Positions 1-64,000 of a stretch of DNA of 64,000 bases are shown here, one piece after another; the first letter of the stretch is position 1; each line of letters begins with the position of its first letter. Under the pieces are notes generated by a model that ran no database searches, had not been told where the DNA came from, and saw only the letters and a list, made by a program, of their open reading frames with translations. Both the position numbers and the translations under genes were made by a program. Source of the stretch: a virus. The stretch is taken from positions 64,001 through 128,000 of IMG/VR virus record IMGVR_UViG_3300010885_055964, one strand, 5' to 3'.

Positions 1-36
1 GTAAACTGATAAGCAGATTAGAATAAGTAGATAAAG

Positions 37-450
37 TTAGTCATTATATGGGATAAAAATATAATGAGGATTACCTTGCACTTTGGCCCTAGTAATCGAA
101 TATGGATTCCCTTTTTCCCGTAACAATTTTTTCATTCTCAGTGTAAATGCTGAAGAATTGGGTATTTTATCACAAACAAGATTTAGTATCTCACTACAAA
201 GAACACCGTTTTCACCAGATTGAGCGATTTTGTCATAAGCACTCTCCATTGCAGAAGTAATATGATCTGTCGCCTGATTCTTAGCTATTGTTTGCTTGTC
301 TCGAAGGGCGTCCCTTTCCTTGGCTACACTGATGGCTGTTTCGAGTTCTTGTTTCGCTTGTCCAGTGAGTTCTTCGACTCCTTCGGCTATCAGATCTTGG
401 ACATTATAGCCCAAATCGATCGGTATGATAGTAATTTTGGTTTTGGACAT
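37..450 (-). CDS. hypothetical protein (coiled-coil N-term, possible winged-helix C-term)
   Basis: ORF track 37..504; start re-called to ATG at 450 (MSKTKI) because a GAGG SD lies just upstream on the minus strand. Confidence 0.6.
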   Translation of the reverse strand: MSKTKITIIPIDLGYNVQDLIAEGVEELTGQAKQELETAISVAKERDALRDKQTIAKNQATDHITSAMESAYDKIAQSGENGVLCSEILNLVCDKIPNSSAFTLRMKKLLREKGNPYSITRAKVQGNPHYIFIPYND

Positions 451-471
451 TGAAGCCTCAGGGAGATAATA

Positions 472-1227
472 ATGAACATTTGTGTTGTTTGTGGCGAAGA
501 CCAAAATTTAAATACCAAGTTAACTATAGTCATAAATAATGAAAATATCGTAGTTTGTTTATGTGACGAACATGCAGAAGATACGACTGTAAAAATGGCT
601 AGAGAGAAATATTTGGAAAGGCAGAACCAAATAGATTTACTAGTAGAACAAGCTAAGAAATTGGGGTTAGATACTAGTAGCTTAATGAAAAAAGCGGCAG
701 CCTCGTCCAATGAATCAAAGCAGGTAGCTAATCCTAACCCACAGCCGTCAAGAGAGGATAAAACTACGAGCACAGAGGAGCAGAGTTTAGAACCTGACGA
801 AGGGTGGATAAGCACTAAAAAATTCGAAACAGTCGAGTCTAAAGGCTTTACTTCTGTCGGTGGTCAAGGCGTTGCCTCATATAACAGTTATAAAGTAATA
901 GGTCAATCCGATGTGCTGGATGAGAGCGTACGTCAGGGTAAAGTGAAGATGGGTGTAGCCGAAGGTCGTGGTGGTAGCCAGATTCCTGTTCCGTTAGAGA
1001 GAGTAGACGGTACCGGTACTACCCGGATTCGAATTAACAACGCCGAGACAGATCAATCATTGCAGCGTAGATTTAAGAATATGGCAAATAATCAGGAGCA
1101 TCAGCCCGACTTTAGACAAGGATATAATGATGCTACTAGGAATTGCCCTATATGTCGTGGCGAATGCGTGGTGAATGGGAAAGATTGCCCAAAGTGTAAA
1201 GGTAGTGGGATAATTAGTGTCTACTAA
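472..1227 (+). CDS. hypothetical Zn-finger protein with C-terminal DnaJ-type CxxCxG repeats
   Basis: N-term CVVC...CLCDEH; C-term CPICRGEC...CPKCKGSG; GGAG SD at 462-465. Confidence 0.65.
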   Translation: MNICVVCGEDQNLNTKLTIVINNENIVVCLCDEHAEDTTVKMAREKYLERQNQIDLLVEQAKKLGLDTSSLMKKAAASSNESKQVANPNPQPSREDKTTSTEEQSLEPDEGWISTKKFETVESKGFTSVGGQGVASYNSYKVIGQSDVLDESVRQGKVKMGVAEGRGGSQIPVPLERVDGTGTTRIRINNAETDQSLQRRFKNMANNQEHQPDFRQGYNDATRNCPICRGECVVNGKDCPKCKGSGIISVY

Positions 1228-1296
1228 CCGATGCCCCCAAAGGTGTACGGACGAGATAAAATATGGTAGCAAATCAAAGACGCTCATGAGAGAGTA

Positions 1297-1659
1297 GTGG
1301 AAAAGATACTAGAAAGAAAGAAACAAATGGACACAGCCGCTCACATTGAATATTGTCTACGCGAACTCGAGGTTGAATCAGTACAACAATTTGGCGACGA
1401 GGAAAAACAAAAAGTAGCTGCTAAGTGCTTAAAACATATCAATGTATGGATGATAGAGTCATATCAGTCAGGTGTGGCTTACACTAGAAATGATCGACGG
1501 AGGCTAAAAAGGGATTGTTTTAACTCTGTCAAGGAAAGTGTGATCAAGGAGTATCAAGAGGAATATGGATTCGCTATATTATCATTTTTGTTAATATATG
1601 TCGTGTTACCAATGGTTTTAAAATGGTTAATAGAAAGATTATTCAATAAACTAAAGTGA
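1297..1659 (+). CDS. hypothetical protein with C-terminal transmembrane helix
   Basis: 120-aa ORF, GTG start; hydrophobic FAILSFLLIYVVLPMVL. Confidence 0.6.
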   Translation: MEKILERKKQMDTAAHIEYCLRELEVESVQQFGDEEKQKVAAKCLKHINVWMIESYQSGVAYTRNDRRRLKRDCFNSVKESVIKEYQEEYGFAILSFLLIYVVLPMVLKWLIERLFNKLK

Positions 1660-1661
1660 TA

Positions 1662-1868
1662 TTATATCTGATTGCCTGGTAAGCGTATATTAAAGAATTT
1701 TCGATGTTTATTTTTTGTCGGTATTCCGCTAGGCTGCTCTGTAGCCCCAGAAGATCTGGCAGCAGCATCTATGCCAGCATTAGGATTATATAAATGTGGC
1801 GTGTGAAGTGCAGGCCGGTTAAATAACCTAGAACCGTGTAATCCGGCATTTATCCTTTTAAGCTTCAT
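1662..1868 (-). CDS. small basic hypothetical protein
   Basis: ATG at 1868 (MKLKRI) overlaps the stop of the upstream minus-strand gene; fills a gap. Confidence 0.4.
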   Translation of the reverse strand: MKLKRINAGLHGSRLFNRPALHTPHLYNPNAGIDAAARSSGATEQPSGIPTKNKHRKFFNIRLPGNQI

Positions 1869-2403
1869 CCATGTGCCCCGGGCTCGTATCGCCTTCTTCG
1901 AAATCAACATTAGACTCCATAGGCCAGTCTTCTACATCTTCGATTGTAAAATCTAGAGGCTGTTCTGGTTGACTGGCATCAATAATCTCGTCCATCTTAG
2001 GATTGAAACCGAAATCTTTTTCTGCCCATTCTGCTTGGTCATCTTTAAGTTCCTTGATAATAGAAGGAACGAATTTGGCGGCTTTGGCTCTTTCTTCAGC
2101 AGGTACTGCTTGAGCCACCATCTCTTTCTCCATGGCTGTCAAGAATGTAGGATCATCGAGGTATTTATAACTATGCACTTTGGTAAATGATTGGCATACG
2201 CCGTTGGCATGATTAAGCTCAGCGGCTTTTAATGCAAACATTTCGTCAATTTGGTTGTGTAGATATTCGTAGCCTCTTTCAGCCCGGCCAGATTGTTCAT
2301 GGTCAGAACTATGCATCTTAAGACCAAGCTGGGCATCATGCTGCAGCATGGTTTTGATGCTCTCGAGTAATGTCCGCTCGTCTTCAGTGAATTTATCGCT
2401 CAT
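1858..2403 (-). CDS. hypothetical protein, acidic C-terminus
   Basis: 181-aa ORF with AAGGAG SD. Confidence 0.7.
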   Translation of the reverse strand: MSDKFTEDERTLLESIKTMLQHDAQLGLKMHSSDHEQSGRAERGYEYLHNQIDEMFALKAAELNHANGVCQSFTKVHSYKYLDDPTFLTAMEKEMVAQAVPAEERAKAAKFVPSIIKELKDDQAEWAEKDFGFNPKMDEIIDASQPEQPLDFTIEDVEDWPMESNVDFEEGDTSPGHMDEA

Positions 2404-2432
2404 GATTACTCCTTAATAATTCCTTTTTAGTT

Positions 2433-2705
2433 TTGAATCGGATGGATAATCCTGGACAGAGAATAGAAAGGTTCGATCAAGTACGGTTACTTACCGTAAA
2501 AAATGTGTCTTATTTATCTGCCCCACCTAATACTATAGTTACACCTCAAGGTATCTGGTCTGTAGCGGCTGTGGTCGGCCAGAATGATTTGATATTAGCT
2601 AAGGATAATGCCATTATCAGGATCCCAGCTACTGATGTGTTAGTAATATCAGACTACGACTTAGAAGGCTTAAACGATATACTTGGGAGACTATCTGATG
2701 GCTAA
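2433..2705 (+). CDS. hypothetical protein
   Basis: 90-aa ORF overlapping the recA start. Confidence 0.55.
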   Translation: MNRMDNPGQRIERFDQVRLLTVKNVSYLSAPPNTIVTPQGIWSVAAVVGQNDLILAKDNAIIRIPATDVLVISDYDLEGLNDILGRLSDG

Positions 2706-3819
2706 ACACAAGAAATCGACTCCGATTGCTAAAGACGAAAAGGATTTGATAAGTATAATTGAGAAGACATATGGTTCAGGGTCGATAATGCTTGGTGAGG
2801 GAACTATAGTCAAAGTAGACTCCTTTTCAACAGCCGTGCCATCGATAGATTTAGCAATGGGGTGTGGAGGCTTACCGCAAGGAAGAATAATAGAAATATA
2901 TGGGCCGGAGAGTGGTGGTAAGACTACTACCTGCTTACAGTTTATAGCGGCATGCCAGCAACATTATTTTGATGCTAAAGAGCGTAGTGGTCGAGCTGCC
3001 TTTATCGATGCTGAGCATGCTTTCGACCCAGAATGGGCAAGGAAAATCGGTGTTAACGTAGATAAATTATTATTCTCTCAGCCTAACAGTGGAGAAGAAG
3101 CTTTTGATATTATGGAGGTGCTGATCAAATCCAAGCTAGTCGATTTGATCATAATAGATTCAGTGGCGGCCCTGACCCCACAGGTAGAATTAGATGGCGA
3201 ACTAAGTGATTCTAGCATAGGCGCACATGCTCGCATGATGAGTAAGGCATTGCGTAGGCTAAAGGGAGAGATCAATAATTCTAAGACTACCATAGTGTTT
3301 ATTAACCAGATTAGAGAAAAGGTCGGTGTGATGTTTGGTAGCCCTGAGACAACACCTGGTGGCAGGGCGCTGAAATTTTATGCTTCTATTCGTGGTGAGG
3401 TGCGTAGAGGCCAGACTATCAAAGAGGATGATGATGTTCTAGGGTTTAGAACCAGCATCAAAATGGTTAAAAACAAAGTAGCAGCCCCATTCAAAAGAGC
3501 TGAATTCGACATCTGTGTTGGACATCCATCACGTCCGATCTATGGCATTGACTCTATATCTTCTCTATTTGAAGTAGCTAAAGAATGCAAGGTGTTGACC
3601 TCCACAGGCAGTTGGTACGTTTATAATGACAAAAAGATAGGCAACGGAGTCAACGCTACATTGTCTTACTTGCGAGAGAATGCAGATATATTAGCCGAGA
3701 TAGAGAAAAAGACATATGATATAGCTTTTAAGACGTATGTGACCAGTGCAGTATCGATTGAAGACTCTGATGAAGATTCTGACGAGCTAGATGATAAAAT
3801 ATTGGATGGAGATGAATGA
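2698..3819 (+). CDS. recA: RecA/UvsX recombinase
   Basis: Walker A GPESGGKTT, FIDAEHAFD, Walker B LIIIDSVAAL, FINQIREKVGVMFGSPETTPGGRALKFYAS, KNKVAAPF; start set at ATG 2698 (GGGAG SD). Confidence 0.97.
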   Translation: MAKHKKSTPIAKDEKDLISIIEKTYGSGSIMLGEGTIVKVDSFSTAVPSIDLAMGCGGLPQGRIIEIYGPESGGKTTTCLQFIAACQQHYFDAKERSGRAAFIDAEHAFDPEWARKIGVNVDKLLFSQPNSGEEAFDIMEVLIKSKLVDLIIIDSVAALTPQVELDGELSDSSIGAHARMMSKALRRLKGEINNSKTTIVFINQIREKVGVMFGSPETTPGGRALKFYASIRGEVRRGQTIKEDDDVLGFRTSIKMVKNKVAAPFKRAEFDICVGHPSRPIYGIDSISSLFEVAKECKVLTSTGSWYVYNDKKIGNGVNATLSYLRENADILAEIEKKTYDIAFKTYVTSAVSIEDSDEDSDELDDKILDGDE

Positions 3820-5165
3820 GCATGTCCACTCTGGATATACTCAATAAATCAGAAGAGCAAGATGATATTGTAAGGCCATTTGGGTCTTATGAAGAAGAGG
3901 CGATTATTTCGCTTGCTCTAGATTATCCTGAATTCTTTTCGGCGATTAGCGGCTTTCTACAGCCCAGCTTATTTAAAAGATCCGAATGTCAATGGGTCAT
4001 AGCAGAAATATTAAACGCTTTCGAAGAGTTTAATACGATCCCTACTAGAGAGATCTTATATGATAGAATATCGGCTAAGATAACTGAAGATGATCCATAT
4101 GACCAAGTGCTTGGCTTAGTTAAGAGAAAATCTAATCATCGTGAAATACCGATGGTTAAGGATACATTATTAAAATGGGCGAAAGATAGACAATACGGCA
4201 TGCTCTATAGTGATGAAGCTATAGAAGCTTACCGTATGGGTAATTATGAAATATTAGAAAATTTAGTAACTCAAGCTAATAGAATAGCTGATGTGTCTGA
4301 GGGCGGTTTTTGGTTCTTCGAGAATTTAGAACTGCTATTTCAAGAAGACATCATAGATCACCGTACTACAGGCTTTCCTAAACTAGACCGACTGCTTAAC
4401 AATGGTGGTCCTTCAAAGAAAGAAGTCGTATGTTGGTTGGCTGGAACCAATGTCGGCAAATCGATATTGTTATGTAATAATGCAATTTCATCATTGCAGA
4501 GTGAAACTGTAAACGGTGAAATTGGACAAGATGTTCTTTTGATTACATTCGAATTAGATAGCATTAAGACAGCTCTACGATGCCTGGGTGCGGCCACGGG
4601 TGTCCCGTTAGCAAGCTTAGCAGAACATAAGGACTTGGTTAGACGTAAGATAAAGACCATAGAACGAACATATAAGAAAAAATTCGCCATTTACGAGTGG
4701 GCCCCAGAAGAATGCAGTGTCAATCATATATATGCTTTGCTCGATAATCTAAAACGCACCAAGGGATGGAAACCAGACGTAATTATAATAGATTATATGG
4801 ATTTAATGATTAGTCGTGTTGCCGAATTTAATAAGAAAGACTATGACAGGCAAAAGCATGTTGCTAATGAGATAAGAGGTTTAGCTAAAAACGAGAATGT
4901 ATTAGTTTTTACAGCCACTCAGACCAACAGGAGTGGTACTTCCGGTGACGAAATGGTAGCGGACTTGAATAAAGTGGCAGAAAGCTACGCTAAACAATTC
5001 GCTCTTGATTATATAGTTAGTCTTAATCAAAGTGATACTGACCGCAAAGCTGTGCCACATCCTCGTATTCGATTTTTCGTAGCTAAAAATCGTAACGGGC
5101 CAAAACACGCGCAAGTCGAATGTGAAATTGAATATGACAAAATGCAAGTAAGGGAATTGATATGA
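3816..5165 (+). CDS. replicative SF4 helicase (DnaB / T4 gp41-like)
   Basis: TGFPKLD, Walker A AGTNVGKS, IIIDYMDL, TATQTNR, KNRNGP. Confidence 0.92.
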   Translation: MSMSTLDILNKSEEQDDIVRPFGSYEEEAIISLALDYPEFFSAISGFLQPSLFKRSECQWVIAEILNAFEEFNTIPTREILYDRISAKITEDDPYDQVLGLVKRKSNHREIPMVKDTLLKWAKDRQYGMLYSDEAIEAYRMGNYEILENLVTQANRIADVSEGGFWFFENLELLFQEDIIDHRTTGFPKLDRLLNNGGPSKKEVVCWLAGTNVGKSILLCNNAISSLQSETVNGEIGQDVLLITFELDSIKTALRCLGAATGVPLASLAEHKDLVRRKIKTIERTYKKKFAIYEWAPEECSVNHIYALLDNLKRTKGWKPDVIIIDYMDLMISRVAEFNKKDYDRQKHVANEIRGLAKNENVLVFTATQTNRSGTSGDEMVADLNKVAESYAKQFALDYIVSLNQSDTDRKAVPHPRIRFFVAKNRNGPKHAQVECEIEYDKMQVRELI

Positions 5166-5335
5166 AATTGAAGATTAGTATCGAAGTAGAAGTCTCCCGC
5201 TCGATGGCTGATACCATGCAGAGAAGTGGATTTACAGTCTGTCCAGACGGTTCAGCAATGCAGGTAAAAGTAGGCAACTCGCCAGCTATACCGAAACGCA
5301 AAACCAAAGTGGTCTATGAACATTCTGACAAGTAG
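5162..5335 (+). CDS. small hypothetical protein (57 aa)
   Basis: Read by hand: MKLKISIEVEVSRSMADTMQRSG...YEHSDK*; ATG overlaps the helicase stop. Confidence 0.5.
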   Translation: MKLKISIEVEVSRSMADTMQRSGFTVCPDGSAMQVKVGNSPAIPKRKTKVVYEHSDK

Positions 5336-5358
5336 ATAACCCAAACAGGAGGATCGAG

Positions 5359-5808
5359 ATGGCGATACCTAAGAGCAAAGTAGCCCAGCAGTTAGACGAT
5401 AAGAATGATACGTTCGTCTCTAACGATCCCCCCAAGGGAGCGAAGACTCTAGTAGCTAAAGTAGACGAATCAGTAATTATTATCAAGCCTGTAGTGTGTC
5501 ATAACAATTATGTTGCCATTTTACAGACTGAGATCGAATCAGCTATACAACTAGCTGGTACCGAGGGTCAGTACAAGAATGAAGGGGTAGTCATCGGGGT
5601 CGGTCCTGGCTTATCTGATGGAAATGGCGGGAGGCTACCGCTATCTGTTAATCTAGGTGATTATGTCATGATTGGATCCAAGAATCACGTTGCGACATTG
5701 ATGCCTGATAATGGGCATTATAAGGGTAAGAAGGTCGTAATTGTTTCAGAGAATAATATTATATGTGAAATACCCACTGATATTAAGTTTAATGTCAAGC
5801 CATGGTAG
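5359..5808 (+). CDS. groES: GroES/Cpn10-like co-chaperonin
   Basis: IIIKPV..NYVAIL, EGVVIGVGPG..DGNGGRLPLSVNLGDYV matches the Cpn10 pattern; AGGAGG SD. Confidence 0.8.
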   Translation: MAIPKSKVAQQLDDKNDTFVSNDPPKGAKTLVAKVDESVIIIKPVVCHNNYVAILQTEIESAIQLAGTEGQYKNEGVVIGVGPGLSDGNGGRLPLSVNLGDYVMIGSKNHVATLMPDNGHYKGKKVVIVSENNIICEIPTDIKFNVKPW

Positions 5809-5922
5809 TCCCTATTAGAATATGTCTATCCCGCTACATATATCACCGTGTAATACAACGCATCAAATATAGTTAGATAAGTATATACATTGAGATCGAT
5901 GATTTAATCAAGCAGGTGGCAT

Positions 5923-6375
5923 ATGCCTAGATATAATTATGAATGTAACGTATGTAAGAAACAAGCATATAAAAATAATAAAGATCTGCTGCAGATAAAT
6001 AATTCCGGTGATAAAGAACTTCCGATCGAATTATATGAAGAGTTAGTATTATTCGAGACACAACACTCGATGAGTGCAAATGAGAAGGAGCTAAAGGAAG
6101 CTCTAGAATGCCCTAGGTGTGGAAGTACTGACTGCACTAGAACTGTATATGGTGCACAGATAACTAGTTTTATTAGAGGGTATGGATTTTTGGATAGAGC
6201 TGGTGCAAGACGAGATATGAATCGATTTAAGTTAACCACAGATGATCCTTATGCCCAATACCGTGTTGCCGGTGAAGTAGACCATATAAATGAGACTTTG
6301 AAAAAACAAGGCCGGCATGATCCTAAAACTAAGCACTTTTTAGCATCTGCCCCTAAAGAGAAAAAAGACAGCTAA
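5923..6375 (+). CDS. FmdB-type zinc-ribbon protein
   Basis: MPRYNYECNVC ... CPRCGS. Confidence 0.7.
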   Translation: MPRYNYECNVCKKQAYKNNKDLLQINNSGDKELPIELYEELVLFETQHSMSANEKELKEALECPRCGSTDCTRTVYGAQITSFIRGYGFLDRAGARRDMNRFKLTTDDPYAQYRVAGEVDHINETLKKQGRHDPKTKHFLASAPKEKKDS

Positions 6376-6412
6376 TTAATCCTTTAATCGTGATACCGCC
6401 TGTATTAAGTCG

Positions 6413-7609
6413 GTGATGGGTGACCTTTGCGTTTATACACTGTTCGACCCTAAAACTGGCAAACCAAGATGCACAGGTATAAAGGATGGTGATATAGTCA
6501 AAGTATGTGATCTATATAGGCCTGGTGCTGGTAAAACAATACAAAAAATAGACAAGACCAAGAATCTTATCAGACAGATAATACTAAAAGCCAACGCCGA
6601 TAATAGGCGGATTTTAACTTCAGATTTCAAATCTCATATCCTATCTTTTGACTTACCAAGAGATAAGAGAACGTACAATGTCTATGATCTACAACTGCCC
6701 GAAATATTACCGACAAACTCTAAATCAAAAGATGAAATAATTATAAAAAGAATATTGGAAAAAATTTCTAATAAGACTACAGCCGCATATAATCACGTTA
6801 TAGCGAATAGTGCTGTAGTTTATCAATACCTTGAAGACAATGGTATCTTAGTTAATTCTATGCTCGAGAGGCCCAAGTGGTCACAAAAAACGTTTTCAGG
6901 TAGGAGTAAGACCACAAGTTATAACATACAGGGGTTAGCAGACGACTACCATGTAGTATCATCTAGTGGCAAAGAACCCGATGTCTTAATCATGTTCGAT
7001 TGGATATGTGCAGATATAAGGGCAGCTTCATTAATGTCCAACGATGATATTTTGATAGAAACATTTGTCAAATCGGACCCGTATACTGTATTGATGGAGG
7101 TTTTAAATAGAGGATCAGACGATACGATGACCAGATCTGAGAGCAAAAGATATCTATTAAAATCTATAAATTCTATGGATTTTACAAGCACAGCTTTGAC
7201 AGATGTGTATCCGAAATTAGGACAATGGATTAAAAGATGCAAATTATCGATATCTGAAGGAAAACCATTACAAACTATTTTAGGTCGCACTTTCAGACCG
7301 GCTCACGCAAAAAACGAATTGGCTGTTTTGAATGGTATAATGCAGGGTACAGTAGCACATGCGATGCAGATAGTGTTGCGACGTATATGGGAGAGAGCAC
7401 CAGATAGTATAGTTTGTGAAATCCATGATTGTCTTATCATTTCTTCACCACCAGATCCTCAGCAAATTAAGGCCTTAATCAGCACAGTTGCTCCTATAAT
7501 GGCTAGACCTTTCGAAGGATATTTAGATAGTAATCCATATTTTCCAGTTAATGTAAGTATCGGCAATAAGTGGAAACAGTGGAAGGTGTACAAGACATTT
7601 AGGGAGTAA
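6413..7609 (+). CDS. family A DNA polymerase-like protein, short and divergent
   Basis: TFSGRSKT..NIQGL, motif A FDWICADIR, motif B RSESKRYLL, QTILGR, NGIMQGTVAH, motif C EIHDCL. Confidence 0.85.
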   Translation: MMGDLCVYTLFDPKTGKPRCTGIKDGDIVKVCDLYRPGAGKTIQKIDKTKNLIRQIILKANADNRRILTSDFKSHILSFDLPRDKRTYNVYDLQLPEILPTNSKSKDEIIIKRILEKISNKTTAAYNHVIANSAVVYQYLEDNGILVNSMLERPKWSQKTFSGRSKTTSYNIQGLADDYHVVSSSGKEPDVLIMFDWICADIRAASLMSNDDILIETFVKSDPYTVLMEVLNRGSDDTMTRSESKRYLLKSINSMDFTSTALTDVYPKLGQWIKRCKLSISEGKPLQTILGRTFRPAHAKNELAVLNGIMQGTVAHAMQIVLRRIWERAPDSIVCEIHDCLIISSPPDPQQIKALISTVAPIMARPFEGYLDSNPYFPVNVSIGNKWKQWKVYKTFRE

Positions 7610-7612
7610 GTT

Positions 7613-7894
7613 ATGAAAGGCGAGAAAAAGATCAAGACGTACCGCGCCAAAGTAAGAGCAGTAGCAAGAAATAGAAAGCGTAAGATTAAATTATTAAAAC
7701 AGGCCCAGAAACGTAAGAAGTCATGGGATAAAAATAAGAACATACGAATGCAGTTAAAGGAACAATTATCTCCTACGTTTAGTAGAGCTGCATATATGCC
7801 AGATCATACTATTGCCGTATCAAAAAAAGATGTATTAAAGGTAGATAAATTCAATATGAATAAATGGCAGCCAAAACCATCAGTTGATAAATAG
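7613..7894 (+). CDS. highly basic hypothetical protein
   Basis: 93-aa K/R-rich ORF in an operon position. Confidence 0.55.
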   Translation: MKGEKKIKTYRAKVRAVARNRKRKIKLLKQAQKRKKSWDKNKNIRMQLKEQLSPTFSRAAYMPDHTIAVSKKDVLKVDKFNMNKWQPKPSVDK

Positions 7895-7901
7895 GTACAT
7901 T

Positions 7902-8423
7902 ATGCCCAGACCAAAAGAATACTCCGATTGGATCGAGGCCAATGTACCGGTAGAATTAATTAATTCTAGCCTGTTTAGATTCGAAGTATCTCTAAGGATT
8001 CCTGATCCTGAGAATCCTAAAAAATCTAAAAAAATATTAGTTGATATATTATCAGATTTAGATGTGAATATGGATATATTAGAAGAGCAGATGCAGAACC
8101 TTCCATCTCAATATGCATATTGGGCGGCTGTATACTCAGAGTTAAGGGTAGCAGTGGCTGTAGCAGAACGAAATCTCAAAGTTCGTAAGGGAAAGGCGAC
8201 AGACGAGACAACACAAAGAGTAAAAGAGTCTGGGACTAAAATAACTGCTGATCAGGTAAGGCAGATCATAGAGGTTAATCCTGCTCTAGTTGAAGCAGAT
8301 TTGAAATTAGCGAATGCCCATATGTTAGCAGGCAAGATATATCATATGATGGAGGCGGTAAAGATGAAGCACGAGGTATGTCGCTCACTAATAGGTATAA
8401 AGAAAGCGGAACACAGTAATTAA
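7902..8423 (+). CDS. uvsY: UvsY-like recombination mediator
   Basis: Helical LEEQMQNLPSQYAYWAAVYSELR...EAVKMKHEVCRSL pattern; lies directly upstream of the SSB; start at ATG 7902 (AGGT SD). Confidence 0.65.
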   Translation: MPRPKEYSDWIEANVPVELINSSLFRFEVSLRIPDPENPKKSKKILVDILSDLDVNMDILEEQMQNLPSQYAYWAAVYSELRVAVAVAERNLKVRKGKATDETTQRVKESGTKITADQVRQIIEVNPALVEADLKLANAHMLAGKIYHMMEAVKMKHEVCRSLIGIKKAEHSN

Positions 8424-8496
8424 GGATAATTCGGATCGAATCGAACTGTATTTAATCCGAAGACTTCGATAGTAGTTTTAACCAAAAAGGTGTCAA

Positions 8497-9609
8497 ATGT
8501 CAAAGTACGATGTACAAGCTATACGTAACAAGTTGAAGACCACAATGTCTGGAAAGTTCTCTGATCCAGATGAATTCAAGCCAGAAAAGGCTAATAGTAC
8601 GACAGAGCCTCTCAAATATAGATTCTTTATCATGCCGCCGCTGCTTAAGGGCGATAAGCTCAAGAGTGGTGAAGTCAAAAAGTCTATGGATCAGTTCTTC
8701 ATCACACATGCCAACCACTGGATTAACGATAAACCATACCCTTGTCCTCGAGTGTGGGGAAGCAGTGAATGCAAAGTATGCCAGTTTGGCTTCGACTTGC
8801 TCAAGGAAGAAGCCAATCAAAAGGACGAAGACAAGCGTAGACAGATAATTCGCCAGTGGATGCCAACCACCTACCATATGGTTAATATATTCTTCCCCGT
8901 TTGGAAGGGTAATCCAGAAGAACTGCGTGGCAAGGTAAGGTTCTTCAACGCTTCCAAGACGTTGTTTGACCAATGGACGGCTACTTTGATGCGAGATGAT
9001 TGTGGCGATCCTGATGACCCACAGGCTTATGGTATTTTCTTCGATGAAAATGCAGCTTTCACTTATGAGCTGCAGGTGCTCAAGCAGGGACGGCAGAACA
9101 GTTATAAGACCAGTAAATTCTTGCCAAACGGTGGTGAGCCCACACCGATGATCAAAGCCTCGAATGGAGAAGTGAATGAAGAAATATTGGAGAAGCTTTT
9201 ACGAGCCAGGCACAACTTGTGGGATAAGATAGTTCCCCCCGATGTAGAGAAGCTGGAGCGTATCTTTAATGCCATGACTCTTGGTGATGATGAAGAAAAA
9301 GGCGATAATGGCGGGTTCGACCAGGATGAAAGTGCTTCTAACAAGGTGGCAGAGGGCAAGGCACGTTCTTCTAGAGAAACCACCAAGGTCGAGACATCCA
9401 AATCAGGCCAAGCTCGTACCAAGCCTAAATCTGACGATGATGAGGACAACGAGGATGGCGAAGATGTCGTTACTCATATGTCGGAGGATCTGTCTTCTGA
9501 ACAACCGATGGGCAAGAACACAGAAAAGGGTTCAAACAGCACCAAGGCCAAGGAAGATGATGATGCGAGTGATATCGATGACTTGCTGAGTCAGCTAGAC
9601 GACGACTGA
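8497..9609 (+). CDS. gp32-type single-stranded DNA-binding protein
   Basis: H-W..C..C..C cluster (HANHW..PCP..CKVC), YHMVNI, acidic tail DIDDLLSQLDDD. Confidence 0.85.
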   Translation: MSKYDVQAIRNKLKTTMSGKFSDPDEFKPEKANSTTEPLKYRFFIMPPLLKGDKLKSGEVKKSMDQFFITHANHWINDKPYPCPRVWGSSECKVCQFGFDLLKEEANQKDEDKRRQIIRQWMPTTYHMVNIFFPVWKGNPEELRGKVRFFNASKTLFDQWTATLMRDDCGDPDDPQAYGIFFDENAAFTYELQVLKQGRQNSYKTSKFLPNGGEPTPMIKASNGEVNEEILEKLLRARHNLWDKIVPPDVEKLERIFNAMTLGDDEEKGDNGGFDQDESASNKVAEGKARSSRETTKVETSKSGQARTKPKSDDDEDNEDGEDVVTHMSEDLSSEQPMGKNTEKGSNSTKAKEDDDASDIDDLLSQLDDD

Positions 9610-9634
9610 AATAAAACAGAATAATAACAACTCT

Positions 9635-9670
9635 AACAGCCCAGCAGGTTATCCCCGCTGGGCTGTTTTT
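9635..9670 (+). terminator. Rho-independent terminator
   Basis: 11-bp stem AACAGCCCAGC/GCTGGGCTGTT followed by a T-run, just after the SSB gene. Confidence 0.85.
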
Positions 9671-9682
9671 GTAGGAGAACAA

Positions 9683-10522
9683 ATGCATAATTTACATATG
9701 CTGATAGATGCAAAAAATATATTATATAGAGCGATCTATGCTGTTAAAGCAGACCGCAGGTATGACGTAAAATACCATTATATCACTGTGCTTCTACGAC
9801 AATTTAGTAATTGGATTAATATATATAGACCTACTTCAGTAAGCATTTTCTGGGATGCTCCAAGAAAGACAGTATGGCGTAGATCGATATTGACTTCATA
9901 TAAAGACAGATCAACGAACCACTATATTGGTGATATATCAGAAGAATTGAGAACCACCACGGAAACTGCAAAGGAGCTGTTCGAAGCTATTAATGTTAGA
10001 CAATTCGAAAGGGATAATATGGAGGCGGATGATTTGATATATGCTACTACATCTATCTTACATCCTGCCCAGAGCATAATCGTTTCTTCAGATAGTGATA
10101 TGGTCCAGATACCTTTTACTTTTAATTCATGCAAATTATATGATCCGGGAAAAAAGCGAGAGGTAGTGATGCCGAGTGTCAATCCTGTGATGCAGAAGGC
10201 TTTGGTAGGAGACAAGTCGGATTGTATAGACGGTTACAGGGGAATAGGAGAGAAGAAGAGCCAAATATTGTTAGCTGATCATCATACATTAAATGAATAT
10301 TTAGATACCAATGGGACCAGTAAATTTAATCGAAATTTGCTTCTTATCGATCTATCATTATGTCCCAAATTAATGCATAATAAAATATATTGCTTAAGAA
10401 AATTAGCTTCGAAGACGAATTTCGACCAAAAGTTGGTCAATGAATTAATAATAAAACATAAGATAAATGGATTATTACAGGAATACCATGATATAGTATT
10501 ACCTTTTAGAGTATTGACATGA
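9683..10522 (+). CDS. 5'-3' exonuclease / RNase H (FEN, T4 RNase H-like)
   Basis: LIDAKNILYR, EADDLI, SSDSDMVQ, H3TH LVGDKSDCIDGYRGIGEKK. Confidence 0.92.
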   Translation: MHNLHMLIDAKNILYRAIYAVKADRRYDVKYHYITVLLRQFSNWINIYRPTSVSIFWDAPRKTVWRRSILTSYKDRSTNHYIGDISEELRTTTETAKELFEAINVRQFERDNMEADDLIYATTSILHPAQSIIVSSDSDMVQIPFTFNSCKLYDPGKKREVVMPSVNPVMQKALVGDKSDCIDGYRGIGEKKSQILLADHHTLNEYLDTNGTSKFNRNLLLIDLSLCPKLMHNKIYCLRKLASKTNFDQKLVNELIIKHKINGLLQEYHDIVLPFRVLT

Positions 10523-11295
10523 GAAAGTTTATAATACTAGCCCAACCAAGAACTGGCTCTACATTGATGACCAGCTTGATACAAAAAAGTGCACCCAAAG
10601 GAATAAGGTGTATCAATGAACCGATTAATCCTGTTGGGCACAAGCATCACATGAAGGGGCCATCTCCTCAATTAATACCACAAGAAATATTGTGTCACGA
10701 CATTACCAGAGCTTTAGACATATGCTTCGAACCGATATTTGAACATGTAGAAAATGATGTAAAACATGTATCATGGATAAAACATAGAAGAGATGGCCAT
10801 ATAGCCGCAGGTTTTAAGATAATGGCTCATCAAATTGAAGCACTACCACATGAACGTAAGTTTTGGGAATACTTACATAGGCACGATGTGAAGACTATCA
10901 TAATAACTAGAAATAATATATTAATGCAATGGATATCAGATTTGATAGTAAAGCAGACAAGGCAATGTGTCGTATGGAAGGGCCCTGTCATTAGAGCAAA
11001 GGTAGAGGTGCCATTAGCTGATATTGAATATAACCTTGATGAAATAATGCGCCAGAATAAGTATTTGTTGGATAAATCAGCTAGCTTAGATAGGCGTATA
11101 TTATGTTATGAGGATTTTAAAGATAATCATTTAGTGGTTGAAGAATCGTTACCATGGTTGTTGGGTATTAAATATGCTGTCAGTGCTCAGTGCAAAAAAC
11201 AAAATTCGGATGCATTATGCGCGAGAGTAACTAATTACGAACAATTGCGTTCTAGGATAATAGAATTAGGGTTAGAACAGTACTTAACAGATTGA
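10519..11295 (+). CDS. sulfotransferase (Stf0-like)
   Basis: 5'-PSB loop FIILAQPRTGSTL, GFKIM, 3'-PB-like RNNILMQWIS, YEDF. Confidence 0.8.
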   Translation: MRKFIILAQPRTGSTLMTSLIQKSAPKGIRCINEPINPVGHKHHMKGPSPQLIPQEILCHDITRALDICFEPIFEHVENDVKHVSWIKHRRDGHIAAGFKIMAHQIEALPHERKFWEYLHRHDVKTIIITRNNILMQWISDLIVKQTRQCVVWKGPVIRAKVEVPLADIEYNLDEIMRQNKYLLDKSASLDRRILCYEDFKDNHLVVEESLPWLLGIKYAVSAQCKKQNSDALCARVTNYEQLRSRIIELGLEQYLTD

Positions 11296-11305
11296 GGGCT
11301 TAACG

Positions 11306-11572
11306 ATGGCTATCGAGGTACATGTTGCCAGAGTCGGTTTGTTTAACGTGGATGCAACAGGCAATATTATGAGAAAGAATGATCCAGATATATCAATAAA
11401 GCAGCAATTAACCTCTAGCTTGGAACACTTGGTTATAGAGGACGCGAGTGTTCCAAATTCTGTGGGGAATCCAACTGTGACTGAATATATTAAATTAGAA
11501 GCGACAGATAATTTCGTCGTTCATCACATGGATCAAACGATGATACTTACATACGGGCCCTCCTTGGCCTAA
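11306..11572 (+). CDS. hypothetical protein
   Basis: 88-aa ORF, GAGGG SD. Confidence 0.6.
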   Translation: MAIEVHVARVGLFNVDATGNIMRKNDPDISIKQQLTSSLEHLVIEDASVPNSVGNPTVTEYIKLEATDNFVVHHMDQTMILTYGPSLA

Positions 11573-11632
11573 GTTATTTAGTAGCAATGGCTTATGCCCG
11601 ATGACCATTGTTTAGAATAGAAGGAACAACAT

Positions 11633-12325
11633 ATGGGTAATAGGATAATGGTATGCTTAGCTCCTGACTTCGATGCTGAGTTAGCTCCAATACCAGCTAT
11701 TAGATATAGAAATTGGTGGGAAGATAATAGAGCCACCCAGAATCATGCACGCCATTGTTTGCCATTAAATATGGCTAACAGTCTTGGATTTTACATTCTA
11801 TCGCCTGGTACATTTAAGGTTAGATGGAATGGTGATGTTCATTCTAGGGCCGTGATCGAACATATAGATAAATCATCACATTACGAGGTAGATGATCATG
11901 CTTCGTTTGCCAGTTTTACAGTGCAAGCAAAATTTATCCCTGTTACTGATGATCCAGGAGACTTTGTGTATATCAAAGGCATACCTAATATGCGATGTAC
12001 ACCATATACTTGTATGGAAGCGATAATAGAAGCGTGGTGGAGCGTTGCTAACTTTGGTTTGGTTTTTATGATTAATCAGCCCGGTGAATTTACTATAGAA
12101 AAAGGCCATCCTATCGCTCAAATGTTCATGTATCATGGGGCAGCTGGGGCCGCCATAGGTGAATTACATCATGGGCATCCAGAAGGTCATCGAGAATGGT
12201 TAGCACGAAGATCTAGACCAGATTATGTCAAAGATTATGATTATTTGAAGGGAAATAACTTTTCAGGTGACAGCATTGAGTCGCATGTAAGTAATTGGAA
12301 AGATGCAGCCAAATTCAGAAAGTGA
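11633..12325 (+). CDS. DUF6065-like protein (dUTPase-like beta fold)
   Basis: HCLPLNMANSLGFYILSP; FTIEKGHPIAQ resembles dUTPase motif 4. Confidence 0.7.
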   Translation: MGNRIMVCLAPDFDAELAPIPAIRYRNWWEDNRATQNHARHCLPLNMANSLGFYILSPGTFKVRWNGDVHSRAVIEHIDKSSHYEVDDHASFASFTVQAKFIPVTDDPGDFVYIKGIPNMRCTPYTCMEAIIEAWWSVANFGLVFMINQPGEFTIEKGHPIAQMFMYHGAAGAAIGELHHGHPEGHREWLARRSRPDYVKDYDYLKGNNFSGDSIESHVSNWKDAAKFRK

Positions 12326-12328
12326 CCT

Positions 12329-13132
12329 ATGTCTATAGATAACTGGGTAAATCCGATATATTTGCAAGATCGGGTAGTGGAAGATATCAAAGAATCAATA
12401 CTAGCTAAGCCTGTTGTTAAATATGCTGTGTTAGATAATTTCTTCATAGAAGATAAGATAGATCTATTAATAAATAAGCATCAGTCTTTGGCTTTTAGCG
12501 AAGCAGCAGACAGAGTCACCACCAGCGGTGTAATATTGCCGTATGATGGGTCAGTGAAATTCGCTGACAAGAATGATGTAGGTGCTGATTTGTTTTTTGA
12601 TCCAGAATGGCATAGATATTGTGCTTATATTACTGGCACCGAATTATCTGATCCTGCTGGTACCGAAGTTAAACTACGATATCATCGAGGCATGGCTGAT
12701 GGATTTTGGATCCATACCGATTCGACCATAAGGGATTTAGTAATAATAGCATATTTTAATAAGGGATGGACCGCTGCCGATGGAGGATTATTACAATTAT
12801 GGAGGGTGGATGAGACACATGACATTAATGCATATAAAGTAAATGCACCTAGTGGTCGTATGGATTTTCTAAGAACTAATAGCAGAATAAGCACAGTTAC
12901 CCCTGGAGGTGGTTTTCCTGATAAAAGACCACATGATTTGGTTCTGATAGACCAAGTAGTGCCCACATATAATCGAGTTTTTATATGTAACCTCAAGGCA
13001 GAACCTGCTTATCATAGCGTAACACCGAGCAATGGAAGAGAACGCTTGGGCTTTGTGCAGTGGTTATATGATTTGAGGAATGGAAAGAGAAGAGAAGAAC
13101 ATATCCCAGATTATAAGAATAATCATAAGTAG
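12329..13132 (+). CDS. 2OG-Fe(II) oxygenase (prolyl-hydroxylase-like)
   Basis: HxD in FWIHTD, YFNKGW...DGGLLQLW, distal His and Arg in AYHSVTPSNGRERL. Confidence 0.88.
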   Translation: MSIDNWVNPIYLQDRVVEDIKESILAKPVVKYAVLDNFFIEDKIDLLINKHQSLAFSEAADRVTTSGVILPYDGSVKFADKNDVGADLFFDPEWHRYCAYITGTELSDPAGTEVKLRYHRGMADGFWIHTDSTIRDLVIIAYFNKGWTAADGGLLQLWRVDETHDINAYKVNAPSGRMDFLRTNSRISTVTPGGGFPDKRPHDLVLIDQVVPTYNRVFICNLKAEPAYHSVTPSNGRERLGFVQWLYDLRNGKRREEHIPDYKNNHK

Positions 13133-13144
13133 GGTATATAATGC

Positions 13145-13582
13145 ATGAACGATTACGTTACTAGTAATAAACTGAGTCAATACCGTAAAGATGAGAAACC
13201 AGAGAAATGCCCTATTCTGGATGTGGCTGATTTTAAACCAGTAGTCGACCACGACCATGTGACTGGGAAAGTCAGAGGAGTGATATCTTCAGAAGGTAAT
13301 GTGTTAATAGGTAAGATCGAGAATTGTTTTAGATCTAGGTGTGTCGATAGCGATTTAGAATTGCCGAATGTTCTTAGAAGAATAGCATTATATCTTGAGC
13401 AGGATCAAGGACCATATCACCCAGTAGGTGTTCGGCAATTGGTCAAGCGTTTTGCTAGAATGGTAAAAGAAGACCAATATACGATATTATTGACCCATTA
13501 TTGTGTCGAATCTATCGAGGAGTGTAGTAATTCTACCGACAGGGCAAAGTTATATAGAAAGATGTTAGTCGGAGAGCAATAA
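13145..13582 (+). CDS. endonuclease VII-like junction resolvase
   Basis: KCPIL..VVDHDHVTGKVRGVI..EGN..IGKIE. Confidence 0.85.
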   Translation: MNDYVTSNKLSQYRKDEKPEKCPILDVADFKPVVDHDHVTGKVRGVISSEGNVLIGKIENCFRSRCVDSDLELPNVLRRIALYLEQDQGPYHPVGVRQLVKRFARMVKEDQYTILLTHYCVESIEECSNSTDRAKLYRKMLVGEQ

Positions 13583-13725
13583 TGGCATGTAGCTCCTGTG
13601 GTAGAGCGGGTGCGATCAGATCTACAGGGCTGGTAGTGAAATATTCTGCACAAATGCCTATTAGGATTAGAGCTTCATCAACGGAGCCGTTGAGACCTGC
13701 TAACGACGCAGATAAGAGGCGATAA
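13582..13725 (+). CDS. 47-aa basic peptide with MACSSCG N-terminus
   Basis: Read by hand; TAATG overlaps at both ends (13580-84, 13723-27). Confidence 0.6.
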   Translation: MACSSCGRAGAIRSTGLVVKYSAQMPIRIRASSTEPLRPANDADKRR

Positions 13726-14009
13726 TGTGTTGTGGTAAGTCGAATAGTTCTAACAAGACTATAAGAACACAGAAAATACAGAAGCAGCGAGTCGTTAAGC
13801 CTAGCAAGCAGGCTTCTGCACGAGAAATATCAAGAGCTAAAGCCGCTACGAGTAATACTATAAAGACGTCATCTATCCCGGCACAAAGACAAAGGATGAC
13901 TAGAACTGATCGATGTAGTGAATGTAATCATCCTGTGGTTATGGTAAATATCGCAGGCAGAGAAAGAGAGCAGTGTTCTAATCCAGGATGTAGAAAAATA
14001 AAAAGATGA
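13725..14009 (+). CDS. basic protein with MCCG N-terminus and C-terminal Zn ribbon
   Basis: MCCGKS...CSECNHP...CSNPGC. Confidence 0.7.
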   Translation: MCCGKSNSSNKTIRTQKIQKQRVVKPSKQASAREISRAKAATSNTIKTSSIPAQRQRMTRTDRCSECNHPVVMVNIAGREREQCSNPGCRKIKR

Positions 14010-14452
14010 TAGAAATATCTATAATACTATTGAGTATAATACTATTATCTTTGGCTGTTGAAGCAGTCACCGAAATAATAACATCGTCAGAGATAGCCAA
14101 ACCTGTTCATGCTATGATATATCGATTGGCTTTTACTAATCCCCCTGTAGACACCATGGCTACTAGAATATGGTCATGGGCATATAAGTTAATAACTTGC
14201 GGTTATTGTACGAGTGTTTGGGTATCTCTATTGGTATGTCTATTGCTAAGCCACACTATCATGCACGAATACATTAATATTGTAATATTAGTTTTTGTGA
14301 TACATAGACTGTCTAACTGGATTCATGTTATTTATGAATTAGTTAGAAAGGGTAGAGTAAATACTCTTGATATAGCATTAAGCGTGGAGGAGAAATCAGA
14401 TGGAGGCATTAGAGAAAGCATTACAGAGGGAGGGCCAGAAGCTGGGTCCTGA
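14006..14452 (+). CDS. DUF1360-like membrane protein
   Basis: TM helices around LITCGYCTSVWV. Confidence 0.65.
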   Translation: MIEISIILLSIILLSLAVEAVTEIITSSEIAKPVHAMIYRLAFTNPPVDTMATRIWSWAYKLITCGYCTSVWVSLLVCLLLSHTIMHEYINIVILVFVIHRLSNWIHVIYELVRKGRVNTLDIALSVEEKSDGGIRESITEGGPEAGS

Positions 14453-14909
14453 TATATTTAATCAGGTCGAAGTTAAAACATTAGCAGATATACAAAGAAT
14501 ATTAACTGAATTTGATCCAGCAAAGAATAAGCCCCATAACGATATTCCAATATCTACTATACTCAACGAGGTAGAGGGTGGCAAGAATGTGGCATATAAT
14601 GTATCGGCTTCTACTAAATCAAAAAGTAAAAGAGACATGTTGGTAGAAGGAATGGCATTGATACAAAGAAGGCTAGAAACGTCAGAAGAAATAGCTAATG
14701 CTACTGAAGAGATTGAGATAAATGGTAGGTATGTCAAGCCAGCTATATTGCGTAGCAACACACAAGGACATGCATGGGTAGATCCATTGATTAAGCAATG
14801 GACCGGCGGTAGAAGAGATGGAACATTAATCGTTTGGGACTTAGATGATGGCTATCAATACAGGTACGAGATCTTCACCCACAAGCTCACCCGGATTAAC
14901 AAGCAATGA
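14400..14909 (+). CDS. hypothetical protein
   Basis: 169-aa ORF, GGAG SD. Confidence 0.65.
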   Translation: MEALEKALQREGQKLGPDIFNQVEVKTLADIQRILTEFDPAKNKPHNDIPISTILNEVEGGKNVAYNVSASTKSKSKRDMLVEGMALIQRRLETSEEIANATEEIEINGRYVKPAILRSNTQGHAWVDPLIKQWTGGRRDGTLIVWDLDDGYQYRYEIFTHKLTRINKQ

Positions 14910-15219
14910 TAAGACGCAACTGCCGCCATTAGCCTATCATAGACCAAGGTCACTATACAGTCCTGTATATGGTGATTTAGTGGTGTGGTCTAAGTGGTTT
15001 ACCACCTGGTACGGTGTAGTAATAAACTATGACGCCAAAAGCAGTAAGATGGAAGTCATATTTGAGGGATTGCCCATACTATTGTTCACTATGAACGAAC
15101 AAGCACAGTCTGAGAACATTTTTACTCTGGATTATTTGGAGCTTAAGAATGCGAAGAACGGCAAGTACGCTATCTTACAACGAGATCCCACGACCAGAGA
15201 GCCCATCTGGTATATCTAG
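14845..15219 (+). CDS. hypothetical protein, possible SH3-like barrel (start uncertain)
   Basis: GDLVVW..WYGVVINYD..MEVIF; the N-terminal extension overlaps the upstream gene. Confidence 0.55.
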   Translation: MMAINTGTRSSPTSSPGLTSNDKTQLPPLAYHRPRSLYSPVYGDLVVWSKWFTTWYGVVINYDAKSSKMEVIFEGLPILLFTMNEQAQSENIFTLDYLELKNAKNGKYAILQRDPTTREPIWYI

Positions 15220-15799
15220 GAGCACTCTGCCAAAAGTACTACCATACACCATATTAGAACCACTAGCCGTTGATGGACCATTAAAGAATATATTTTGTTA
15301 TATTATAAAGTATTATGGTGAAGAAGGATTATCTGTCCTTATTTATAGGCAAAAATCAAAAGATCAAGTGGTGACCATATTTGGTGACTGGCACGGAAAT
15401 AGCATTGACATTACACAAGGAGAAAGTTCAGACACTAAGCTGTGTTCATCCTTCATACAATCAGACTTGGTAAATGTGTTAGACATGATGCGTGTTATAA
15501 ATATAGACCAGGCACAATACTTTTTTGGTGTTGATCAGCATGGATTAGTGCTGTGCGACGTACAGATATCGATTAATAAGATGGTTGGCCCTGGCATGGT
15601 AAAGGATGTATTTGGTAAGATATTGAGAACACAGGATGTGATTAAGACAGAGATATTAGATGACAGGGCCATGGAAGCTATTATCAAAGGTAACGGATCT
15701 TATGAAGGAGATTTAATAATCAAACCTTCAAGATTTCGATTAAATCATAAAATGGAAGATCAGTCTTATCAACCATTGTACGCTAAGGTAATCAGATAA
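15149..15799 (+). CDS. RNA/DNA-ligase-like nucleotidyltransferase fold (start uncertain, possibly 15227)
   Basis: Ordered motifs IKYYG (I), LVLCDV (IIIa), YEGDLIIKP (IV), LYAKVIR (V). Confidence 0.5.
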   Translation: MRRTASTLSYNEIPRPESPSGISRSTLPKVLPYTILEPLAVDGPLKNIFCYIIKYYGEEGLSVLIYRQKSKDQVVTIFGDWHGNSIDITQGESSDTKLCSSFIQSDLVNVLDMMRVINIDQAQYFFGVDQHGLVLCDVQISINKMVGPGMVKDVFGKILRTQDVIKTEILDDRAMEAIIKGNGSYEGDLIIKPSRFRLNHKMEDQSYQPLYAKVIR

Positions 15800-17790
15800 T
15801 GCCTTATTATATAAATCCTAATCCATATATAGTGCCTCTAGTAGGGGCTGATGGGTTAGTAATAAGAATAAGACCACATTCTAAGATAGAATTACCTGCT
15901 TATTTTGACCGATATGTCAGTCGCGGATTAATAAGGGCAGTAGGTTCGGGAGAATTGAATATAGAAGCTAAGATACAACCAAAGTTGGCTGAGCTGAAGA
16001 GAATAGCAAGAACTGGTACTAATAAACCCATCGTCGACGCTGGACAGAATAAACATACTGAGATATTGGGGATAGACAAGTCAAAGCTCAAAGATCGACG
16101 CACACTGAGAAGCCAGAAGAATACAGTAAAACAGAGTAAGCCAAATAAAACCAGAAAGCCTACTGAGCACCAGAAGCGTACACCTGAGATAATCGATCGT
16201 TCTACATCTGATATAGAAAAAATAGTCGGTATAGCTGTCAATAAGAAAGCCCATATATCGATGTCTTCATATTTAAATGGAGAACGAGTTCCATTGAGTA
16301 ATAATATCGGAGTAGGAATACTATCTTATCAACGGTATAAGAGCCTTAAGAGATTAGTAACATCTATACGTCGGCACACTAATATATATAAAACAACCGT
16401 GTTTATTAGTGATGATGGTAGCACAGACCCAGAATTGGTCGAATACCTAAACGAATTAGATGCGTCCGGTGATTTTACGATTATTAGAAGCACACACAGG
16501 CTGGGTGTGGCTGGTAATAGTAACCGACTGCTCAGGTGTTTAAGCAGATTTAAATATGGCATATTGTTAAATGATGATGTAGAAGTTTTAGATGAAGGAT
16601 GGGAATACTTTTATACGCGCGCTTTAGAACAAACAGGAATGCATCATTTGATGCTCAGGCAGAATGGCATATATGGTGCTAAACAAGGAGTGCCGGTTAA
16701 CGCTAGCGGGATCATACTGAATAAGGTCGACGATAAACCACAAGGAGCTGTGTTAGTCTTCACCCACAAGATGCTGAACAGTTGTGGTTATTTCAATGAG
16801 CAATATGGTTTATATGGAATGGAACATGTCGATTGGTCCGCGAAAGCACACGAGTTCGGCTTACAGCAAAGAGGCTTTTATGATGTGATGGGCTCAGACA
16901 GATACATGATGCTGCATGATGAAAGATCAGCGGTGAGTGATAGAGAAGCGTCACTTGCCAAGGCAAAAGCCATCTTTAAGGACAGAGAGCCTAGACAGAA
17001 GGTGCCTCCTAGTGCAGTATCAGCCGTAGATGAAATAACATATATTATACCTTTTAGAGACCATGAGAGAACAGGTGCTATCAAAACAGTATTAAATAAT
17101 ATTAGGGCACAGCGGTTTCCTGTGATACATATAATCATATCTGAACAGGATGTGGTTTCCCGTATAGACGTCCAAGCGTATGAACCGGTATCTTATGTAA
17201 TGGCCAGCAAAGACGAACAGCTTTTTAATAAGTCATATGCTTTTAACCAAGCAGTGGTTGTAGCCACCAGTGATAAATTGATATTACATGATGCTGACAT
17301 GATGACATTCGGAGATTATGCTAGGAAAATATGGCAAATATTAGAACATGCTGACGCATGTCATATTGGCTCTAGAGTATTGTATACAGATAAACAATCA
17401 TGTGAACAAATCAATATCACTGGAGAAATGGGAGAGTCGACGATATGTGAACGAGTGGTCGGTTATTATGAGGGTGGCTCGTTAGCATGCACAAAGAGAG
17501 CATATTGGCGTTGTGGTGCTTTTAATGAAGATTTCTATGGATATGGATGCGAAGACTGTGACTTTTACAAACGCTTGTCTGAGTCATCCAATTGGTGTGG
17601 AGATCGTGACTATGATCTGATTCACTTATGGCACTCTCGAGTAGAAGGATGGAATGACCATCACGATATTAATAAAGAGCTAGAATCATATCTGAAAAAA
17701 TTATCAGTAAGCCAAAGAATAAACAAACAAATAACCCAGCTTAAACAAAATGGGTATGGACAGACTTTAAGAGAGATGGGCATATCGTGA
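15799..17790 (+). CDS. tandem glycosyltransferase (GT2 + GT2/GT7-like) with extra N-terminal domain
   Basis: ILSYQR..FISDDGS..LLNDDV..GMEHVD; IIPFRD..FNKSYAFN..HDAD..FNEDFYGYGCEDCDF. Confidence 0.9.
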   Translation: MPYYINPNPYIVPLVGADGLVIRIRPHSKIELPAYFDRYVSRGLIRAVGSGELNIEAKIQPKLAELKRIARTGTNKPIVDAGQNKHTEILGIDKSKLKDRRTLRSQKNTVKQSKPNKTRKPTEHQKRTPEIIDRSTSDIEKIVGIAVNKKAHISMSSYLNGERVPLSNNIGVGILSYQRYKSLKRLVTSIRRHTNIYKTTVFISDDGSTDPELVEYLNELDASGDFTIIRSTHRLGVAGNSNRLLRCLSRFKYGILLNDDVEVLDEGWEYFYTRALEQTGMHHLMLRQNGIYGAKQGVPVNASGIILNKVDDKPQGAVLVFTHKMLNSCGYFNEQYGLYGMEHVDWSAKAHEFGLQQRGFYDVMGSDRYMMLHDERSAVSDREASLAKAKAIFKDREPRQKVPPSAVSAVDEITYIIPFRDHERTGAIKTVLNNIRAQRFPVIHIIISEQDVVSRIDVQAYEPVSYVMASKDEQLFNKSYAFNQAVVVATSDKLILHDADMMTFGDYARKIWQILEHADACHIGSRVLYTDKQSCEQINITGEMGESTICERVVGYYEGGSLACTKRAYWRCGAFNEDFYGYGCEDCDFYKRLSESSNWCGDRDYDLIHLWHSRVEGWNDHHDINKELESYLKKLSVSQRINKQITQLKQNGYGQTLREMGIS

Positions 17791-18746
17791 ATATTTTATT
17801 ATGCCACCGACCGGATGGTGCTTTTGGATACATTTCTGATGGGTGGCAAAACGCTCTACACGATAAGGGCCATCAAGTAAGAAGATGGGATGGGCGAATA
17901 GAATCATGGCGTGAGTTTAAACCAAAAGTATATATTGGCTGTTCAGGCCATAAACAGCCTATACCAAAAGAACGAAATGATTGCAAAATAGCATTGCACG
18001 TCAACCCACATGGTCCTGTAGAAATAGAAGGAATAAACGAATCACTTGATAACGTACAATGGGTAGTAGAGCAGAAGCCCGATGTTGTGTTTGGCTACGG
18101 TCATGATGATGATGGCATAATGTGGAGTGGGTGGTCCGCTCAATATGGTATCGATTGGGTACCCATGCCTTGTGCAGCAGATCGAGTATTATTTAAAAAA
18201 GTTAAATCATATGATGATCGTGATTTGGATCTAGTTTATTTAGGTGGTAGGTGGAAATATAAAGCTAAAACTATAGATGCATATTTAATACCTGTGATTG
18301 AAGAACTAAAACTACAAAATCGGAAAATGGCTGTGAGGGGTTGGGGAGAATGGCCAGATAAAATATGCGGTGGCACACTAGCCAGCGATCAAGTTAATTC
18401 TTTTTTGAACAGTGGTAAAATAGCTCCTTGTATATCTGAGCAGCACACCCACCAATACGGGATCGATATACCAGAGAGAGCTTTTAAGGTGGCTCTTTGT
18501 GGTGCGTTAGTGATACACGATTCTGTATTACACCTGAGGCGTATGATACCATCAGCATTAGTAGCTGCAAATCCCCAACATTTTAGAGATTTATGTTTGC
18601 ATTATATAAATAATGACGCAGAGAGAGTCGAAATAGCTCGTAAGCAACATGATGAGGTGCTGGCTAATCATACATATCATCACCGTATGGCTGGTTTGTT
18701 AAAGTTGCTTGGGTTTGAGGACCAGGCTAAGCAAATGTTGGTGTAA
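17787..18746 (+). CDS. GT-B glycosyltransferase (CgeB/DUF3880-like)
   Basis: DLVYLGG, RAFKVALCGALVIHD, VLANHTYHHRM. Confidence 0.8.
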   Translation: MNILLCHRPDGAFGYISDGWQNALHDKGHQVRRWDGRIESWREFKPKVYIGCSGHKQPIPKERNDCKIALHVNPHGPVEIEGINESLDNVQWVVEQKPDVVFGYGHDDDGIMWSGWSAQYGIDWVPMPCAADRVLFKKVKSYDDRDLDLVYLGGRWKYKAKTIDAYLIPVIEELKLQNRKMAVRGWGEWPDKICGGTLASDQVNSFLNSGKIAPCISEQHTHQYGIDIPERAFKVALCGALVIHDSVLHLRRMIPSALVAANPQHFRDLCLHYINNDAERVEIARKQHDEVLANHTYHHRMAGLLKLLGFEDQAKQMLV

Positions 18747-18747
18747 T

Positions 18748-19392
18748 TTGGCATTAGCTACTGACAAGTATCTGTTTTTACATATTCCAAAGACCGGGGG
18801 TGTATGGTTATCACAAATACTGAGAAAGATATCGGCACCAATAGAAGTCGGGCATCAACATTCTCATTTTCCGCAACTGTGTCAAATATATGAGCCAGAT
18901 TGGTTTATAAGTAAATTTATATTCACAATGGTCAGGCACCCTATTACTTGGTATCAGTCTAGGTGGGCTTTTAGAGTAAAGTACGGCTGGCATTCGAGTC
19001 ACCCATTAGACTACAATTGTGCCAGTAATGACTTTAATCAGTTTGTAATCAATGCTCTGGAATATAAACCTGATGGATGGTACACATACGAGATCGATCA
19101 ATTTATGTGTGGTGTACCAGGCGGAATCAGGCATGTGATTAAACTAGAAGATGGTCTAAATGGAGTGATTGAAGCCATCAATCAAATAGGCCTGCAATAT
19201 GATATAAATGTTATAAAATCTATACCTAGGGTTAACGATTCAGATATGGGTGGGCGAACATCAAAATATTGGGCTAAATACCGACCGGATGTGTATAAAC
19301 GAGTGATCAACGTAGAGAGACGAGTCATCGACCGATATTATTCTGGGCATAAAATCAATCCCAGCGACCATGTAGGTCCACGACCTTGGTAA
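18748..19392 (+). CDS. sulfotransferase family 2 protein
   Basis: LFLHIPKTGG, FTMVRHPITWYQSRW, IKLED; TTG start assumed at 18748. Confidence 0.85.
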   Translation: MALATDKYLFLHIPKTGGVWLSQILRKISAPIEVGHQHSHFPQLCQIYEPDWFISKFIFTMVRHPITWYQSRWAFRVKYGWHSSHPLDYNCASNDFNQFVINALEYKPDGWYTYEIDQFMCGVPGGIRHVIKLEDGLNGVIEAINQIGLQYDINVIKSIPRVNDSDMGGRTSKYWAKYRPDVYKRVINVERRVIDRYYSGHKINPSDHVGPRPW

Positions 19393-20104
19393 CATTACGT
19401 TCTTTCCACTGAATATATTCTAGATCACTATCATTATTGAGATGGGTGACCAATAAGTTACTGTTAATACCTATGAAAGCCTTGCGTCGGTGAGCTGATA
19501 GACAAAGATTACCATCATCAGCCCCATATAATTGTTGGTCATAAAAGAGGCCGACTGACTCGAAAAACTGGGTATCAATGATTAATAGAGGGCCTGCTGT
19601 ATGTCTGTTGTAGTAAAGCCCAGGATAAAAGTCGGGTGAAGCTTCCAGTATGCGAGCATCGTGCATGATTAATTGATGCTCAAGCTGATATTGCCATGTT
19701 TGATGAGGGAGATTACATATCGCTGGTGCTATTAATCCGACCTTAGTGCATCTTTTGACGTAATAGAATGATCGTTGAAGTTCTATAAGCCATTCTGCTG
19801 GTACTACTATATCCGAGTCTATAGATATGAAGTGCTGTAGAGTATTGTGCCGCATAATAGTATTATACCATTTATTCACTGCGGCTCCTTTTCCGATATT
19901 GTAATCATTAGCATATATAGTGATATTTGGGTGTTTACTATATTGATATAGGTATGAATCAATATGACCTGCAGAATTGTCGATTATAGATAGATGGTAT
20001 GGGCACTCTGTATTATTGAGAATCGAATCGACGCAATTAGTGAAGTCATTGGGCCTATGATATGCCACCATTATGATTTGTGTAGGTTGGATATCTAAGA
20101 GCAT
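19355..20104 (-). CDS. GT2 glycosyltransferase
   Basis: MVAYHR..IIDNS..NIGKGAAVN..ISIDSDI..YGADDG. Confidence 0.85.
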   Translation of the reverse strand: MLLDIQPTQIIMVAYHRPNDFTNCVDSILNNTECPYHLSIIDNSAGHIDSYLYQYSKHPNITIYANDYNIGKGAAVNKWYNTIMRHNTLQHFISIDSDIVVPAEWLIELQRSFYYVKRCTKVGLIAPAICNLPHQTWQYQLEHQLIMHDARILEASPDFYPGLYYNRHTAGPLLIIDTQFFESVGLFYDQQLYGADDGNLCLSAHRRKAFIGINSNLLVTHLNNDSDLEYIQWKERNVTKVVDLHGRWD

Positions 20105-20134
20105 AATCTATTTATCGAGTGATGTATGTATACA

Positions 20135-20165
20135 ACAAAAGGGTGCTTTTGTCGCACCCTTTTGT
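20135..20165. terminator. bidirectional-type intrinsic terminator
   Basis: Perfect 12-bp inverted repeat ACAAAAGGGTGC/GCACCCTTTTGT with a 7-nt loop. Confidence 0.85.
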
Positions 20166-20190
20166 ATGTTAAGAACGGTATTAGTAAATA

Positions 20191-20418
20191 TCAGCGAGAG
20201 ACGAATGTGATCAGTTTAAGCTTGCTTAACTGTTGGAGCTGAGCCTCGTCAAGACGTACAGTCTCGAGAGACAACTGAGCACCAGGAGTAACGAAGGTCT
20301 GATTGGTTACCTCTGGTTTAAGATCGGAATTAACATTAACGCTAGCATATCCGATAGAATTGACTAAGATCGGAATGCTTTGATTAGAGATGTTGGTGAT
20401 TGTCGTGATATTGGCCAT
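20191..20418 (-). CDS. small protein, paralogue of 41094..41357
   Basis: ATG 20418 with GGAGG SD; ITNISNQSIPI...VTPGAQLSL...QLQQLSKLKLI. Confidence 0.75.
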   Translation of the reverse strand: MANITTITNISNQSIPILVNSIGYASVNVNSDLKPEVTNQTFVTPGAQLSLETVRLDEAQLQQLSKLKLITFVSR

Positions 20419-20461
20419 AATTACCTCCAAGGTTAAAGCAGGTTTACTTTAAATTTGATCA

Positions 20462-21328
20462 ATGCCCGATTTCTCTATTATTAGCTGCATATCACAGCCA
20501 GACGTTTTTGACAGGTGCCTTTTAAGATCTATATATGCTGCAAGAAAAGAATATGATATAGAAATAATTCCTATTTTTAACTATGAAAACAGATATTCAG
20601 CCAGTAACGCTTTGAATATAGGGGCGGACGTTGCCAGATCGGACAAGTTGATTTTCGTGCATCAAGATGTTAGATTATTATCCGATTGGTTTGATATATT
20701 ATATGACAACATTAACAAGATGCCTAAAGATTGGGCTGTACTAGGATCAGCAGGAATAGATCTGAGATATAATAGAGCTGACATAGGTAAGTGGGGAGGG
20801 GCGGCTAACCAATCCACTGTTGCAGTGGGATCAGTATGGTTCAGTGATGAAACAGTAGATCAGCCTCCTGAATGGGGTGGGACTAAGGAATTATCTCTAA
20901 CGCATTGTGTTGATGAATGTTTGATGGTAGTGAATAAGAGATCGGGTCTAAGGTTCGATACGATGTTCAACGGCTTTCATTTTTATGCAGTAGATTTATG
21001 CCTGCAGGCAAGATCAGCAGCATACCCAGTATATTGCGCACATCTGCCAATAGTACATTACGGGAAATATTCTGCGAGCATATCAGACGACAACAGGTAT
21101 TGGCCACAGTTACGTTATTTGCATCATAAATGGAAGATGAGATTCCCAGAATTGTTAGGTACACATATGCATTGGGCCGAAAATGAATTAACGAGCTATA
21201 TTCCTATGTCTATAGTTTCTGATGATCTACAAGAAGTACGAATAAAGGCCATGGGTTTAAGTCAGGTAGTGCTGGCTACCGATAAACAACACGGCATACT
21301 TAATGTAAAAGACAGGAGCAGACCATGA
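20462..21328 (+). CDS. GT2-like glycosyltransferase (Glyco_tranf_2_5 type)
   Basis: SASNALNIG..LIFVHQDV..VDECLMVV..GFHFYAVDLCLQA. Confidence 0.85.
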   Translation: MPDFSIISCISQPDVFDRCLLRSIYAARKEYDIEIIPIFNYENRYSASNALNIGADVARSDKLIFVHQDVRLLSDWFDILYDNINKMPKDWAVLGSAGIDLRYNRADIGKWGGAANQSTVAVGSVWFSDETVDQPPEWGGTKELSLTHCVDECLMVVNKRSGLRFDTMFNGFHFYAVDLCLQARSAAYPVYCAHLPIVHYGKYSASISDDNRYWPQLRYLHHKWKMRFPELLGTHMHWAENELTSYIPMSIVSDDLQEVRIKAMGLSQVVLATDKQHGILNVKDRSRP

Positions 21329-22230
21329 TACGAGCTATTGTATTGATGCATCCACAGTCAGCAGATTTGTTACCTAAGGACGTTTTTAAATCTAAGCTGG
21401 TTAAATCTATAGGAATATCATGTGGTGCTTCTAAAGTACCTGGTGCTGACTTATCAGAGGCGGCCGATTTCTTTCCGACTTATGCGTCATGGAATTCCGC
21501 TTTGTTTGAGACATCGATAATATTAACTGTATGGGAGCACGCAGACAATTTAATATCAAACGATCATGTGGCTTTTCTACATACTGATATACGCCCACAT
21601 TTCAAGGCGTCAGAGATATGGAGCAAAATCCATAAACAATTAGATGCAGAACCTGACTCTTCTTTGGCTTTAACAGCTCCGTTAGGATATCAAGGACTTT
21701 GGAATGATTGGTTGGTACGCGAGTCTGCTAAGCTAATACCAAAGAATGACCCATATAAGATACATTGTTTTGATAATGGGATCTTTGTGTGGGATATAAT
21801 CAAGAAATATGATCCAGATATTTATGAGTGGGCGTTTGATACACAACCGAACATGATATATAGCCACCAGTTCGCGTGTTCGAGGTCCACATTGAATTAT
21901 TTGGGCAATAAGTTGACTAGCGTGGTTAGTAAACTCAGGCTAACTGATGTGGGATTTTGGACTCCTCATGTGTTTGAAAGGCTGATAGCCCTATATCTAG
22001 CATATAAGGGGCGTCCAATATTAACAACAGCGTTTTGGCATTACCAATCATCTGGTGTGTATGGGCCAGGACACCATAATTTATATGGCCCCAGACCAAT
22101 TAGATATTATAAGGTCAAGTCTAATAGGACAGTTATAGGAGAGTCGCATGCATCAAAGTCAGAAAAGCTGCTTGAACAGACTCATACCAATCATCATCTA
22201 GATCCTCTATCGTTGATATCCCGATATTGA
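21325..22230 (+). CDS. putative glycosyltransferase (DUF4422-like)
   Basis: FETSIILTVWEH..DHVAFLH and HVFERLIALYL resemble DUF4422 motifs; sits in the GT cluster. Confidence 0.5.
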   Translation: MIRAIVLMHPQSADLLPKDVFKSKLVKSIGISCGASKVPGADLSEAADFFPTYASWNSALFETSIILTVWEHADNLISNDHVAFLHTDIRPHFKASEIWSKIHKQLDAEPDSSLALTAPLGYQGLWNDWLVRESAKLIPKNDPYKIHCFDNGIFVWDIIKKYDPDIYEWAFDTQPNMIYSHQFACSRSTLNYLGNKLTSVVSKLRLTDVGFWTPHVFERLIALYLAYKGRPILTTAFWHYQSSGVYGPGHHNLYGPRPIRYYKVKSNRTVIGESHASKSEKLLEQTHTNHHLDPLSLISRY

Positions 22231-22459
22231 TATTGAGAGGAATATTTGCAGTAATAGTCTTGCTTGGCCAATCAAGCACTACAGGGTCGATTCTAACATC
22301 CACTCCGAATGGTTGGGTAGGTAGATCTTTGCCTTTTTTCCTTTTAACCACGGCGTAAATATATGCATCAAAATGGACTATTTGTGGTGGTATTGCCTCA
22401 ATAAAAGGGCTGGTGAGCCTCTTAGTCACTTTGATAACAGAACATTTTGATTTTTTCAT
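22133..22459 (-). CDS. hypothetical protein
   Basis: ORF from ATG 22459; overlaps the convergent gene by 98 nt. Confidence 0.45.
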   Translation of the reverse strand: MKKSKCSVIKVTKRLTSPFIEAIPPQIVHFDAYIYAVVKRKKGKDLPTQPFGVDVRIDPVVLDWPSKTITANIPLNINIGISTIEDLDDDWYESVQAAFLTLMHATLL

Positions 22460-22480
22460 AACTGTATCTACTGGAGTGGC

Positions 22481-22876
22481 ATGATGGTACATCTGACTGA
22501 TCTAGCTGACGACGGTGGCGGAGAGGTCGACGTTCTTGAGCGGCACGCGGTAGAGGTCGACCTAGAATTGGCGAGAAGAGCAATAGTGTTACAAGCACAA
22601 ATCGATACTTTATCAGAAGAATTGGCTAGTGTGAAAGGAAAATTGAGGCTAGCAGCACTAGGACGAACAAAAGAGATATTGGTAGAAGGGGTTGGTAAGG
22701 TGCATATTAGTGCGCCGTTTGCCGGAAGTGAAAAAACGATCTTAGTGCTAAACGATGAGCGGATAAACACTGACCCAGACTTACGCCAGAGATTGCTAGA
22801 TGATGAAGTAATTATGCATCAGATTAAAAAGGTGTCTGCTAGTGTGGCTAGGGTAACTATCAAAACCAACATTTAA
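22481..22876 (+). CDS. hypothetical protein
   Basis: 131-aa ORF, GGAG SD. Confidence 0.65.
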   Translation: MMVHLTDLADDGGGEVDVLERHAVEVDLELARRAIVLQAQIDTLSEELASVKGKLRLAALGRTKEILVEGVGKVHISAPFAGSEKTILVLNDERINTDPDLRQRLLDDEVIMHQIKKVSASVARVTIKTNI

Positions 22877-22927
22877 CGTATTTAATGAGCATTGGTGGAA
22901 GTATGGGTGCACTTAAATGAGCACCTA

Positions 22928-23044
22928 TCCGGTGTAGCTCAGCTGAAAAAGAGCTAATTCATGGGTATCACCTGTGAAGAGTAGTCCAGAGCGGCGGTCC
23001 TAAAACCGCAGGTCGCGGGTGCAAATCCTAGCCATCGGCCACCA
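22928..23044 (+). ncRNA. aberrant tRNA-like RNA (D-arm insertion, 6-nt anticodon loop)
   Basis: TAGCTCAG start, GAGC, stem GCGGT/ACCGC, AGGTC variable loop, GGGTGCAAATCC T-arm, 3' ACCA; 38 extra nt between two GAGC copies. Confidence 0.7.
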
Positions 23045-23083
23045 ATATGTTAATTATGCTAAGAAGTTAATAGTAGGAATCAA

Positions 23084-23458
23084 GTGTTTGGCATGAACCG
23101 TAGAAATTGGTTTCAGAGTTTAACAGGTTTGTTTGTAAGCGGTTCTGTTGTCAAACAACCTTCATCATCGCCATGCATCACGCCGGCTTACGCAGGTTTT
23201 GATGGCGTTTTGAGAATCGGTGGCAGCCACGGAGGATGGTATAAATTTATTTTGCGTCGAGGGTTGGTGGATAATCCTTTCCGTTACACGGGTATACGTC
23301 ATAATGAATTAGCTGTGTGGAAAAACCACGATGGCTCAGTATCCAAATTACTGTACCGTAATCGCGACGGCAAATTCTTTGACTTACAGTTCGTTCCTAT
23401 AGATGATGAAATTAAAAACCCAGGAAGTTCCTCTACCTCGCCTACTAGCGTGGCATAA
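23084..23458 (+). CDS. hypothetical protein with twin-arginine-like N-terminus
   Basis: MNRRNWFQSLTGLFV; AGGA SD before GTG. Confidence 0.6.
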   Translation: MFGMNRRNWFQSLTGLFVSGSVVKQPSSSPCITPAYAGFDGVLRIGGSHGGWYKFILRRGLVDNPFRYTGIRHNELAVWKNHDGSVSKLLYRNRDGKFFDLQFVPIDDEIKNPGSSSTSPTSVA

Positions 23459-23570
23459 ACATATTTTGAACAATATCTGGTTAGTATGTGTGTCGGTAAG
23501 GCTAATATTATAAATAATTGATATCATATTTAATAAAAAATATTATGAACATAATTACAGGAGAACCGCC

Positions 23571-24536
23571 ATGGTTATTTGGTCAGTCAGCTTTAATTTA
23601 GCTTATAATGATGGTACCGCATCGATATTAGAAATAACCAAAGATGAGAAGTCCATAAATCTGCGGAAAAGTAATAATGTAACATGGAGCATTTGCAAGA
23701 GACTACCCAAGTTCGCTAGCTTTATCGACAGTCTGGGTGGTAGTGTATCGTCCATGATTCCAGATAATGTGGCTGACTATAATTTTAGATTTACGGCAAC
23801 AACCACGAATGGCCATATCCACGTTTTGGGCGGGTCAGATGCTTTAGAGGCCGAGACTGTATGCAATGTGGACATTGCTACCATCTATGCCGAATTATGT
23901 GCTGACCCACGATTCGCTTTATATTTCTTACCATGTGCCGTATTCATCAACACCGACTACGTTGATTATAGACCAGGTAGAAATAGTGCTGAAGCATCCA
24001 ATCTGATAGATACATTGACATCATTTGGTAGGAGTGTTTCGACATTCGTTGATATAACGTCCGCAGGATTCGAAGAAGCGTTATCCGCGACTAGTATGTT
24101 ATTCATACCTGAGATGGAAAGAGATTACTTAATATTAGACCCTGCCGCAAAAGAGGTCATTAAACAATGGGTAAGCAATGGTGGGACATTCTTTGCGTTT
24201 TACTATCTGGCTGATGAACTAATCAACGATGTTTTTGATTTGTCGATAACTCAGCTTGGTGAAGGATACGGTGGTGCTACCAAGTCCGCTGCGGCTGTAG
24301 GATCACCGCTCGAGAATGGTCCTAATCAGATATGGGATAATGATGCCACGAGTAGTGTGGATATCGCATCATTACCGCCTGGATCCAAGTCATATTATGA
24401 TTCGAGAGGCACGCAGAGTTATGTAGCTTCAATCCCATATGGTAATGGTAAGATAATATTTATGGGGTGGGATTGGTATGAGCCTTCGAATAATGATCCC
24501 GGATGGTTAACTGTGCTAGATTTATTGACTCAATAA
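23571..24536 (+). CDS. hypothetical protein with possible class I GATase-like C-terminal domain
   Basis: MLFIPE..IKQWVSNGGTF..YGNGKIIFMGWDW pattern. Confidence 0.55.
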   Translation: MVIWSVSFNLAYNDGTASILEITKDEKSINLRKSNNVTWSICKRLPKFASFIDSLGGSVSSMIPDNVADYNFRFTATTTNGHIHVLGGSDALEAETVCNVDIATIYAELCADPRFALYFLPCAVFINTDYVDYRPGRNSAEASNLIDTLTSFGRSVSTFVDITSAGFEEALSATSMLFIPEMERDYLILDPAAKEVIKQWVSNGGTFFAFYYLADELINDVFDLSITQLGEGYGGATKSAAAVGSPLENGPNQIWDNDATSSVDIASLPPGSKSYYDSRGTQSYVASIPYGNGKIIFMGWDWYEPSNNDPGWLTVLDLLTQ

Positions 24537-24551
24537 TACGGTTTATGGCAT

Positions 24552-25613
24552 TTAATAATCAGGGCTGACTATAGAAACGAATTCTTCAAACTTGTAATCT
24601 GGGAATGCTACAACTGGTTCGAGTACGACCTGCACATCAGCGAGTAATTCCTGTATTTCACATATCAGTCGATCAGCGTCACGTATCCCATCAGACATAT
24701 ACTGAAGAGTAACGCTATCCAACTGTGTCTGGATGAGTTTAAACCTGGTAATAGCATATTTCTCATAAAAAGTACGACTACCAAATATAGGCCATTTGCG
24801 TTCACCGTTAGGCATTATAAACATATTACGCACTCGACCATAAATATAAGTGATTGTTTGAAGCGAACGTCCACATGTGCAAGATCCTAGCTGTATATGA
24901 TCACCGTGATTATATCTGGTTATATATGGATTGGTTAATGTGGTGATAATCAGGCCACCATCTTCCGACACTTCGACTAATTGATTTTCCATCACGTGAT
25001 AGTTGCTGGGTACATCTGGGCATTGGATGGCAATTGTGCCGCATTCTTCGCTAGAATACATGGTTCCACCACGTTCTCCTGTGCCCTTCCAGTCTAATAG
25101 ATTGGTTACATTAGACAGATCCAAAGCATCGCGGATAGAAGGGGCACAAGCCAAATAATGAGGGTTTATTTGTTTGATCCATGCCTGTAAATCAGATACT
25201 TTTTCACAGCCTATTTTATGACTCGCACCCTGAATAGGAGCTAATCGTCTTGGTAGCCCCCAGTTAGGGCTTGATTTACGCACCTCGCCCGGCTTGACGA
25301 AAGCTAGCACTTTACTATAGTCCCAATTCCTCCACTGATACTCTCGAATATTGGTAGCTAGCAACCATATCTGATCATCGATAGTTTTTTGAACTGTGAT
25401 AGGCTCGCCAGTTGAACCGCTAGTACGAACGCAAAATAAACCTGGCCGCATTGGTGTGTGATTAAGCTGACTACGGGAGATGATTGGTCGATCTTTAATT
25501 AAATCGAAATTCGGCGTGTGATCCCACTGGCTGGCATTAAGCTTATCTATTAATGATAGAGTTTCAGAGGTGATAAACCGCATTTGATCATGGCTAATCA
25601 TCGAAAATCCCAC
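24552..25613 (-). CDS. phenylacetate-CoA ligase/CapK-like adenylate-forming enzyme
   Basis: ANL motifs RTSGSTGEP, YSSEECG, ITTLTNPYITRYNHGD, YGRVRN. Confidence 0.85.
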   Translation of the reverse strand: MGFSMISHDQMRFITSETLSLIDKLNASQWDHTPNFDLIKDRPIISRSQLNHTPMRPGLFCVRTSGSTGEPITVQKTIDDQIWLLATNIREYQWRNWDYSKVLAFVKPGEVRKSSPNWGLPRRLAPIQGASHKIGCEKVSDLQAWIKQINPHYLACAPSIRDALDLSNVTNLLDWKGTGERGGTMYSSEECGTIAIQCPDVPSNYHVMENQLVEVSEDGGLIITTLTNPYITRYNHGDHIQLGSCTCGRSLQTITYIYGRVRNMFIMPNGERKWPIFGSRTFYEKYAITRFKLIQTQLDSVTLQYMSDGIRDADRLICEIQELLADVQVVLEPVVAFPDYKFEEFVSIVSPDY

Positions 25614-26083
25614 ATAAAGAATGAATAATCTGCTAGAATCGTTGAAGATTGAGGTTTGATATTAAAGTCAGAAGTTTGAGGGAAATAAGCGGCTATTCGC
25701 ATGAGAGGTAGTTTGTAATTGAATGAACGTACTATTAGTCTCTTGCAATAACGAGAGGACATATTTATTATCCCATCGGCTAACTCTTGGGTGAAGTTGA
25801 GTACGCCATCCCCTATGATATTATCATAATGTGTGCTATTGGATAACCAATCTGCTATAATCATCGTATCTGGAATATGCAAAGGGTCGACATCCATCTG
25901 CCTGTGAGATAAGGGGACTAAATTATGGGTACAGCCAAGTAGCAAAGTCGTACCTTGAATCAGACTGTTTTGATAAAAAAGTGCATCATCACTACTAGGA
26001 GAATATGGGGGTAATAGACTGTTCCAGTAATATTTATCGGGCAAGGACATAACTGGTAGATGATAGAAGAAAGATGGCGGCAC
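25598..26083 (-). CDS. class I SAM methyltransferase-like protein (compact; start uncertain)
   Basis: LLLGCT..MDVDP..IADW..YDNIIGDGVLNF. Confidence 0.55.
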   Translation of the reverse strand: MPPSFFYHLPVMSLPDKYYWNSLLPPYSPSSDDALFYQNSLIQGTTLLLGCTHNLVPLSHRQMDVDPLHIPDTMIIADWLSNSTHYDNIIGDGVLNFTQELADGIINMSSRYCKRLIVRSFNYKLPLMRIAAYFPQTSDFNIKPQSSTILADYSFFMWDFR

Positions 26084-26388
26084 CTATTATATTCGATTGA
26101 GAATTCACGGGTATAGATAGTAGTGTAACATATGCTGGTCGCCGTAATCACTAAAATAGGATCAGAGGCTAATAGTATTAGCATCGACTTTCTCAAAATG
26201 GTGAGACCCATCTAGGTTATTATGATTAATCTTACAGAGGTTAAGACTTAAGACTTCTTCTGCGAGAAATACGATGGACAATGTGTCGTTTTGTATGTCG
26301 ATGCTGATATGCTCGGTTGGAAGCCTGTTCACGATCTGGTTACTATATTGGCGTGAACGCCCCTTTGATTAACAGCTAGAAGGATAAC

Positions 26389-26667
26389 ATGAAAAAGCCG
26401 AGAATAATCGTGTTGTCAGGTAGTACCGACACAACGTTCAGCTGGCTGTCGGATGGGTGGTATGATGTAAAGAAGCGTGGCGGCGAAAATGCCAAAGCCT
26501 TGATGGCGAAAGCGAGGCAGGCTATCGCGAGTGGCTCAGACGTCCCAGACACAATCAGCAAGCTCGAGGCGGTTGGATTTGAGGTCACGCAGGACCCAGA
26601 TTTTTCCCTTCTTTATAGACGCTTGGTCGAACAGCCTGGGTGTTATTTTAGACACTATAATGTGTAA
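26389..26667 (+). CDS. hypothetical protein
   Basis: 92-aa ORF, AAGGA SD. Confidence 0.6.
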   Translation: MKKPRIIVLSGSTDTTFSWLSDGWYDVKKRGGENAKALMAKARQAIASGSDVPDTISKLEAVGFEVTQDPDFSLLYRRLVEQPGCYFRHYNV

Positions 26668-26728
26668 ATCGATCAAAGATAGGTTTGAGGCACAGGTGCT
26701 TTAGGAATTCCGCAGGACGAGGTTATAA

Positions 26729-26986
26729 ATGGTTATTTTCTCTTGGGACGAGATCAGTGGTGAGTGGGCTACGCACCAACTACCGATTGACACAAAGGAT
26801 CCAATCGAGATCAATCGGGCACTCGGAGCTTCATTAGTAGACTCGGAAGTAGGTGTCGATGCCTTGGGTGATGAATCGCCTGACGGATGGGTGGTTGAGT
26901 CGAGTGGCTGGTCTGGTCCAGTGTTGACGATCGTATCACGCGATGAAAGGAATCATCTAGCTGTAACTGTAGCCATTTATGAGTGA
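26729..26986 (+). CDS. acidic hypothetical protein
   Basis: 85-aa ORF, GAGGT SD. Confidence 0.6.
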   Translation: MVIFSWDEISGEWATHQLPIDTKDPIEINRALGASLVDSEVGVDALGDESPDGWVVESSGWSGPVLTIVSRDERNHLAVTVAIYE

Positions 26987-27031
26987 TTCTACCTAGAGAC
27001 TGATTCAGCGAGTTCTCCAACTGGGGGTATA

Positions 27032-27520
27032 ATGGCTAACAATCGACCAGAAATAGCAATAGTAGGCAGTACATTTAGCGGCTATCCTAAAAATGCCGAT
27101 CCAATAGATGTATTAGCAGGCATATATCATGTAGCATATAGTGTTAATATTAATGGCGTACGCGGAATGGCTCTATTGATCTATGAGTTCGATGAACGTG
27201 ATATAGTACGCGAAGATGTGTATTCAACGCCACAGATAGCACAGCAGCTCAAGATATATTTAGGAGAACAGAGTCCTCTGACATATTCCTTGCTGTCATT
27301 ACCGGATGAACCCGTCCAATCGAGTGGGCGTAAGAATTCGAGCAAGGACTCGAGCAAGGAATCGGTGGCCAAAGCAAAAAACTTGTGCACCGTTTTGGTC
27401 TATGGTGAGAATCCAATGAACGAGAGCGACGTTCAAGTGGTCGCCAATATGATAACAGAAAACATAGACGATAATAATGGGATTGCTGAAATTAGCGAGC
27501 TGCTCCACATAGATAATTAA
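27032..27520 (+). CDS. hypothetical protein
   Basis: 162-aa ORF, GGGGGT SD. Confidence 0.65.
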   Translation: MANNRPEIAIVGSTFSGYPKNADPIDVLAGIYHVAYSVNINGVRGMALLIYEFDERDIVREDVYSTPQIAQQLKIYLGEQSPLTYSLLSLPDEPVQSSGRKNSSKDSSKESVAKAKNLCTVLVYGENPMNESDVQVVANMITENIDDNNGIAEISELLHIDN

Positions 27521-27559
27521 AGCTGCGTGGGGGATTGCTGGCCGAGACAGAGGCTGAGT

Positions 27560-28003
27560 ATGCGACTTAACCAACTATGGTTAGAGTATAAAGGATATCA
27601 TCATGCACCAAATGCAGAAAATGGTGCCCCATTATATGATTTAAAGACTATATATCCTGATGATATATATTCAGCAGATGGTGCAAGAATATACGGTGCG
27701 CGGTGGTGGGGGAAAGTGGATGAAGAAGGAGAATCATATGATGAATTTGCTATAACCATATTGCGGTTAGCTCGAGGCGACCCAGATCGTCAGATAAAGG
27801 TGTACAGAGCTGTCCCGAAATCATTACCATCAGATGTACATATTAACCCAGGTGATTGGGTAACTATTACAAGGCAGTATGCAGAATTGCACGGTGATTA
27901 TGCTTTTAAAGAGCCGTATAAAATATTAACCAAGACCGTAAGAGCCAAGGAGTTATATACTGAGGGTAGTAGTATACATGAATGGGGATACAATCCATCT
28001 TGA
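27560..28003 (+). CDS. ADP-ribosyltransferase-like domain protein
   Basis: KVYRAVP..INPGDWVT..YAELHG..EWGY (R...T...E arrangement); ATG 27560 with GAGG SD. Confidence 0.6.
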   Translation: MRLNQLWLEYKGYHHAPNAENGAPLYDLKTIYPDDIYSADGARIYGARWWGKVDEEGESYDEFAITILRLARGDPDRQIKVYRAVPKSLPSDVHINPGDWVTITRQYAELHGDYAFKEPYKILTKTVRAKELYTEGSSIHEWGYNPS

Positions 28004-28032
28004 CATCTGTAATACCTTCGCATTCGCACTGT

Positions 28033-28161
28033 ATGAAATTAGACGATTCACGAGTACAGATATGTTACGTCAATGTTTGGGAAGCGTCGCGGACGATGCG
28101 GATAGGTACCATCTATATAACTCGCGATGATGGTTCGATAGTCGAAGTAAGCCTTAAATAG
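28033..28161 (+). CDS. 42-aa hypothetical peptide
   Basis: Read by hand: MKLDDSRVQICYVNVW...VEVSLK*; no clear SD. Confidence 0.35.
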   Translation: MKLDDSRVQICYVNVWEASRTMRIGTIYITRDDGSIVEVSLK

Positions 28162-28233
28162 CCCCGTTCGTCTAGATGGTCAGGACGCGGCCCTTTCAAG
28201 GCCGAAACGCCGGATCGTTACCGGCACGGGGTA
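28161..28233 (+). tRNA. trnE: tRNA-Glu(TTC)
   Basis: Acceptor GCCCCGT/ACGGGGT, anticodon arm CGGCC-CTTTCAA-GGCCG, T-stem GCCGG/CCGGC; CCA not encoded. Confidence 0.92.
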
Positions 28234-28342
28234 TTATTGGTACCGGTGTGATGGGAAACATCGAATATAAAATAACGATCGATACTGATGTATTAGAAAT
28301 GACGTTTGGATGGTGGATAGTTATTACTTTAGGAGAAAAGAA

Positions 28343-28750
28343 ATGCGTTACTTGATTATGTTAGTAATAGTGTCGATGCTTGGTGTGACTGCTAATGCCG
28401 GTGAATCTACATTGGTAGGTGATTGCTCAAGTGGCCGGTGTAATATAAGTTCTTCCAAGGCTCGTCCGGTTATAAACGTTGTAAAGGCACCAGTAAGTGC
28501 TGTAATCAATGTAGTGAAAGTCCCGGCAAGTGTTGCTTTGAATGTGGTCAAGGCTCCGATCATAGCAGTTGACCGCATAATTGATCGTCCCCGTGAGCAT
28601 GTGCGTGAGGTCTCTAGCAATTCTCATTGCGGTTGTGGCTGCGAGAGGTCCACTGTAGTATCTTCTCTATCAGAAAATAGCTGCCAAACCAGTTCTTCTG
28701 GCAGTTGTCGCAGCCGTAGGGTCTTTTCTAATATGCGGCGATGCAAGTAA
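28343..28750 (+). CDS. secreted Cys-rich protein with signal peptide
   Basis: MRYLIMLVIVSMLGVTANA signal; three [VA][IL]NVVK[AV]P repeats; CGCGC; AGGAG SD. Confidence 0.7.
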   Translation: MRYLIMLVIVSMLGVTANAGESTLVGDCSSGRCNISSSKARPVINVVKAPVSAVINVVKVPASVALNVVKAPIIAVDRIIDRPREHVREVSSNSHCGCGCERSTVVSSLSENSCQTSSSGSCRSRRVFSNMRRCK

Positions 28751-28761
28751 GATTCCTTGGG

Positions 28762-28770
28762 CAAATATAA
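28762..28770 (+). promoter_or_regulatory. candidate late-promoter motif CAAATATAA
   Basis: One of about 13 intergenic copies of C[AG]AAnATA-like sequence (see findings). Confidence 0.4.
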
Positions 28771-28834
28771 TACGGAGACCGAGGAAATAAAAATCTAAGG
28801 TCGATGTAAAAAGTTAACCAAGGAGACACTGCTC

Positions 28835-29221
28835 ATGTCTGCACAGCCCGCAAACACGGATATTTCGGTTTTCCGAAGCATACGTAGTTATCGGCAGGCA
28901 CACCGGCATGAATCCGTAGCCGCCTTGATCAAACGGCTCCGCCCGCTGGTCATGAGCATTCCCGGCGACGAGGTTCTTGTCGAGGTCCTGACCCGTGACA
29001 CCAACGTAGTCGACTTCAGCCCATACATGGGTGAGGCTCGTCACACTGCTTCACGTGGTTTCCCGATTGTTGTTGGCCTTAAGCCGGTCGTATCGCTTGA
29101 GGATGCACAAGAGGGTATTCCTGATGTTGATTTCGCCTACCAGATCGGTGGCGACGTCTTCCTTAAGAATACCGCCGCAGGCCTCTCTGGCGACCTTCAT
29201 GGTGATGCTCGCGCACTTTGA
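28835..29221 (+). CDS. hypothetical protein, probably highly expressed
   Basis: AAGGAG SD, C-ending codon bias, followed by a strong hairpin. Confidence 0.75.
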   Translation: MSAQPANTDISVFRSIRSYRQAHRHESVAALIKRLRPLVMSIPGDEVLVEVLTRDTNVVDFSPYMGEARHTASRGFPIVVGLKPVVSLEDAQEGIPDVDFAYQIGGDVFLKNTAAGLSGDLHGDARAL

Positions 29222-29242
29222 AGTCGATCAGTGCTGGTAAAC

Positions 29243-29276
29243 GCATTCGGCCCAGTAGTATTACTGGGCCGAATGC
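29243..29276. terminator. 15-bp perfect hairpin (terminator or RNA-stability element)
   Basis: GCATTCGGCCCAGTA-gtat-TACTGGGCCGAATGC; no U-tract. Confidence 0.6.
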
Positions 29277-29346
29277 ATATCCGGACATAATGATAGACAC
29301 AGACCCATTAATACTTCTCGCCAAACCTAAGATAAGGAGATAACAC

Positions 29347-29610
29347 ATGTCATTCGAGACCATAGTAATATATCGAGATCTGCCAATAAAAAACGGTTAC
29401 GTACAGATACCCCCCAATAATCCAAGACTCAATAGTATGGTTCAGGCAGATGTTGCTGCTGAATTAACTAATAATCAGATAGTTAGACTGTCATCTGGTT
29501 CAGGTAAACCAACAGGGTCTGGATACGGCCAGCAAGAATTTTTAAGGTTGGTCGGTATCAACCCAAATTCATGGTATACTGTCGATCCAGTAAGCCAATT
29601 GCTCGATTAA
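29347..29610 (+). CDS. hypothetical protein
   Basis: 87-aa ORF, AAGGAG SD. Confidence 0.7.
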   Translation: MSFETIVIYRDLPIKNGYVQIPPNNPRLNSMVQADVAAELTNNQIVRLSSGSGKPTGSGYGQQEFLRLVGINPNSWYTVDPVSQLLD

Positions 29611-29629
29611 ATTTATAGAGGAGTCGAAC

Positions 29630-30172
29630 ATGCCCAGATTGGTACCATTTACATTGCACATTAAAATAGTACCTGATCACGGATCGGGTATACTAAAGAG
29701 CAAAAGATTAGAATATGTAAGAGATATGCAGAAGATAGCTAGTTTGATGTATAAGTCTGTTAGCAACATAGCTGGAATCCAATTGGCACAGCCTGGTGGT
29801 GGCCAACATGCATCTTATTATGGTGGAGACCACAACAATAGCGGCATGGTGAGTGGTATGGCAGTCAAGCCTCAATTTGGGGAAACGCCTGCACAGGTTA
29901 TGATAACTGGATTTGCAAACGATTCAGGATCAGCTAATGTCCAGAACTATGTCGAGATTCAACGTATATCTGGTAACGAAGTGTATACTGGATATGCCCC
30001 TAGTAGAGCTGAGTACAATCCGACTTCGAATCTTGATGATTTGGTGAGTGATCTTAAGGATTTAGTAACTAACGCTCTAGCTGCCGATTTACCATCTGGT
30101 ATAGTATATGATATCTTTAGAATAGAGATGTCGGGGGTGATTTATGGAGACAGAGGTTATCATTTTCCATGA
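29630..30172 (+). CDS. hypothetical protein (probable virion protein)
   Basis: 180-aa ORF, GAGGAG SD, upstream of the neck gene. Confidence 0.7.
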   Translation: MPRLVPFTLHIKIVPDHGSGILKSKRLEYVRDMQKIASLMYKSVSNIAGIQLAQPGGGQHASYYGGDHNNSGMVSGMAVKPQFGETPAQVMITGFANDSGSANVQNYVEIQRISGNEVYTGYAPSRAEYNPTSNLDDLVSDLKDLVTNALAADLPSGIVYDIFRIEMSGVIYGDRGYHFP

Positions 30173-30354
30173 AAATGGCAAAGGAGGATCTTCAAAGAAT
30201 TAGGCACATAGTCGCTTTTAAAGGTGTTGAGATGACACCAGACCAGATAATCCAACTACTCCGAGAAGTAGAGCCTGATATCAGAATAGTAGAAGAGCCG
30301 GGTTTAGTGACGCTTATTAAGGAATTAGAAAATGGCGATAATAGCACCGGCTGA
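30169..30354 (+). CDS. hypothetical protein
   Basis: 61-aa ORF coupled on both sides. Confidence 0.55.
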   Translation: MKMAKEDLQRIRHIVAFKGVEMTPDQIIQLLREVEPDIRIVEEPGLVTLIKELENGDNSTG

Positions 30355-31114
30355 CCTACCATCGGTGCTAAAGCTCCGTAGTGAGCCAATGAAGAAGTAT
30401 GTATTAACTCAACTAGGCCATCCTGTTACCGAAGTAGAGATGACCGAGGACCAATGGGAAACCATATGGAAAGTAGCAGGTGATTTTATAGCTGGTTACT
30501 TTCCCAAAGAACAAAAGTTGGGATTATTTTACACGCATCCTTTAGAATCAACATACCCATTACCTGATGATGCTTATTGGATCCAAGAAGTGCATTGGGA
30601 TCCAGTAACCACTCGGATAGATGATGTTTTTGGTGCTGAGTCATTCCTATTCAACATAGGAAATATATCAGGAATACAGAACATATTATTAGATTACCAT
30701 TTACTGCAAGCGTACAGAAAATTCTCACAGAAGATATTAGGGACTGAAGGTCATTGGGAGGTGATAAATGAGGGGGTTAGTCATGTTCAAGGTGACAGTT
30801 TAAGTGCTAAAGATCAGAGGATAAGATTGTACCCAACCCCAAAGGGCGCATTTCCTGTAGTGGTTCTTTACATTCCAGTGATCAATCATTTTAGAAGCCC
30901 TCAAGCTAGAAGAGTATGTTATGATATGATGCTGGCAGAGGCAAAGTGTGTGTTGGGACATGCAAGGCGTAAAATACAGGGTATGCCAACACCAGATGGT
31001 GGTTCTATTAATTATGATGGTAATGATCTGGTCCAGGAAGGTGAAAAGATGAAGACAGAAGTACTCGAGATGGCGATTAAATTAGGTGAACCTCTCGGTG
31101 TTTGGACCTGGTGA
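30332..31114 (+). CDS. neck/adaptor protein (T4 gp13-like)
   Basis: YVLTQLGHPVTEVEMTEDQ; C-term PTPDGGSINYDGNDLVQEG..EPLGVW. Confidence 0.85.
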   Translation: MAIIAPADLPSVLKLRSEPMKKYVLTQLGHPVTEVEMTEDQWETIWKVAGDFIAGYFPKEQKLGLFYTHPLESTYPLPDDAYWIQEVHWDPVTTRIDDVFGAESFLFNIGNISGIQNILLDYHLLQAYRKFSQKILGTEGHWEVINEGVSHVQGDSLSAKDQRIRLYPTPKGAFPVVVLYIPVINHFRSPQARRVCYDMMLAEAKCVLGHARRKIQGMPTPDGGSINYDGNDLVQEGEKMKTEVLEMAIKLGEPLGVWTW

Positions 31115-31151
31115 TTATTTAGATATCGATTGGGTATAGTGCATCTATAAT

Positions 31152-31160
31152 CAAATATAA
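31152..31160 (+). promoter_or_regulatory. candidate late-promoter motif CAAATATAA
   Basis: Intergenic, upstream of the fibre operon. Confidence 0.4.
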
Positions 31161-31198
31161 AGCGACGACCGATTAAAATATTATAAAACGTTGGTGCT

Positions 31199-31906
31199 AT
31201 GGTGCACACCTACATTAGGAATCAGCGTGCTCCTTATGATAATATAAGTATTGAAACAAGCCCTATTATCAATATGACAAGCATACGCGGCAAGATAGAC
31301 CAGACATACCAGTTGGAGATCACCGCTAACAATAAAATCATAATACCAGGCCAAGAACCTACATCTGCTGTATCTGCTCCTAAAATATCACCATATAACC
31401 CAGTAAGACATGATTATAACGTAATGGTCGATTATAAAGATGTGCTAGAAGCTATTCCGGGCAGTTATATAAAGTACGGCATGAATTTTAACAAGGGATC
31501 AAGACAAAAATGGATAGTATTCCCTCCATCGAATTACGATTGTCCCTGTGAGCCTAGGAAAGATTATTATCAAATATTAAGTACATTACCGTGTACAACA
31601 CCTTCAGTCGCTGAAGAATATGATAGGTGTGATATGCTAGGTATGGGTTATTGTCCATCACCTGATTTCGAACAAGAAGGTGCGTGCCCCACACCACAAC
31701 CTTATGTCAGAGAGGATTGTCCAACACCTTGCCCCAAGGGTCCTGTAGGACCAGTTGGACCACCAGGCCCTCCAGGAGATACGGTAACCAAGCTAGACCA
31801 GCTAATAGATGTGGTAGCACCACAACCAGTAGAAGGAAGTGGGCTCAGATATATCGATGGGGTCTGGAGGGATGTGCCAAATATCGTGGATGGCGGTGAA
31901 TTCTAA
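31199..31906 (+). CDS. virion fibre-associated protein with short collagen repeat
   Basis: GPVGPVGPPGPPG; LDQLIDV..GSGLRYIDGVW; C-term DGGEF. Confidence 0.7.
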   Translation: MVHTYIRNQRAPYDNISIETSPIINMTSIRGKIDQTYQLEITANNKIIIPGQEPTSAVSAPKISPYNPVRHDYNVMVDYKDVLEAIPGSYIKYGMNFNKGSRQKWIVFPPSNYDCPCEPRKDYYQILSTLPCTTPSVAEEYDRCDMLGMGYCPSPDFEQEGACPTPQPYVREDCPTPCPKGPVGPVGPPGPPGDTVTKLDQLIDVVAPQPVEGSGLRYIDGVWRDVPNIVDGGEF

Positions 31907-31914
31907 ATGAGATT

Positions 31915-32625
31915 ATGATGCCTGTTTATGACAATATTCGAATTCGACGACGCACAAGTGGAGCAGGTGGTCCACCAGCTTCGTTGCTCAATGCTGAACC
32001 TGCATATAATGAAGTAAACGATGTATTATATATAGGTGTAGGCCAGGGTATAGATGGTAAGGCACAGACGATTAAGGCTATCGCTGGTGCTGGAGCTTTT
32101 GCTACTAATGAATATGTCGTATCAGCCGTCGCTGGCGTCACGTCGCAGTTAGCCAACTATCTTACGATTACTGCTGCTGCGTCGACTTATTTAAGAATAT
32201 CGGTCGCATCTACAACATACCTGACAAGGGCATCTGCGAGCAACACATACGCACCACTCGACTCAGCCCATCTAATAGGCATACCGACCGCTCCTACTGC
32301 TGAGAACCTAACCAGTACGACACAAGTCGCCAATACTGCTTTTGTACAAACGGCAGTAGGATTGGTCAAGGGCGAAGTACCACAATCACTAGACACTCTT
32401 AAGAAGATAGCGGACGCCATTGGCTCAGATGCTAGCTTTTCAGAGACGGTTGTAAATGCATTAGCAGCAAAACTAAATCAGACGTCCAACCTTTCAGATT
32501 TAACTAGTACTAGTGATGCTAGGGAAAATCTAGAGCTTGGTACTATGGCGGTGCAGAATGCTGATAATGTATCCATCACTGGTGGATCTATTCAAAGCGT
32601 AATCATCGATGGTGGGTCTTTCTAA
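31915..32625 (+). CDS. fibre protein
   Basis: N-term IRIRR..PASLLNAEPAYN..LYIG; IPTAPTA..STTQVANTAFV; LDTLKKIADAI; C-term DGGSF. Confidence 0.8.
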   Translation: MMPVYDNIRIRRRTSGAGGPPASLLNAEPAYNEVNDVLYIGVGQGIDGKAQTIKAIAGAGAFATNEYVVSAVAGVTSQLANYLTITAAASTYLRISVASTTYLTRASASNTYAPLDSAHLIGIPTAPTAENLTSTTQVANTAFVQTAVGLVKGEVPQSLDTLKKIADAIGSDASFSETVVNALAAKLNQTSNLSDLTSTSDARENLELGTMAVQNADNVSITGGSIQSVIIDGGSF

Positions 32626-32675
32626 AACCAAAACGACCCGTGTGAGTAAGTATTAACAACTTTTAGGAGTCGATA

Positions 32676-34040
32676 ATGCCAAACCCTATTCGTATTAAGA
32701 GGACTACTACTAGTAACCGCCCGGCAAGTTTGCAAAATGCCGAGATGGCGTTTATAGAGGGTAGCCAGATATTGACGTATGGTATTGGTACTGGTGGGGC
32801 TGGCGGCACTGCTACCAGTATAATCGATATTGGTGGTATTGGTGCTTTTCTGGGGTTGGCTAGCAATCTGACTCAGACTGCTGCCGGAACATACACGTTT
32901 TCTGGTACACTCAATTCAGTAACACAGTCTAGCTCTGATAATTCGACCAAAGTAGCAACCACTGCGTTCGTAAAGAATCAGGGTTATTTGACCGCTGAGA
33001 CGTATCTTGGCACGGTTACTAGTGTGTCATTGAGCCTGCCAAATATTCTGACTGTTTCTGGATCTCCGGTCACTAGCTCTGGTACGCTAAGCGCTACGCT
33101 GGCTACACAGACTGCGAATTACGTCTGGGCTGGGCCGACGACAGGCAGTGCATCCAGCCCAACGTTCCGTGCACTGGTTGCAGGTGATATTCCAACTCTA
33201 ACGGCCAGTAAGATCTCGGATTTTGCAACGACGGCTCAGGGCTATCGCCTTGACCAGTTTGCTGTGCCGACTGGTAGCGTGAGTTTTAACTCACAGAATA
33301 TTACCAATCTGGCTGACCCTACAAATGCCCAAGATGCAGCTACCAAAGCCTACGTAGATGCTGCACGTTCTGGTCTGGACGTCAAGCAGTCGGTGCGAGC
33401 GGCAACAACGGCAAATATTACGCTCTCAGGTACACAGACTATAGACGGCATTAATTTGGTGGCTGGCGATCGCGTGCTAGTTAAAAACCAAAGTACTGGT
33501 AGCCAGAATGGTATTTATGTCGTAGCGGCTGGGGCTTGGTCTCGAGCTACTGATGCCGATAGTAGTGCTGAGGTAACACCGGGACTGTTTACGTTCGTTG
33601 AGGAGGGCACGGTCAATGATAATTCTGGTTGGGTGTTAGCTACCGATCAGACGATTACACTTGGTACAACTAGCCTGACGTTCGCACAATTCAGTGGTGC
33701 TGGACAGATTACCCCTGGCGATGGTCTGACCAAAAACGGTAATCAAATAGATGTGGTGACGGCTAGCTCTACCCGAATCGTAGTAAGTGCTGATAGTATC
33801 GATCTGGCAACGACTGGCGTGTTGGCTTCGACCTACAAGAGCGTCACGGTCGATACTTACGGCCGTGTGACAGCCGGCACCAATCCTACGACACTTGCTG
33901 GGTATGGTATCACCGACGCACAAAGCCAGATCACTTCAGTAGGTCTGTTAAAGGGGGCCGGTGCTGGGTCGATTTCAGCAGCAGTGGCTGGCACTGATTA
34001 TCTCTCCCCTAGCAGTGATATTGATGGTGGCAGCTACTAG
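32676..34040 (+). CDS. fibre protein
   Basis: N-term IRIKR..PASLQNAEMAF; DPTNAQDAATKAYVD; GLDVKQSVRAATT; GDRVLVKNQ..QNGIYV; C-term DGGSY. Confidence 0.85.
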   Translation: MPNPIRIKRTTTSNRPASLQNAEMAFIEGSQILTYGIGTGGAGGTATSIIDIGGIGAFLGLASNLTQTAAGTYTFSGTLNSVTQSSSDNSTKVATTAFVKNQGYLTAETYLGTVTSVSLSLPNILTVSGSPVTSSGTLSATLATQTANYVWAGPTTGSASSPTFRALVAGDIPTLTASKISDFATTAQGYRLDQFAVPTGSVSFNSQNITNLADPTNAQDAATKAYVDAARSGLDVKQSVRAATTANITLSGTQTIDGINLVAGDRVLVKNQSTGSQNGIYVVAAGAWSRATDADSSAEVTPGLFTFVEEGTVNDNSGWVLATDQTITLGTTSLTFAQFSGAGQITPGDGLTKNGNQIDVVTASSTRIVVSADSIDLATTGVLASTYKSVTVDTYGRVTAGTNPTTLAGYGITDAQSQITSVGLLKGAGAGSISAAVAGTDYLSPSSDIDGGSY

Positions 34041-34059
34041 TAAATAACTAGGAACTGTT

Positions 34060-35187
34060 ATGCCACGCAAGAATAAAATAATAATACGTAATGGTACGGG
34101 TGCGCCCTCGGCTTCGGACTTCGTGACGGGCGAGCCTGCGTTTGATTCAAGCGCGGGCTCGTTGTATATCAAAAACGCTGCCGGCACGATGGCCCAGATT
34201 ACCGGTGGTGGCGGCGGCAGCGTCCCAGACCCCTACGAGCTGGGTACCTATCCGCTGATCACGATCTCCGCGCAGCCGTCGGCGACAAGCGTGACGGCTG
34301 GCAACAGCGCGACGTTCACCGTCACGGCCGCGGCCACCCTGCCGACGGCGGCGATCTCCTACCAGTGGCAAGTCTCCACCGACGGCGGCTCGACGTGGAG
34401 CAACGTCAGCGGTGCCGCGTCGTCGTCGCTCACGCTCACCAATCTCCAGATCAGCAGCAGCGGGTATCGCTATCGGTGCAGGTTAACGGCGAACCTGTCG
34501 CAGATTTTTTCGTCGTCAGCGACGTTGACGGTAAATATTGGGTTAAATCAAGCTGTCTTGTTGACGAGCGGAACAAGCTACACGGTGCCAAATGGTGCGA
34601 CCAGCATGAAGGCGTGGGCGGTGGGTGGTGGGCAGGGATACGCTGCTAACTTTGGCGGATACGGAAACGCCGCAGGCGTGGCTTACAAGACATGGAGCGT
34701 AAGCGGAGGAGTCACGGTCACGTATTCAGTTGGATCGGGAGGCACGTCAGGCGTGTACGGCGGCGCAGGAACTGATAGCACTGTGACATTCTCCGGCACT
34801 ACAATTACGGGCGGCGGCGGCAAAACACAAAGCACAGGCGGCACGTTTTCAGGTGGAGACGGAGGCAGCGCGGGCGGTCTTTCGCCGGGTAATTTTTCTT
34901 TCCAAGGCACCTATGCTGCTGCTGGTGGCGCAGTTGGCGGAAATGGAACAAGAGCAAGTTGCGGGCGATATCCGGCAACAGACATCAGTGGATTGCTGGC
35001 TGCTGTAGCATTGGCTGGTGGAAAAACAACCGAGGATTGCGGAGCAACTGCTGCATTTGGAAGCGGCGCAGCGGCTGTAAAGTACGGCACCAGTTTGGCT
35101 GCTGGGTATGGAGGTGGTGGCGCATATATCACTGGCGCGACAACTCGGAACGGTGGAGGCGGCGCGGTTGTGCTGTATTTCACATGA
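34060..35187 (+). CDS. fibre protein with Ig-like and glycine-rich domains
   Basis: N-term IIIRN..GEPAFDS..LYIKN; ITISAQP..YQWQ..YRYRC Ig domain; Gly-rich C-term. Confidence 0.8.
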   Translation: MPRKNKIIIRNGTGAPSASDFVTGEPAFDSSAGSLYIKNAAGTMAQITGGGGGSVPDPYELGTYPLITISAQPSATSVTAGNSATFTVTAAATLPTAAISYQWQVSTDGGSTWSNVSGAASSSLTLTNLQISSSGYRYRCRLTANLSQIFSSSATLTVNIGLNQAVLLTSGTSYTVPNGATSMKAWAVGGGQGYAANFGGYGNAAGVAYKTWSVSGGVTVTYSVGSGGTSGVYGGAGTDSTVTFSGTTITGGGGKTQSTGGTFSGGDGGSAGGLSPGNFSFQGTYAAAGGAVGGNGTRASCGRYPATDISGLLAAVALAGGKTTEDCGATAAFGSGAAAVKYGTSLAAGYGGGGAYITGATTRNGGGGAVVLYFT

Positions 35188-35666
35188 GCAATGTGCTGAG
35201 ATCGCCAACAACTAACAACGCGATTCTGCTTACACCCAGATCCGGCTCGCACTCACTTGCGGCTGCTGCCATGCAAGTGTTCTGGCCCGGTGTGGAAGTT
35301 GTCGATAATCACCCGGCCTCGTACTTTCCTAACGACGAATGGTGGAGCGATGCGACAGACAATTGCGCAATCGTCGTCCGAAATCCCGTAGAACGCTTCA
35401 GAAGCATGTGCGCACATGTGCCGGGACGACCGCTAGAAGAGCATCTTGCCAATCCGATTTACGGCCCGCTGCCGCAAGGCAACTTCGTCCGCTACTTCCG
35501 TTTTGAGGATCAACTGAACGACGCCGCCGAATGGCTAGGCTTGCCAACGCCGCTGCCGCACGAGGACGCGACCGACCCCGCGGCGAAGCCCGCGTTGACG
35601 CCGGATCAGGAGGCTCTCGTGCGTCAAATCTTCGCCGCGGACATTGCCTTGTGGGAGTCGATCTGA
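35184..35666 (+). CDS. sulfotransferase family 2-like protein (compact)
   Basis: LLTPRSGSHSL, IVVRNPVERFRS, FRFED, LPHED; ATG 35184 overlaps the upstream stop. Confidence 0.75.
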   Translation: MSNVLRSPTTNNAILLTPRSGSHSLAAAAMQVFWPGVEVVDNHPASYFPNDEWWSDATDNCAIVVRNPVERFRSMCAHVPGRPLEEHLANPIYGPLPQGNFVRYFRFEDQLNDAAEWLGLPTPLPHEDATDPAAKPALTPDQEALVRQIFAADIALWESI

Positions 35667-35863
35667 TGGCCGTCATCAACACACAACGCGGCACAGCCGC
35701 AGCACTGACAGCGACCAACCCCGTGATCGCGGACGGGCAGGTCGTGTATGAGACCGACACTGGTCGCTTAAAAATTGGCGACGGCGTAACGGCGTGGGTG
35801 TCGCTGCGCTACGTGACGATCAACCACATCGGCGCTTACGCCGCATCAATCCTCTTCGGGTAA
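35666..35863 (+). CDS. stand-alone hyaluronidase/Mtd N-terminal-type fibre domain
   Basis: QRGTAA..NPVIADGQVVYETDTGRLKIGDGVTAWVSLRY. Confidence 0.8.
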   Translation: MAVINTQRGTAAALTATNPVIADGQVVYETDTGRLKIGDGVTAWVSLRYVTINHIGAYAASILFG

Positions 35864-35870
35864 AACGAAC

Positions 35871-36242
35871 ATGGCCGCACCAAACGCCAGCGCACCAACA
35901 GCCGTCCGCCTGAAGTCTCTCGCTGGATCGCTGACAACAACGAGCGAAACCGCCATGCTCACGAACGCCGCGAGCAGCGGACTTGCGCAGCGAGTGCGGT
36001 CAATCACGGTTGCAAACAATTCGTCGGCTGGCACAGCCGATGTCACGGTGCGCTACTACGGCGCGGCCAGCGGCGGAACAGCACTGTTCACCATCGGCCC
36101 GCTCACCGTGCCGGTCGGCGGCGCTGGCATCGCGATCGGCTCGGAGAACGTGTGCAATCTCGAAGAGGATCGACGGCTCACGATCCAGGCCAGCGCGGCG
36201 AATTACCTGTCGTGGCTCGTTTCCTATGACGAGGTGTCGTGA
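35871..36242 (+). CDS. small beta-rich virion protein
   Basis: 123-aa, MAAPN start, within the fibre island. Confidence 0.75.
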   Translation: MAAPNASAPTAVRLKSLAGSLTTTSETAMLTNAASSGLAQRVRSITVANNSSAGTADVTVRYYGAASGGTALFTIGPLTVPVGGAGIAIGSENVCNLEEDRRLTIQASAANYLSWLVSYDEVS

Positions 36243-36670
36243 TGCAGCCCGGCGACCAGTGCTGGCGTGACGCCGCGGGCGTCTCGCACCTCGATCTGCC
36301 GTGGCGTGTGGTGTTGCCCGATGGCACCACGCGGACTGACCCTGCACAGTGGTCCGAGGACGCCGACGTTCTCGCCGCGACCGGCTGGACTCGATCCACG
36401 CTCACCGATTCCGATGTGGCGGCCTTGACGCCGCCCGACCCGGAGCCGGTGGGCTGGCTCACGCCCGGCGGCTGGCGGCTCGGGACCACGCCCGAGGACG
36501 TGTCGCGACTGACGGCCGCCTACGTACTCGCCGCCCGCCGCGAGCAGCTGCGGATGCCGCAGGCGATCACCGTGGCCGATACAAACGGCGAGCGGCACGC
36601 CATGACGTTCGCGGAGTTCGATTCGCTGATGCTGGAGTTCGGCGCGGCGATGGAGGCCACAAATGGCTAG
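36239..36670 (+). CDS. fibre-associated hypothetical protein
   Basis: 143-aa, ATGA-coupled. Confidence 0.65.
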   Translation: MMQPGDQCWRDAAGVSHLDLPWRVVLPDGTTRTDPAQWSEDADVLAATGWTRSTLTDSDVAALTPPDPEPVGWLTPGGWRLGTTPEDVSRLTAAYVLAARREQLRMPQAITVADTNGERHAMTFAEFDSLMLEFGAAMEATNG

Positions 36671-37439
36671 GCCAGCCGGCGGGTATATCTCGGGATACAC
36701 CGCACCGACAGTCAACGCCGCCGTAGGCGTGTGGTCGCTGCGTGACACGTTCCAGTTGCAACGCGCCAGCGCGTGGTTAGGCGTTGATCCATACATTGCC
36801 AACGTGCAGCTGCTTCTGCACGGCGAAGGCAGCTCGGTCGTGGATTCGTCGCCGGCGGCTCGCACGGTGACAAGCTACGGCACGGCGGGCGTCAGCGCGA
36901 CGCGATCCAAGTTCGGCGCGCAGTCGCTTTCTACGCCGACCACGTCGTCCGGGTTTTCTGTGCCGCGAACCGCGTCGCTGCTTGTTGGTTCCTCCGACTT
37001 CACGATCGAGGCGTGGGTGTGGGCGTCGTCTGTGAGTCAGTCTGGGACTATTCTCTTCGGTCCGGCCGCGTTTTCGTGGGCAATATATGTCGGGATTGGT
37101 TCGTGGGGATATTACCTCTCTACGAACGGAACCTCATACAACGTCGCTAACGGCACCAGCATGGGGACGCCCATTGCCAGCCAGTGGAACCACATTGCAT
37201 TGGTGCGCAGCGGCAGCACGTTCAGCCCGTACATCAATGGCGTTCGAGGCATTACGGCAACGTCATCGGCTGCAATTGCCGCGCCTACATCAACGGTTGG
37301 CGCAACGGTCGGCGAAGGGTTTGGCGGCACGTACGGCTACGCGGGGCTGTTCATCGACGACGTGAGGCTGACCATCGGGACGGCGAGGTACAGCGGGGCG
37401 TCGTTCACGGTGCCGACGGCCGAGTTTGCGAACCGCTAA
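36663..37439 (+). CDS. LamG/concanavalin A-like lectin domain protein
   Basis: LLLHGEG, DFTIEAWV, WNHIALVRSG..YINGVR, IDDVRLT..ARY..FTVPT. Confidence 0.88.
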   Translation: MARPAGGYISGYTAPTVNAAVGVWSLRDTFQLQRASAWLGVDPYIANVQLLLHGEGSSVVDSSPAARTVTSYGTAGVSATRSKFGAQSLSTPTTSSGFSVPRTASLLVGSSDFTIEAWVWASSVSQSGTILFGPAAFSWAIYVGIGSWGYYLSTNGTSYNVANGTSMGTPIASQWNHIALVRSGSTFSPYINGVRGITATSSAAIAAPTSTVGATVGEGFGGTYGYAGLFIDDVRLTIGTARYSGASFTVPTAEFANR

Positions 37440-37495
37440 AAACACACGTTGACAGCCGTACACACCCGGATAGGTAATGTTTCAACAGGTGGCAC

Positions 37496-37750
37496 ATGGC
37501 ATTATCATTTCCAGCCAGCCCCACAATTGGGCAATCCAGCGTGCAAAACGGTCGCACCTACACATGGGACGGCTACGCATGGAATCTTTCCGGGTCTGAC
37601 ACAAAACACGCTAGCACACACGGCCCGTCAGGCGCCGACCCGATTGCAATTGACGGCAGTCAGGTCACGACCGGCACCGTGACCGACGCGAGGCTATCAG
37701 CCAAAGCGAACACAATGCTCAATTTGTACCTTTGGCAAAACTTCCGCTAG
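37496..37750 (+). CDS. short fibre/anchor protein
   Basis: MALSFPASPTIGQ..NGRTYTWDGYAW. Confidence 0.75.
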   Translation: MALSFPASPTIGQSSVQNGRTYTWDGYAWNLSGSDTKHASTHGPSGADPIAIDGSQVTTGTVTDARLSAKANTMLNLYLWQNFR

Positions 37751-37758
37751 GAGCAATC

Positions 37759-38142
37759 ATGGCAGCATCACCAGCATTCGCAGCCACCCCGCGTATCGGC
37801 TCAGTTTCAATCGCCACGGCAGATTCTAGTTACACAGCGCCCACGAACGTGGGTTCTCTGATCACTGGCGTAGCAGCGGGTACAAAAATCAACGAGATCG
37901 TCTGCAAATGCGCAGCTACGAGCGCGGCAGCAATCGTAAGAATATTTCTTTATGACGGCACGACCTACTGGCTTTTTGACGAAATAACTATCGCCGCCGC
38001 GACCGGCTCGTCCACCGTGCAGCAGACCCGTGTCAGCACGAGCTATAACAACTTGATCTTGCCGACAGCGTTGTGGAGTGTGCGTGTCACAACCAGCGTG
38101 TCTCAGGCGACTCACGTTACCGCTTTTGGGGCAGACCTATGA
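37759..38142 (+). CDS. small beta-rich virion protein
   Basis: ATG 37759 with AGGAG SD, MAASP start, 127 aa. Confidence 0.75.
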   Translation: MAASPAFAATPRIGSVSIATADSSYTAPTNVGSLITGVAAGTKINEIVCKCAATSAAAIVRIFLYDGTTYWLFDEITIAAATGSSTVQQTRVSTSYNNLILPTALWSVRVTTSVSQATHVTAFGADL

Positions 38143-38993
38143 ACAACGGCATTTATGGTCTGGCTACTAATAGCTTGACCGGTGCCTCGACTTTCAGCCT
38201 CAACGGCGTCACTGCACCGGTGGCTGTGCGGGCGTTGACTGTCGCTGGCGGCGGCGGCGGTGGCGGTGCGGCATACGGTGCGCCGGGTGCTGGCGGCGGC
38301 GGCGGCGGAATGCTTGAGCAGACGGTGGTCGTGCAGCTTGGCGTGGCCTACGCGGTGCAAATCGGCGCGGGCGGTGCTGCCGGCACAGGAACGTCTACTA
38401 GTGGTGGTGCTCCGGGCAGTCCCGGCAGTTTCTCGCGGTTCGGTTCGGTGATTGCTATCGGTGGTGGTGGCGGTGCATTTTCCAACGGTGCGCTCTCTGG
38501 TGCAGGATCGCCCGGCGGCAGCGGCGGCGGAACGATCGGTGCTGCCGGATACGCGACGCTTTGCTCTGCGCAGGGCAACGCCGGCGCGACGTTGAGTGGC
38601 GGCGGCGCAGGTGGCGCGGGAGTCTCCGGCTCCGCGTCGCAGCGGGCAGATGGCGGTGCAGGCCGCAGCAGCACCGTGCCTGCGGTGCCTCGCAATTACG
38701 CCGGCGGCGGTGGCGGGGGCGCAGGCACTGGAGTCCCGGGCGCTGGGGCCGGGGTGGACGGCGGCGGCAGCGGCGGCGCGAACTCAGGTACGGCCAACAC
38801 AGGCGGCGGAGGCGGTGGCGGCTCGACCAACGGTGGCTCGGGCGGCAACGGCGGCAGCGGTGTTGTAATTGTGAGGTTCAACAACGCGCTGCTGATGACA
38901 GCTACCTCCGGCCTGACCTACACAACGCAATTCTCTGGCTCGGACGCAATCGTCACGTTCACGGCAGGCACCGGCACGGTCACGTTTTCTTGA
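38139..38993 (+). CDS. glycine-rich fibre tip protein
   Basis: VAGGGGGG..GGGGGG..VQIGAGG..GSGVVIVR; ATG 38139. Confidence 0.8.
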   Translation: MNNGIYGLATNSLTGASTFSLNGVTAPVAVRALTVAGGGGGGGAAYGAPGAGGGGGGMLEQTVVVQLGVAYAVQIGAGGAAGTGTSTSGGAPGSPGSFSRFGSVIAIGGGGGAFSNGALSGAGSPGGSGGGTIGAAGYATLCSAQGNAGATLSGGGAGGAGVSGSASQRADGGAGRSSTVPAVPRNYAGGGGGGAGTGVPGAGAGVDGGGSGGANSGTANTGGGGGGGSTNGGSGGNGGSGVVIVRFNNALLMTATSGLTYTTQFSGSDAIVTFTAGTGTVTFS

Positions 38994-39000
38994 GGCAAGC

Positions 39001-39291
39001 ATGGCTCACTACGCATTCGTTGACGCAGACGGCAACGTGGTGGAGGTGATCGTCGGCCGAGACGAAGGCGAGCTTGGTATCGACTGGGAGCAGTACTACT
39101 CCGAGTTTCGTGGCCTGCGGTGCCTGCGAACTTCTTACAACACACTTAATGGCGAACACACGAAAGGCGGCATTCCGTTTCGCGGAAATTACGCGAGTAT
39201 CGGCATGCGCTACGACGAAGAGCTTGACCAATTTGTGCCGGTTATGCCTGTGGTTATGCCTGTTGTAGAAGGAGGTGATAGGGTCGACTAG
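39001..39291 (+). CDS. small phage protein of the MAH[YF]A..TSYN..FRxNYA.IG..YD type
   Basis: Motif recognised; follows the Gly-rich fibre. Confidence 0.75.
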   Translation: MAHYAFVDADGNVVEVIVGRDEGELGIDWEQYYSEFRGLRCLRTSYNTLNGEHTKGGIPFRGNYASIGMRYDEELDQFVPVMPVVMPVVEGGDRVD

Positions 39292-39315
39292 TATTATCGT
39301 GTACAAATATATTAT

Positions 39316-39948
39316 ATGGGTATACATAAATTTAGCGTTGATACTGGACAGACTAATCCAGACCAATTCGATACTATTTTGACTAGTAATAGGTCAGAAG
39401 TAGAACAAAGACATACTCCATTAGCTATTCATGACAATGAATCAGCCGATATAAGAATGGCTAGGAGGCAAGCAAGGGAGATAATAGACATATCTGGTGC
39501 TGAGGTAACCGTGTACCTTCGCACAGATAATGCCGATTATGATAATGTATGGGATGAAGACCCTGATCCTACTTATTGGAATCCTATTAAATTAAAAGGA
39601 TTTTTTAAACCTCAACCACTAGAAGCTATCCTACAACAGTGGGGTGCTGAGGTTATAAATAAGACAGAAATGACTTTCGATCATTTTGAAATCAGACAAA
39701 TGACTGGTGAAAGGATGATCAGAGTAGGAGATGTTATACAGCTACCATACCGAGCTTCGACAGAAGCGATTAGCCCGAAAAATTATAGAGTATTAAATGC
39801 AACCCCGAGTGGCAATTATAGATACACATGGCTATATCTTACTTGCCAATTAGAGACATTGACTGCAGATCTGACAGTAAGACCAGAACAAGATATGCCT
39901 GAAGAGGAGCAAATAAAGACCAATGGCCAATACAGAGAAAGTATCTGA
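39316..39948 (+). CDS. neck/head-closure protein (T4 gp14-like)
   Basis: REIIDISGAEVTVY..DNVWDED..LKGFF..QQWG..RVGDVIQLP. Confidence 0.75.
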   Translation: MGIHKFSVDTGQTNPDQFDTILTSNRSEVEQRHTPLAIHDNESADIRMARRQAREIIDISGAEVTVYLRTDNADYDNVWDEDPDPTYWNPIKLKGFFKPQPLEAILQQWGAEVINKTEMTFDHFEIRQMTGERMIRVGDVIQLPYRASTEAISPKNYRVLNATPSGNYRYTWLYLTCQLETLTADLTVRPEQDMPEEEQIKTNGQYRESI

Positions 39949-40225
39949 ACAGTTAACCAGGATCAAAGACGGCTTTGATAAATCGAACCACACATTTTTA
40001 ACCCGCTTAATGTCTGGGTTGCAAAAGAGAATAGCCGACACAGTACCTGAATTAGAAGTTACGCCTACTGGTAAACAAGCGACTGTAGGGCATATTCGAG
40101 TTAATATGATTGGAAGTAAGGTAGTCGAAGACGAGACTGTCTTAGCTGACAATCAAAGGAAAATACGTCAATTGATGGATATTATGAAGAACCCGACCGC
40201 TATTATTGGAATAATAGGTGAGTAA
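39923..40225 (+). CDS. hypothetical protein
   Basis: 100-aa ORF between neck and tail-terminator genes. Confidence 0.6.
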   Translation: MANTEKVSEQLTRIKDGFDKSNHTFLTRLMSGLQKRIADTVPELEVTPTGKQATVGHIRVNMIGSKVVEDETVLADNQRKIRQLMDIMKNPTAIIGIIGE

Positions 40226-41019
40226 TGGGGCAGTATGACTGGAGCACTGATTTTTCAGTCAAGGCGGGTGCTAATAATACGGCACCCAATATGGTTCCTC
40301 ATGGGTTAACAGAAGTACCTTCAATCAGGCAGATGAGCCACGCTGAAGGAGGACGAAACCCATTTGATGGTACAGATTTTTTGTCTTATCCTAGCCATGT
40401 TGAAGAGTTTCTTCAACCAGGGTTTAGGTCTTTAGATGATGCGATGAAGCAATATTGGTCAGGCATTAGAGTGCCGACAAAAGACACTTATAGGTTTATG
40501 AGAGTAAAGATAGCAGGAGGTGATAAGAGCTTATTAATATGGAGCGATGATCTTAAAGAGGGAAGAGCCAGATTACCACTGGCTGCTATAAGTAGAGAGG
40601 GAGCTGAATTCAATCCCGAGAAGTATAGTCCTAACATATTGCCTATGGCATTACGTTATTTGGGCAGAAGAGGAGATTTGGCCGCACTAATTTACAGGCC
40701 TTCACCCTGGTTAGTTAATTATAAAATAATTATATGGGCCGAACACAAAAGAGATGCAGAATATATATTATATCAAACATTGACTAGATTCAATCCACTA
40801 GCTGAATTCAAGATGTATGATGGTAAATTACAGGGAAATATACAGCTGAGGTTCACAGGATCGACTGATGCAAGTGATAAAGAATCGGGATATGATCAGC
40901 ACGCAAAAGTAAGATATGAGATTGGTTGCACAGCCGAAGCTTGGCTACCTCTTCCAGAAAAGATAGTGAAGACTGTGCTTGGCAAAACAGTTAGCCTCAA
41001 AGAGACCTACGCTCAATAA
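40225..41019 (+). CDS. tail terminator / sheath stabiliser (T4 gp15-like)
   Basis: ARLPLAAISR..FNPEK..PSPWLVNYKIIIWAEHKRDAEYILYQ..RFNP. Confidence 0.78.
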   Translation: MGQYDWSTDFSVKAGANNTAPNMVPHGLTEVPSIRQMSHAEGGRNPFDGTDFLSYPSHVEEFLQPGFRSLDDAMKQYWSGIRVPTKDTYRFMRVKIAGGDKSLLIWSDDLKEGRARLPLAAISREGAEFNPEKYSPNILPMALRYLGRRGDLAALIYRPSPWLVNYKIIIWAEHKRDAEYILYQTLTRFNPLAEFKMYDGKLQGNIQLRFTGSTDASDKESGYDQHAKVRYEIGCTAEAWLPLPEKIVKTVLGKTVSLKETYAQ

Positions 41020-41093
41020 TTCGCATCGCATCTTGCGTTCTTGTTCAACAGTCGTCTCAGATCGGGTCGAAGATCCTAAGAAGGAGTGATCAG

Positions 41094-41357
41094 ATGGTAA
41101 AAGCTCAAAAGTCACATGTCATCAGAGTCTATAACAATAGTAAGCAGCTAATCCAGCTTCATATGAGGCCACCAGGAGGTGATTTTTTCACCAATGAATC
41201 ACAGGTCAGAATATTACCGGGTATGGAAGTATTGTTACCAAAGACACATTGCAGACAAGATCAATTAGATAATCTGTCAAAAAAGGGTTTCATTAAGATC
41301 ATCTATGACAGTCAAGCTGTAGCTGATAGACAAGAAGCAGCAATAAACGGAAATTGA
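41094..41357 (+). CDS. small probable virion protein
   Basis: AAGGAG SD; sits between the gp15-like and sheath genes. Confidence 0.75.
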   Translation: MVKAQKSHVIRVYNNSKQLIQLHMRPPGGDFFTNESQVRILPGMEVLLPKTHCRQDQLDNLSKKGFIKIIYDSQAVADRQEAAINGN

Positions 41358-41409
41358 CAACGTCAAAAATAAGTGTAGAAGCCAACCTAGAGGGATGGAG
41401 TAATAAAAG

Positions 41410-44268
41410 ATGGCAGTATACTTAAGTCCAGGTGTCTTTCCTCGTGAGATAGACCTGAGCGTTCTTCCTACAGCCATTGGCCCGCTGAGGCCCGCTTTCA
41501 TAGGGACAGCCAATAAAGGCCCTATGAATGAACCTAGACTGGTGAGCAATGCTACACAAGCATTGGAGACATTCGGTGAACCGAAGTCAGACAGCTATTT
41601 GATGTATGCAGTATTGGCTTACCTTGAGGAAGGTAACGCTGCCTATGTCATGCGAGTTGGTGTAGAGTTAGAGGAAGGCCAGCCTACCGAATTGTCTGAC
41701 ATATGCATCGATACATCAGGTGGTCGTGTGCAAGGTTGGGGTCGTATCCCACTGTTCACTGGCATTGACTATGGCCGTATAAACCTTAGACGAGTTGGTG
41801 ATGGCACTAATGGAGTATTGCCTTTAGATTTTCATCCGGCATCAACCTCATCTGTCGTTTACAATGATGCCGATTTGTCTGGCACCAATGGTCCGACGTC
41901 TGCTAGTGGCACTGTCTCAGGCACCTATACTGGTGACATTGACGATTCTTGGGTTATGGTAATAACGGGAGCACCAGACTCAGGTGAGTCTCTGGTGGGT
42001 GCGACATACGAAATTGTTCGTAACAGCGACGGTGTTATAGTAGCGCTGGGTACACTCGCTGATGCTAATAACAATGGTACATCTGACTCGATATCCATTG
42101 GCGATGGCCTGTCAGTGACAGTTACAGTCGCGTCTGGAGAGTTAGATGAAAACGATACTTTGACGTGGGGTGCAGCACCAGATAATAGAGATTTGGAAGT
42201 CTCTGTGGAAGGTGCATCACCTAACTCGTACACGATGCCGACTGCCACCTACACTTCAGTGACTGACTTCGTAGATGCAGCTAACGCATTACTGTCAGGT
42301 GAAGATTACTTGTTCATTGAGTATACATTAGATGACGGTGAGACAGTAATCCCTCAGATTATTACCACCATCGCTGGTGATAGAGTCCAACTGGCTGGTT
42401 CTGCTGCCTTTGCTCTGGAAGTAGGAACCAGACAGTACGCATGGGATATACCCCGTGGATATCTGTTAGGTCTTGATTCTGGTCCGCATAACATCACGAC
42501 CCAGAACAACAGGGTCAAAATCAATATGATAGGAGAGAGCAGCACTACAGAGGTAGTGTTCAATCTGCCTGTCGGCTTGAGCCAGACGACCGAGTCACTG
42601 GCATCGGTAATAGATGCTGCCGGGGTGGTAGCTGGAGAGGTGTTGTGGAACTCGTACGCACTAACTGTGCCAGGTAATGAATCACATCTGGTGATTGAGG
42701 CATCAGTAGGCAGACAGTCTAATACAATCCAGCTTAAGTCAGATTATTCGAACCTACGGACGTTAAGGTTTGCCGAGCAAGTCAACATACCTTATCCTTA
42801 CCGTAAGTCTTACCGAGGATATAACGACGGTAGAGTCTCTTTGCCAGAAGCTGGCGAGAATGATCCGGCTACCCCTTTGTCATGTGAAACCGATCCTCTT
42901 GCTTCAGATTGTGCTGCTGACGCTGCTTATTTTTCTAACATAGTTGGATGGTTAGTAGCACCAACTCCAGGTACGTGGGTCGGCGGATATTCGGCCTCGC
43001 TTGAGGTATTTACTGATGGTGTTGGTGACACCTCCGGCAGATACACGTTAGCCATCAAGGACCGTAACAACCAGCCAGTGGATGTGGTCAGAGATATCAC
43101 TTTTGATAAGAGGGACGCACGCTATATTGGTAACGTGGTTAATCCTGGTACGAGTCTTGGCGGGACTAACGGTAATGCGTGGATCAATTGGGAAGAGAGA
43201 CCTGCTTTCCTTGCAAACAATATCAATGACCAGGCCACGTTTGAGGTAAGACTGCCTTCAGCTTTTAACAAGAAGTCATTCGTTGGACAGGCCGACGGCA
43301 TTCCTTACGATCCGGCGTTCTCGTCAGAGTTGGATTCTGCAGTAATCGGTAACCCAGCATTGGCTACCGGTATCTATGCCTTCCAGAATCCAGAGGCTTT
43401 GGATATCAATTTGCTGCTAACTCCTGGTTTTTCGACTGGTGCTGTCATCGGCACTGCATTGCAAATGTGTGAAAGCCGAGGCGATGTACTTTACATAGTT
43501 GATCCTCCATTCGGTCTCAGGCCTCAGCAGGTAGTTGACTGGCACAATGGGATGTTACTGTCCGACTTGAAAGCAGCCGTTAATAGCAGTTATGGTGCTC
43601 TTTATTGGGGTTGGATACGGTACTTTGACCAGTTTGCCTCTGAAGAAATCTGGATCCCGCCAAGTGGCCACGTAGCAGGCGTCTTTAGCCGCACGGCTAG
43701 AGAAGCTGAGCAATGGTTCGCACCTGCTGGCTTGCGGCGTGGTAAACTGTTGACTGCACTAGATGTAGAATACTCGCCCACGCAGGGAGAGAGAGACCTA
43801 CTGTACGGCTCTGGTAATGCAGTAAACCCGATCGTCAAGTTCCCCCAGGATGGCATCACGGTCTGGGGTCAGCGGACTCTGCAGAGATCTGAGTCAGCGA
43901 CTGGACGAGTAAACGTCAGGATGCTTTTGATCGGTATCAAGAAGAATCTGACGCGGCTGCTGCGAAACTTCATCTATGAGCCGAATGACAGAATCCTTTG
44001 GCGGCAGGTATTGGCGACTGTTGATCCATACCTTGGAGACATCCAGTCTCGTCGCGGGTTGACCGCTTACAAGGTGATTGTTGACGAGACGAATAATACA
44101 CCTGAGCGAATCGATCGTAATGAGTTGTGGGTGTCAGTGTTCCTCAAGCCAACGCGGGCTGTCGAATTCGTCGTACTGAATCTTGTAACACTCCGTACTG
44201 GTGCGAGCTTCTCGGCTGAGGAAGTCTTGGCAGCTGGCGGTATCGTAACTGGGGCTACAGCCGAGTAA
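41410..44268 (+). CDS. tail sheath protein (large, 952 aa)
   Basis: YLSPGVFPREID..FIGTANKGP..FGEP; WIPPSG..WFAPAGLRRG..VNPIV..VWGQRTL..RVNVRML..PTRAVEFV. Confidence 0.97.
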   Translation: MAVYLSPGVFPREIDLSVLPTAIGPLRPAFIGTANKGPMNEPRLVSNATQALETFGEPKSDSYLMYAVLAYLEEGNAAYVMRVGVELEEGQPTELSDICIDTSGGRVQGWGRIPLFTGIDYGRINLRRVGDGTNGVLPLDFHPASTSSVVYNDADLSGTNGPTSASGTVSGTYTGDIDDSWVMVITGAPDSGESLVGATYEIVRNSDGVIVALGTLADANNNGTSDSISIGDGLSVTVTVASGELDENDTLTWGAAPDNRDLEVSVEGASPNSYTMPTATYTSVTDFVDAANALLSGEDYLFIEYTLDDGETVIPQIITTIAGDRVQLAGSAAFALEVGTRQYAWDIPRGYLLGLDSGPHNITTQNNRVKINMIGESSTTEVVFNLPVGLSQTTESLASVIDAAGVVAGEVLWNSYALTVPGNESHLVIEASVGRQSNTIQLKSDYSNLRTLRFAEQVNIPYPYRKSYRGYNDGRVSLPEAGENDPATPLSCETDPLASDCAADAAYFSNIVGWLVAPTPGTWVGGYSASLEVFTDGVGDTSGRYTLAIKDRNNQPVDVVRDITFDKRDARYIGNVVNPGTSLGGTNGNAWINWEERPAFLANNINDQATFEVRLPSAFNKKSFVGQADGIPYDPAFSSELDSAVIGNPALATGIYAFQNPEALDINLLLTPGFSTGAVIGTALQMCESRGDVLYIVDPPFGLRPQQVVDWHNGMLLSDLKAAVNSSYGALYWGWIRYFDQFASEEIWIPPSGHVAGVFSRTAREAEQWFAPAGLRRGKLLTALDVEYSPTQGERDLLYGSGNAVNPIVKFPQDGITVWGQRTLQRSESATGRVNVRMLLIGIKKNLTRLLRNFIYEPNDRILWRQVLATVDPYLGDIQSRRGLTAYKVIVDETNNTPERIDRNELWVSVFLKPTRAVEFVVLNLVTLRTGASFSAEEVLAAGGIVTGATAE

Positions 44269-44283
44269 CAACGGGAGTCAAAG

Positions 44284-44862
44284 ATGCCAGGTTTTAACAT
44301 CAACGGTAGTGGTGGCCAGAATAATAACTCGCCAGCACACACTGTCGAAGTGCGTCGTAAGCACCGTTGGCACTTCGAGACACTAGGTCGCGGAACGGGT
44401 AACTGGTCGCAGACAGAGCTATTGATGCTCCAGTCTGCTTCACGTCCAAGTTTCAAGCTTGAAGAGCCGGAAATGCACCACAACCAAGAGATAGTGCGTT
44501 TTGCTGGCAAACAGAGTTGGGAGCCAGTTACTCTCAAGTGGTATGATGGTGAGCAGAATCCAGACATATCTAAGGGGATATATCACTGGATTGAGACTGT
44601 GGTGAATATGCAGTCGATCCAAGTCGCTCACCCACGTAATTATAAGAAGCAAGCATCATTGGTAGTGACTGATGGTACTGGTCAGACCAATGAGCGGTGG
44701 TCAATGTATGGCACATGGCCCACCGCAGTCAACTGGCAAGAGCTGGATTATTCAGCGACAGAATTGTTGACGTGCGAAGCCACCATGAGATACGATAGAG
44801 CGGTTAGAGACTGTGTCCAGTCCCCAGGGCCACGGACCATATCTCCAAGCTGCCCTAATTGA
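44284..44862 (+). CDS. tail tube protein (gp19-like) 1
   Basis: SASRPSFKLEE..FAGKQSWEPVTLKWYD..WSMYGTWPTAV..ELDYS..TMRYD. Confidence 0.9.
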   Translation: MPGFNINGSGGQNNNSPAHTVEVRRKHRWHFETLGRGTGNWSQTELLMLQSASRPSFKLEEPEMHHNQEIVRFAGKQSWEPVTLKWYDGEQNPDISKGIYHWIETVVNMQSIQVAHPRNYKKQASLVVTDGTGQTNERWSMYGTWPTAVNWQELDYSATELLTCEATMRYDRAVRDCVQSPGPRTISPSCPN

Positions 44863-44892
44863 TTTGGTTATCGCGATTACCATCAAACACAA

Positions 44893-44927
44893 AGAAAAGG
44901 CCCCGCATTTAATGCTGGGCCTTTTCT
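44893..44927 (+). terminator. intrinsic terminator
   Basis: AGAAAAGGCCC-c-GCAT-tta-ATGC-t-GGGCCTTTTCT. Confidence 0.85.
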
Positions 44928-44940
44928 ATAGGTGAACAAT

Positions 44941-45567
44941 ATGCCAGGATTCAATATAGCTACTGATAAAGCCATCAATTGTCCGGCCAACGACAGTAAT
45001 TTAACTAATACGCCAATATATCAAGGGCCTTCATATACTGAAGAAACAGCGAGGAGCTATAGATATAAGCTTGAAGTGTTAGAGCCATTAGGAACTACTA
45101 CAGGAAACGGAATATTGTTGTTTCTCGAGAAATGTACAAGACCCACACCTGAGGTAGATGAGATAGTAATACATAGTGGGCAGGATGAGATTATTAGACC
45201 AGGTAAAAACAGATGGAGTCCGATCGAATTTACTTTCTATGAGAAGCTGTCAGGAGCAGCCTCAGAAGATGGTGGATCCCCAATAGATTCCGTAGCAGAA
45301 AAGATCTACGAATGGTGGGGGTCTTCTATGATAGATTTAAAAACCTCATCGCACCGCCCAGTAACCGATTACTATAAAAGAGCTGAATTATCTATGAAGG
45401 ACGGATATGGTAATGATGTGTGGACATACTATCTGTATGATTGCTGGCCTGTTAAGGTCACACCAGGTAATCTAGATTATGCTGATAGTCAGATTGCCCG
45501 TATAACTGTGACATTGAGATATAATAAAGCACAAGAGCAGAAGAATAGTCATTCCAATACTATTTAA
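44941..45567 (+). CDS. tail tube paralogue 2
   Basis: CTRPTPEVDE..PGKNRWSPIEFTFYE..LYDCWPVKV..LDYA..TLRYN; ATG 44941. Confidence 0.85.
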   Translation: MPGFNIATDKAINCPANDSNLTNTPIYQGPSYTEETARSYRYKLEVLEPLGTTTGNGILLFLEKCTRPTPEVDEIVIHSGQDEIIRPGKNRWSPIEFTFYEKLSGAASEDGGSPIDSVAEKIYEWWGSSMIDLKTSSHRPVTDYYKRAELSMKDGYGNDVWTYYLYDCWPVKVTPGNLDYADSQIARITVTLRYNKAQEQKNSHSNTI

Positions 45568-45577
45568 GGAACAGAAT

Positions 45578-46126
45578 ATGCCAGGTTTTAGAGTGAGCGG
45601 TATATCAGGGACATTCGGCGGAGCTGAGAAGCAAGCTGCTACCGCCGGTCCACCATCGACTCGCGACTATCATTATTCATACACATGGCAAGTGTTGGAA
45701 CTAGTGGGCAATTATGAATATCTATTAATCACCACTATCAAGGATATAACATTACCTACATTTACAGTGACCACAGAAACCGCACAGGGTGCGAGTCTAG
45801 AATATAAGTTCGCCAAGAGTGTGTCATACGATGATGTAAAGGTAACCTTTTATGATACAGTAGGATTATTGGCTAAGATGAAGGAATGGAGGATGTCAGT
45901 ATGGACACCACAGCAAGGATTAAAAGTGGCTAATGAATATAAGAAAAACTCAAGGATTAATGTGTTCACGCCAGAATGGGTAGCTGATAAACAGCAAAAC
46001 TTTACATTATATGGTTCTTGGCCATCGGTAATAAGACATGGCGAATTAACTTACGCCAATAGCGACGTGAAAATAGTAGAAGCGACTATAACATACGACT
46101 GGGCTGAAGAACAGCCGTCTGTATAA
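45578..46126 (+). CDS. tail tube paralogue 3
   Basis: ITLPTFTV..KFAKSVSYDDVKVTFYD..LYGSWPS..LTYA..TITYD. Confidence 0.85.
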   Translation: MPGFRVSGISGTFGGAEKQAATAGPPSTRDYHYSYTWQVLELVGNYEYLLITTIKDITLPTFTVTTETAQGASLEYKFAKSVSYDDVKVTFYDTVGLLAKMKEWRMSVWTPQQGLKVANEYKKNSRINVFTPEWVADKQQNFTLYGSWPSVIRHGELTYANSDVKIVEATITYDWAEEQPSV

Positions 46127-46201
46127 GAGTATAATGTAAATCAGAGCGTTGTAGGTAAGTATATATCCACGAGTCTACAGAAAATAATCGCAGAGGACGT
46201 T

Positions 46202-47302
46202 ATGGCAGACACTCCAGATGGGATTACCCCGGCTGATTTAGCTGGCAAGAAGATGCCTAATGAAGAACTACTAGATATAGGCTCGAATATAAAGCCGATA
46301 TCTAGTACTTCCAGTGCCGATAGATCGCAGAACAATAGCGATCAGGATGGTGGTACTAAAAATCACATGGAACAGCATGTGGCAGACCTACATAATGTAG
46401 CTGCTCCAGGAGATAATGTAGATGATTTTTTAGATAAATTATTACAGACTCCTGCTAATCAATTAATACCATGGGAAAATTGCTGGCTGCCTAGCAAAGG
46501 GCTTTACTACGATGGTGACTGGGACAATGGCCTAGTTAAGGTCAGGGCCATGGGCCAAACAGCAGAGAAGATATTGGCTACACAACGATTGGCTAAGTCT
46601 GGCCAATCAATAGATATGTTATTTAATGAATGTTGTCAATTTCCCGAAGGTTTCGATCCTATCAATCTGCTGTTAGGTGATCGTGTCTTCTTGTTGTACT
46701 TCTTACGTGGCATTACCCACGGTAACATTTATGAGTTCGCTTTCACATGCCCGAATGAAGAGTGCCAGAAGGTCTCTACGCATGCTTACGATTTGAACGA
46801 GCTGGCAGACACAATTACTTGGGCAGATCCTTCTTTGGGTAATGAACCGTTCAGGGTCGATTTACCATACTTGAGTAAGGCTACAGGAAGAGATGTGTGG
46901 GTAGGGGTTCGCTACTTGCGGGCGTACGATGCTAATGATCTTTTGGCTAAGAGGAAAGCCAAGGATAAGATGAAGGTAAAACCTGGAAATACGGTCCGAA
47001 CTCGAGGGCAGAGTGTCGCCAATTTCAGTAGAAATCAGCAACAAAGTGGGCAGTTAGATGATGCATTAACTGATAACCTCGAGAAAGTGATAGTGAGTGT
47101 GATGGGGTCGCAAGATCCCTTTAAGATTAGGCAATTCGTTCACCAAATGCACGCACAGGACACATCAACTGTAAGAGAATGGTTAAGAGAGCGTACTCCA
47201 GGTATCGATAACACAGTCATAGTCGGGTGCCCCGACTGTAACGCAGACCATACGGTGGAGCTTCCGATTACGGAGGCATTTTTTCGCCCGTCAAAGCGTT
47301 GA
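46202..47302 (+). CDS. tail/baseplate assembly chaperone (T4 gp26-like)
   Basis: LPSKGLYY, VRAMG..EKIL, LLLGDRVFLL..LR..THG..Y.F..TCP..C, C-term CPDC..PITEAFFRP. Confidence 0.75.
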   Translation: MADTPDGITPADLAGKKMPNEELLDIGSNIKPISSTSSADRSQNNSDQDGGTKNHMEQHVADLHNVAAPGDNVDDFLDKLLQTPANQLIPWENCWLPSKGLYYDGDWDNGLVKVRAMGQTAEKILATQRLAKSGQSIDMLFNECCQFPEGFDPINLLLGDRVFLLYFLRGITHGNIYEFAFTCPNEECQKVSTHAYDLNELADTITWADPSLGNEPFRVDLPYLSKATGRDVWVGVRYLRAYDANDLLAKRKAKDKMKVKPGNTVRTRGQSVANFSRNQQQSGQLDDALTDNLEKVIVSVMGSQDPFKIRQFVHQMHAQDTSTVREWLRERTPGIDNTVIVGCPDCNADHTVELPITEAFFRPSKR

Positions 47303-47330
47303 GGAATACGAAAAGCATTGGGCGTCTTTA

Positions 47331-47540
47331 ATGGAACAGCAGTTCCAATTAAAGCATTATGGTAAATTAAGTCTTTTTGAACAAAACCAGATGCCCGCTG
47401 AAGAACGTGCATGGTGGATGAGGCGATTGGATAGAGAATTCAAAGAGCGAAAAGAGAGGGAAGAAGCCCAAAGTAGGTCTGTTCCCAGGCCGAGCACTCC
47501 CTCTAAACCAAATATATCCATGCCGTCTATGAGACGATAA
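47331..47540 (+). CDS. gp51-like chaperone segment (frame open from 47223; possible frameshift extension of the previous gene)
   Basis: EQQFQLKHYG..QMPAEERAWWMRRL; weak SD. Confidence 0.7.
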   Translation: MEQQFQLKHYGKLSLFEQNQMPAEERAWWMRRLDREFKERKEREEAQSRSVPRPSTPSKPNISMPSMRR

Positions 47541-47570
47541 TAATAGTCTCTATGTGATCATCTTGTCGAC

Positions 47571-47579
47571 CAAATATAA
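47571..47579 (+). promoter_or_regulatory. candidate late-promoter motif CAAATATAA
   Basis: Intergenic, upstream of 47610. Confidence 0.4.
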
Positions 47580-47609
47580 GAGTATGGGGTCAGACAGGAG
47601 ACTTGACAC

Positions 47610-48443
47610 ATGAATAGTACGGGCCAAAATACTTTCCCAAGAATATCGGCCCGGCGTGGACAAGTAGTCGATCTGAATATCGATTTTTTACGTAATGGCA
47701 TACTTACCGACCCTTATGCAATTAGACGAGTCGAGATATATAAAACATCTATCGCTCCACATAATCTAATGGTGACTATCCCGATAGTAGGGATAGATCA
47801 AACAGATTATCCATCACCTCTACTTCCAACAGAGGATACAAACGGCAATGTGATATCTGGAAGCTATCATCTACACTACGCTATACCAGAAGATTTCCTA
47901 GCGCCTGACGTCTATTTTGATCTGTGGTATTATTTCGCCGACGACCCTATCGGTCATATGGGTACGGAAGTCAATCTAACTGAAGCTGACATAGACGATG
48001 ATAAGTATTCTAGTTTGTTGCTGAAGTCCTGCAATAGATTTTGGGTTTATCCAGATGGATGGTTTACTAGCGACGGTCTACAGACTGTGCGTTTTGGGTT
48101 TGAGCCACTCGATCAGAGATTCTACACACCAGAGAAGAGGCCATTAGAGATAGGACTAATGCCATTACCTCTATATGATTATAATTATAACTTAGTAAAC
48201 CCTCTTATACCATTTCTGACACCAAGCATATCTATAGAAACACAACATTGTGAGCTGTTAGTTGACAACGCTCCTGCAAGGATCGGAATAAGACAGGGGT
48301 CATACAGATCCAATCCTTGGGTTATCCAATATGATTTGGACACTTCTGCCTTTTTGAAGGGCACATACCGATATTCAATCAAATTATCGTTGCCCGATGG
48401 TTCGACTAGGGTTAGCCGTAAATTCATTTTGACAATCAGTTAA
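47610..48443 (+). CDS. hypothetical protein (probable structural)
   Basis: 277-aa beta-rich ORF, AGGAG SD. Confidence 0.7.
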   Translation: MNSTGQNTFPRISARRGQVVDLNIDFLRNGILTDPYAIRRVEIYKTSIAPHNLMVTIPIVGIDQTDYPSPLLPTEDTNGNVISGSYHLHYAIPEDFLAPDVYFDLWYYFADDPIGHMGTEVNLTEADIDDDKYSSLLLKSCNRFWVYPDGWFTSDGLQTVRFGFEPLDQRFYTPEKRPLEIGLMPLPLYDYNYNLVNPLIPFLTPSISIETQHCELLVDNAPARIGIRQGSYRSNPWVIQYDLDTSAFLKGTYRYSIKLSLPDGSTRVSRKFILTIS

Positions 48444-48997
48444 TGGATGGAAAAATGATAACAAAAGCTATTGATTTCGGTCCGACTAAGTTGGGCAGAA
48501 TCAGACAACTGACTGAGGAACTCAATTCGGACGAGTTAGCTATTCATTTATTCTTTAATCTAGCTCCTGATTTGTTTTGTATAGCAGACAGTATGGGTTA
48601 CATGAGGAAGATTAACCATGCATGGAAATTGATGTTGGGCTGGTCTGAGGAAGAGCTAACTAGAAAGCCATTAATCGAATTCATACATGCCCATGATGTA
48701 GCCAAGACTAAACAAATAATTGCTAAGATGGTAAGTCATGACATCATAAGATTCCACAATAGGATAAAAAGAAAGCCTGGTTCAGTGAATAGAATCAATG
48801 ACCCGAGTGGTAGCTGTGCAGGTGGCGACGATTATGTGGTTTTAGAGTGGAGTGCGACTGCATGGCATAATGATTTAACATATGCTGTGGCCAGACAGGT
48901 ACCAGTGAGTTGCCTAACATGTCCAGACGCACAAAATCGTTATGGTTGGCTACATCGAAGCATCGGCATGAACGGATCGAAGACTAATGTCCAATGA
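48443..48997 (+). CDS. stand-alone PAS domain protein
   Basis: FFNLAPDLFCIADSMGYMRKINHAW..LGWSEEEL..LIEFIHAHD..FHNR..LEWS..YAVAR. Confidence 0.88.
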   Translation: MDGKMITKAIDFGPTKLGRIRQLTEELNSDELAIHLFFNLAPDLFCIADSMGYMRKINHAWKLMLGWSEEELTRKPLIEFIHAHDVAKTKQIIAKMVSHDIIRFHNRIKRKPGSVNRINDPSGSCAGGDDYVVLEWSATAWHNDLTYAVARQVPVSCLTCPDAQNRYGWLHRSIGMNGSKTNVQ

Positions 48998-49379
48998 GCC
49001 GATAATACATGACTGGACAGAGTACAAAAGATTGGTTTTATCAGAGCTTGAGAGACTGAATCAGGCTGTGGAAAAACTGAAGGATCAATGTGTAGAAACT
49101 CAGACATTATTACATTTTGAAATAACCAAAGTCAAGGAATCATTGAACCAGAGGATAAGTGACCTTGATAGAAGTCATCCTACTAATATAGAGATCGAAC
49201 AATTCAAACGTGAATTGGATGAATTAGATAGCAAGTTTTTGGTATACAAGGAAGAGCAACAGGTAGAGACATTTGTCGCTCACCGATGGGAATTTTGGGC
49301 AGCAGTAATATCGATAGTCGGATCTTTAATAGTGTCGGTCACTAGTTTAATAATAACACTGTTGGGAAGTAAACCATAA
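48987..49379 (+). CDS. coiled-coil protein with C-terminal TM helix (holin-like)
   Basis: Heptad-rich body; FWAAVISIVGSLIVSVTSLIITLL. Confidence 0.55.
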   Translation: MSNEPIIHDWTEYKRLVLSELERLNQAVEKLKDQCVETQTLLHFEITKVKESLNQRISDLDRSHPTNIEIEQFKRELDELDSKFLVYKEEQQVETFVAHRWEFWAAVISIVGSLIVSVTSLIITLLGSKP

Positions 49380-49399
49380 TCGTATTAGAATAGCACATA

Positions 49400-50539
49400 A
49401 TGGTGCTATTGGTGGAAAAATATCATAGTTTTCGAACAAAAACAGGTAAAGGATGGAGGCAGATTCCATCAGACAAGATAGTCGCATGGATAGAGAAGAA
49501 TTTCGATTATAAGACGAGAAAGGATGGCTCAGAATATACAATATGTGATCCTTTTTCTGGTGATAGCAAATATAAATTTAATATAAATCCCGAAAATGGA
49601 GTATGTCATTCTTGGCATGGGGATGAGTGGGCAGGGCCGGTAAATCCAAAAACCGGTAAGCGTAACTGCTCAGTGGTTAATTTCGTCAAAACATTTAAAA
49701 AGTGTTCGTATAGACAAGCATTAGCGGAACTACTAGGTGACACCGAAGATATCTCGCAGTTCTTGAAATCAGATGGTAGAATAAATGGATTAGAAAAAGC
49801 AAGATCTGTAACAGTAGCACTGCCTGATGGCGTTGAAATATTATCGACATCACAAGATAAACAAGCATCAGCATTAAGACAATGGCTAAAATCTAGAGGA
49901 TATATAGAGAAAGACATAGAAAAGGCGGAGTTATATTATCTAGGTATGGATGTATATTGGCCTTACTTTGAATTCGAGGAATTAGTTTATTGGCAATCTA
50001 GATCAAGATTGAATAAAAGGTTCGAGTTTCCTCCTATCGAAGTCTTCGACAAGCAGGGAAATGTAATAGGTAAAACGATAGGCTCAAAAGGCGATTATCT
50101 ATACGGATTTGATAATGTAGAGATGGCATCATATTTGATAATAACAGAAGCGATATTCGACCAAAACACATTGGGCATACAATGTGTAGCATCAGGCGGA
50201 TGTGATCTTACAGCGAATCAAATAAATAAGATAAAAATATTGGGTCCTAAAAAAGGCGTTATCCTATCACCAGATAATGATAATGCAGGAATAAGTAGCA
50301 TAATACGTAATCGTAATTTATTAGAACCATTACAGGTGCCACTATTTTACAGTATACCACCCAAGTTACCATACACGATTAATGGAGAAACGAAACATAC
50401 CAAAGACTGGAATGAGATTGGAGAAAAGGTGGTCGGATTCGAAAGAGTGAGAGATTTACATGATCAAGGTATTAAAAAATTAACACTGCGTGAAGTTATT
50501 AAAATAAAAAGACTGCTCCCAAGAGGAAAATCCAGATGA
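49400..50539 (+). CDS. DNA primase (TOPRIM)
   Basis: YLKSRG-like WLKSRG, IITEAIFD, ASGG..LT..QI, LSPDNDNAG, KDWNE. Confidence 0.85.
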   Translation: MVLLVEKYHSFRTKTGKGWRQIPSDKIVAWIEKNFDYKTRKDGSEYTICDPFSGDSKYKFNINPENGVCHSWHGDEWAGPVNPKTGKRNCSVVNFVKTFKKCSYRQALAELLGDTEDISQFLKSDGRINGLEKARSVTVALPDGVEILSTSQDKQASALRQWLKSRGYIEKDIEKAELYYLGMDVYWPYFEFEELVYWQSRSRLNKRFEFPPIEVFDKQGNVIGKTIGSKGDYLYGFDNVEMASYLIITEAIFDQNTLGIQCVASGGCDLTANQINKIKILGPKKGVILSPDNDNAGISSIIRNRNLLEPLQVPLFYSIPPKLPYTINGETKHTKDWNEIGEKVVGFERVRDLHDQGIKKLTLREVIKIKRLLPRGKSR

Positions 50540-50775
50540 AATGGGTATTGATAGATGACGAGTCCTACAAAGGACTTGGTGGATCTGATTCCGAGCACCA
50601 AATACAGACATATGCCTTTATGATAGATGGCATCGGGTGTATCGTGTTGGTTAAGACTATGACTAGTAGCTCTACTACATTCGTCACTGGAACAAAGATA
50701 GTCGACAATAAACTAGTTATAATGGATGGATATAGATATATGCCTGAAGATGTCTGGCCCCACCCTACGGTATGA
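50536..50775 (+). CDS. hypothetical protein
   Basis: 79-aa ORF, ATGA-coupled. Confidence 0.6.
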   Translation: MKWVLIDDESYKGLGGSDSEHQIQTYAFMIDGIGCIVLVKTMTSSSTTFVTGTKIVDNKLVIMDGYRYMPEDVWPHPTV

Positions 50776-50791
50776 AATTAAATAGTCAGTA

Positions 50792-52111
50792 TTACTTGCC
50801 TACTTTGCGAGCAACTGAATCATAATCAAATCTTGCACAATATAGATCTGTGTACCAGAATGCTCTGGTTAGCCTGTGGTGGAACCCATATACTACCCAG
50901 TTGCCAGTCATCCAGTAATGAGGTTTATCTATAAACGAGGTCTTACCTTTGGTCCAGTGGATGTATACTGTGTCTACACCTAACCCATCACAGTCTGACC
51001 ATTCTCCATGCCCTATTATTTGAAATTTTGCACGCATTACTGAATTGATCATATTCAAGTACATGCCCCGAGGTCGGCCGTCGATATAATCCTGATAATC
51101 AAGTCCTAGGTCACCAGCTGACCAAATTTCAGGTATCCCAGAAATGGAGGACCATCCTACCCTTGGTGGGCCAGCCCCAAGCTCATCAGGAGGTTTTGAA
51201 AAACTCCTGTCCATACGAGTTTTGGCTATCAGCTTATTGGGAGTTCTACTGTCTTTGACGACTATTTTTCGCTCATCAGCATCAGTTACTTTATCAAGAT
51301 ATTGGCCAGAAATGGCACTGATGCCTTGTGTTATCAATTTAGTCTGGGTTAGAGATAGGCCATGATCAGCTAATAAATCCCATGTTTTGATATCTGAATG
51401 ATTTTTATCAGCTAATAAAGTATAATACCCCCTTTGTTGTGACTTAAAGTCAGCTTGTTCTTTAAGTTCTAGACGAAAATCGTTAGGATTAAACATCCAG
51501 TGTGTCTTGCCTTTTGTTATGGACGAAGACCAGTCTATCATCGAAGCTATAAATGTCTTAGGATCCTGTCTATGCAACCACCATTTATTGTTTTGATCAT
51601 CAATGGTTTGGCTGATAGACAGGTCTATGTTAGGTGCATAGTCGTTAATCACTTGCTTAATCACATCGCTGGCTCTGCCTTTATATGCCTGACCGCCTGC
51701 ATCTCCCATATTAAGATAGTATGACGGTGGATCAATGGCGACGAACTCCAGAACGCCCTTGTCAGAACTATCAGAACTGCTATGTTTGAGAGTCAAAAGG
51801 CATGCCTGTTTGACTTTAGTAGCACTTTCAGGATATTTAGCCTCATTTTCAGGACCCCATCTAAGCTGGAATTTGACTTTGACACCCTTACTGGCATCTC
51901 TAGTGTTTTCGAAATAACCAGAATCGATAAGGGAATCTAATCTATTAAAATTAGTGTCAAAGAATTTACCTCTGATAATATAGCCACCGTTCACCATGGC
52001 CTTATATTCAAATGAAGATAACAGTGGGCCTAGATCGGTAAAAGGAGAGCCGGAATCGAAATCAAATGTTAAGTAGACTTGAGGCCTAGATTGTGCTTGA
52101 GTAGTTGACAT
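50792..52111 (-). CDS. baseplate hub-like protein (gp27/late control D-like)
   Basis: AYKGRASDVIKQVI..WWLHRQDPKTFIASM..WMTGNWVVYGFHH..YTDLYCAR architecture; length fits. Confidence 0.6.
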   Translation of the reverse strand: MSTTQAQSRPQVYLTFDFDSGSPFTDLGPLLSSFEYKAMVNGGYIIRGKFFDTNFNRLDSLIDSGYFENTRDASKGVKVKFQLRWGPENEAKYPESATKVKQACLLTLKHSSSDSSDKGVLEFVAIDPPSYYLNMGDAGGQAYKGRASDVIKQVINDYAPNIDLSISQTIDDQNNKWWLHRQDPKTFIASMIDWSSSITKGKTHWMFNPNDFRLELKEQADFKSQQRGYYTLLADKNHSDIKTWDLLADHGLSLTQTKLITQGISAISGQYLDKVTDADERKIVVKDSRTPNKLIAKTRMDRSFSKPPDELGAGPPRVGWSSISGIPEIWSAGDLGLDYQDYIDGRPRGMYLNMINSVMRAKFQIIGHGEWSDCDGLGVDTVYIHWTKGKTSFIDKPHYWMTGNWVVYGFHHRLTRAFWYTDLYCARFDYDSVARKVGK

Positions 52112-52397
52112 GGAATTATATTACATCCTATATAATGCTAAAGGTAAAAGTCCAAGATATTTACTAGTATTTCCACTAGGTAGTAGAAATAACAAGCTAT
52201 GCATGATAGACACTACTGGCATGTCAAAGACAGAGATAAGCCGGGTCAAGTCAGCCATTCAAGACTTGGGTGCATTATCTTTGGAGGACAAGCTAGATTG
52301 GGCTAGTAAGCAGATTCCTAATGCTTTTAAGCGAGGCTACAAGGAGATATCGAATAGTAATTATAGAATTATTAGCATGCACAGTATTCACAAATAA
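52110..52397 (+). CDS. hypothetical protein
   Basis: 95-aa ORF; weak SD. Confidence 0.55.
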   Translation: MELYYILYNAKGKSPRYLLVFPLGSRNNKLCMIDTTGMSKTEISRVKSAIQDLGALSLEDKLDWASKQIPNAFKRGYKEISNSNYRIISMHSIHK

Positions 52398-52431
52398 TCC
52401 CATCGGTGTAACAAAGTGGTAGGAGGATGAC

Positions 52432-52785
52432 ATGAGTTTTACACCATACTTTGACAGTGATATCAAAGAGACCATCGACAACCAATCCATGCACGATTGG
52501 GTAGAGATGATCCGTGTTGCAAATATGCAGCAGTTGAATGAGTACCACCAAGATCTGGTCACTGAGAGTCAGATCGACCCGGCCTTTAAGAGGTCCAAGA
52601 TCTTCCGCGTTGGCTGCAAAGCCATCGCTAGGGGTCTCCAACGTTGCCGACAACGTGGCGAATATCTGGTAGAGGATGTAGGCCAGCCGATTACTTTAGC
52701 GGGGGTGATTAGTTCTGCGATGAAGGGCTGGATCATCGGTGATGAATTCGCCAAGCGTTGGTCTGGTGAACGGTCTGGCTTCTAA
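52432..52785 (+). CDS. hypothetical protein
   Basis: 117-aa ORF, AGGAGG SD. Confidence 0.7.
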   Translation: MSFTPYFDSDIKETIDNQSMHDWVEMIRVANMQQLNEYHQDLVTESQIDPAFKRSKIFRVGCKAIARGLQRCRQRGEYLVEDVGQPITLAGVISSAMKGWIIGDEFAKRWSGERSGF

Positions 52786-52878
52786 TGTCCATCGATCGTT
52801 TGGCTAGTTGAGAACTGCTAATAGTATTATATATAGATTATAGACTGTACATATCAAAAATACTCTAAGGAGTAAGAT

Positions 52879-55800
52879 ATGGCAGTCGATCCGAATGTAT
52901 ATGCGCTGTCTCTACAGCTGCAATTAGATTCTGCAGAAGCATTCGCTTCTTTAGATAGTTTTGGTAAAGCTGCTAACGATATGGAGCAGCAGGTATCCAA
53001 AGCTGCGCAGGGTGTTATTAACACCATATCTAATAATATAGATGATATGGCCATGAAATTATCTCAGGTGGCCGCGTCCGGTAATGAAGGATTTGATTCG
53101 GCCAGTACCACTTTAGATTCGTTGTCTGCCAAGTTCATAAGCATGGCCCAGAGTGGGGCGGCTAGTTTGGATGATATAAATGAGCGACTTAAAGTGCTTA
53201 GTGATATAGATCAATTATCAGATAAGACTGAAAAACATATGAAATTGGAGAAGAAATACTCTGATGACATGCTAAAGTTTTATGCTAAATTGCAAAAGGA
53301 TATAACTAATAAGAATAAGTTACATCAATCAGAAAATACATTGGTCGGCGACGAGGGCGAGTTATTACGTGAAAATGGGGATATTATCGGCAAAAACACA
53401 AGAAAAATAGATTTAGCTAATCAAGCATACAAAGCGATTGAGCAGCAAGTAACAGCTTTGAAAGCTGCGATCGTAGCGATTGATAGTGAAGCTGAAAATT
53501 TTGTGCAGACTAATTATAGGGCCTATGGTTCACAATATGGCTTGTTACAGAATGCGATGATGCTATCTGGTGAATATGGTGCATTGCGTAAGACCACCAT
53601 CGAAGCATATAAAGCACTCGCTAATGTACGGACCCCGAAAGAAGAGATAGATGGTCTGGCAGGAATAATATCTCAGGCTAATCGTTACACAGGTGTATCA
53701 GCTGAGACAATGGCTGAGTACACTCTGCGTTTGAGACAGGCTGGTCTGAGTGGTACTCAAACTACGCAGCAGATCAAGCTAATGACGTCGGCTATGCGTG
53801 TGTACGGACTAACAACGGCTGATGTAAATGGTCTGATGAATACTAGTGCTACATCAGCATTAGCCTTAGGCGAAATGTTTGGCGGGATCGATACAGATAA
53901 AGTGGAGGAAAGCAGGTTAGTATTTGCTGGTATGGCAAAGCAAATAGGGGTCAGCACAGCAGAAGCGGCCAAATTCTTCGAAACAATGGCTACTGATGCA
54001 ATGGCCATGCAGATGTTCGGCGCTTACGCTGATATGCAGATAAACAGCGCAGAAGATCTACAGCAAGCCATGGTTAAAGCAGGCGTGAAGACTCATGAAA
54101 GTATGGCTGAATTAAAAGCTGACTTGGCTGCTGGAGATATTGGGCAGGCAGAATTTAATATTAGAAGACGACAAATGATAGATCTATATTATGCAGGCAA
54201 CGAGGCTGCATTTAGAGCTTCGATGGAACTAGGAAAAGAGGCTAAACAATTAGGATTAACAGGTGAAGCTGCATCTGATTATGGTGATATAGCTAAAAAA
54301 TTAAGAAAAGATGCGATAGACCCTTGGAGCGAATCGAATAGGACTTTGACAGCTCAGTTAAGATTATTATATAACACACTACATGGTTTGATCGGACCAG
54401 TTATAGTCAGCATATCCGAAGGATTAATGTATCTAATGATGGCAGTCAATGCAGTTATTATACCTATATTAAGGTTTATCGTAGGTCTAGGTGAGCTGTG
54501 GGCCGCGATGGAGAAATGGCCTATTATAGGATATTTATTCTCTACCATAAGAATAGGTTTCTCCATTTTGTTGGGGTTAGTAGGTGTGCTGGCTATGGCT
54601 GGCTTATCGTTAATCACATTTGCATCATTATTCGCAGGTGCTACTAATATAGTTAGAGGAGCATTAAATATAATTCGTTATGTGGGTAGAGCCATAATAG
54701 AAGTAGCACAGGCTTTAGGGCAGGGCATAGCTGCCATATTATCCGGCATAGGACAAGGGCTGGCAGCATTGGGAACCGCAGTACGGCCTGTAATAGTGCC
54801 GTTGTTGCAATTATGTTTTGCGGTGCTGCTGGTAGGTGCTGGCTTTTACATGATGGGCCTTGGTATGGCCGCTGCAGCCCAACATGGATGGGCAGCAGTT
54901 GGTATGCTGGCAGCTATGACTGTCGCTATAATCACACTAATGGTGGCATTCGCATTAATAGCAGCAGTTGCTGCGCCTGTCATACCTTTAATGATTAGCC
55001 TATCAATAGTGGCACTAACATTAGGTGCTGCAGTAATGCTCGCTGGTCTGGGCATGTACATGATGGGGATGGCTGTTGAGAGCATAGCTAACTATGGACT
55101 ACAAGCAGCAGCAGCGATACCAGCATTGGCACTTGGATTGCTAGCGTTAGGAGGAGTTGGTTATGTGGCTTCGTTAGGAATATTGGCACTAGCTGCGGCG
55201 ATGTTGGCTTTAGCCATACCAGTCTTGTTGATTGGTGTAGGATTATCACTGCTATCAGCAGCTATAGATTCTATCCAAGTTGATAACTTGGCGCCAATGG
55301 CTGAGGCCCTGCTTGAATCAGCTTACTATTTCATACAAGCTGGTTTATTATTGATACCTGCTGCAGTAATGTTAATAGTTGGCTCTGCAGGAATACTAAT
55401 AGCATCAGCAATATTAGCAGCAGCTGGAGCTGCTGTAGCAATTGCTGTGCCAGTGGTAGCAGTGGCAGGAGCTGCTTTAGTAGTGGCTGCTGCGTTGTTG
55501 CTAGCTGGTTCGGTGATGGTGTTTATTTCTGGATTAATGTTGTCGGTGGGTTCAACAATGTTGTTAGCTGGGGCCGCCATATTAACACCTGCTTCGTCTT
55601 TGATAATTGCCTCTGCTTTTATTATAGGCGCGGCTGGTTATGCTTTATCAGCTGCTGTTGGGCCGTTGTTAATAGGTGCCACTGCATTATTCACAGCTGC
55701 AGCATTGGTATTAGCGTCCGGAGGTTCAATACTGGTAGGGGCATCAATGCTATTGAGGGGTGCTAATATATTATCGACAGCATCTGAAGCATTGTTAAAC

Positions 55801-57690
55801 GCATCAACACAGGCGATGTCTGCCGCATCTATGCTATCAGATGCAATGATCATACTGCTACCAGCATCTTTAAAGACCGTAGTATCAGGGGCCTTGTTGT
55901 TAATAGGTGCTGGCTTGATATTGGGTGCTTCAATCGCATTATCGATATCTGCTCTAGCATTGGCAGCGGTCGGTACTTTAGTAATTATAGCTGCAGCATC
56001 AATTCTATATGCTTCTGTAGCATTGTCGATAGCGGCTGTGGCGTTAACAGTAGCAGCAGCCTTAATGATATCCGGTTCTGGTATAATGTATATGGCTGCT
56101 ATTACTTATTTGATAGCTTCTGAAGCTTTACTATCAGCGGCTAATAAACTGGTTCCAGCAGCTGAACAATTATATTTAGCTGCTACTAATTTATTACCTG
56201 CTGCAGCGATGTTGTTGGTATCTGCATTCTTGATGTTATCTTCTATCCCAGCATTCGTGACCGCATCCATCGGTTATTTAGTAGCATCTTCTATCTTGTA
56301 CTTAGCATCTAGCATTTTGTCTGAAGCATCGATCATGCTTTATGCAGCTGCTGAGAATATATTGCCCGCATCAGCTATGTTAGCTGCAGCAAGCGGATTT
56401 CTGTTGGTTGGGGCAAACATTATATTCTTAGCTGCTCCAATATTATTGATTGGTTCAGGCATATTATTGATCGCATCTTTGGTGTTGCTACCAGCTTCGA
56501 TAGTGCTGGGCTTAGCCTCGAGTATACTATTACCCGCCTCCACCATGCTGTTCATTTCCAGCATATACTTGTTATTAGGGGCAACTGCACTATTAACTGG
56601 GTCGACTATACTAATAACAGGTGCTGCTATATTAGCAGTAGCCTCAGTTGCTTTACTATTCACTTTACCAATAATCATGTCGGCAGCAGTCGGCATAGTC
56701 GTAGCTGCATCAGTGTTACTAGTCGGGTCGACATTGTTAATTGCGGGTGCTATGTTATTGGCCGTTGCCTCAATAGTAATGCTGTCTGGTGCGACGACTA
56801 TGTTTATGGCGAGTGCTATTCTTTTAATAGCTAGCCCTCTTTTGATTATGGCATCTAGCGGCATGCTGATAGGTGCCTACATTTTAATCTCTTCTTCATT
56901 GGTATTGGTGAGTGGTGCAGTGGCTTTAATGGCCGCATCTTTGATCATGCTACCAGCAGCACTGATTCTTTATTTTGCATTGTCGATAGTGTCTAGTGCG
57001 ACGTCTAGATTCAAGCAATCCATTTCTGACATTGGCATAATGGGTAACGGGCTTAGGATGATGGCTCAGTCATTTACTGCACTGTCAAATTTATCGTTGC
57101 GAGGATTTAGTAAGACCATAGACGATGCACTATCGGCGATGCCAGGCATAAAAAAGCTAGCCACTGAACTATCATCCTCAGCTGATTTGTTACAGAATGC
57201 TGCTGATAAATTCACAAAACCTGTTGATCAAATATCTGAGAGTTTACAGCGACTTGGTACCACACTGGCTAGTGTTGGTAACCAAGGTCTCACAGTGCAA
57301 GCTGACATGGATAAAGTCAGCGCTCTATTAGATGAATACTCCACGCTATTAGAAGGCGCAGCACAACGGATAGAGATAGCTGTGGCTACAAAGGCTCAGC
57401 CTGCTATGGCTACAGCTCGAGATGAAGGTCTGGAACAGACAGTAAGATCCGAAGCGATTAATACAGTACAGGTAATGGATAAGAGAGAAGGAAGCGCAGA
57501 ATCGAATGATATGTCTTACGAAACTAGTATGTCTCAAATAGAAATACTAAAAAGCATAAATGAAAAGATGGATAATATGGGCAATACAGCAGATGTAAAA
57601 GAAATAATATCCATATTGATGGGTTATTTGCCTAATTTAGGCACAGGGTCGGAAGGTTTAACGACTGAATTTAACTCTTGGCTAAAATAA
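52879..57690 (+). CDS. tape measure protein
   Basis: 1603-aa helical Ala/Leu-rich ORF immediately upstream of tube initiator/baseplate genes. Confidence 0.9.
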   Translation: MAVDPNVYALSLQLQLDSAEAFASLDSFGKAANDMEQQVSKAAQGVINTISNNIDDMAMKLSQVAASGNEGFDSASTTLDSLSAKFISMAQSGAASLDDINERLKVLSDIDQLSDKTEKHMKLEKKYSDDMLKFYAKLQKDITNKNKLHQSENTLVGDEGELLRENGDIIGKNTRKIDLANQAYKAIEQQVTALKAAIVAIDSEAENFVQTNYRAYGSQYGLLQNAMMLSGEYGALRKTTIEAYKALANVRTPKEEIDGLAGIISQANRYTGVSAETMAEYTLRLRQAGLSGTQTTQQIKLMTSAMRVYGLTTADVNGLMNTSATSALALGEMFGGIDTDKVEESRLVFAGMAKQIGVSTAEAAKFFETMATDAMAMQMFGAYADMQINSAEDLQQAMVKAGVKTHESMAELKADLAAGDIGQAEFNIRRRQMIDLYYAGNEAAFRASMELGKEAKQLGLTGEAASDYGDIAKKLRKDAIDPWSESNRTLTAQLRLLYNTLHGLIGPVIVSISEGLMYLMMAVNAVIIPILRFIVGLGELWAAMEKWPIIGYLFSTIRIGFSILLGLVGVLAMAGLSLITFASLFAGATNIVRGALNIIRYVGRAIIEVAQALGQGIAAILSGIGQGLAALGTAVRPVIVPLLQLCFAVLLVGAGFYMMGLGMAAAAQHGWAAVGMLAAMTVAIITLMVAFALIAAVAAPVIPLMISLSIVALTLGAAVMLAGLGMYMMGMAVESIANYGLQAAAAIPALALGLLALGGVGYVASLGILALAAAMLALAIPVLLIGVGLSLLSAAIDSIQVDNLAPMAEALLESAYYFIQAGLLLIPAAVMLIVGSAGILIASAILAAAGAAVAIAVPVVAVAGAALVVAAALLLAGSVMVFISGLMLSVGSTMLLAGAAILTPASSLIIASAFIIGAAGYALSAAVGPLLIGATALFTAAALVLASGGSILVGASMLLRGANILSTASEALLNASTQAMSAASMLSDAMIILLPASLKTVVSGALLLIGAGLILGASIALSISALALAAVGTLVIIAAASILYASVALSIAAVALTVAAALMISGSGIMYMAAITYLIASEALLSAANKLVPAAEQLYLAATNLLPAAAMLLVSAFLMLSSIPAFVTASIGYLVASSILYLASSILSEASIMLYAAAENILPASAMLAAASGFLLVGANIIFLAAPILLIGSGILLIASLVLLPASIVLGLASSILLPASTMLFISSIYLLLGATALLTGSTILITGAAILAVASVALLFTLPIIMSAAVGIVVAASVLLVGSTLLIAGAMLLAVASIVMLSGATTMFMASAILLIASPLLIMASSGMLIGAYILISSSLVLVSGAVALMAASLIMLPAALILYFALSIVSSATSRFKQSISDIGIMGNGLRMMAQSFTALSNLSLRGFSKTIDDALSAMPGIKKLATELSSSADLLQNAADKFTKPVDQISESLQRLGTTLASVGNQGLTVQADMDKVSALLDEYSTLLEGAAQRIEIAVATKAQPAMATARDEGLEQTVRSEAINTVQVMDKREGSAESNDMSYETSMSQIEILKSINEKMDNMGNTADVKEIISILMGYLPNLGTGSEGLTTEFNSWLK

Positions 57691-57700
57691 GGAGTTAGTA

Positions 57701-58267
57701 ATGGGAGTATTTTATACTGGACATGATATAGCATTAGCCGAGGAATGTGAGCTACAATTACCGGACGGACAATTCGTCAATTTTCAGTTCGCTCCAAGAA
57801 TATTATCAGACAATAGAAAGGGAAATTGGAACGAAGGGGAACAGCGGGGCAAAGAACCTGTGGCTGTTTTTCAGAATTCAGGCCAAAGAGAGATGACCAT
57901 GTCTTGGTGCTATATAGTAGATGGGGCTAATTGGACTACTGAAGCAGTCGTATATGAAATAAAGAGGATAAGAGGATATTTCGCGAACGTGTTAGAGCCA
58001 AATGCTGAACAAAGGTCACTAATATGTGGGTTTAAATATGGGTTATACGGAAATCAACAAAGGTTTTCAGCAAGAATTAAATCAATAGATGTAAAGCATG
58101 GTGATACTTTGGTTATACCGAGTGTCGGAGGAATTCCAGACACTACTAAGGCTTTTCCATTAAAATCCGACATAACTATCGATTTGAGATTATGGACTAA
58201 AGGTGGTGATAGAAAAGTGCAGGATTTAAAAGGATTGATTACTAAAGAGACAGTTGACTGGTACTAG
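57701..58267 (+). CDS. tube initiator (gp48/54- or Afp7-like)
   Basis: FQFAPRILSDNRKGNW..EPVAVFQNSGQREMTMSW; position. Confidence 0.7.
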   Translation: MGVFYTGHDIALAEECELQLPDGQFVNFQFAPRILSDNRKGNWNEGEQRGKEPVAVFQNSGQREMTMSWCYIVDGANWTTEAVVYEIKRIRGYFANVLEPNAEQRSLICGFKYGLYGNQQRFSARIKSIDVKHGDTLVIPSVGGIPDTTKAFPLKSDITIDLRLWTKGGDRKVQDLKGLITKETVDWY

Positions 58268-58277
58268 GAGATAAAAA

Positions 58278-58595
58278 ATGGCGGAATTCGACGAGTTTTC
58301 CAGATATAGATCCACCGAGCCTATATTTTATGATGATAATGAGACATTAGGCACGTGGGCCAAACCAGCTTTCTTATTAAATAGACCTAAAGAAGATCAA
58401 ATCGGAGTATTTAGGGTAACATCAGCTGTTGAAGGCAGACCAGATAAAATAGCCAATCAATTGTATGGTTCTCCACTGTTGGATTGGGTGCTGATCTCCT
58501 TCAACAATGCTAGGTCTGTTCTCAATTGGCCAAAGTCTGGTACCGCTATAGAATATCCGATTAAGTCAATCGTGATCCCGGAGATCGTTGGATGA
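58278..58595 (+). CDS. LysM-like baseplate protein (gp53/TailX-like)
   Basis: EGRPDKIANQLYGSPLLDWVL..FNN..GTAIEYP. Confidence 0.85.
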   Translation: MAEFDEFSRYRSTEPIFYDDNETLGTWAKPAFLLNRPKEDQIGVFRVTSAVEGRPDKIANQLYGSPLLDWVLISFNNARSVLNWPKSGTAIEYPIKSIVIPEIVG

Positions 58596-60724
58596 GTGAT
58601 AATATCAATGTGATATGGAATAAATTCTTTTCGCATAGAACTCGTACATTATGGGACAGATTTCCAGGATATTATAGAGCGTTGGTAGTAGAGACTAATG
58701 ACCCTCTAAATATGTATAGGGTTAGATTTAAATGTCCTGATATGCATGATTTTGATCTAGAACCAGATTGGTGTCCTTGGGCAGTGTCGTGCTTTGATTT
58801 GGGCGGTAAGAAAGCTGGCAGGTGGGTAGCACCTTGTATCGGTGACTGGGTTTGGATCACGTTTGAACGGCAGCATCCATACGGACCAATATGGACTGGT
58901 TTTGCTGATCCTACCAGAAGAAGATTTTATGCTTATCCTCAGGTGTTCGGCATTACACCTCTCAGTGTAAATGAAGAGGGTAAAAAAGATCTAAGACCCA
59001 AAGATTATGACACAAAATACCTCCCTAAAGATGGGAGGCCCATGAGCCATGGGTGGGCAGATCGATATGGCAATTTAGAATTACATTCTGCTGTAGGATT
59101 CTATCCAGCAGAGCATCAAGACCCTCCTCCTCCATCTGATCATGATGCGGTATCTGGTTCTGGGTTCAAGCAGAAGAGAAAAGAACCTTTAGTTAATGAT
59201 CCAGATAAGAAGTATATGGCTCGGGTCACTAAATATGGCCATATTTTTATAATGGGAGATCAGGGTTATCATTGGAAGAAGGATGAATCGCAAGATATAG
59301 GCGAATTCCATGGAGATGCGAAGAAGGATGAAAAATTCGAAACCAAGAGGTGGTTATTTTTACAACGGCTACTGAATGACAATAAGCCTAGAGCTAGTAT
59401 GAACGGTGGTGATCAGCGGAAACAGTTGATGATGACTAGGTATGGTCATCGTATAGAGATGAGGGACGTAGGTTGGGCTCAACAAGGGCCAATTGCTTCA
59501 CAATCTAGACAAGGTGAATTCGGCCCAGCTACTACGTTATCTCAAGAGTCTAATGTAGATCATAGATGGATCAAGATAAGAACCAAAGGCGGGATGTTAT
59601 TCCAAGCTTATGACAAGGGCTTTAACCCAGATAAAGACATATTTATCAAGCGTAAATTATTAGAAGAGTCAGGAGCCAAAAGCGAGCTAGAGGACAAATA
59701 TTGGAAAGATCGTGACGCCAGATGGATGAGAATGGTCACTCGTTATGGCTATAAATTCGTGTTGGATGATCGTGGCAGTAATGAAACAGATGCACGAAGA
59801 CGTGAGCTGCCAAGAGGTATGGGTATATTGATCAAGGGTAGAAGATCCCCATCAGCTAAGAATTTGCCTAGACGAGGTAATAGCAGAGGCTTTCATTGGG
59901 AGATAAATGAAAGAGATGATGCAAACCATACTACTTGGTGTACGCCACTAGGGCAAGCAGTAGAACTCAATGACAGATATCAATATGTGATTATGACATC
60001 ATCGCTAGGTAAAAAGTGGGTATCTAAATGGAGGCATGTAAAAGATAATGAATTTTTAAAAAAGCCTGTGATGATACGTGATCCAGAAATGACCACGCAT
60101 CATATGAAAATAGATCATGACAATGAGTATATTCGCTTCAAGACAAGAGCAAATAATGGTAGCAAACCTATTAAACCGGCTAATCCTAGTATGGTAGGAG
60201 CCGGTGAAATAAATCAAGGGGTAGAGGCTAGAGATGGACGTAAGGGTGATGGAGCTTGGGTGGAAATAGTGGACTGCCAACATAGGGGTATGTGGTTTTC
60301 AAAGAAATACAATATAGGCATTTGGAGAGCTAGAAAAAAGAGAAAAATGTATCAGTGGATGGACGAATCTGCGAGAAAGATAGTTATATTTAACGACGAG
60401 TCGAATGGCAGAATACAAATATTCGCTAATGGTGAAGTAAGCCTGACATCTAATCGTGACATTAATATTAGGGCAGATAGGAATATATTAATGAGGGCTG
60501 GTAATAATATATTCATGCAGGCGGGCGGGTCTAAATTTTCTATCTTACCGAGTGGAAGGATCAGTTCTAATACTGTTATCTTTACCAGAGGTGTTATAAC
60601 CCCTGTTAATGGTGGTACGGCTGTTTCAAGAAAAGCAAGTCCCGATCCTCCACCCAAATTAGAGCCTAGTGATAGAGGTAAAACATACAATAAGCCATAT
60701 GAAGCTTCGGAGGATGTCGAATGA
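58592..60724 (+). CDS. central spike (gp5/VgrG-like, OB fold + beta-helix)
   Basis: YRALVVETNDPLNMYRVR..PCIGDWVWITFE..PIWTG; repeated [KR]YGH..[EM].D strands. Confidence 0.85.
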   Translation: MSDNINVIWNKFFSHRTRTLWDRFPGYYRALVVETNDPLNMYRVRFKCPDMHDFDLEPDWCPWAVSCFDLGGKKAGRWVAPCIGDWVWITFERQHPYGPIWTGFADPTRRRFYAYPQVFGITPLSVNEEGKKDLRPKDYDTKYLPKDGRPMSHGWADRYGNLELHSAVGFYPAEHQDPPPPSDHDAVSGSGFKQKRKEPLVNDPDKKYMARVTKYGHIFIMGDQGYHWKKDESQDIGEFHGDAKKDEKFETKRWLFLQRLLNDNKPRASMNGGDQRKQLMMTRYGHRIEMRDVGWAQQGPIASQSRQGEFGPATTLSQESNVDHRWIKIRTKGGMLFQAYDKGFNPDKDIFIKRKLLEESGAKSELEDKYWKDRDARWMRMVTRYGYKFVLDDRGSNETDARRRELPRGMGILIKGRRSPSAKNLPRRGNSRGFHWEINERDDANHTTWCTPLGQAVELNDRYQYVIMTSSLGKKWVSKWRHVKDNEFLKKPVMIRDPEMTTHHMKIDHDNEYIRFKTRANNGSKPIKPANPSMVGAGEINQGVEARDGRKGDGAWVEIVDCQHRGMWFSKKYNIGIWRARKKRKMYQWMDESARKIVIFNDESNGRIQIFANGEVSLTSNRDINIRADRNILMRAGNNIFMQAGGSKFSILPSGRISSNTVIFTRGVITPVNGGTAVSRKASPDPPPKLEPSDRGKTYNKPYEASEDVE

Positions 60725-61446
60725 TAATTAATTATCCTACTGGATTGTATAATACCGTAATACCTTCAGATACTGAATCTGGCAATGTTACATTCACTGT
60801 TAGTAACCAGATGCCACCTCGTACTGATTTATTATACCCCAAGATACCCAAATCACTAGTGGGTAGAATTAAAGACCGTCGTTCGAGAGAGTTATTATCG
60901 AGACGTGCTACCATGGGTGAACTGGCATTCACTGTCACTAAATCTACCAGGGCCGAATTAGGCAACACAGAACGTGTATACGCTACTGGGCAGATATTAG
61001 ATTTCAACGATGATCCTATCAAAACGATCGAACCAATGTTGGTGGCTGATAAGACAGAGATAGTTCATGATTCATCCCAGATCAATTATAGAGGTCTAGA
61101 TATATTACAACAGGACGTTGACACTATACAGGCTAATGCGTTGGTTATTTATGAAAAATTAAAAAAACAATTAAATGTTATAATCCGTAAGCGGAAAGGC
61201 AATGAGGAGTTGATAGTCACTAATCAGAAAATAGTCAATGATGCCGATCGAACAATTAGTGCCTTAACTATCGTTAATAAAATCGAATATAATTCAGATA
61301 TAAATGGAATAATAATCAAAGCAAAGGCCAAAAAAGCAGACGCATCTAAGAAGATAGACCAAGCGATTATTATAGCGAATAACCTGGCTGTTCAAGCAAC
61401 AGCGATACAAGATCAAATAAGAGAGATATCATTGGTGATCAAATGA
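60721..61446 (+). CDS. hypothetical protein with coiled-coil C-term
   Basis: 241-aa ORF between spike and gp25. Confidence 0.65.
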   Translation: MIINYPTGLYNTVIPSDTESGNVTFTVSNQMPPRTDLLYPKIPKSLVGRIKDRRSRELLSRRATMGELAFTVTKSTRAELGNTERVYATGQILDFNDDPIKTIEPMLVADKTEIVHDSSQINYRGLDILQQDVDTIQANALVIYEKLKKQLNVIIRKRKGNEELIVTNQKIVNDADRTISALTIVNKIEYNSDINGIIIKAKAKKADASKKIDQAIIIANNLAVQATAIQDQIREISLVIK

Positions 61447-61832
61447 CAGCCACATATTATGGTTTTAATCCTCCATTTTTGGGCGGCCCTCAAAACATTA
61501 TGTCTAGGCAAGAAGATGATAGATTAATAAAGAATGATATATTACAATTATTGTTAACTGTGCCGGGTGAAAGGGTAATGAGGCCTGATTACGGTGTGAA
61601 TTTAAGGAATTTTGTATTTGAGCAATTGGTCGATCGTGATTTGAGTCAATTGAGACAAGAGATAATCAGAGGCATAACAGAATTCGAACCACGAGTAGAC
61701 GTGGAAGAAGTAGTTCTTAAACGGCAAGATGATTCGAATAAGTTAACTATAAGATTGATAGTGACTTTAAAAAAAGATCCACGCAGACAATTGACCATAG
61801 AACAATTTATTAATTTATCAACACAGGCTTAA
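61443..61832 (+). CDS. baseplate wedge / sheath initiator (gp25-like)
   Basis: IKNDILQLLLTVPGERVMRPDYG..FEQL..FEPRV. Confidence 0.92.
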   Translation: MTATYYGFNPPFLGGPQNIMSRQEDDRLIKNDILQLLLTVPGERVMRPDYGVNLRNFVFEQLVDRDLSQLRQEIIRGITEFEPRVDVEEVVLKRQDDSNKLTIRLIVTLKKDPRRQLTIEQFINLSTQA

Positions 61833-61843
61833 GGTTATTAAAA

Positions 61844-63433
61844 ATGGGCGACATACAGAAGACATTATTTGATCTGCCAAACGAGCCAGAGCAGTTTGGT
61901 GTTATATTAACCCCAGCTAAATTGAGAAGGATTGACTTTAGTGGGTTGGATTTCACAACAGCTAGAAGGGCGATAATAGAGTATATCAAGACATACTATC
62001 CAGATCAATTTAATGATTATGTAGCAAGTAACGGTATTATGATGATCACCGAGATTATAGCTTCGGTAGTCTCTAAGTTATCGTTACGAGCAGATATATT
62101 AGCCAATGAGGCCACACTACCGACCGCTAAAACCGAGCGGGCTATCATCAATCATTTAGCGTTGATTAACCAACGAATAAAGAGACAAACGCCAGCAATA
62201 GTAGACATAGAAATAACCGTAGATGTCCCAATAACGACAGATATTGAGATCTCACCAGGCATAGTGTTTGCTGCGAATGGTCCAGATAACCAACCTATAT
62301 ATTATGAGGCATTTAAAGCTCCAGGCGATTTTACTAGCAAGATAGTGATACCAGCAGGCAAGAGAGGTGTGATAATTTGGGGTGTGCAGGGGCAGTTCGC
62401 TGGTCCTGTTAGGGTCATTAGTCCAGGCGGGGGCAATCAAACATTTGAAGTCACTGACAAACAAATATTGGATGATCCTATAAGCGTATATGTAACATAT
62501 GGGTCAGACAAAGTAGAGTGGACTGTCGTTAAAGAACCGATTGAAAGATATGGACCTAATGATAAAGTAGTCGAAGTTAACTTCTTTGATGATAACGCCA
62601 TATTTAGATTCGGTGATGATATTACTGGTGCTGCCCCTAAATCAGGGTCACTACTCGAGTTTGTGTATAGGACAGGAGGGGGGATTAGAGGCCGTATAGG
62701 CGTCAATACGATCGACACACAAAGACAAATTACGCCACTCCCGCCAGCTAATTCTGCCGTTTCCGTTCGTTTCCGTAACATTACAGCATCGAGTGGCGGC
62801 ACAGACCGGGAGACAGTAGAACAAGCCAAGAAAAGGGCACCAAGAGACTTTTCTGTGCAAGGGAGCATAGTCACTGCAGGAGACTATGCTACGGCTGCGT
62901 CCAACTTCGCCCATCCTGTCTACGGGTCTATATCTAAATCAGTAGCTGCTTTGAGAACAGGAAAGAATGCTAATTTAGTGGAACTATACGTTCTAGCAGC
63001 AGGACCAGATGGTATTCCTACGGCTCCTAATGCTGGATTGAAGGCTGGTTTAGAAACATATATCAGTGATTTAAATGTCTTCACTGATCATGTGAATGTT
63101 TTAGATGCTAACATTTTGCCTGTGAATATAGAGATGAATATTATTATCGATCGTAACTCTGATGCATCTGTTATTAAACAGAAGGTCGAATCAGCTATTG
63201 ACAAGTTCTTCAATATCAATAATTGGGAACTAGGCCAGGGATTATATGTGTCCAACTTTATTGAGGCACTCGAGGCCGTAGATGGTGTTTCTTATGTGGA
63301 TCTATTTAAGCCATCAGACAATATCGTACCTGCTAACACCACGTTCAATGATAGCAAATTGACTACAATACGATTCAACCAATTAATAGTCGAAGGCGAG
63401 AGAATAACTAATTATTATTATTCCAAGAATTGA
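61844..63433 (+). CDS. baseplate wedge (gp6/J-like)
   Basis: LDFTTARR..NDY..ANE..LPTAKTE; FGDD..GAAP; GGTDRETVEQAK..IVTAGDY. Confidence 0.92.
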   Translation: MGDIQKTLFDLPNEPEQFGVILTPAKLRRIDFSGLDFTTARRAIIEYIKTYYPDQFNDYVASNGIMMITEIIASVVSKLSLRADILANEATLPTAKTERAIINHLALINQRIKRQTPAIVDIEITVDVPITTDIEISPGIVFAANGPDNQPIYYEAFKAPGDFTSKIVIPAGKRGVIIWGVQGQFAGPVRVISPGGGNQTFEVTDKQILDDPISVYVTYGSDKVEWTVVKEPIERYGPNDKVVEVNFFDDNAIFRFGDDITGAAPKSGSLLEFVYRTGGGIRGRIGVNTIDTQRQITPLPPANSAVSVRFRNITASSGGTDRETVEQAKKRAPRDFSVQGSIVTAGDYATAASNFAHPVYGSISKSVAALRTGKNANLVELYVLAAGPDGIPTAPNAGLKAGLETYISDLNVFTDHVNVLDANILPVNIEMNIIIDRNSDASVIKQKVESAIDKFFNINNWELGQGLYVSNFIEALEAVDGVSYVDLFKPSDNIVPANTTFNDSKLTTIRFNQLIVEGERITNYYYSKN

Positions 63434-63898
63434 TTACGGCCAATACTCGCCTCCTTGGTCAATGCGGACTATATCAGATAGAGTGCATTGTTCTTGAGTG
63501 CCTGTCCAGTATATTTCGACTAATTGACCAGTAGATATTACAAAAAATCTGTGTAGCATATTAGGTGGCACAACAAAATATTGTCCTGGTCGTATATAAT
63601 GTACATGGTCTGGTGTCGGGATCGTGGAATGTATTATGTTTTTATCCATAAACATATTTAATAGGCTGGTACCTTTCTTATCATCCCATATTTCGATCCC
63701 TATTGTAGCGGTAGTGCAGATAAACGCGTTGTATCTATGCCTGTGTAAATGTATCGAACTTTGCCATCCACGATTGACCTCCAATATGCTTTCATTGATT
63801 ATTTTATCATCGAATCTATGCCATACTCTGCCCCAGCATTTATGTTCCCATGTGGCAATACCTAACCAAGATAAGATTATACCTGTTAAATATTTCAT
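63434..63898 (-). CDS. cupin-fold protein (sugar isomerase-like)
   Basis: KCWG..LEVNRG..SIHLH..F..; PGQYFVVPPNMLHRF..VEI. Confidence 0.8.
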   Translation of the reverse strand: MKYLTGIILSWLGIATWEHKCWGRVWHRFDDKIINESILEVNRGWQSSIHLHRHRYNAFICTTATIGIEIWDDKKGTSLLNMFMDKNIIHSTIPTPDHVHYIRPGQYFVVPPNMLHRFFVISTGQLVEIYWTGTQEQCTLSDIVRIDQGGEYWP

Positions 63899-64000
63899 AA
63901 ATGTGATACCTGTATTTCAAAACGAACTGGTGCTTAGAGATATTTACCCGCATATCAAGAAGCCGACTAATGGTACAAACAGTAGATGGAGCGAGTGACC

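Follow-up and report, generated by a model that had tools for sequence, protein, structure and literature searches.

A soluble glycosyltransferase cluster with an embedded sulfotransferase in an uncultured T4-like jumbo phage, tentatively linked to glycosylation of virion proteins

The window analyzed here is a stretch of 64,000 nucleotides (positions 64,001 to 128,000 of IMG/VR record IMGVR_UViG_3300010885_055964) from the genome of an uncultured giant phage, a T4-like jumbo myophage of ~360 kb; that it is a phage is confirmed by genes for tail sheath, baseplate, gp32, helicase and primase. The record searched comprised 178 kb, complete relatives of 320-408 kb were used elsewhere, and conservation was counted in two sets, i.e., 62 loci anchored on the glycosyltransferase (GT) genes and 45 relatives anchored on gp32. 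Directly after gp32 and the genes for a 5'-3' exonuclease and for endonuclease VII, positions 15799-22230 carry six GT domains in five genes (Table 1), as an earlier note on this DNA had observed; Pfam confirmed four of these genes and an Atlas structure search the fifth. Loss of catalytic residues, which the earlier note had raised, was not found: each GT family keeps its catalytic residues, DxD-type ones included, without variation, and the PAPS residues are equally invariant (11-38 relatives per family). None of the enzymes in the cluster contains a transmembrane segment and no flippase or transporter gene was recognized within it, observations that favor cytoplasmic action without export machinery. 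The core GT genes are preceded by two conserved genes. The 124-aa protein has homologues at 61/62 GT-anchored and 42/45 gp32-anchored loci and gave no informative match in Pfam, PHROG or PDB; the 216-aa protein has homologues at 50/62 loci, with a sub-threshold Pfam match to Autoind_synth and no match in a PDB search.

Table 1. Coordinates of the GT cluster, its flanking genes and other genes of the window considered here
Feature	Position	Strand	Remarks
Second sulfotransferase-like gene	10519..11295	+	PRTGST motif; nearest relatives only
2OG oxygenase	12329		Pfam; prolyl-hydroxylase type
Conserved 124-aa protein	14845..15219	+	Overlaps next gene; always just 5' of GT core
Conserved 216-aa protein	15149..15799	+	Stop overlaps start of 663-aa GT
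Dual GT-A core enzyme, 663 aa	15799..17790	+	Pfam, AF2, Foldseek, VIA
CgeB-like GT-B (Glyco_trans_1_2)	17787..18746	+	GTG start overlaps preceding stop codon
PAPS-type carbohydrate-sulfotransferase-like protein, 214 aa	18748..19392	+	TTG start 1 base after GT-B stop
Optional GT2	19355..20104	-	Pfam GT2 36.2 bits; 14/62 loci
75-aa small protein (s79)	20191..20418	-	Minus-strand conservation in 26 loci
Glyco_tranf_2_5-type GT-A	20462..21328	+	Pfam 38.8 bits; 31/62 loci
DUF4422-like protein	21325..22230	+	ATG overlaps preceding stop codon; 30/62 loci
Candidate methyltransferase	25598-26083		
160-aa mini sulfotransferase-like gene	35184..35666	+	Overlaps end of glycine-rich fibre gene
87-aa small protein	41094..41357	+	Between tail-terminator-like and sheath genes; s79 paralogue

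The 663-aa protein consists of a small beta domain (residues 1-50), a disordered polycationic tether (52-145) and two GT-A domains, placed by VIA at ~165-400 (domain 1, GT2/GT27-like) and ~410-630 (domain 2, GT2/GT7-like); its Pfam matches (GT2 with 55.7 bits, Glyco_tranf_2_2 and Glyco_transf_7C) all exceeded the cut-offs. Invariant positions in the family include D205, D259-D260, YGMEHVDWS, D451, D498/D500, E585-D586 and H609/H612/R614. The tether carries a net charge of +7 to +25 in 32/32 relatives and would be equally suited to membrane lipids or nucleic acid, a point against virion proteins as acceptor. The GT-B protein (Glyco_trans_1_2 with 62.5 bits; invariant E218, H220, E230, R231 and K234) was found at 51/62 GT-anchored and 38/45 gp32-anchored loci.

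These two genes alone form the conserved core, whose syntenic position is unchanged in 38 of the 45 gp32-anchored loci despite identities of only 35-50%. In two relatives (L041 and L059) they are fused into a single protein of 983 aa, and five relatives carry inteins exactly inside the catalytic motif (GYG|CED). The core family comprises at least 533 clusters, all metagenomic (contigs up to 370 kb), and the clade that carries it is very divergent, with members in marine (Tara) and further public metagenome sets; a search of 185,579 species genomes gave only three full-length matches, all on MAG contigs of discordant taxa. Judging from these sequences, the core appears to be confined to phages, with no convincing cellular homologue. 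The conserved site, the metagenomic-only family, the inteins in the motif and the fusion favor a phage-intrinsic role. One relative with a complete genome of 341 kb has no trace of the core; the core is therefore dispensable, a point against its acting on virions.

The AF2 model of the 663-aa protein (pLDDT 85.6) found its best Foldseek matches in K4CP (E 4e-18), LARGE1, CHSY3-CHPF and PmHS2. E. coli K4 K4CP (PDB 2Z86/2Z87), Pasteurella PmHS2 (8VH7) and human LARGE1 (7ZVJ) represent the best whole-protein folds (E 4e-18 to 1e-13 over 530-660 columns), with 393-407 residues spanning both domains aligned by VIA, and like the phage protein these soluble enzymes contain two GT-A domains per chain with a DxD in each. 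K4CP is also the sole significant PDB sequence match (E 6e-5), in the GT7C-like stretch only. On the other hand, identities to these polymerases are 10-17%, the domains are oriented differently (rmsd ~22 A for K4CP), and the beta domain and cationic tether are additions of the phage protein. In architecture, the dual GT resembles these bifunctional polymerases, which add two sugars in alternation. GT-A domain 1 fits protein-O-GalNAc transferases (Z 18.9) and teichoic-acid GTs (Z 18.4) equally well, which also weighs against a specific assignment to virion proteins.

The sulfotransferase that the earlier note had placed among the GTs was corroborated, with its real start at TTG 18748. While it had no match to any Pfam model, including the sulfotransferase models, the PAPS motifs H12-x-P14-K15-x-G17-G18 and R63-H64-P65...S71 are invariant in 18 relatives, a profile search ranked heparan sulfate 6-O-sulfotransferase first (E 0.007), and the protein matched phrog_3347 (E 1e-4). 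The best 50 Foldseek matches listed for its AF2 model (pLDDT 92) were all sulfotransferases. The fold is shared with heparan sulfate 2-O-, 3-O- and 6-O-sulfotransferases and NodH (Z 10-11 over 173-185 of 214 residues; for the 2-O enzyme, VIA gave Z 11.3 and rmsd 3.5 A over 173 residues), whereas identity to such carbohydrate PAPS sulfotransferases is ~10-15% and the phage protein has only 214 aa. It occurs at 31/62 GT-anchored and 28/45 gp32-anchored loci. The earlier note did not separate this sulfotransferase, which is part of an optional extension, from the conserved core pair.

This extension (the sulfotransferase, two or three more GTs and the 75-aa protein) is present in ~60% of the relatives. 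Invariant residues were found in the optional GT2 (D42 and D96-x-D98), the Glyco_tranf_2_5 enzyme (H67-Q68-D69 and D151-E152) and the DUF4422-like protein (H86-x-D88). The last had no match in a Pfam search, and in the Atlas search, which used Atlas's own model, it matched clusters that are 100% DUF4422 with TM 0.62. Some relatives carry phosphoribosyltransferase-domain and methyltransferase genes inserted into the cluster. By profile comparison (hhalign probability 96.4%, E 1e-9), the 75-aa protein is a paralogue of the universal 87-aa gene beside the tail sheath, which was present in 5/5 complete relatives tested, including one without the GT core. This relationship to a tail-module gene speaks for a virion link, as does the direct continuation of the GT genes into structural and fibre genes that is often seen in relatives. 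Conversely, the N-terminal beta domain of the 663-aa protein matched the tail-module small protein with an hhalign probability of 34%, which does not establish kinship and weighs on the other side.

The earlier note had drawn several distant genes into one pathway. Of its two further sulfotransferases, the 160-aa protein was upheld (Atlas score 0.96 against phage Sulfotransfer_2-like clusters; PRSGSHS and VRNPVERFRS invariant in the family), while the gene at 10519 remained weak, with a weak Stf0 Pfam match, a best PDB profile match to the LPS sulfotransferase NodH (E 0.07, 5'-PSB region only) and occurrence at 6/62 GT-anchored and 8/45 gp32-anchored loci. The 160-aa gene lies in a 55-62% GC island, has at least 211 homologues (57-100% identity among the 120 listed) and follows a fibre-protein motif at fixed spacing in 41/50 viral loci, and this tie to a fibre gene is a further observation in favor of a virion link. 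The 2OG oxygenase was verified by Pfam and occurs at ~10/62 loci; as both it and the 10519 gene are restricted to a small subclade, neither could be retained as a pathway member. Support for the cupin at 63434, 40 kb from the cluster, was weak, PDB matches of the PaaK-like ligase were sub-significant (E 0.17-0.8), and no counterpart of the ligase or methyltransferase genes was found among the 62 related loci. Conservation gives no link between the cluster and the genes for ligase, methyltransferase, oxygenase and cupin, and a single pathway across the whole window is not supported.

Among cultured phages, the nearest homologues of the cluster are mycobacteriophage glycosyltransferases, which provided the only substantial matches to GT-A domain 1 in 50,697 phage records (338 of 346 records), with 22-27% identity over one domain only. 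The mycobacteriophages in question are siphoviruses of 50-70 kb that encode one to three GTs of a single domain each and lack a sulfotransferase. PMC12619734 (citing Freeman et al. 2023) reports glycans on mycobacteriophage virions, at the capsid and tail-tube ends, and this kinship speaks for a virion link. The GTs of Che8-type cluster F phages are soluble and of GT2 type, as in the present cluster; the shared role would be the coating of the phage's own virion proteins.

Top structural neighbours in a viral model library came from Moumouvirus, Megavirus and Catovirus (E 1e-19 to 1e-14), and Mimiviridae and chloroviruses likewise possess large, soluble, multi-domain GTs; this neighbourhood, too, speaks for a virion link. 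Such giant-virus enzymes work in the cytoplasm, independently of the host's ER and export systems, and glycan coats occur on chlorovirus capsids and mimivirus fibrils. However, giant viruses infect eukaryotes and usually encode sugar-nucleotide synthesis enzymes, and we know of no sulfotransferase partner of their GTs. No sugar-nucleotide or PAPS synthesis gene, including APS kinase and SDR epimerase, was found for the phage cluster; its donors should therefore be host-derived, presumably UDP-sugars and PAPS.

As the enzymes are real, phage-encoded and catalytically intact, with a predicted PAPS-type sulfotransferase in the operon, the sulfated glycan suggested in the earlier note is a reasonable product, and the cluster probably makes a sulfated sugar chain on a phage-made target. 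We tentatively regard the cluster as a phage-specific, fully soluble glycan-building module and, with similar reserve, virion proteins as its acceptor. The earlier interpretation is thus partly supported, although sequence does not decide between the virion protein and the infected-cell surface as acceptor.

Remodelling of the host envelope is a somewhat less likely alternative. The soluble enzymes would act at the inner membrane face on host lipid-linked intermediates, building or altering a capsule, O-antigen or exopolysaccharide; the product, sulfated in this subclade, would then leave via the host's own ABC transporter. K4CP and PmHS2 products are capsular polysaccharides exported by ABC transporters, and these capsule polymerases as nearest two-domain folds, together with the DUF4422 fold (in WbbM, an O-antigen polymerase of Klebsiella, the galactofuranosyltransferase domain), hint at a host polysaccharide and weigh against virion proteins. 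Moreover, the sulfotransferases resemble those of polysaccharides and LPS, the enzymes are soluble, as envelope-polysaccharide enzymes typically are (or peripheral), and the tether could anchor the dual GT to anionic membrane lipids. Yet the cluster contains no initiating phosphoglycosyl transferase, flippase, polymerase or transporter gene, and no convincing cellular homologues represent a source of capture. The core keeps one site across a very divergent clade, and a conserved acceptor would be hard to reconcile with varied host glycans. Envelope remodelling was also the interpretation given to jumbo cyanophage GT clusters (Iyer et al. 2021, PMC7824862), which likewise are paralogous GT groups of a T4-like jumbo phage whose genome has 2OG oxygenase and cupin genes at other places. 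Those clusters, however, are described as sporadic and polymorphic between related viruses, and sugar kinases, isomerases and nucleotidyltransferases are among their genes, whereas the present cluster has no such genes and its core keeps one site across the clade.

A sulfated polysaccharide that stays free in the cell or is released, or else a small molecule or lipid that becomes glycosylated, seems improbable as the product; while the polymerase-like architecture, the lack of recognizable acceptor or export genes and the phosphoribosyltransferase-domain and methyltransferase insertions (suited to small-molecule chemistry) would agree with it, the conserved docking domain and tether point to a macromolecule as partner, and we know of no phage precedent. 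Least likely, and to be given very little weight, is hypermodification of DNA, i.e., a possibly sulfated glycan on a modified base that blocks restriction, with the tether binding DNA in a replication-linked role. The strongly basic tether and the position directly 3' of gp32, exonuclease and endonuclease VII genes fit this idea, as do the thymidine of phage YerA41 with its ~1-kDa oligosaccharide-like substituent (PMC9023294) and the GT and sulfotransferase systems that, according to PMC10829341 (citing Iyer et al. 2013), were predicted for phage nucleotide modification. However, neither the 178-kb record nor any of five complete cluster-bearing relatives (320-408 kb) was found to encode a thymidylate-synthase-family hydroxymethylase, strengthening the argument of the earlier note against DNA, and the nearby 2OG oxygenase is of prolyl-hydroxylase type and rare. 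A Tet/JBP search gave no match, with the control genomes of the same search equally silent. The gp32 neighbourhood is weak evidence, as the gp32 to tail-fibre junction simply reflects a T4-like gene order.

Under glycosylation of virion proteins, the three sugar-transfer activities of the core (two GT-A domains and the GT-B) would act as one unit, with the beta domain and cationic tether docking the 663-aa enzyme onto its substrate, and in this subclade the extension (PAPS-dependent sulfotransferase, Glyco_tranf_2_5 and DUF4422-like proteins, optional GT2 and 75-aa protein) would elaborate and O-sulfate the chain. The acceptor would be a phage-encoded macromolecule, most likely surface proteins of the virion (fibres, capsid or tail), and the outcome an anionic glycan coat on the virion; if the host envelope were the target instead, the cluster would likely block superinfection by other phages or alter the cell surface during the long jumbo-phage infection.

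The 663-aa protein encoded by the first gene of the core (the dual GT) combines two GT-A glycosyltransferase (GT) domains in a single chain, and its anatomy was described from an alignment of 32 relatives together with an AF2 model (pLDDT 85.6). Residues 1-50 are predicted to form a small, confidently folded beta domain, followed by a linker (residues 52-145) that is modelled with pLDDT <50 and is not conserved in sequence among the relatives. Every one of the 32 sequences nevertheless has a net positive charge in this linker (+7 to +25, median +12.5), and the catalytic part of the protein is approximately neutral; candidate partners for the cationic linker are a membrane, a nucleic acid or an anionic glycan. 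Invariant residues across the 32 sequences include D205, N258-D259-D260 and YGMEHVDWS in domain 1 as well as E449/D451, H497-D498-A-D500, G-Y-G-x-E585-D586 and H609/H612/R614 in domain 2, and a GT7-like region (PF02709) was identified at residues 557-596 (29.2 bits, Pfam cut-off 23). Judged by the model and these invariant residues, both GT-A domains have intact active-site motifs. Identity of the N-terminal domain with the two small proteins of 75 and 87 aa was also considered, and is not supported by profile comparison (34% hhalign probability to one, none to the other).

Coordinates of the features discussed (window positions unless a relative's locus, L followed by a number, is named)
Feature	Position	Strand	Evidence or remark
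2OG oxygenase, prolyl-hydroxylase type	12329-13132		
DUF1360 protein	14006-14452		3 or 4 predicted membrane segments
124-aa protein (u124)	14845-15219		
216-aa protein (u216)	15149-15799		
Dual GT: GT2 domain and second GT2_2/GT7C-type domain	15799-17790	+	Pfam, above curated cut-offs; GT2 55.7 bits
Cationic linker of dual GT, residues 52-145	15952-16233	+	
CgeB-like GT-B, PF13524 Glyco_trans_1_2	17787-18746	+	Pfam, 62.5 bits (cut-off 25)
Embedded sulfotransferase	18748-19392	+	
GT2	19355-20104	-	Pfam, 36.2 bits (cut-off 23.3); D96-x-D98 invariant
75-aa gene	20191-20418	-	
Glyco_tranf_2_5, PF13712	20462-21328	+	Pfam, 38.8 bits (cut-off 27); H67-Q68-D69 invariant
DUF4422-like GT	21325-22230	+	
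Gene with collagen-like run	31199-31906		
GC-rich island	34000-39300		55-62% GC
Fibre C-terminal domain and mini sulfotransferase	34060-35666; relatives L162-L210		
Mini sulfotransferase-like gene	35184-35666	+	160 aa
87-aa gene	41094-41357	+	
Intein-bearing dual GT orthologues	L020:10001-13009; L056:10001-13027; L039:10001-12961; L053:10001-12454; L048:9974-12484		
Dual GT and GT-B fused	L041, L059 (9980-12931)		983 aa
Phosphoribosyltransferase-domain genes and SAM methyltransferase inserted between GT-B and sulfotransferase	L012:13476-14066; L017:13301-13858; L020:18427-19125		

Whole-chain Foldseek searches with the 663-aa protein were led by bifunctional polymerases, i.e., the E. coli K4 chondroitin polymerase K4CP (E 4e-18, 553 columns), LARGE1, the CHSY3-CHPF chondroitin synthase and Pasteurella heparosan synthase 2 (PmHS2), with 12-17% identity within the structural alignments; beta4Gal-T1 was matched with E 7e-10. 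The sole significant sequence match in the PDB (phmmer) was also K4CP, at residues 548-601 in the GT7C-like stretch (E 6e-5), and as phmmer covered only these residues, full-length sequence homology to a known polymerase (K4CP, PmHS2) was not found. The likeness to K4CP and PmHS2 thus consists of two GT-A domains per chain and the best whole-chain fold, and is known here from sequence and model. Domain 1 alone was alike (Z 17-19, VIA) to polypeptide GalNAc-transferases, the teichoic-acid GTs TarP and TarS, WrtF and RmlT; as it is equally near several families, the fold is silent on acceptor class. In a viral model library, the structures nearest to it were GTs with several domains from Mimiviridae-like giant viruses and from uncultured tailed phages, and mycobacteriophage GTs represented 338 of the 346 matching phage records for domain 1 (22-27% identity).

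The earlier note, which had claimed a phage glycosylation and sulfation pathway, read six GT-type domains in five genes, and these were borne out, by Pfam for four genes and, more tentatively, by an Atlas model resembling DUF4422 clusters for the fifth (21325-22230). For this fifth gene, no DUF4422 (PF14393) sequence match was obtained in Pfam even at E 5 and the family profile had no match in the PDB; Atlas's own model showed TM 0.62 to a 100% DUF4422 cluster, and a feature score of 0.96 was obtained to an Atlas cluster with DUF4422 in 14% of members. The sulfotransferase said to be embedded among the GTs was likewise supported by PAPS motifs, a profile match to a heparan sulfate sulfotransferase and the AF2 fold. 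Comparison with relatives places its start at a TTG codon one base past the GT-B stop codon. Both the 5'-phosphosulfate loop (H12-x-P14-K15-x-G17-G18) and the 3'-phosphate motif (R63-H64-P65-x-x-W68-Y69-Q70-S71) are invariant in 18 sequences. In a profile comparison (E 0.007), they fall on both PAPS-binding loops of heparan sulfate 6-O-sulfotransferase, the latter motif on RDPxxRYxS of that enzyme. Pfam and NCBIfam gave no significant match for this ORF or for the DUF4422-like one, and PHROG 3347, annotated as galactose-3-O-sulfotransferase, was matched with E 1.3e-4. The AF2 model (pLDDT 92) retrieved sulfotransferases in 50 of the best 50 Foldseek matches listed; VIA aligned it to HS 2-O-sulfotransferase (Z 11.3, rmsd 3.5 A, 173 residues), with 3-O-sulfotransferases and cytosolic SULTs at most one Z unit from this top match. 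Loss of catalytic DxD or PAPS residues was not observed, as every nameable catalytic motif was invariant among the 11-38 relatives aligned per family.

The source virus is a T4-like jumbo myophage; the window encodes a contractile tail sheath, baseplate wedge and hub, a DnaB-like helicase, primase, gp32, a 5'-3' exonuclease and endonuclease VII. CheckV rated the 178-kb IMG/VR record 49% complete, which corresponds to a genome of approx. 360 kb. Among 50,697 deposited phage genomes, blastn of the cluster found no DNA-level relative, and the tail sheath was at most approx. 30-44% identical to any sheath. Scans for the T4 late-promoter motif TATAAATA and for sigma-70 promoters and terminators revealed no enrichment.

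The 663-aa protein matched 62 IMG/VR loci (34-51% identity; contigs up to 408 kb) with a nearly fixed gene order that starts with gp32, the exonuclease and a small gene. After a variable stretch come the DUF1360 membrane protein, three proteins without assigned function (169, 124 and 216 aa) and then the dual GT with the GT-B behind it. In approximately half of these loci the GT-B is followed by the extension, i.e., the sulfotransferase and further GTs (the Glyco_tranf_2_5 and DUF4422-like GTs, with the minus-strand GT2 being optional), and a minus-strand 75-aa gene; structural and tail-fibre genes lie 3' of the GT region. Profiles of the two conserved upstream proteins of 124 and 216 aa had no match in the PDB. 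The DUF1360 protein, the sole membrane protein near the cluster, is kept three genes upstream of it in 35 of 45 relatives. As gene 32 and rnh also adjoin tail-fibre genes in T4, the closeness of the cluster to replication genes says little.

To avoid the bias that comes with the GT as anchor, a second scan was anchored on gp32. The dual GT and GT-B were found at the expected place in 38 of the 45 gp32-anchored loci with at least 9 kb downstream, and 28 of the 45 also had the sulfotransferase; in two further loci the cluster was located upstream, and the one whose record was searched has the dual GT too. No copy of the dual GT was found in a complete 341-kb relative with terminal repeats (locus L119, genome G006). 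Presence at 38 of 45 loci and absence from one complete relative indicate that the core is near-universal yet dispensable. The relative without the dual GT keeps the neighbourhood of gp32, exonuclease, u124 and u216, and represents a natural knockout useful for comparative profiling. At 90% identity the dual GT family divides into more than 533 clusters, every one of them from metagenomes, and a search of 185,579 prokaryote species (one genome each) yielded just three full-length copies, all on MAG contigs (L152, L153 and L154, labelled Nitrospirales, Melioribacteraceae and Promethearchaeota, respectively). As these contigs were binned into unrelated phyla, they are probably mis-binned jumbo-phage DNA.

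Five relatives carry an intein in the dual GT, placed precisely between GYG and CED of the domain 2 catalytic motif (GYG|CEDCDF). These inteins have classic Cys...His-Asn/Cys junctions and sizes of approx. 145-360 residues, and their database relatives match Pfam Intein_splicing and LAGLIDADG; we know of no report of inteins in glycosyltransferases. In two relatives a single three-domain protein unites the dual GT with the CgeB-like GT-B. The intein site and the fusion also point to one unit that belongs to the phage and is under strong constraint.

No hydrophobic segment was found in any cluster enzyme, and the cluster has no recognisable gene for an initiating transferase, a flippase, a polymerase or a transporter. 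APS kinase and SDR-type sugar epimerases/dehydratases are absent from the 178-kb record, and APS kinase is also absent from the complete relatives. Given this lack of supply genes for PAPS and nucleotide sugars, the cluster enzymes would use host PAPS and host nucleotide sugars as donors.

As acceptor we tentatively rank virion proteins first, at somewhat less than an even chance. Indirectly, a phage-encoded acceptor is favoured by the stable, clade-wide core together with the lack of cellular homologues, by the run-on of the GT genes into structural genes and by the predicted docking-domain-plus-tether design; by analogy, the kinship of domain 1 to mycobacteriophage GTs and the giant-virus structural neighbours may point the same way. 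As summarised in PMC12619734, phages of that mycobacteriophage group bear glycans at their capsid and tail-tube ends. A candidate Maf/DUF115 protein glycosyltransferase in the upstream glyco cluster was rejected as sub-threshold (13.6 bits).

An acceptor in the host envelope, ranked second, is somewhat less likely. It agrees with the polysaccharide pathways that provide the best architectural analogues of the core enzyme and with the resemblance of the sulfotransferases to polysaccharide or LPS enzymes, and the cationic tether could serve as a membrane anchor. In those pathways export is by ABC transporter and the enzymes are likewise soluble, and the DUF4422 fold also comes from such pathways. 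GT clusters of jumbo cyanophages have been read as tools that diversify outer polysaccharides; those clusters are sporadic and polymorphic (Iyer et al., PMC7824862), unlike the core described here, and because of this difference virion proteins were put before the host envelope.

DNA as the target of the cluster is very improbable, as the dCMP/dUMP hydroxymethylase family (PF00303), i.e., the thymidylate-synthase family from whose absence the earlier note had argued against DNA hypermodification, is indeed absent from the 178-kb record and from five cluster-carrying relatives (98-100% complete), in a search that found it in 10 of 14 control genomes; moreover, the nearby 2OG oxygenase, a prolyl-hydroxylase-type enzyme, is limited to approx. 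10 of 62 loci, and Tet/JBP gave no match, a weak point as the control genomes were silent too. To our knowledge, the thymidylate-synthase family is the source of hydroxymethyl-pyrimidines in every well-studied glycosylated phage DNA.

Besides the arguments for virion proteins as the acceptor, two side results tie the phage's glyco and sulfo genes to the tail module. The first is a paralogy between the 75-aa extension gene and the 87-aa gene (hhalign 96.4%, E 1e-9); the latter sits between a tail-terminator-like gene and the sheath gene and is present in every complete relative tested, including the relative without the GT core. The second concerns the mini sulfotransferase-like gene, which belongs to a family with invariant PAPS-type motifs. 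A close-pattern scan found no relatives of this gene, and an alignment query yielded 50 viral loci (contigs of 30-238 kb); in 41 of these, the glycine-rich fibre protein encoded upstream has a 23-residue motif that precedes the mini sulfotransferase at a constant distance of 530-595 bases, the same spacing as in the window. This constancy indicates that the fibre end and the mini sulfotransferase travel together as a cassette, and the pair recurs across very different genome sizes and GC contents. The 160-aa protein could be a fibre modifier or a fibre chaperone built on a sulfotransferase fold. The surrounding GC-rich island, with glycine-rich and Ig-like fibre genes in a genome of approx. 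40% GC, and the closer identity of the mini sulfotransferase relatives (58-82%, as compared to 35-50% for the rest of the phage) suggest a mobile fibre cassette that was recently acquired. Directly upstream of the fibre genes, one gene (31199-31906) encodes a Cys- and Pro-rich region that ends in a short collagen-like run (GPVGPVGPPGPPG); the window also encodes a prolyl-hydroxylase-type 2OG oxygenase, and the product of this gene is a possible target of hydroxylation.

Some further genes had also been attached to the pathway. The PaaK-like and methyltransferase-like genes have no counterpart in the 62 related loci; PaaK-family structures were matched only at E 0.17-0.8, and neither ORF gave anything significant in Pfam or NCBIfam. 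The gene at 10519 can still be read, weakly, as a sulfotransferase; like the DUF6065 and 2OG pair, it occurs in the nearest relatives only. Such genes may act on the same product in this phage, but they are not tied to it by conservation.

It is known that GTs of phages can modify DNA or host surfaces and, in mycobacteriophages, the virion. Phage GT clusters are of a known kind, and we infer the function of this one. New are the active site marked by inteins, the repeated association with a PAPS sulfotransferase and a tethered, polymerase-like dual GT that, with its GT-B partner, forms a near-core, phage-only unit. That this widespread phage clade makes a sulfated GAG-like polymer, in which a tethered K4CP-like alternating polymerase, the GT-B and the sulfotransferase would coat the virion anionically, we consider unlikely; if true, this would be, as far as we know and could find, the first sulfated glycoconjugate from a virus of prokaryotes. 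No study of a sulfotransferase encoded by a phage came up in our literature searches; nucleotide-modification systems with GTs and sulfotransferases were predicted computationally in phages (Iyer et al. 2013, as cited in PMC10829341).

Overall, the core represents a polymerase-like enzyme system of three domains that is confined to phages. Most sampled members of a large clade of environmental phages (320-408 kb) have retained it, its conservation is strong enough for inteins to occupy its active site, and in many members it is joined by a PAPS sulfotransferase. The cluster enzymes might also be used to produce defined sulfated glycans in bacteria. Should the product coat the virion, giant phages would own an autonomous glycosylation machinery, like giant eukaryotic viruses, and sulfation would be a further chemical feature of phage particles that affects adsorption, aggregation and recognition by defence systems.
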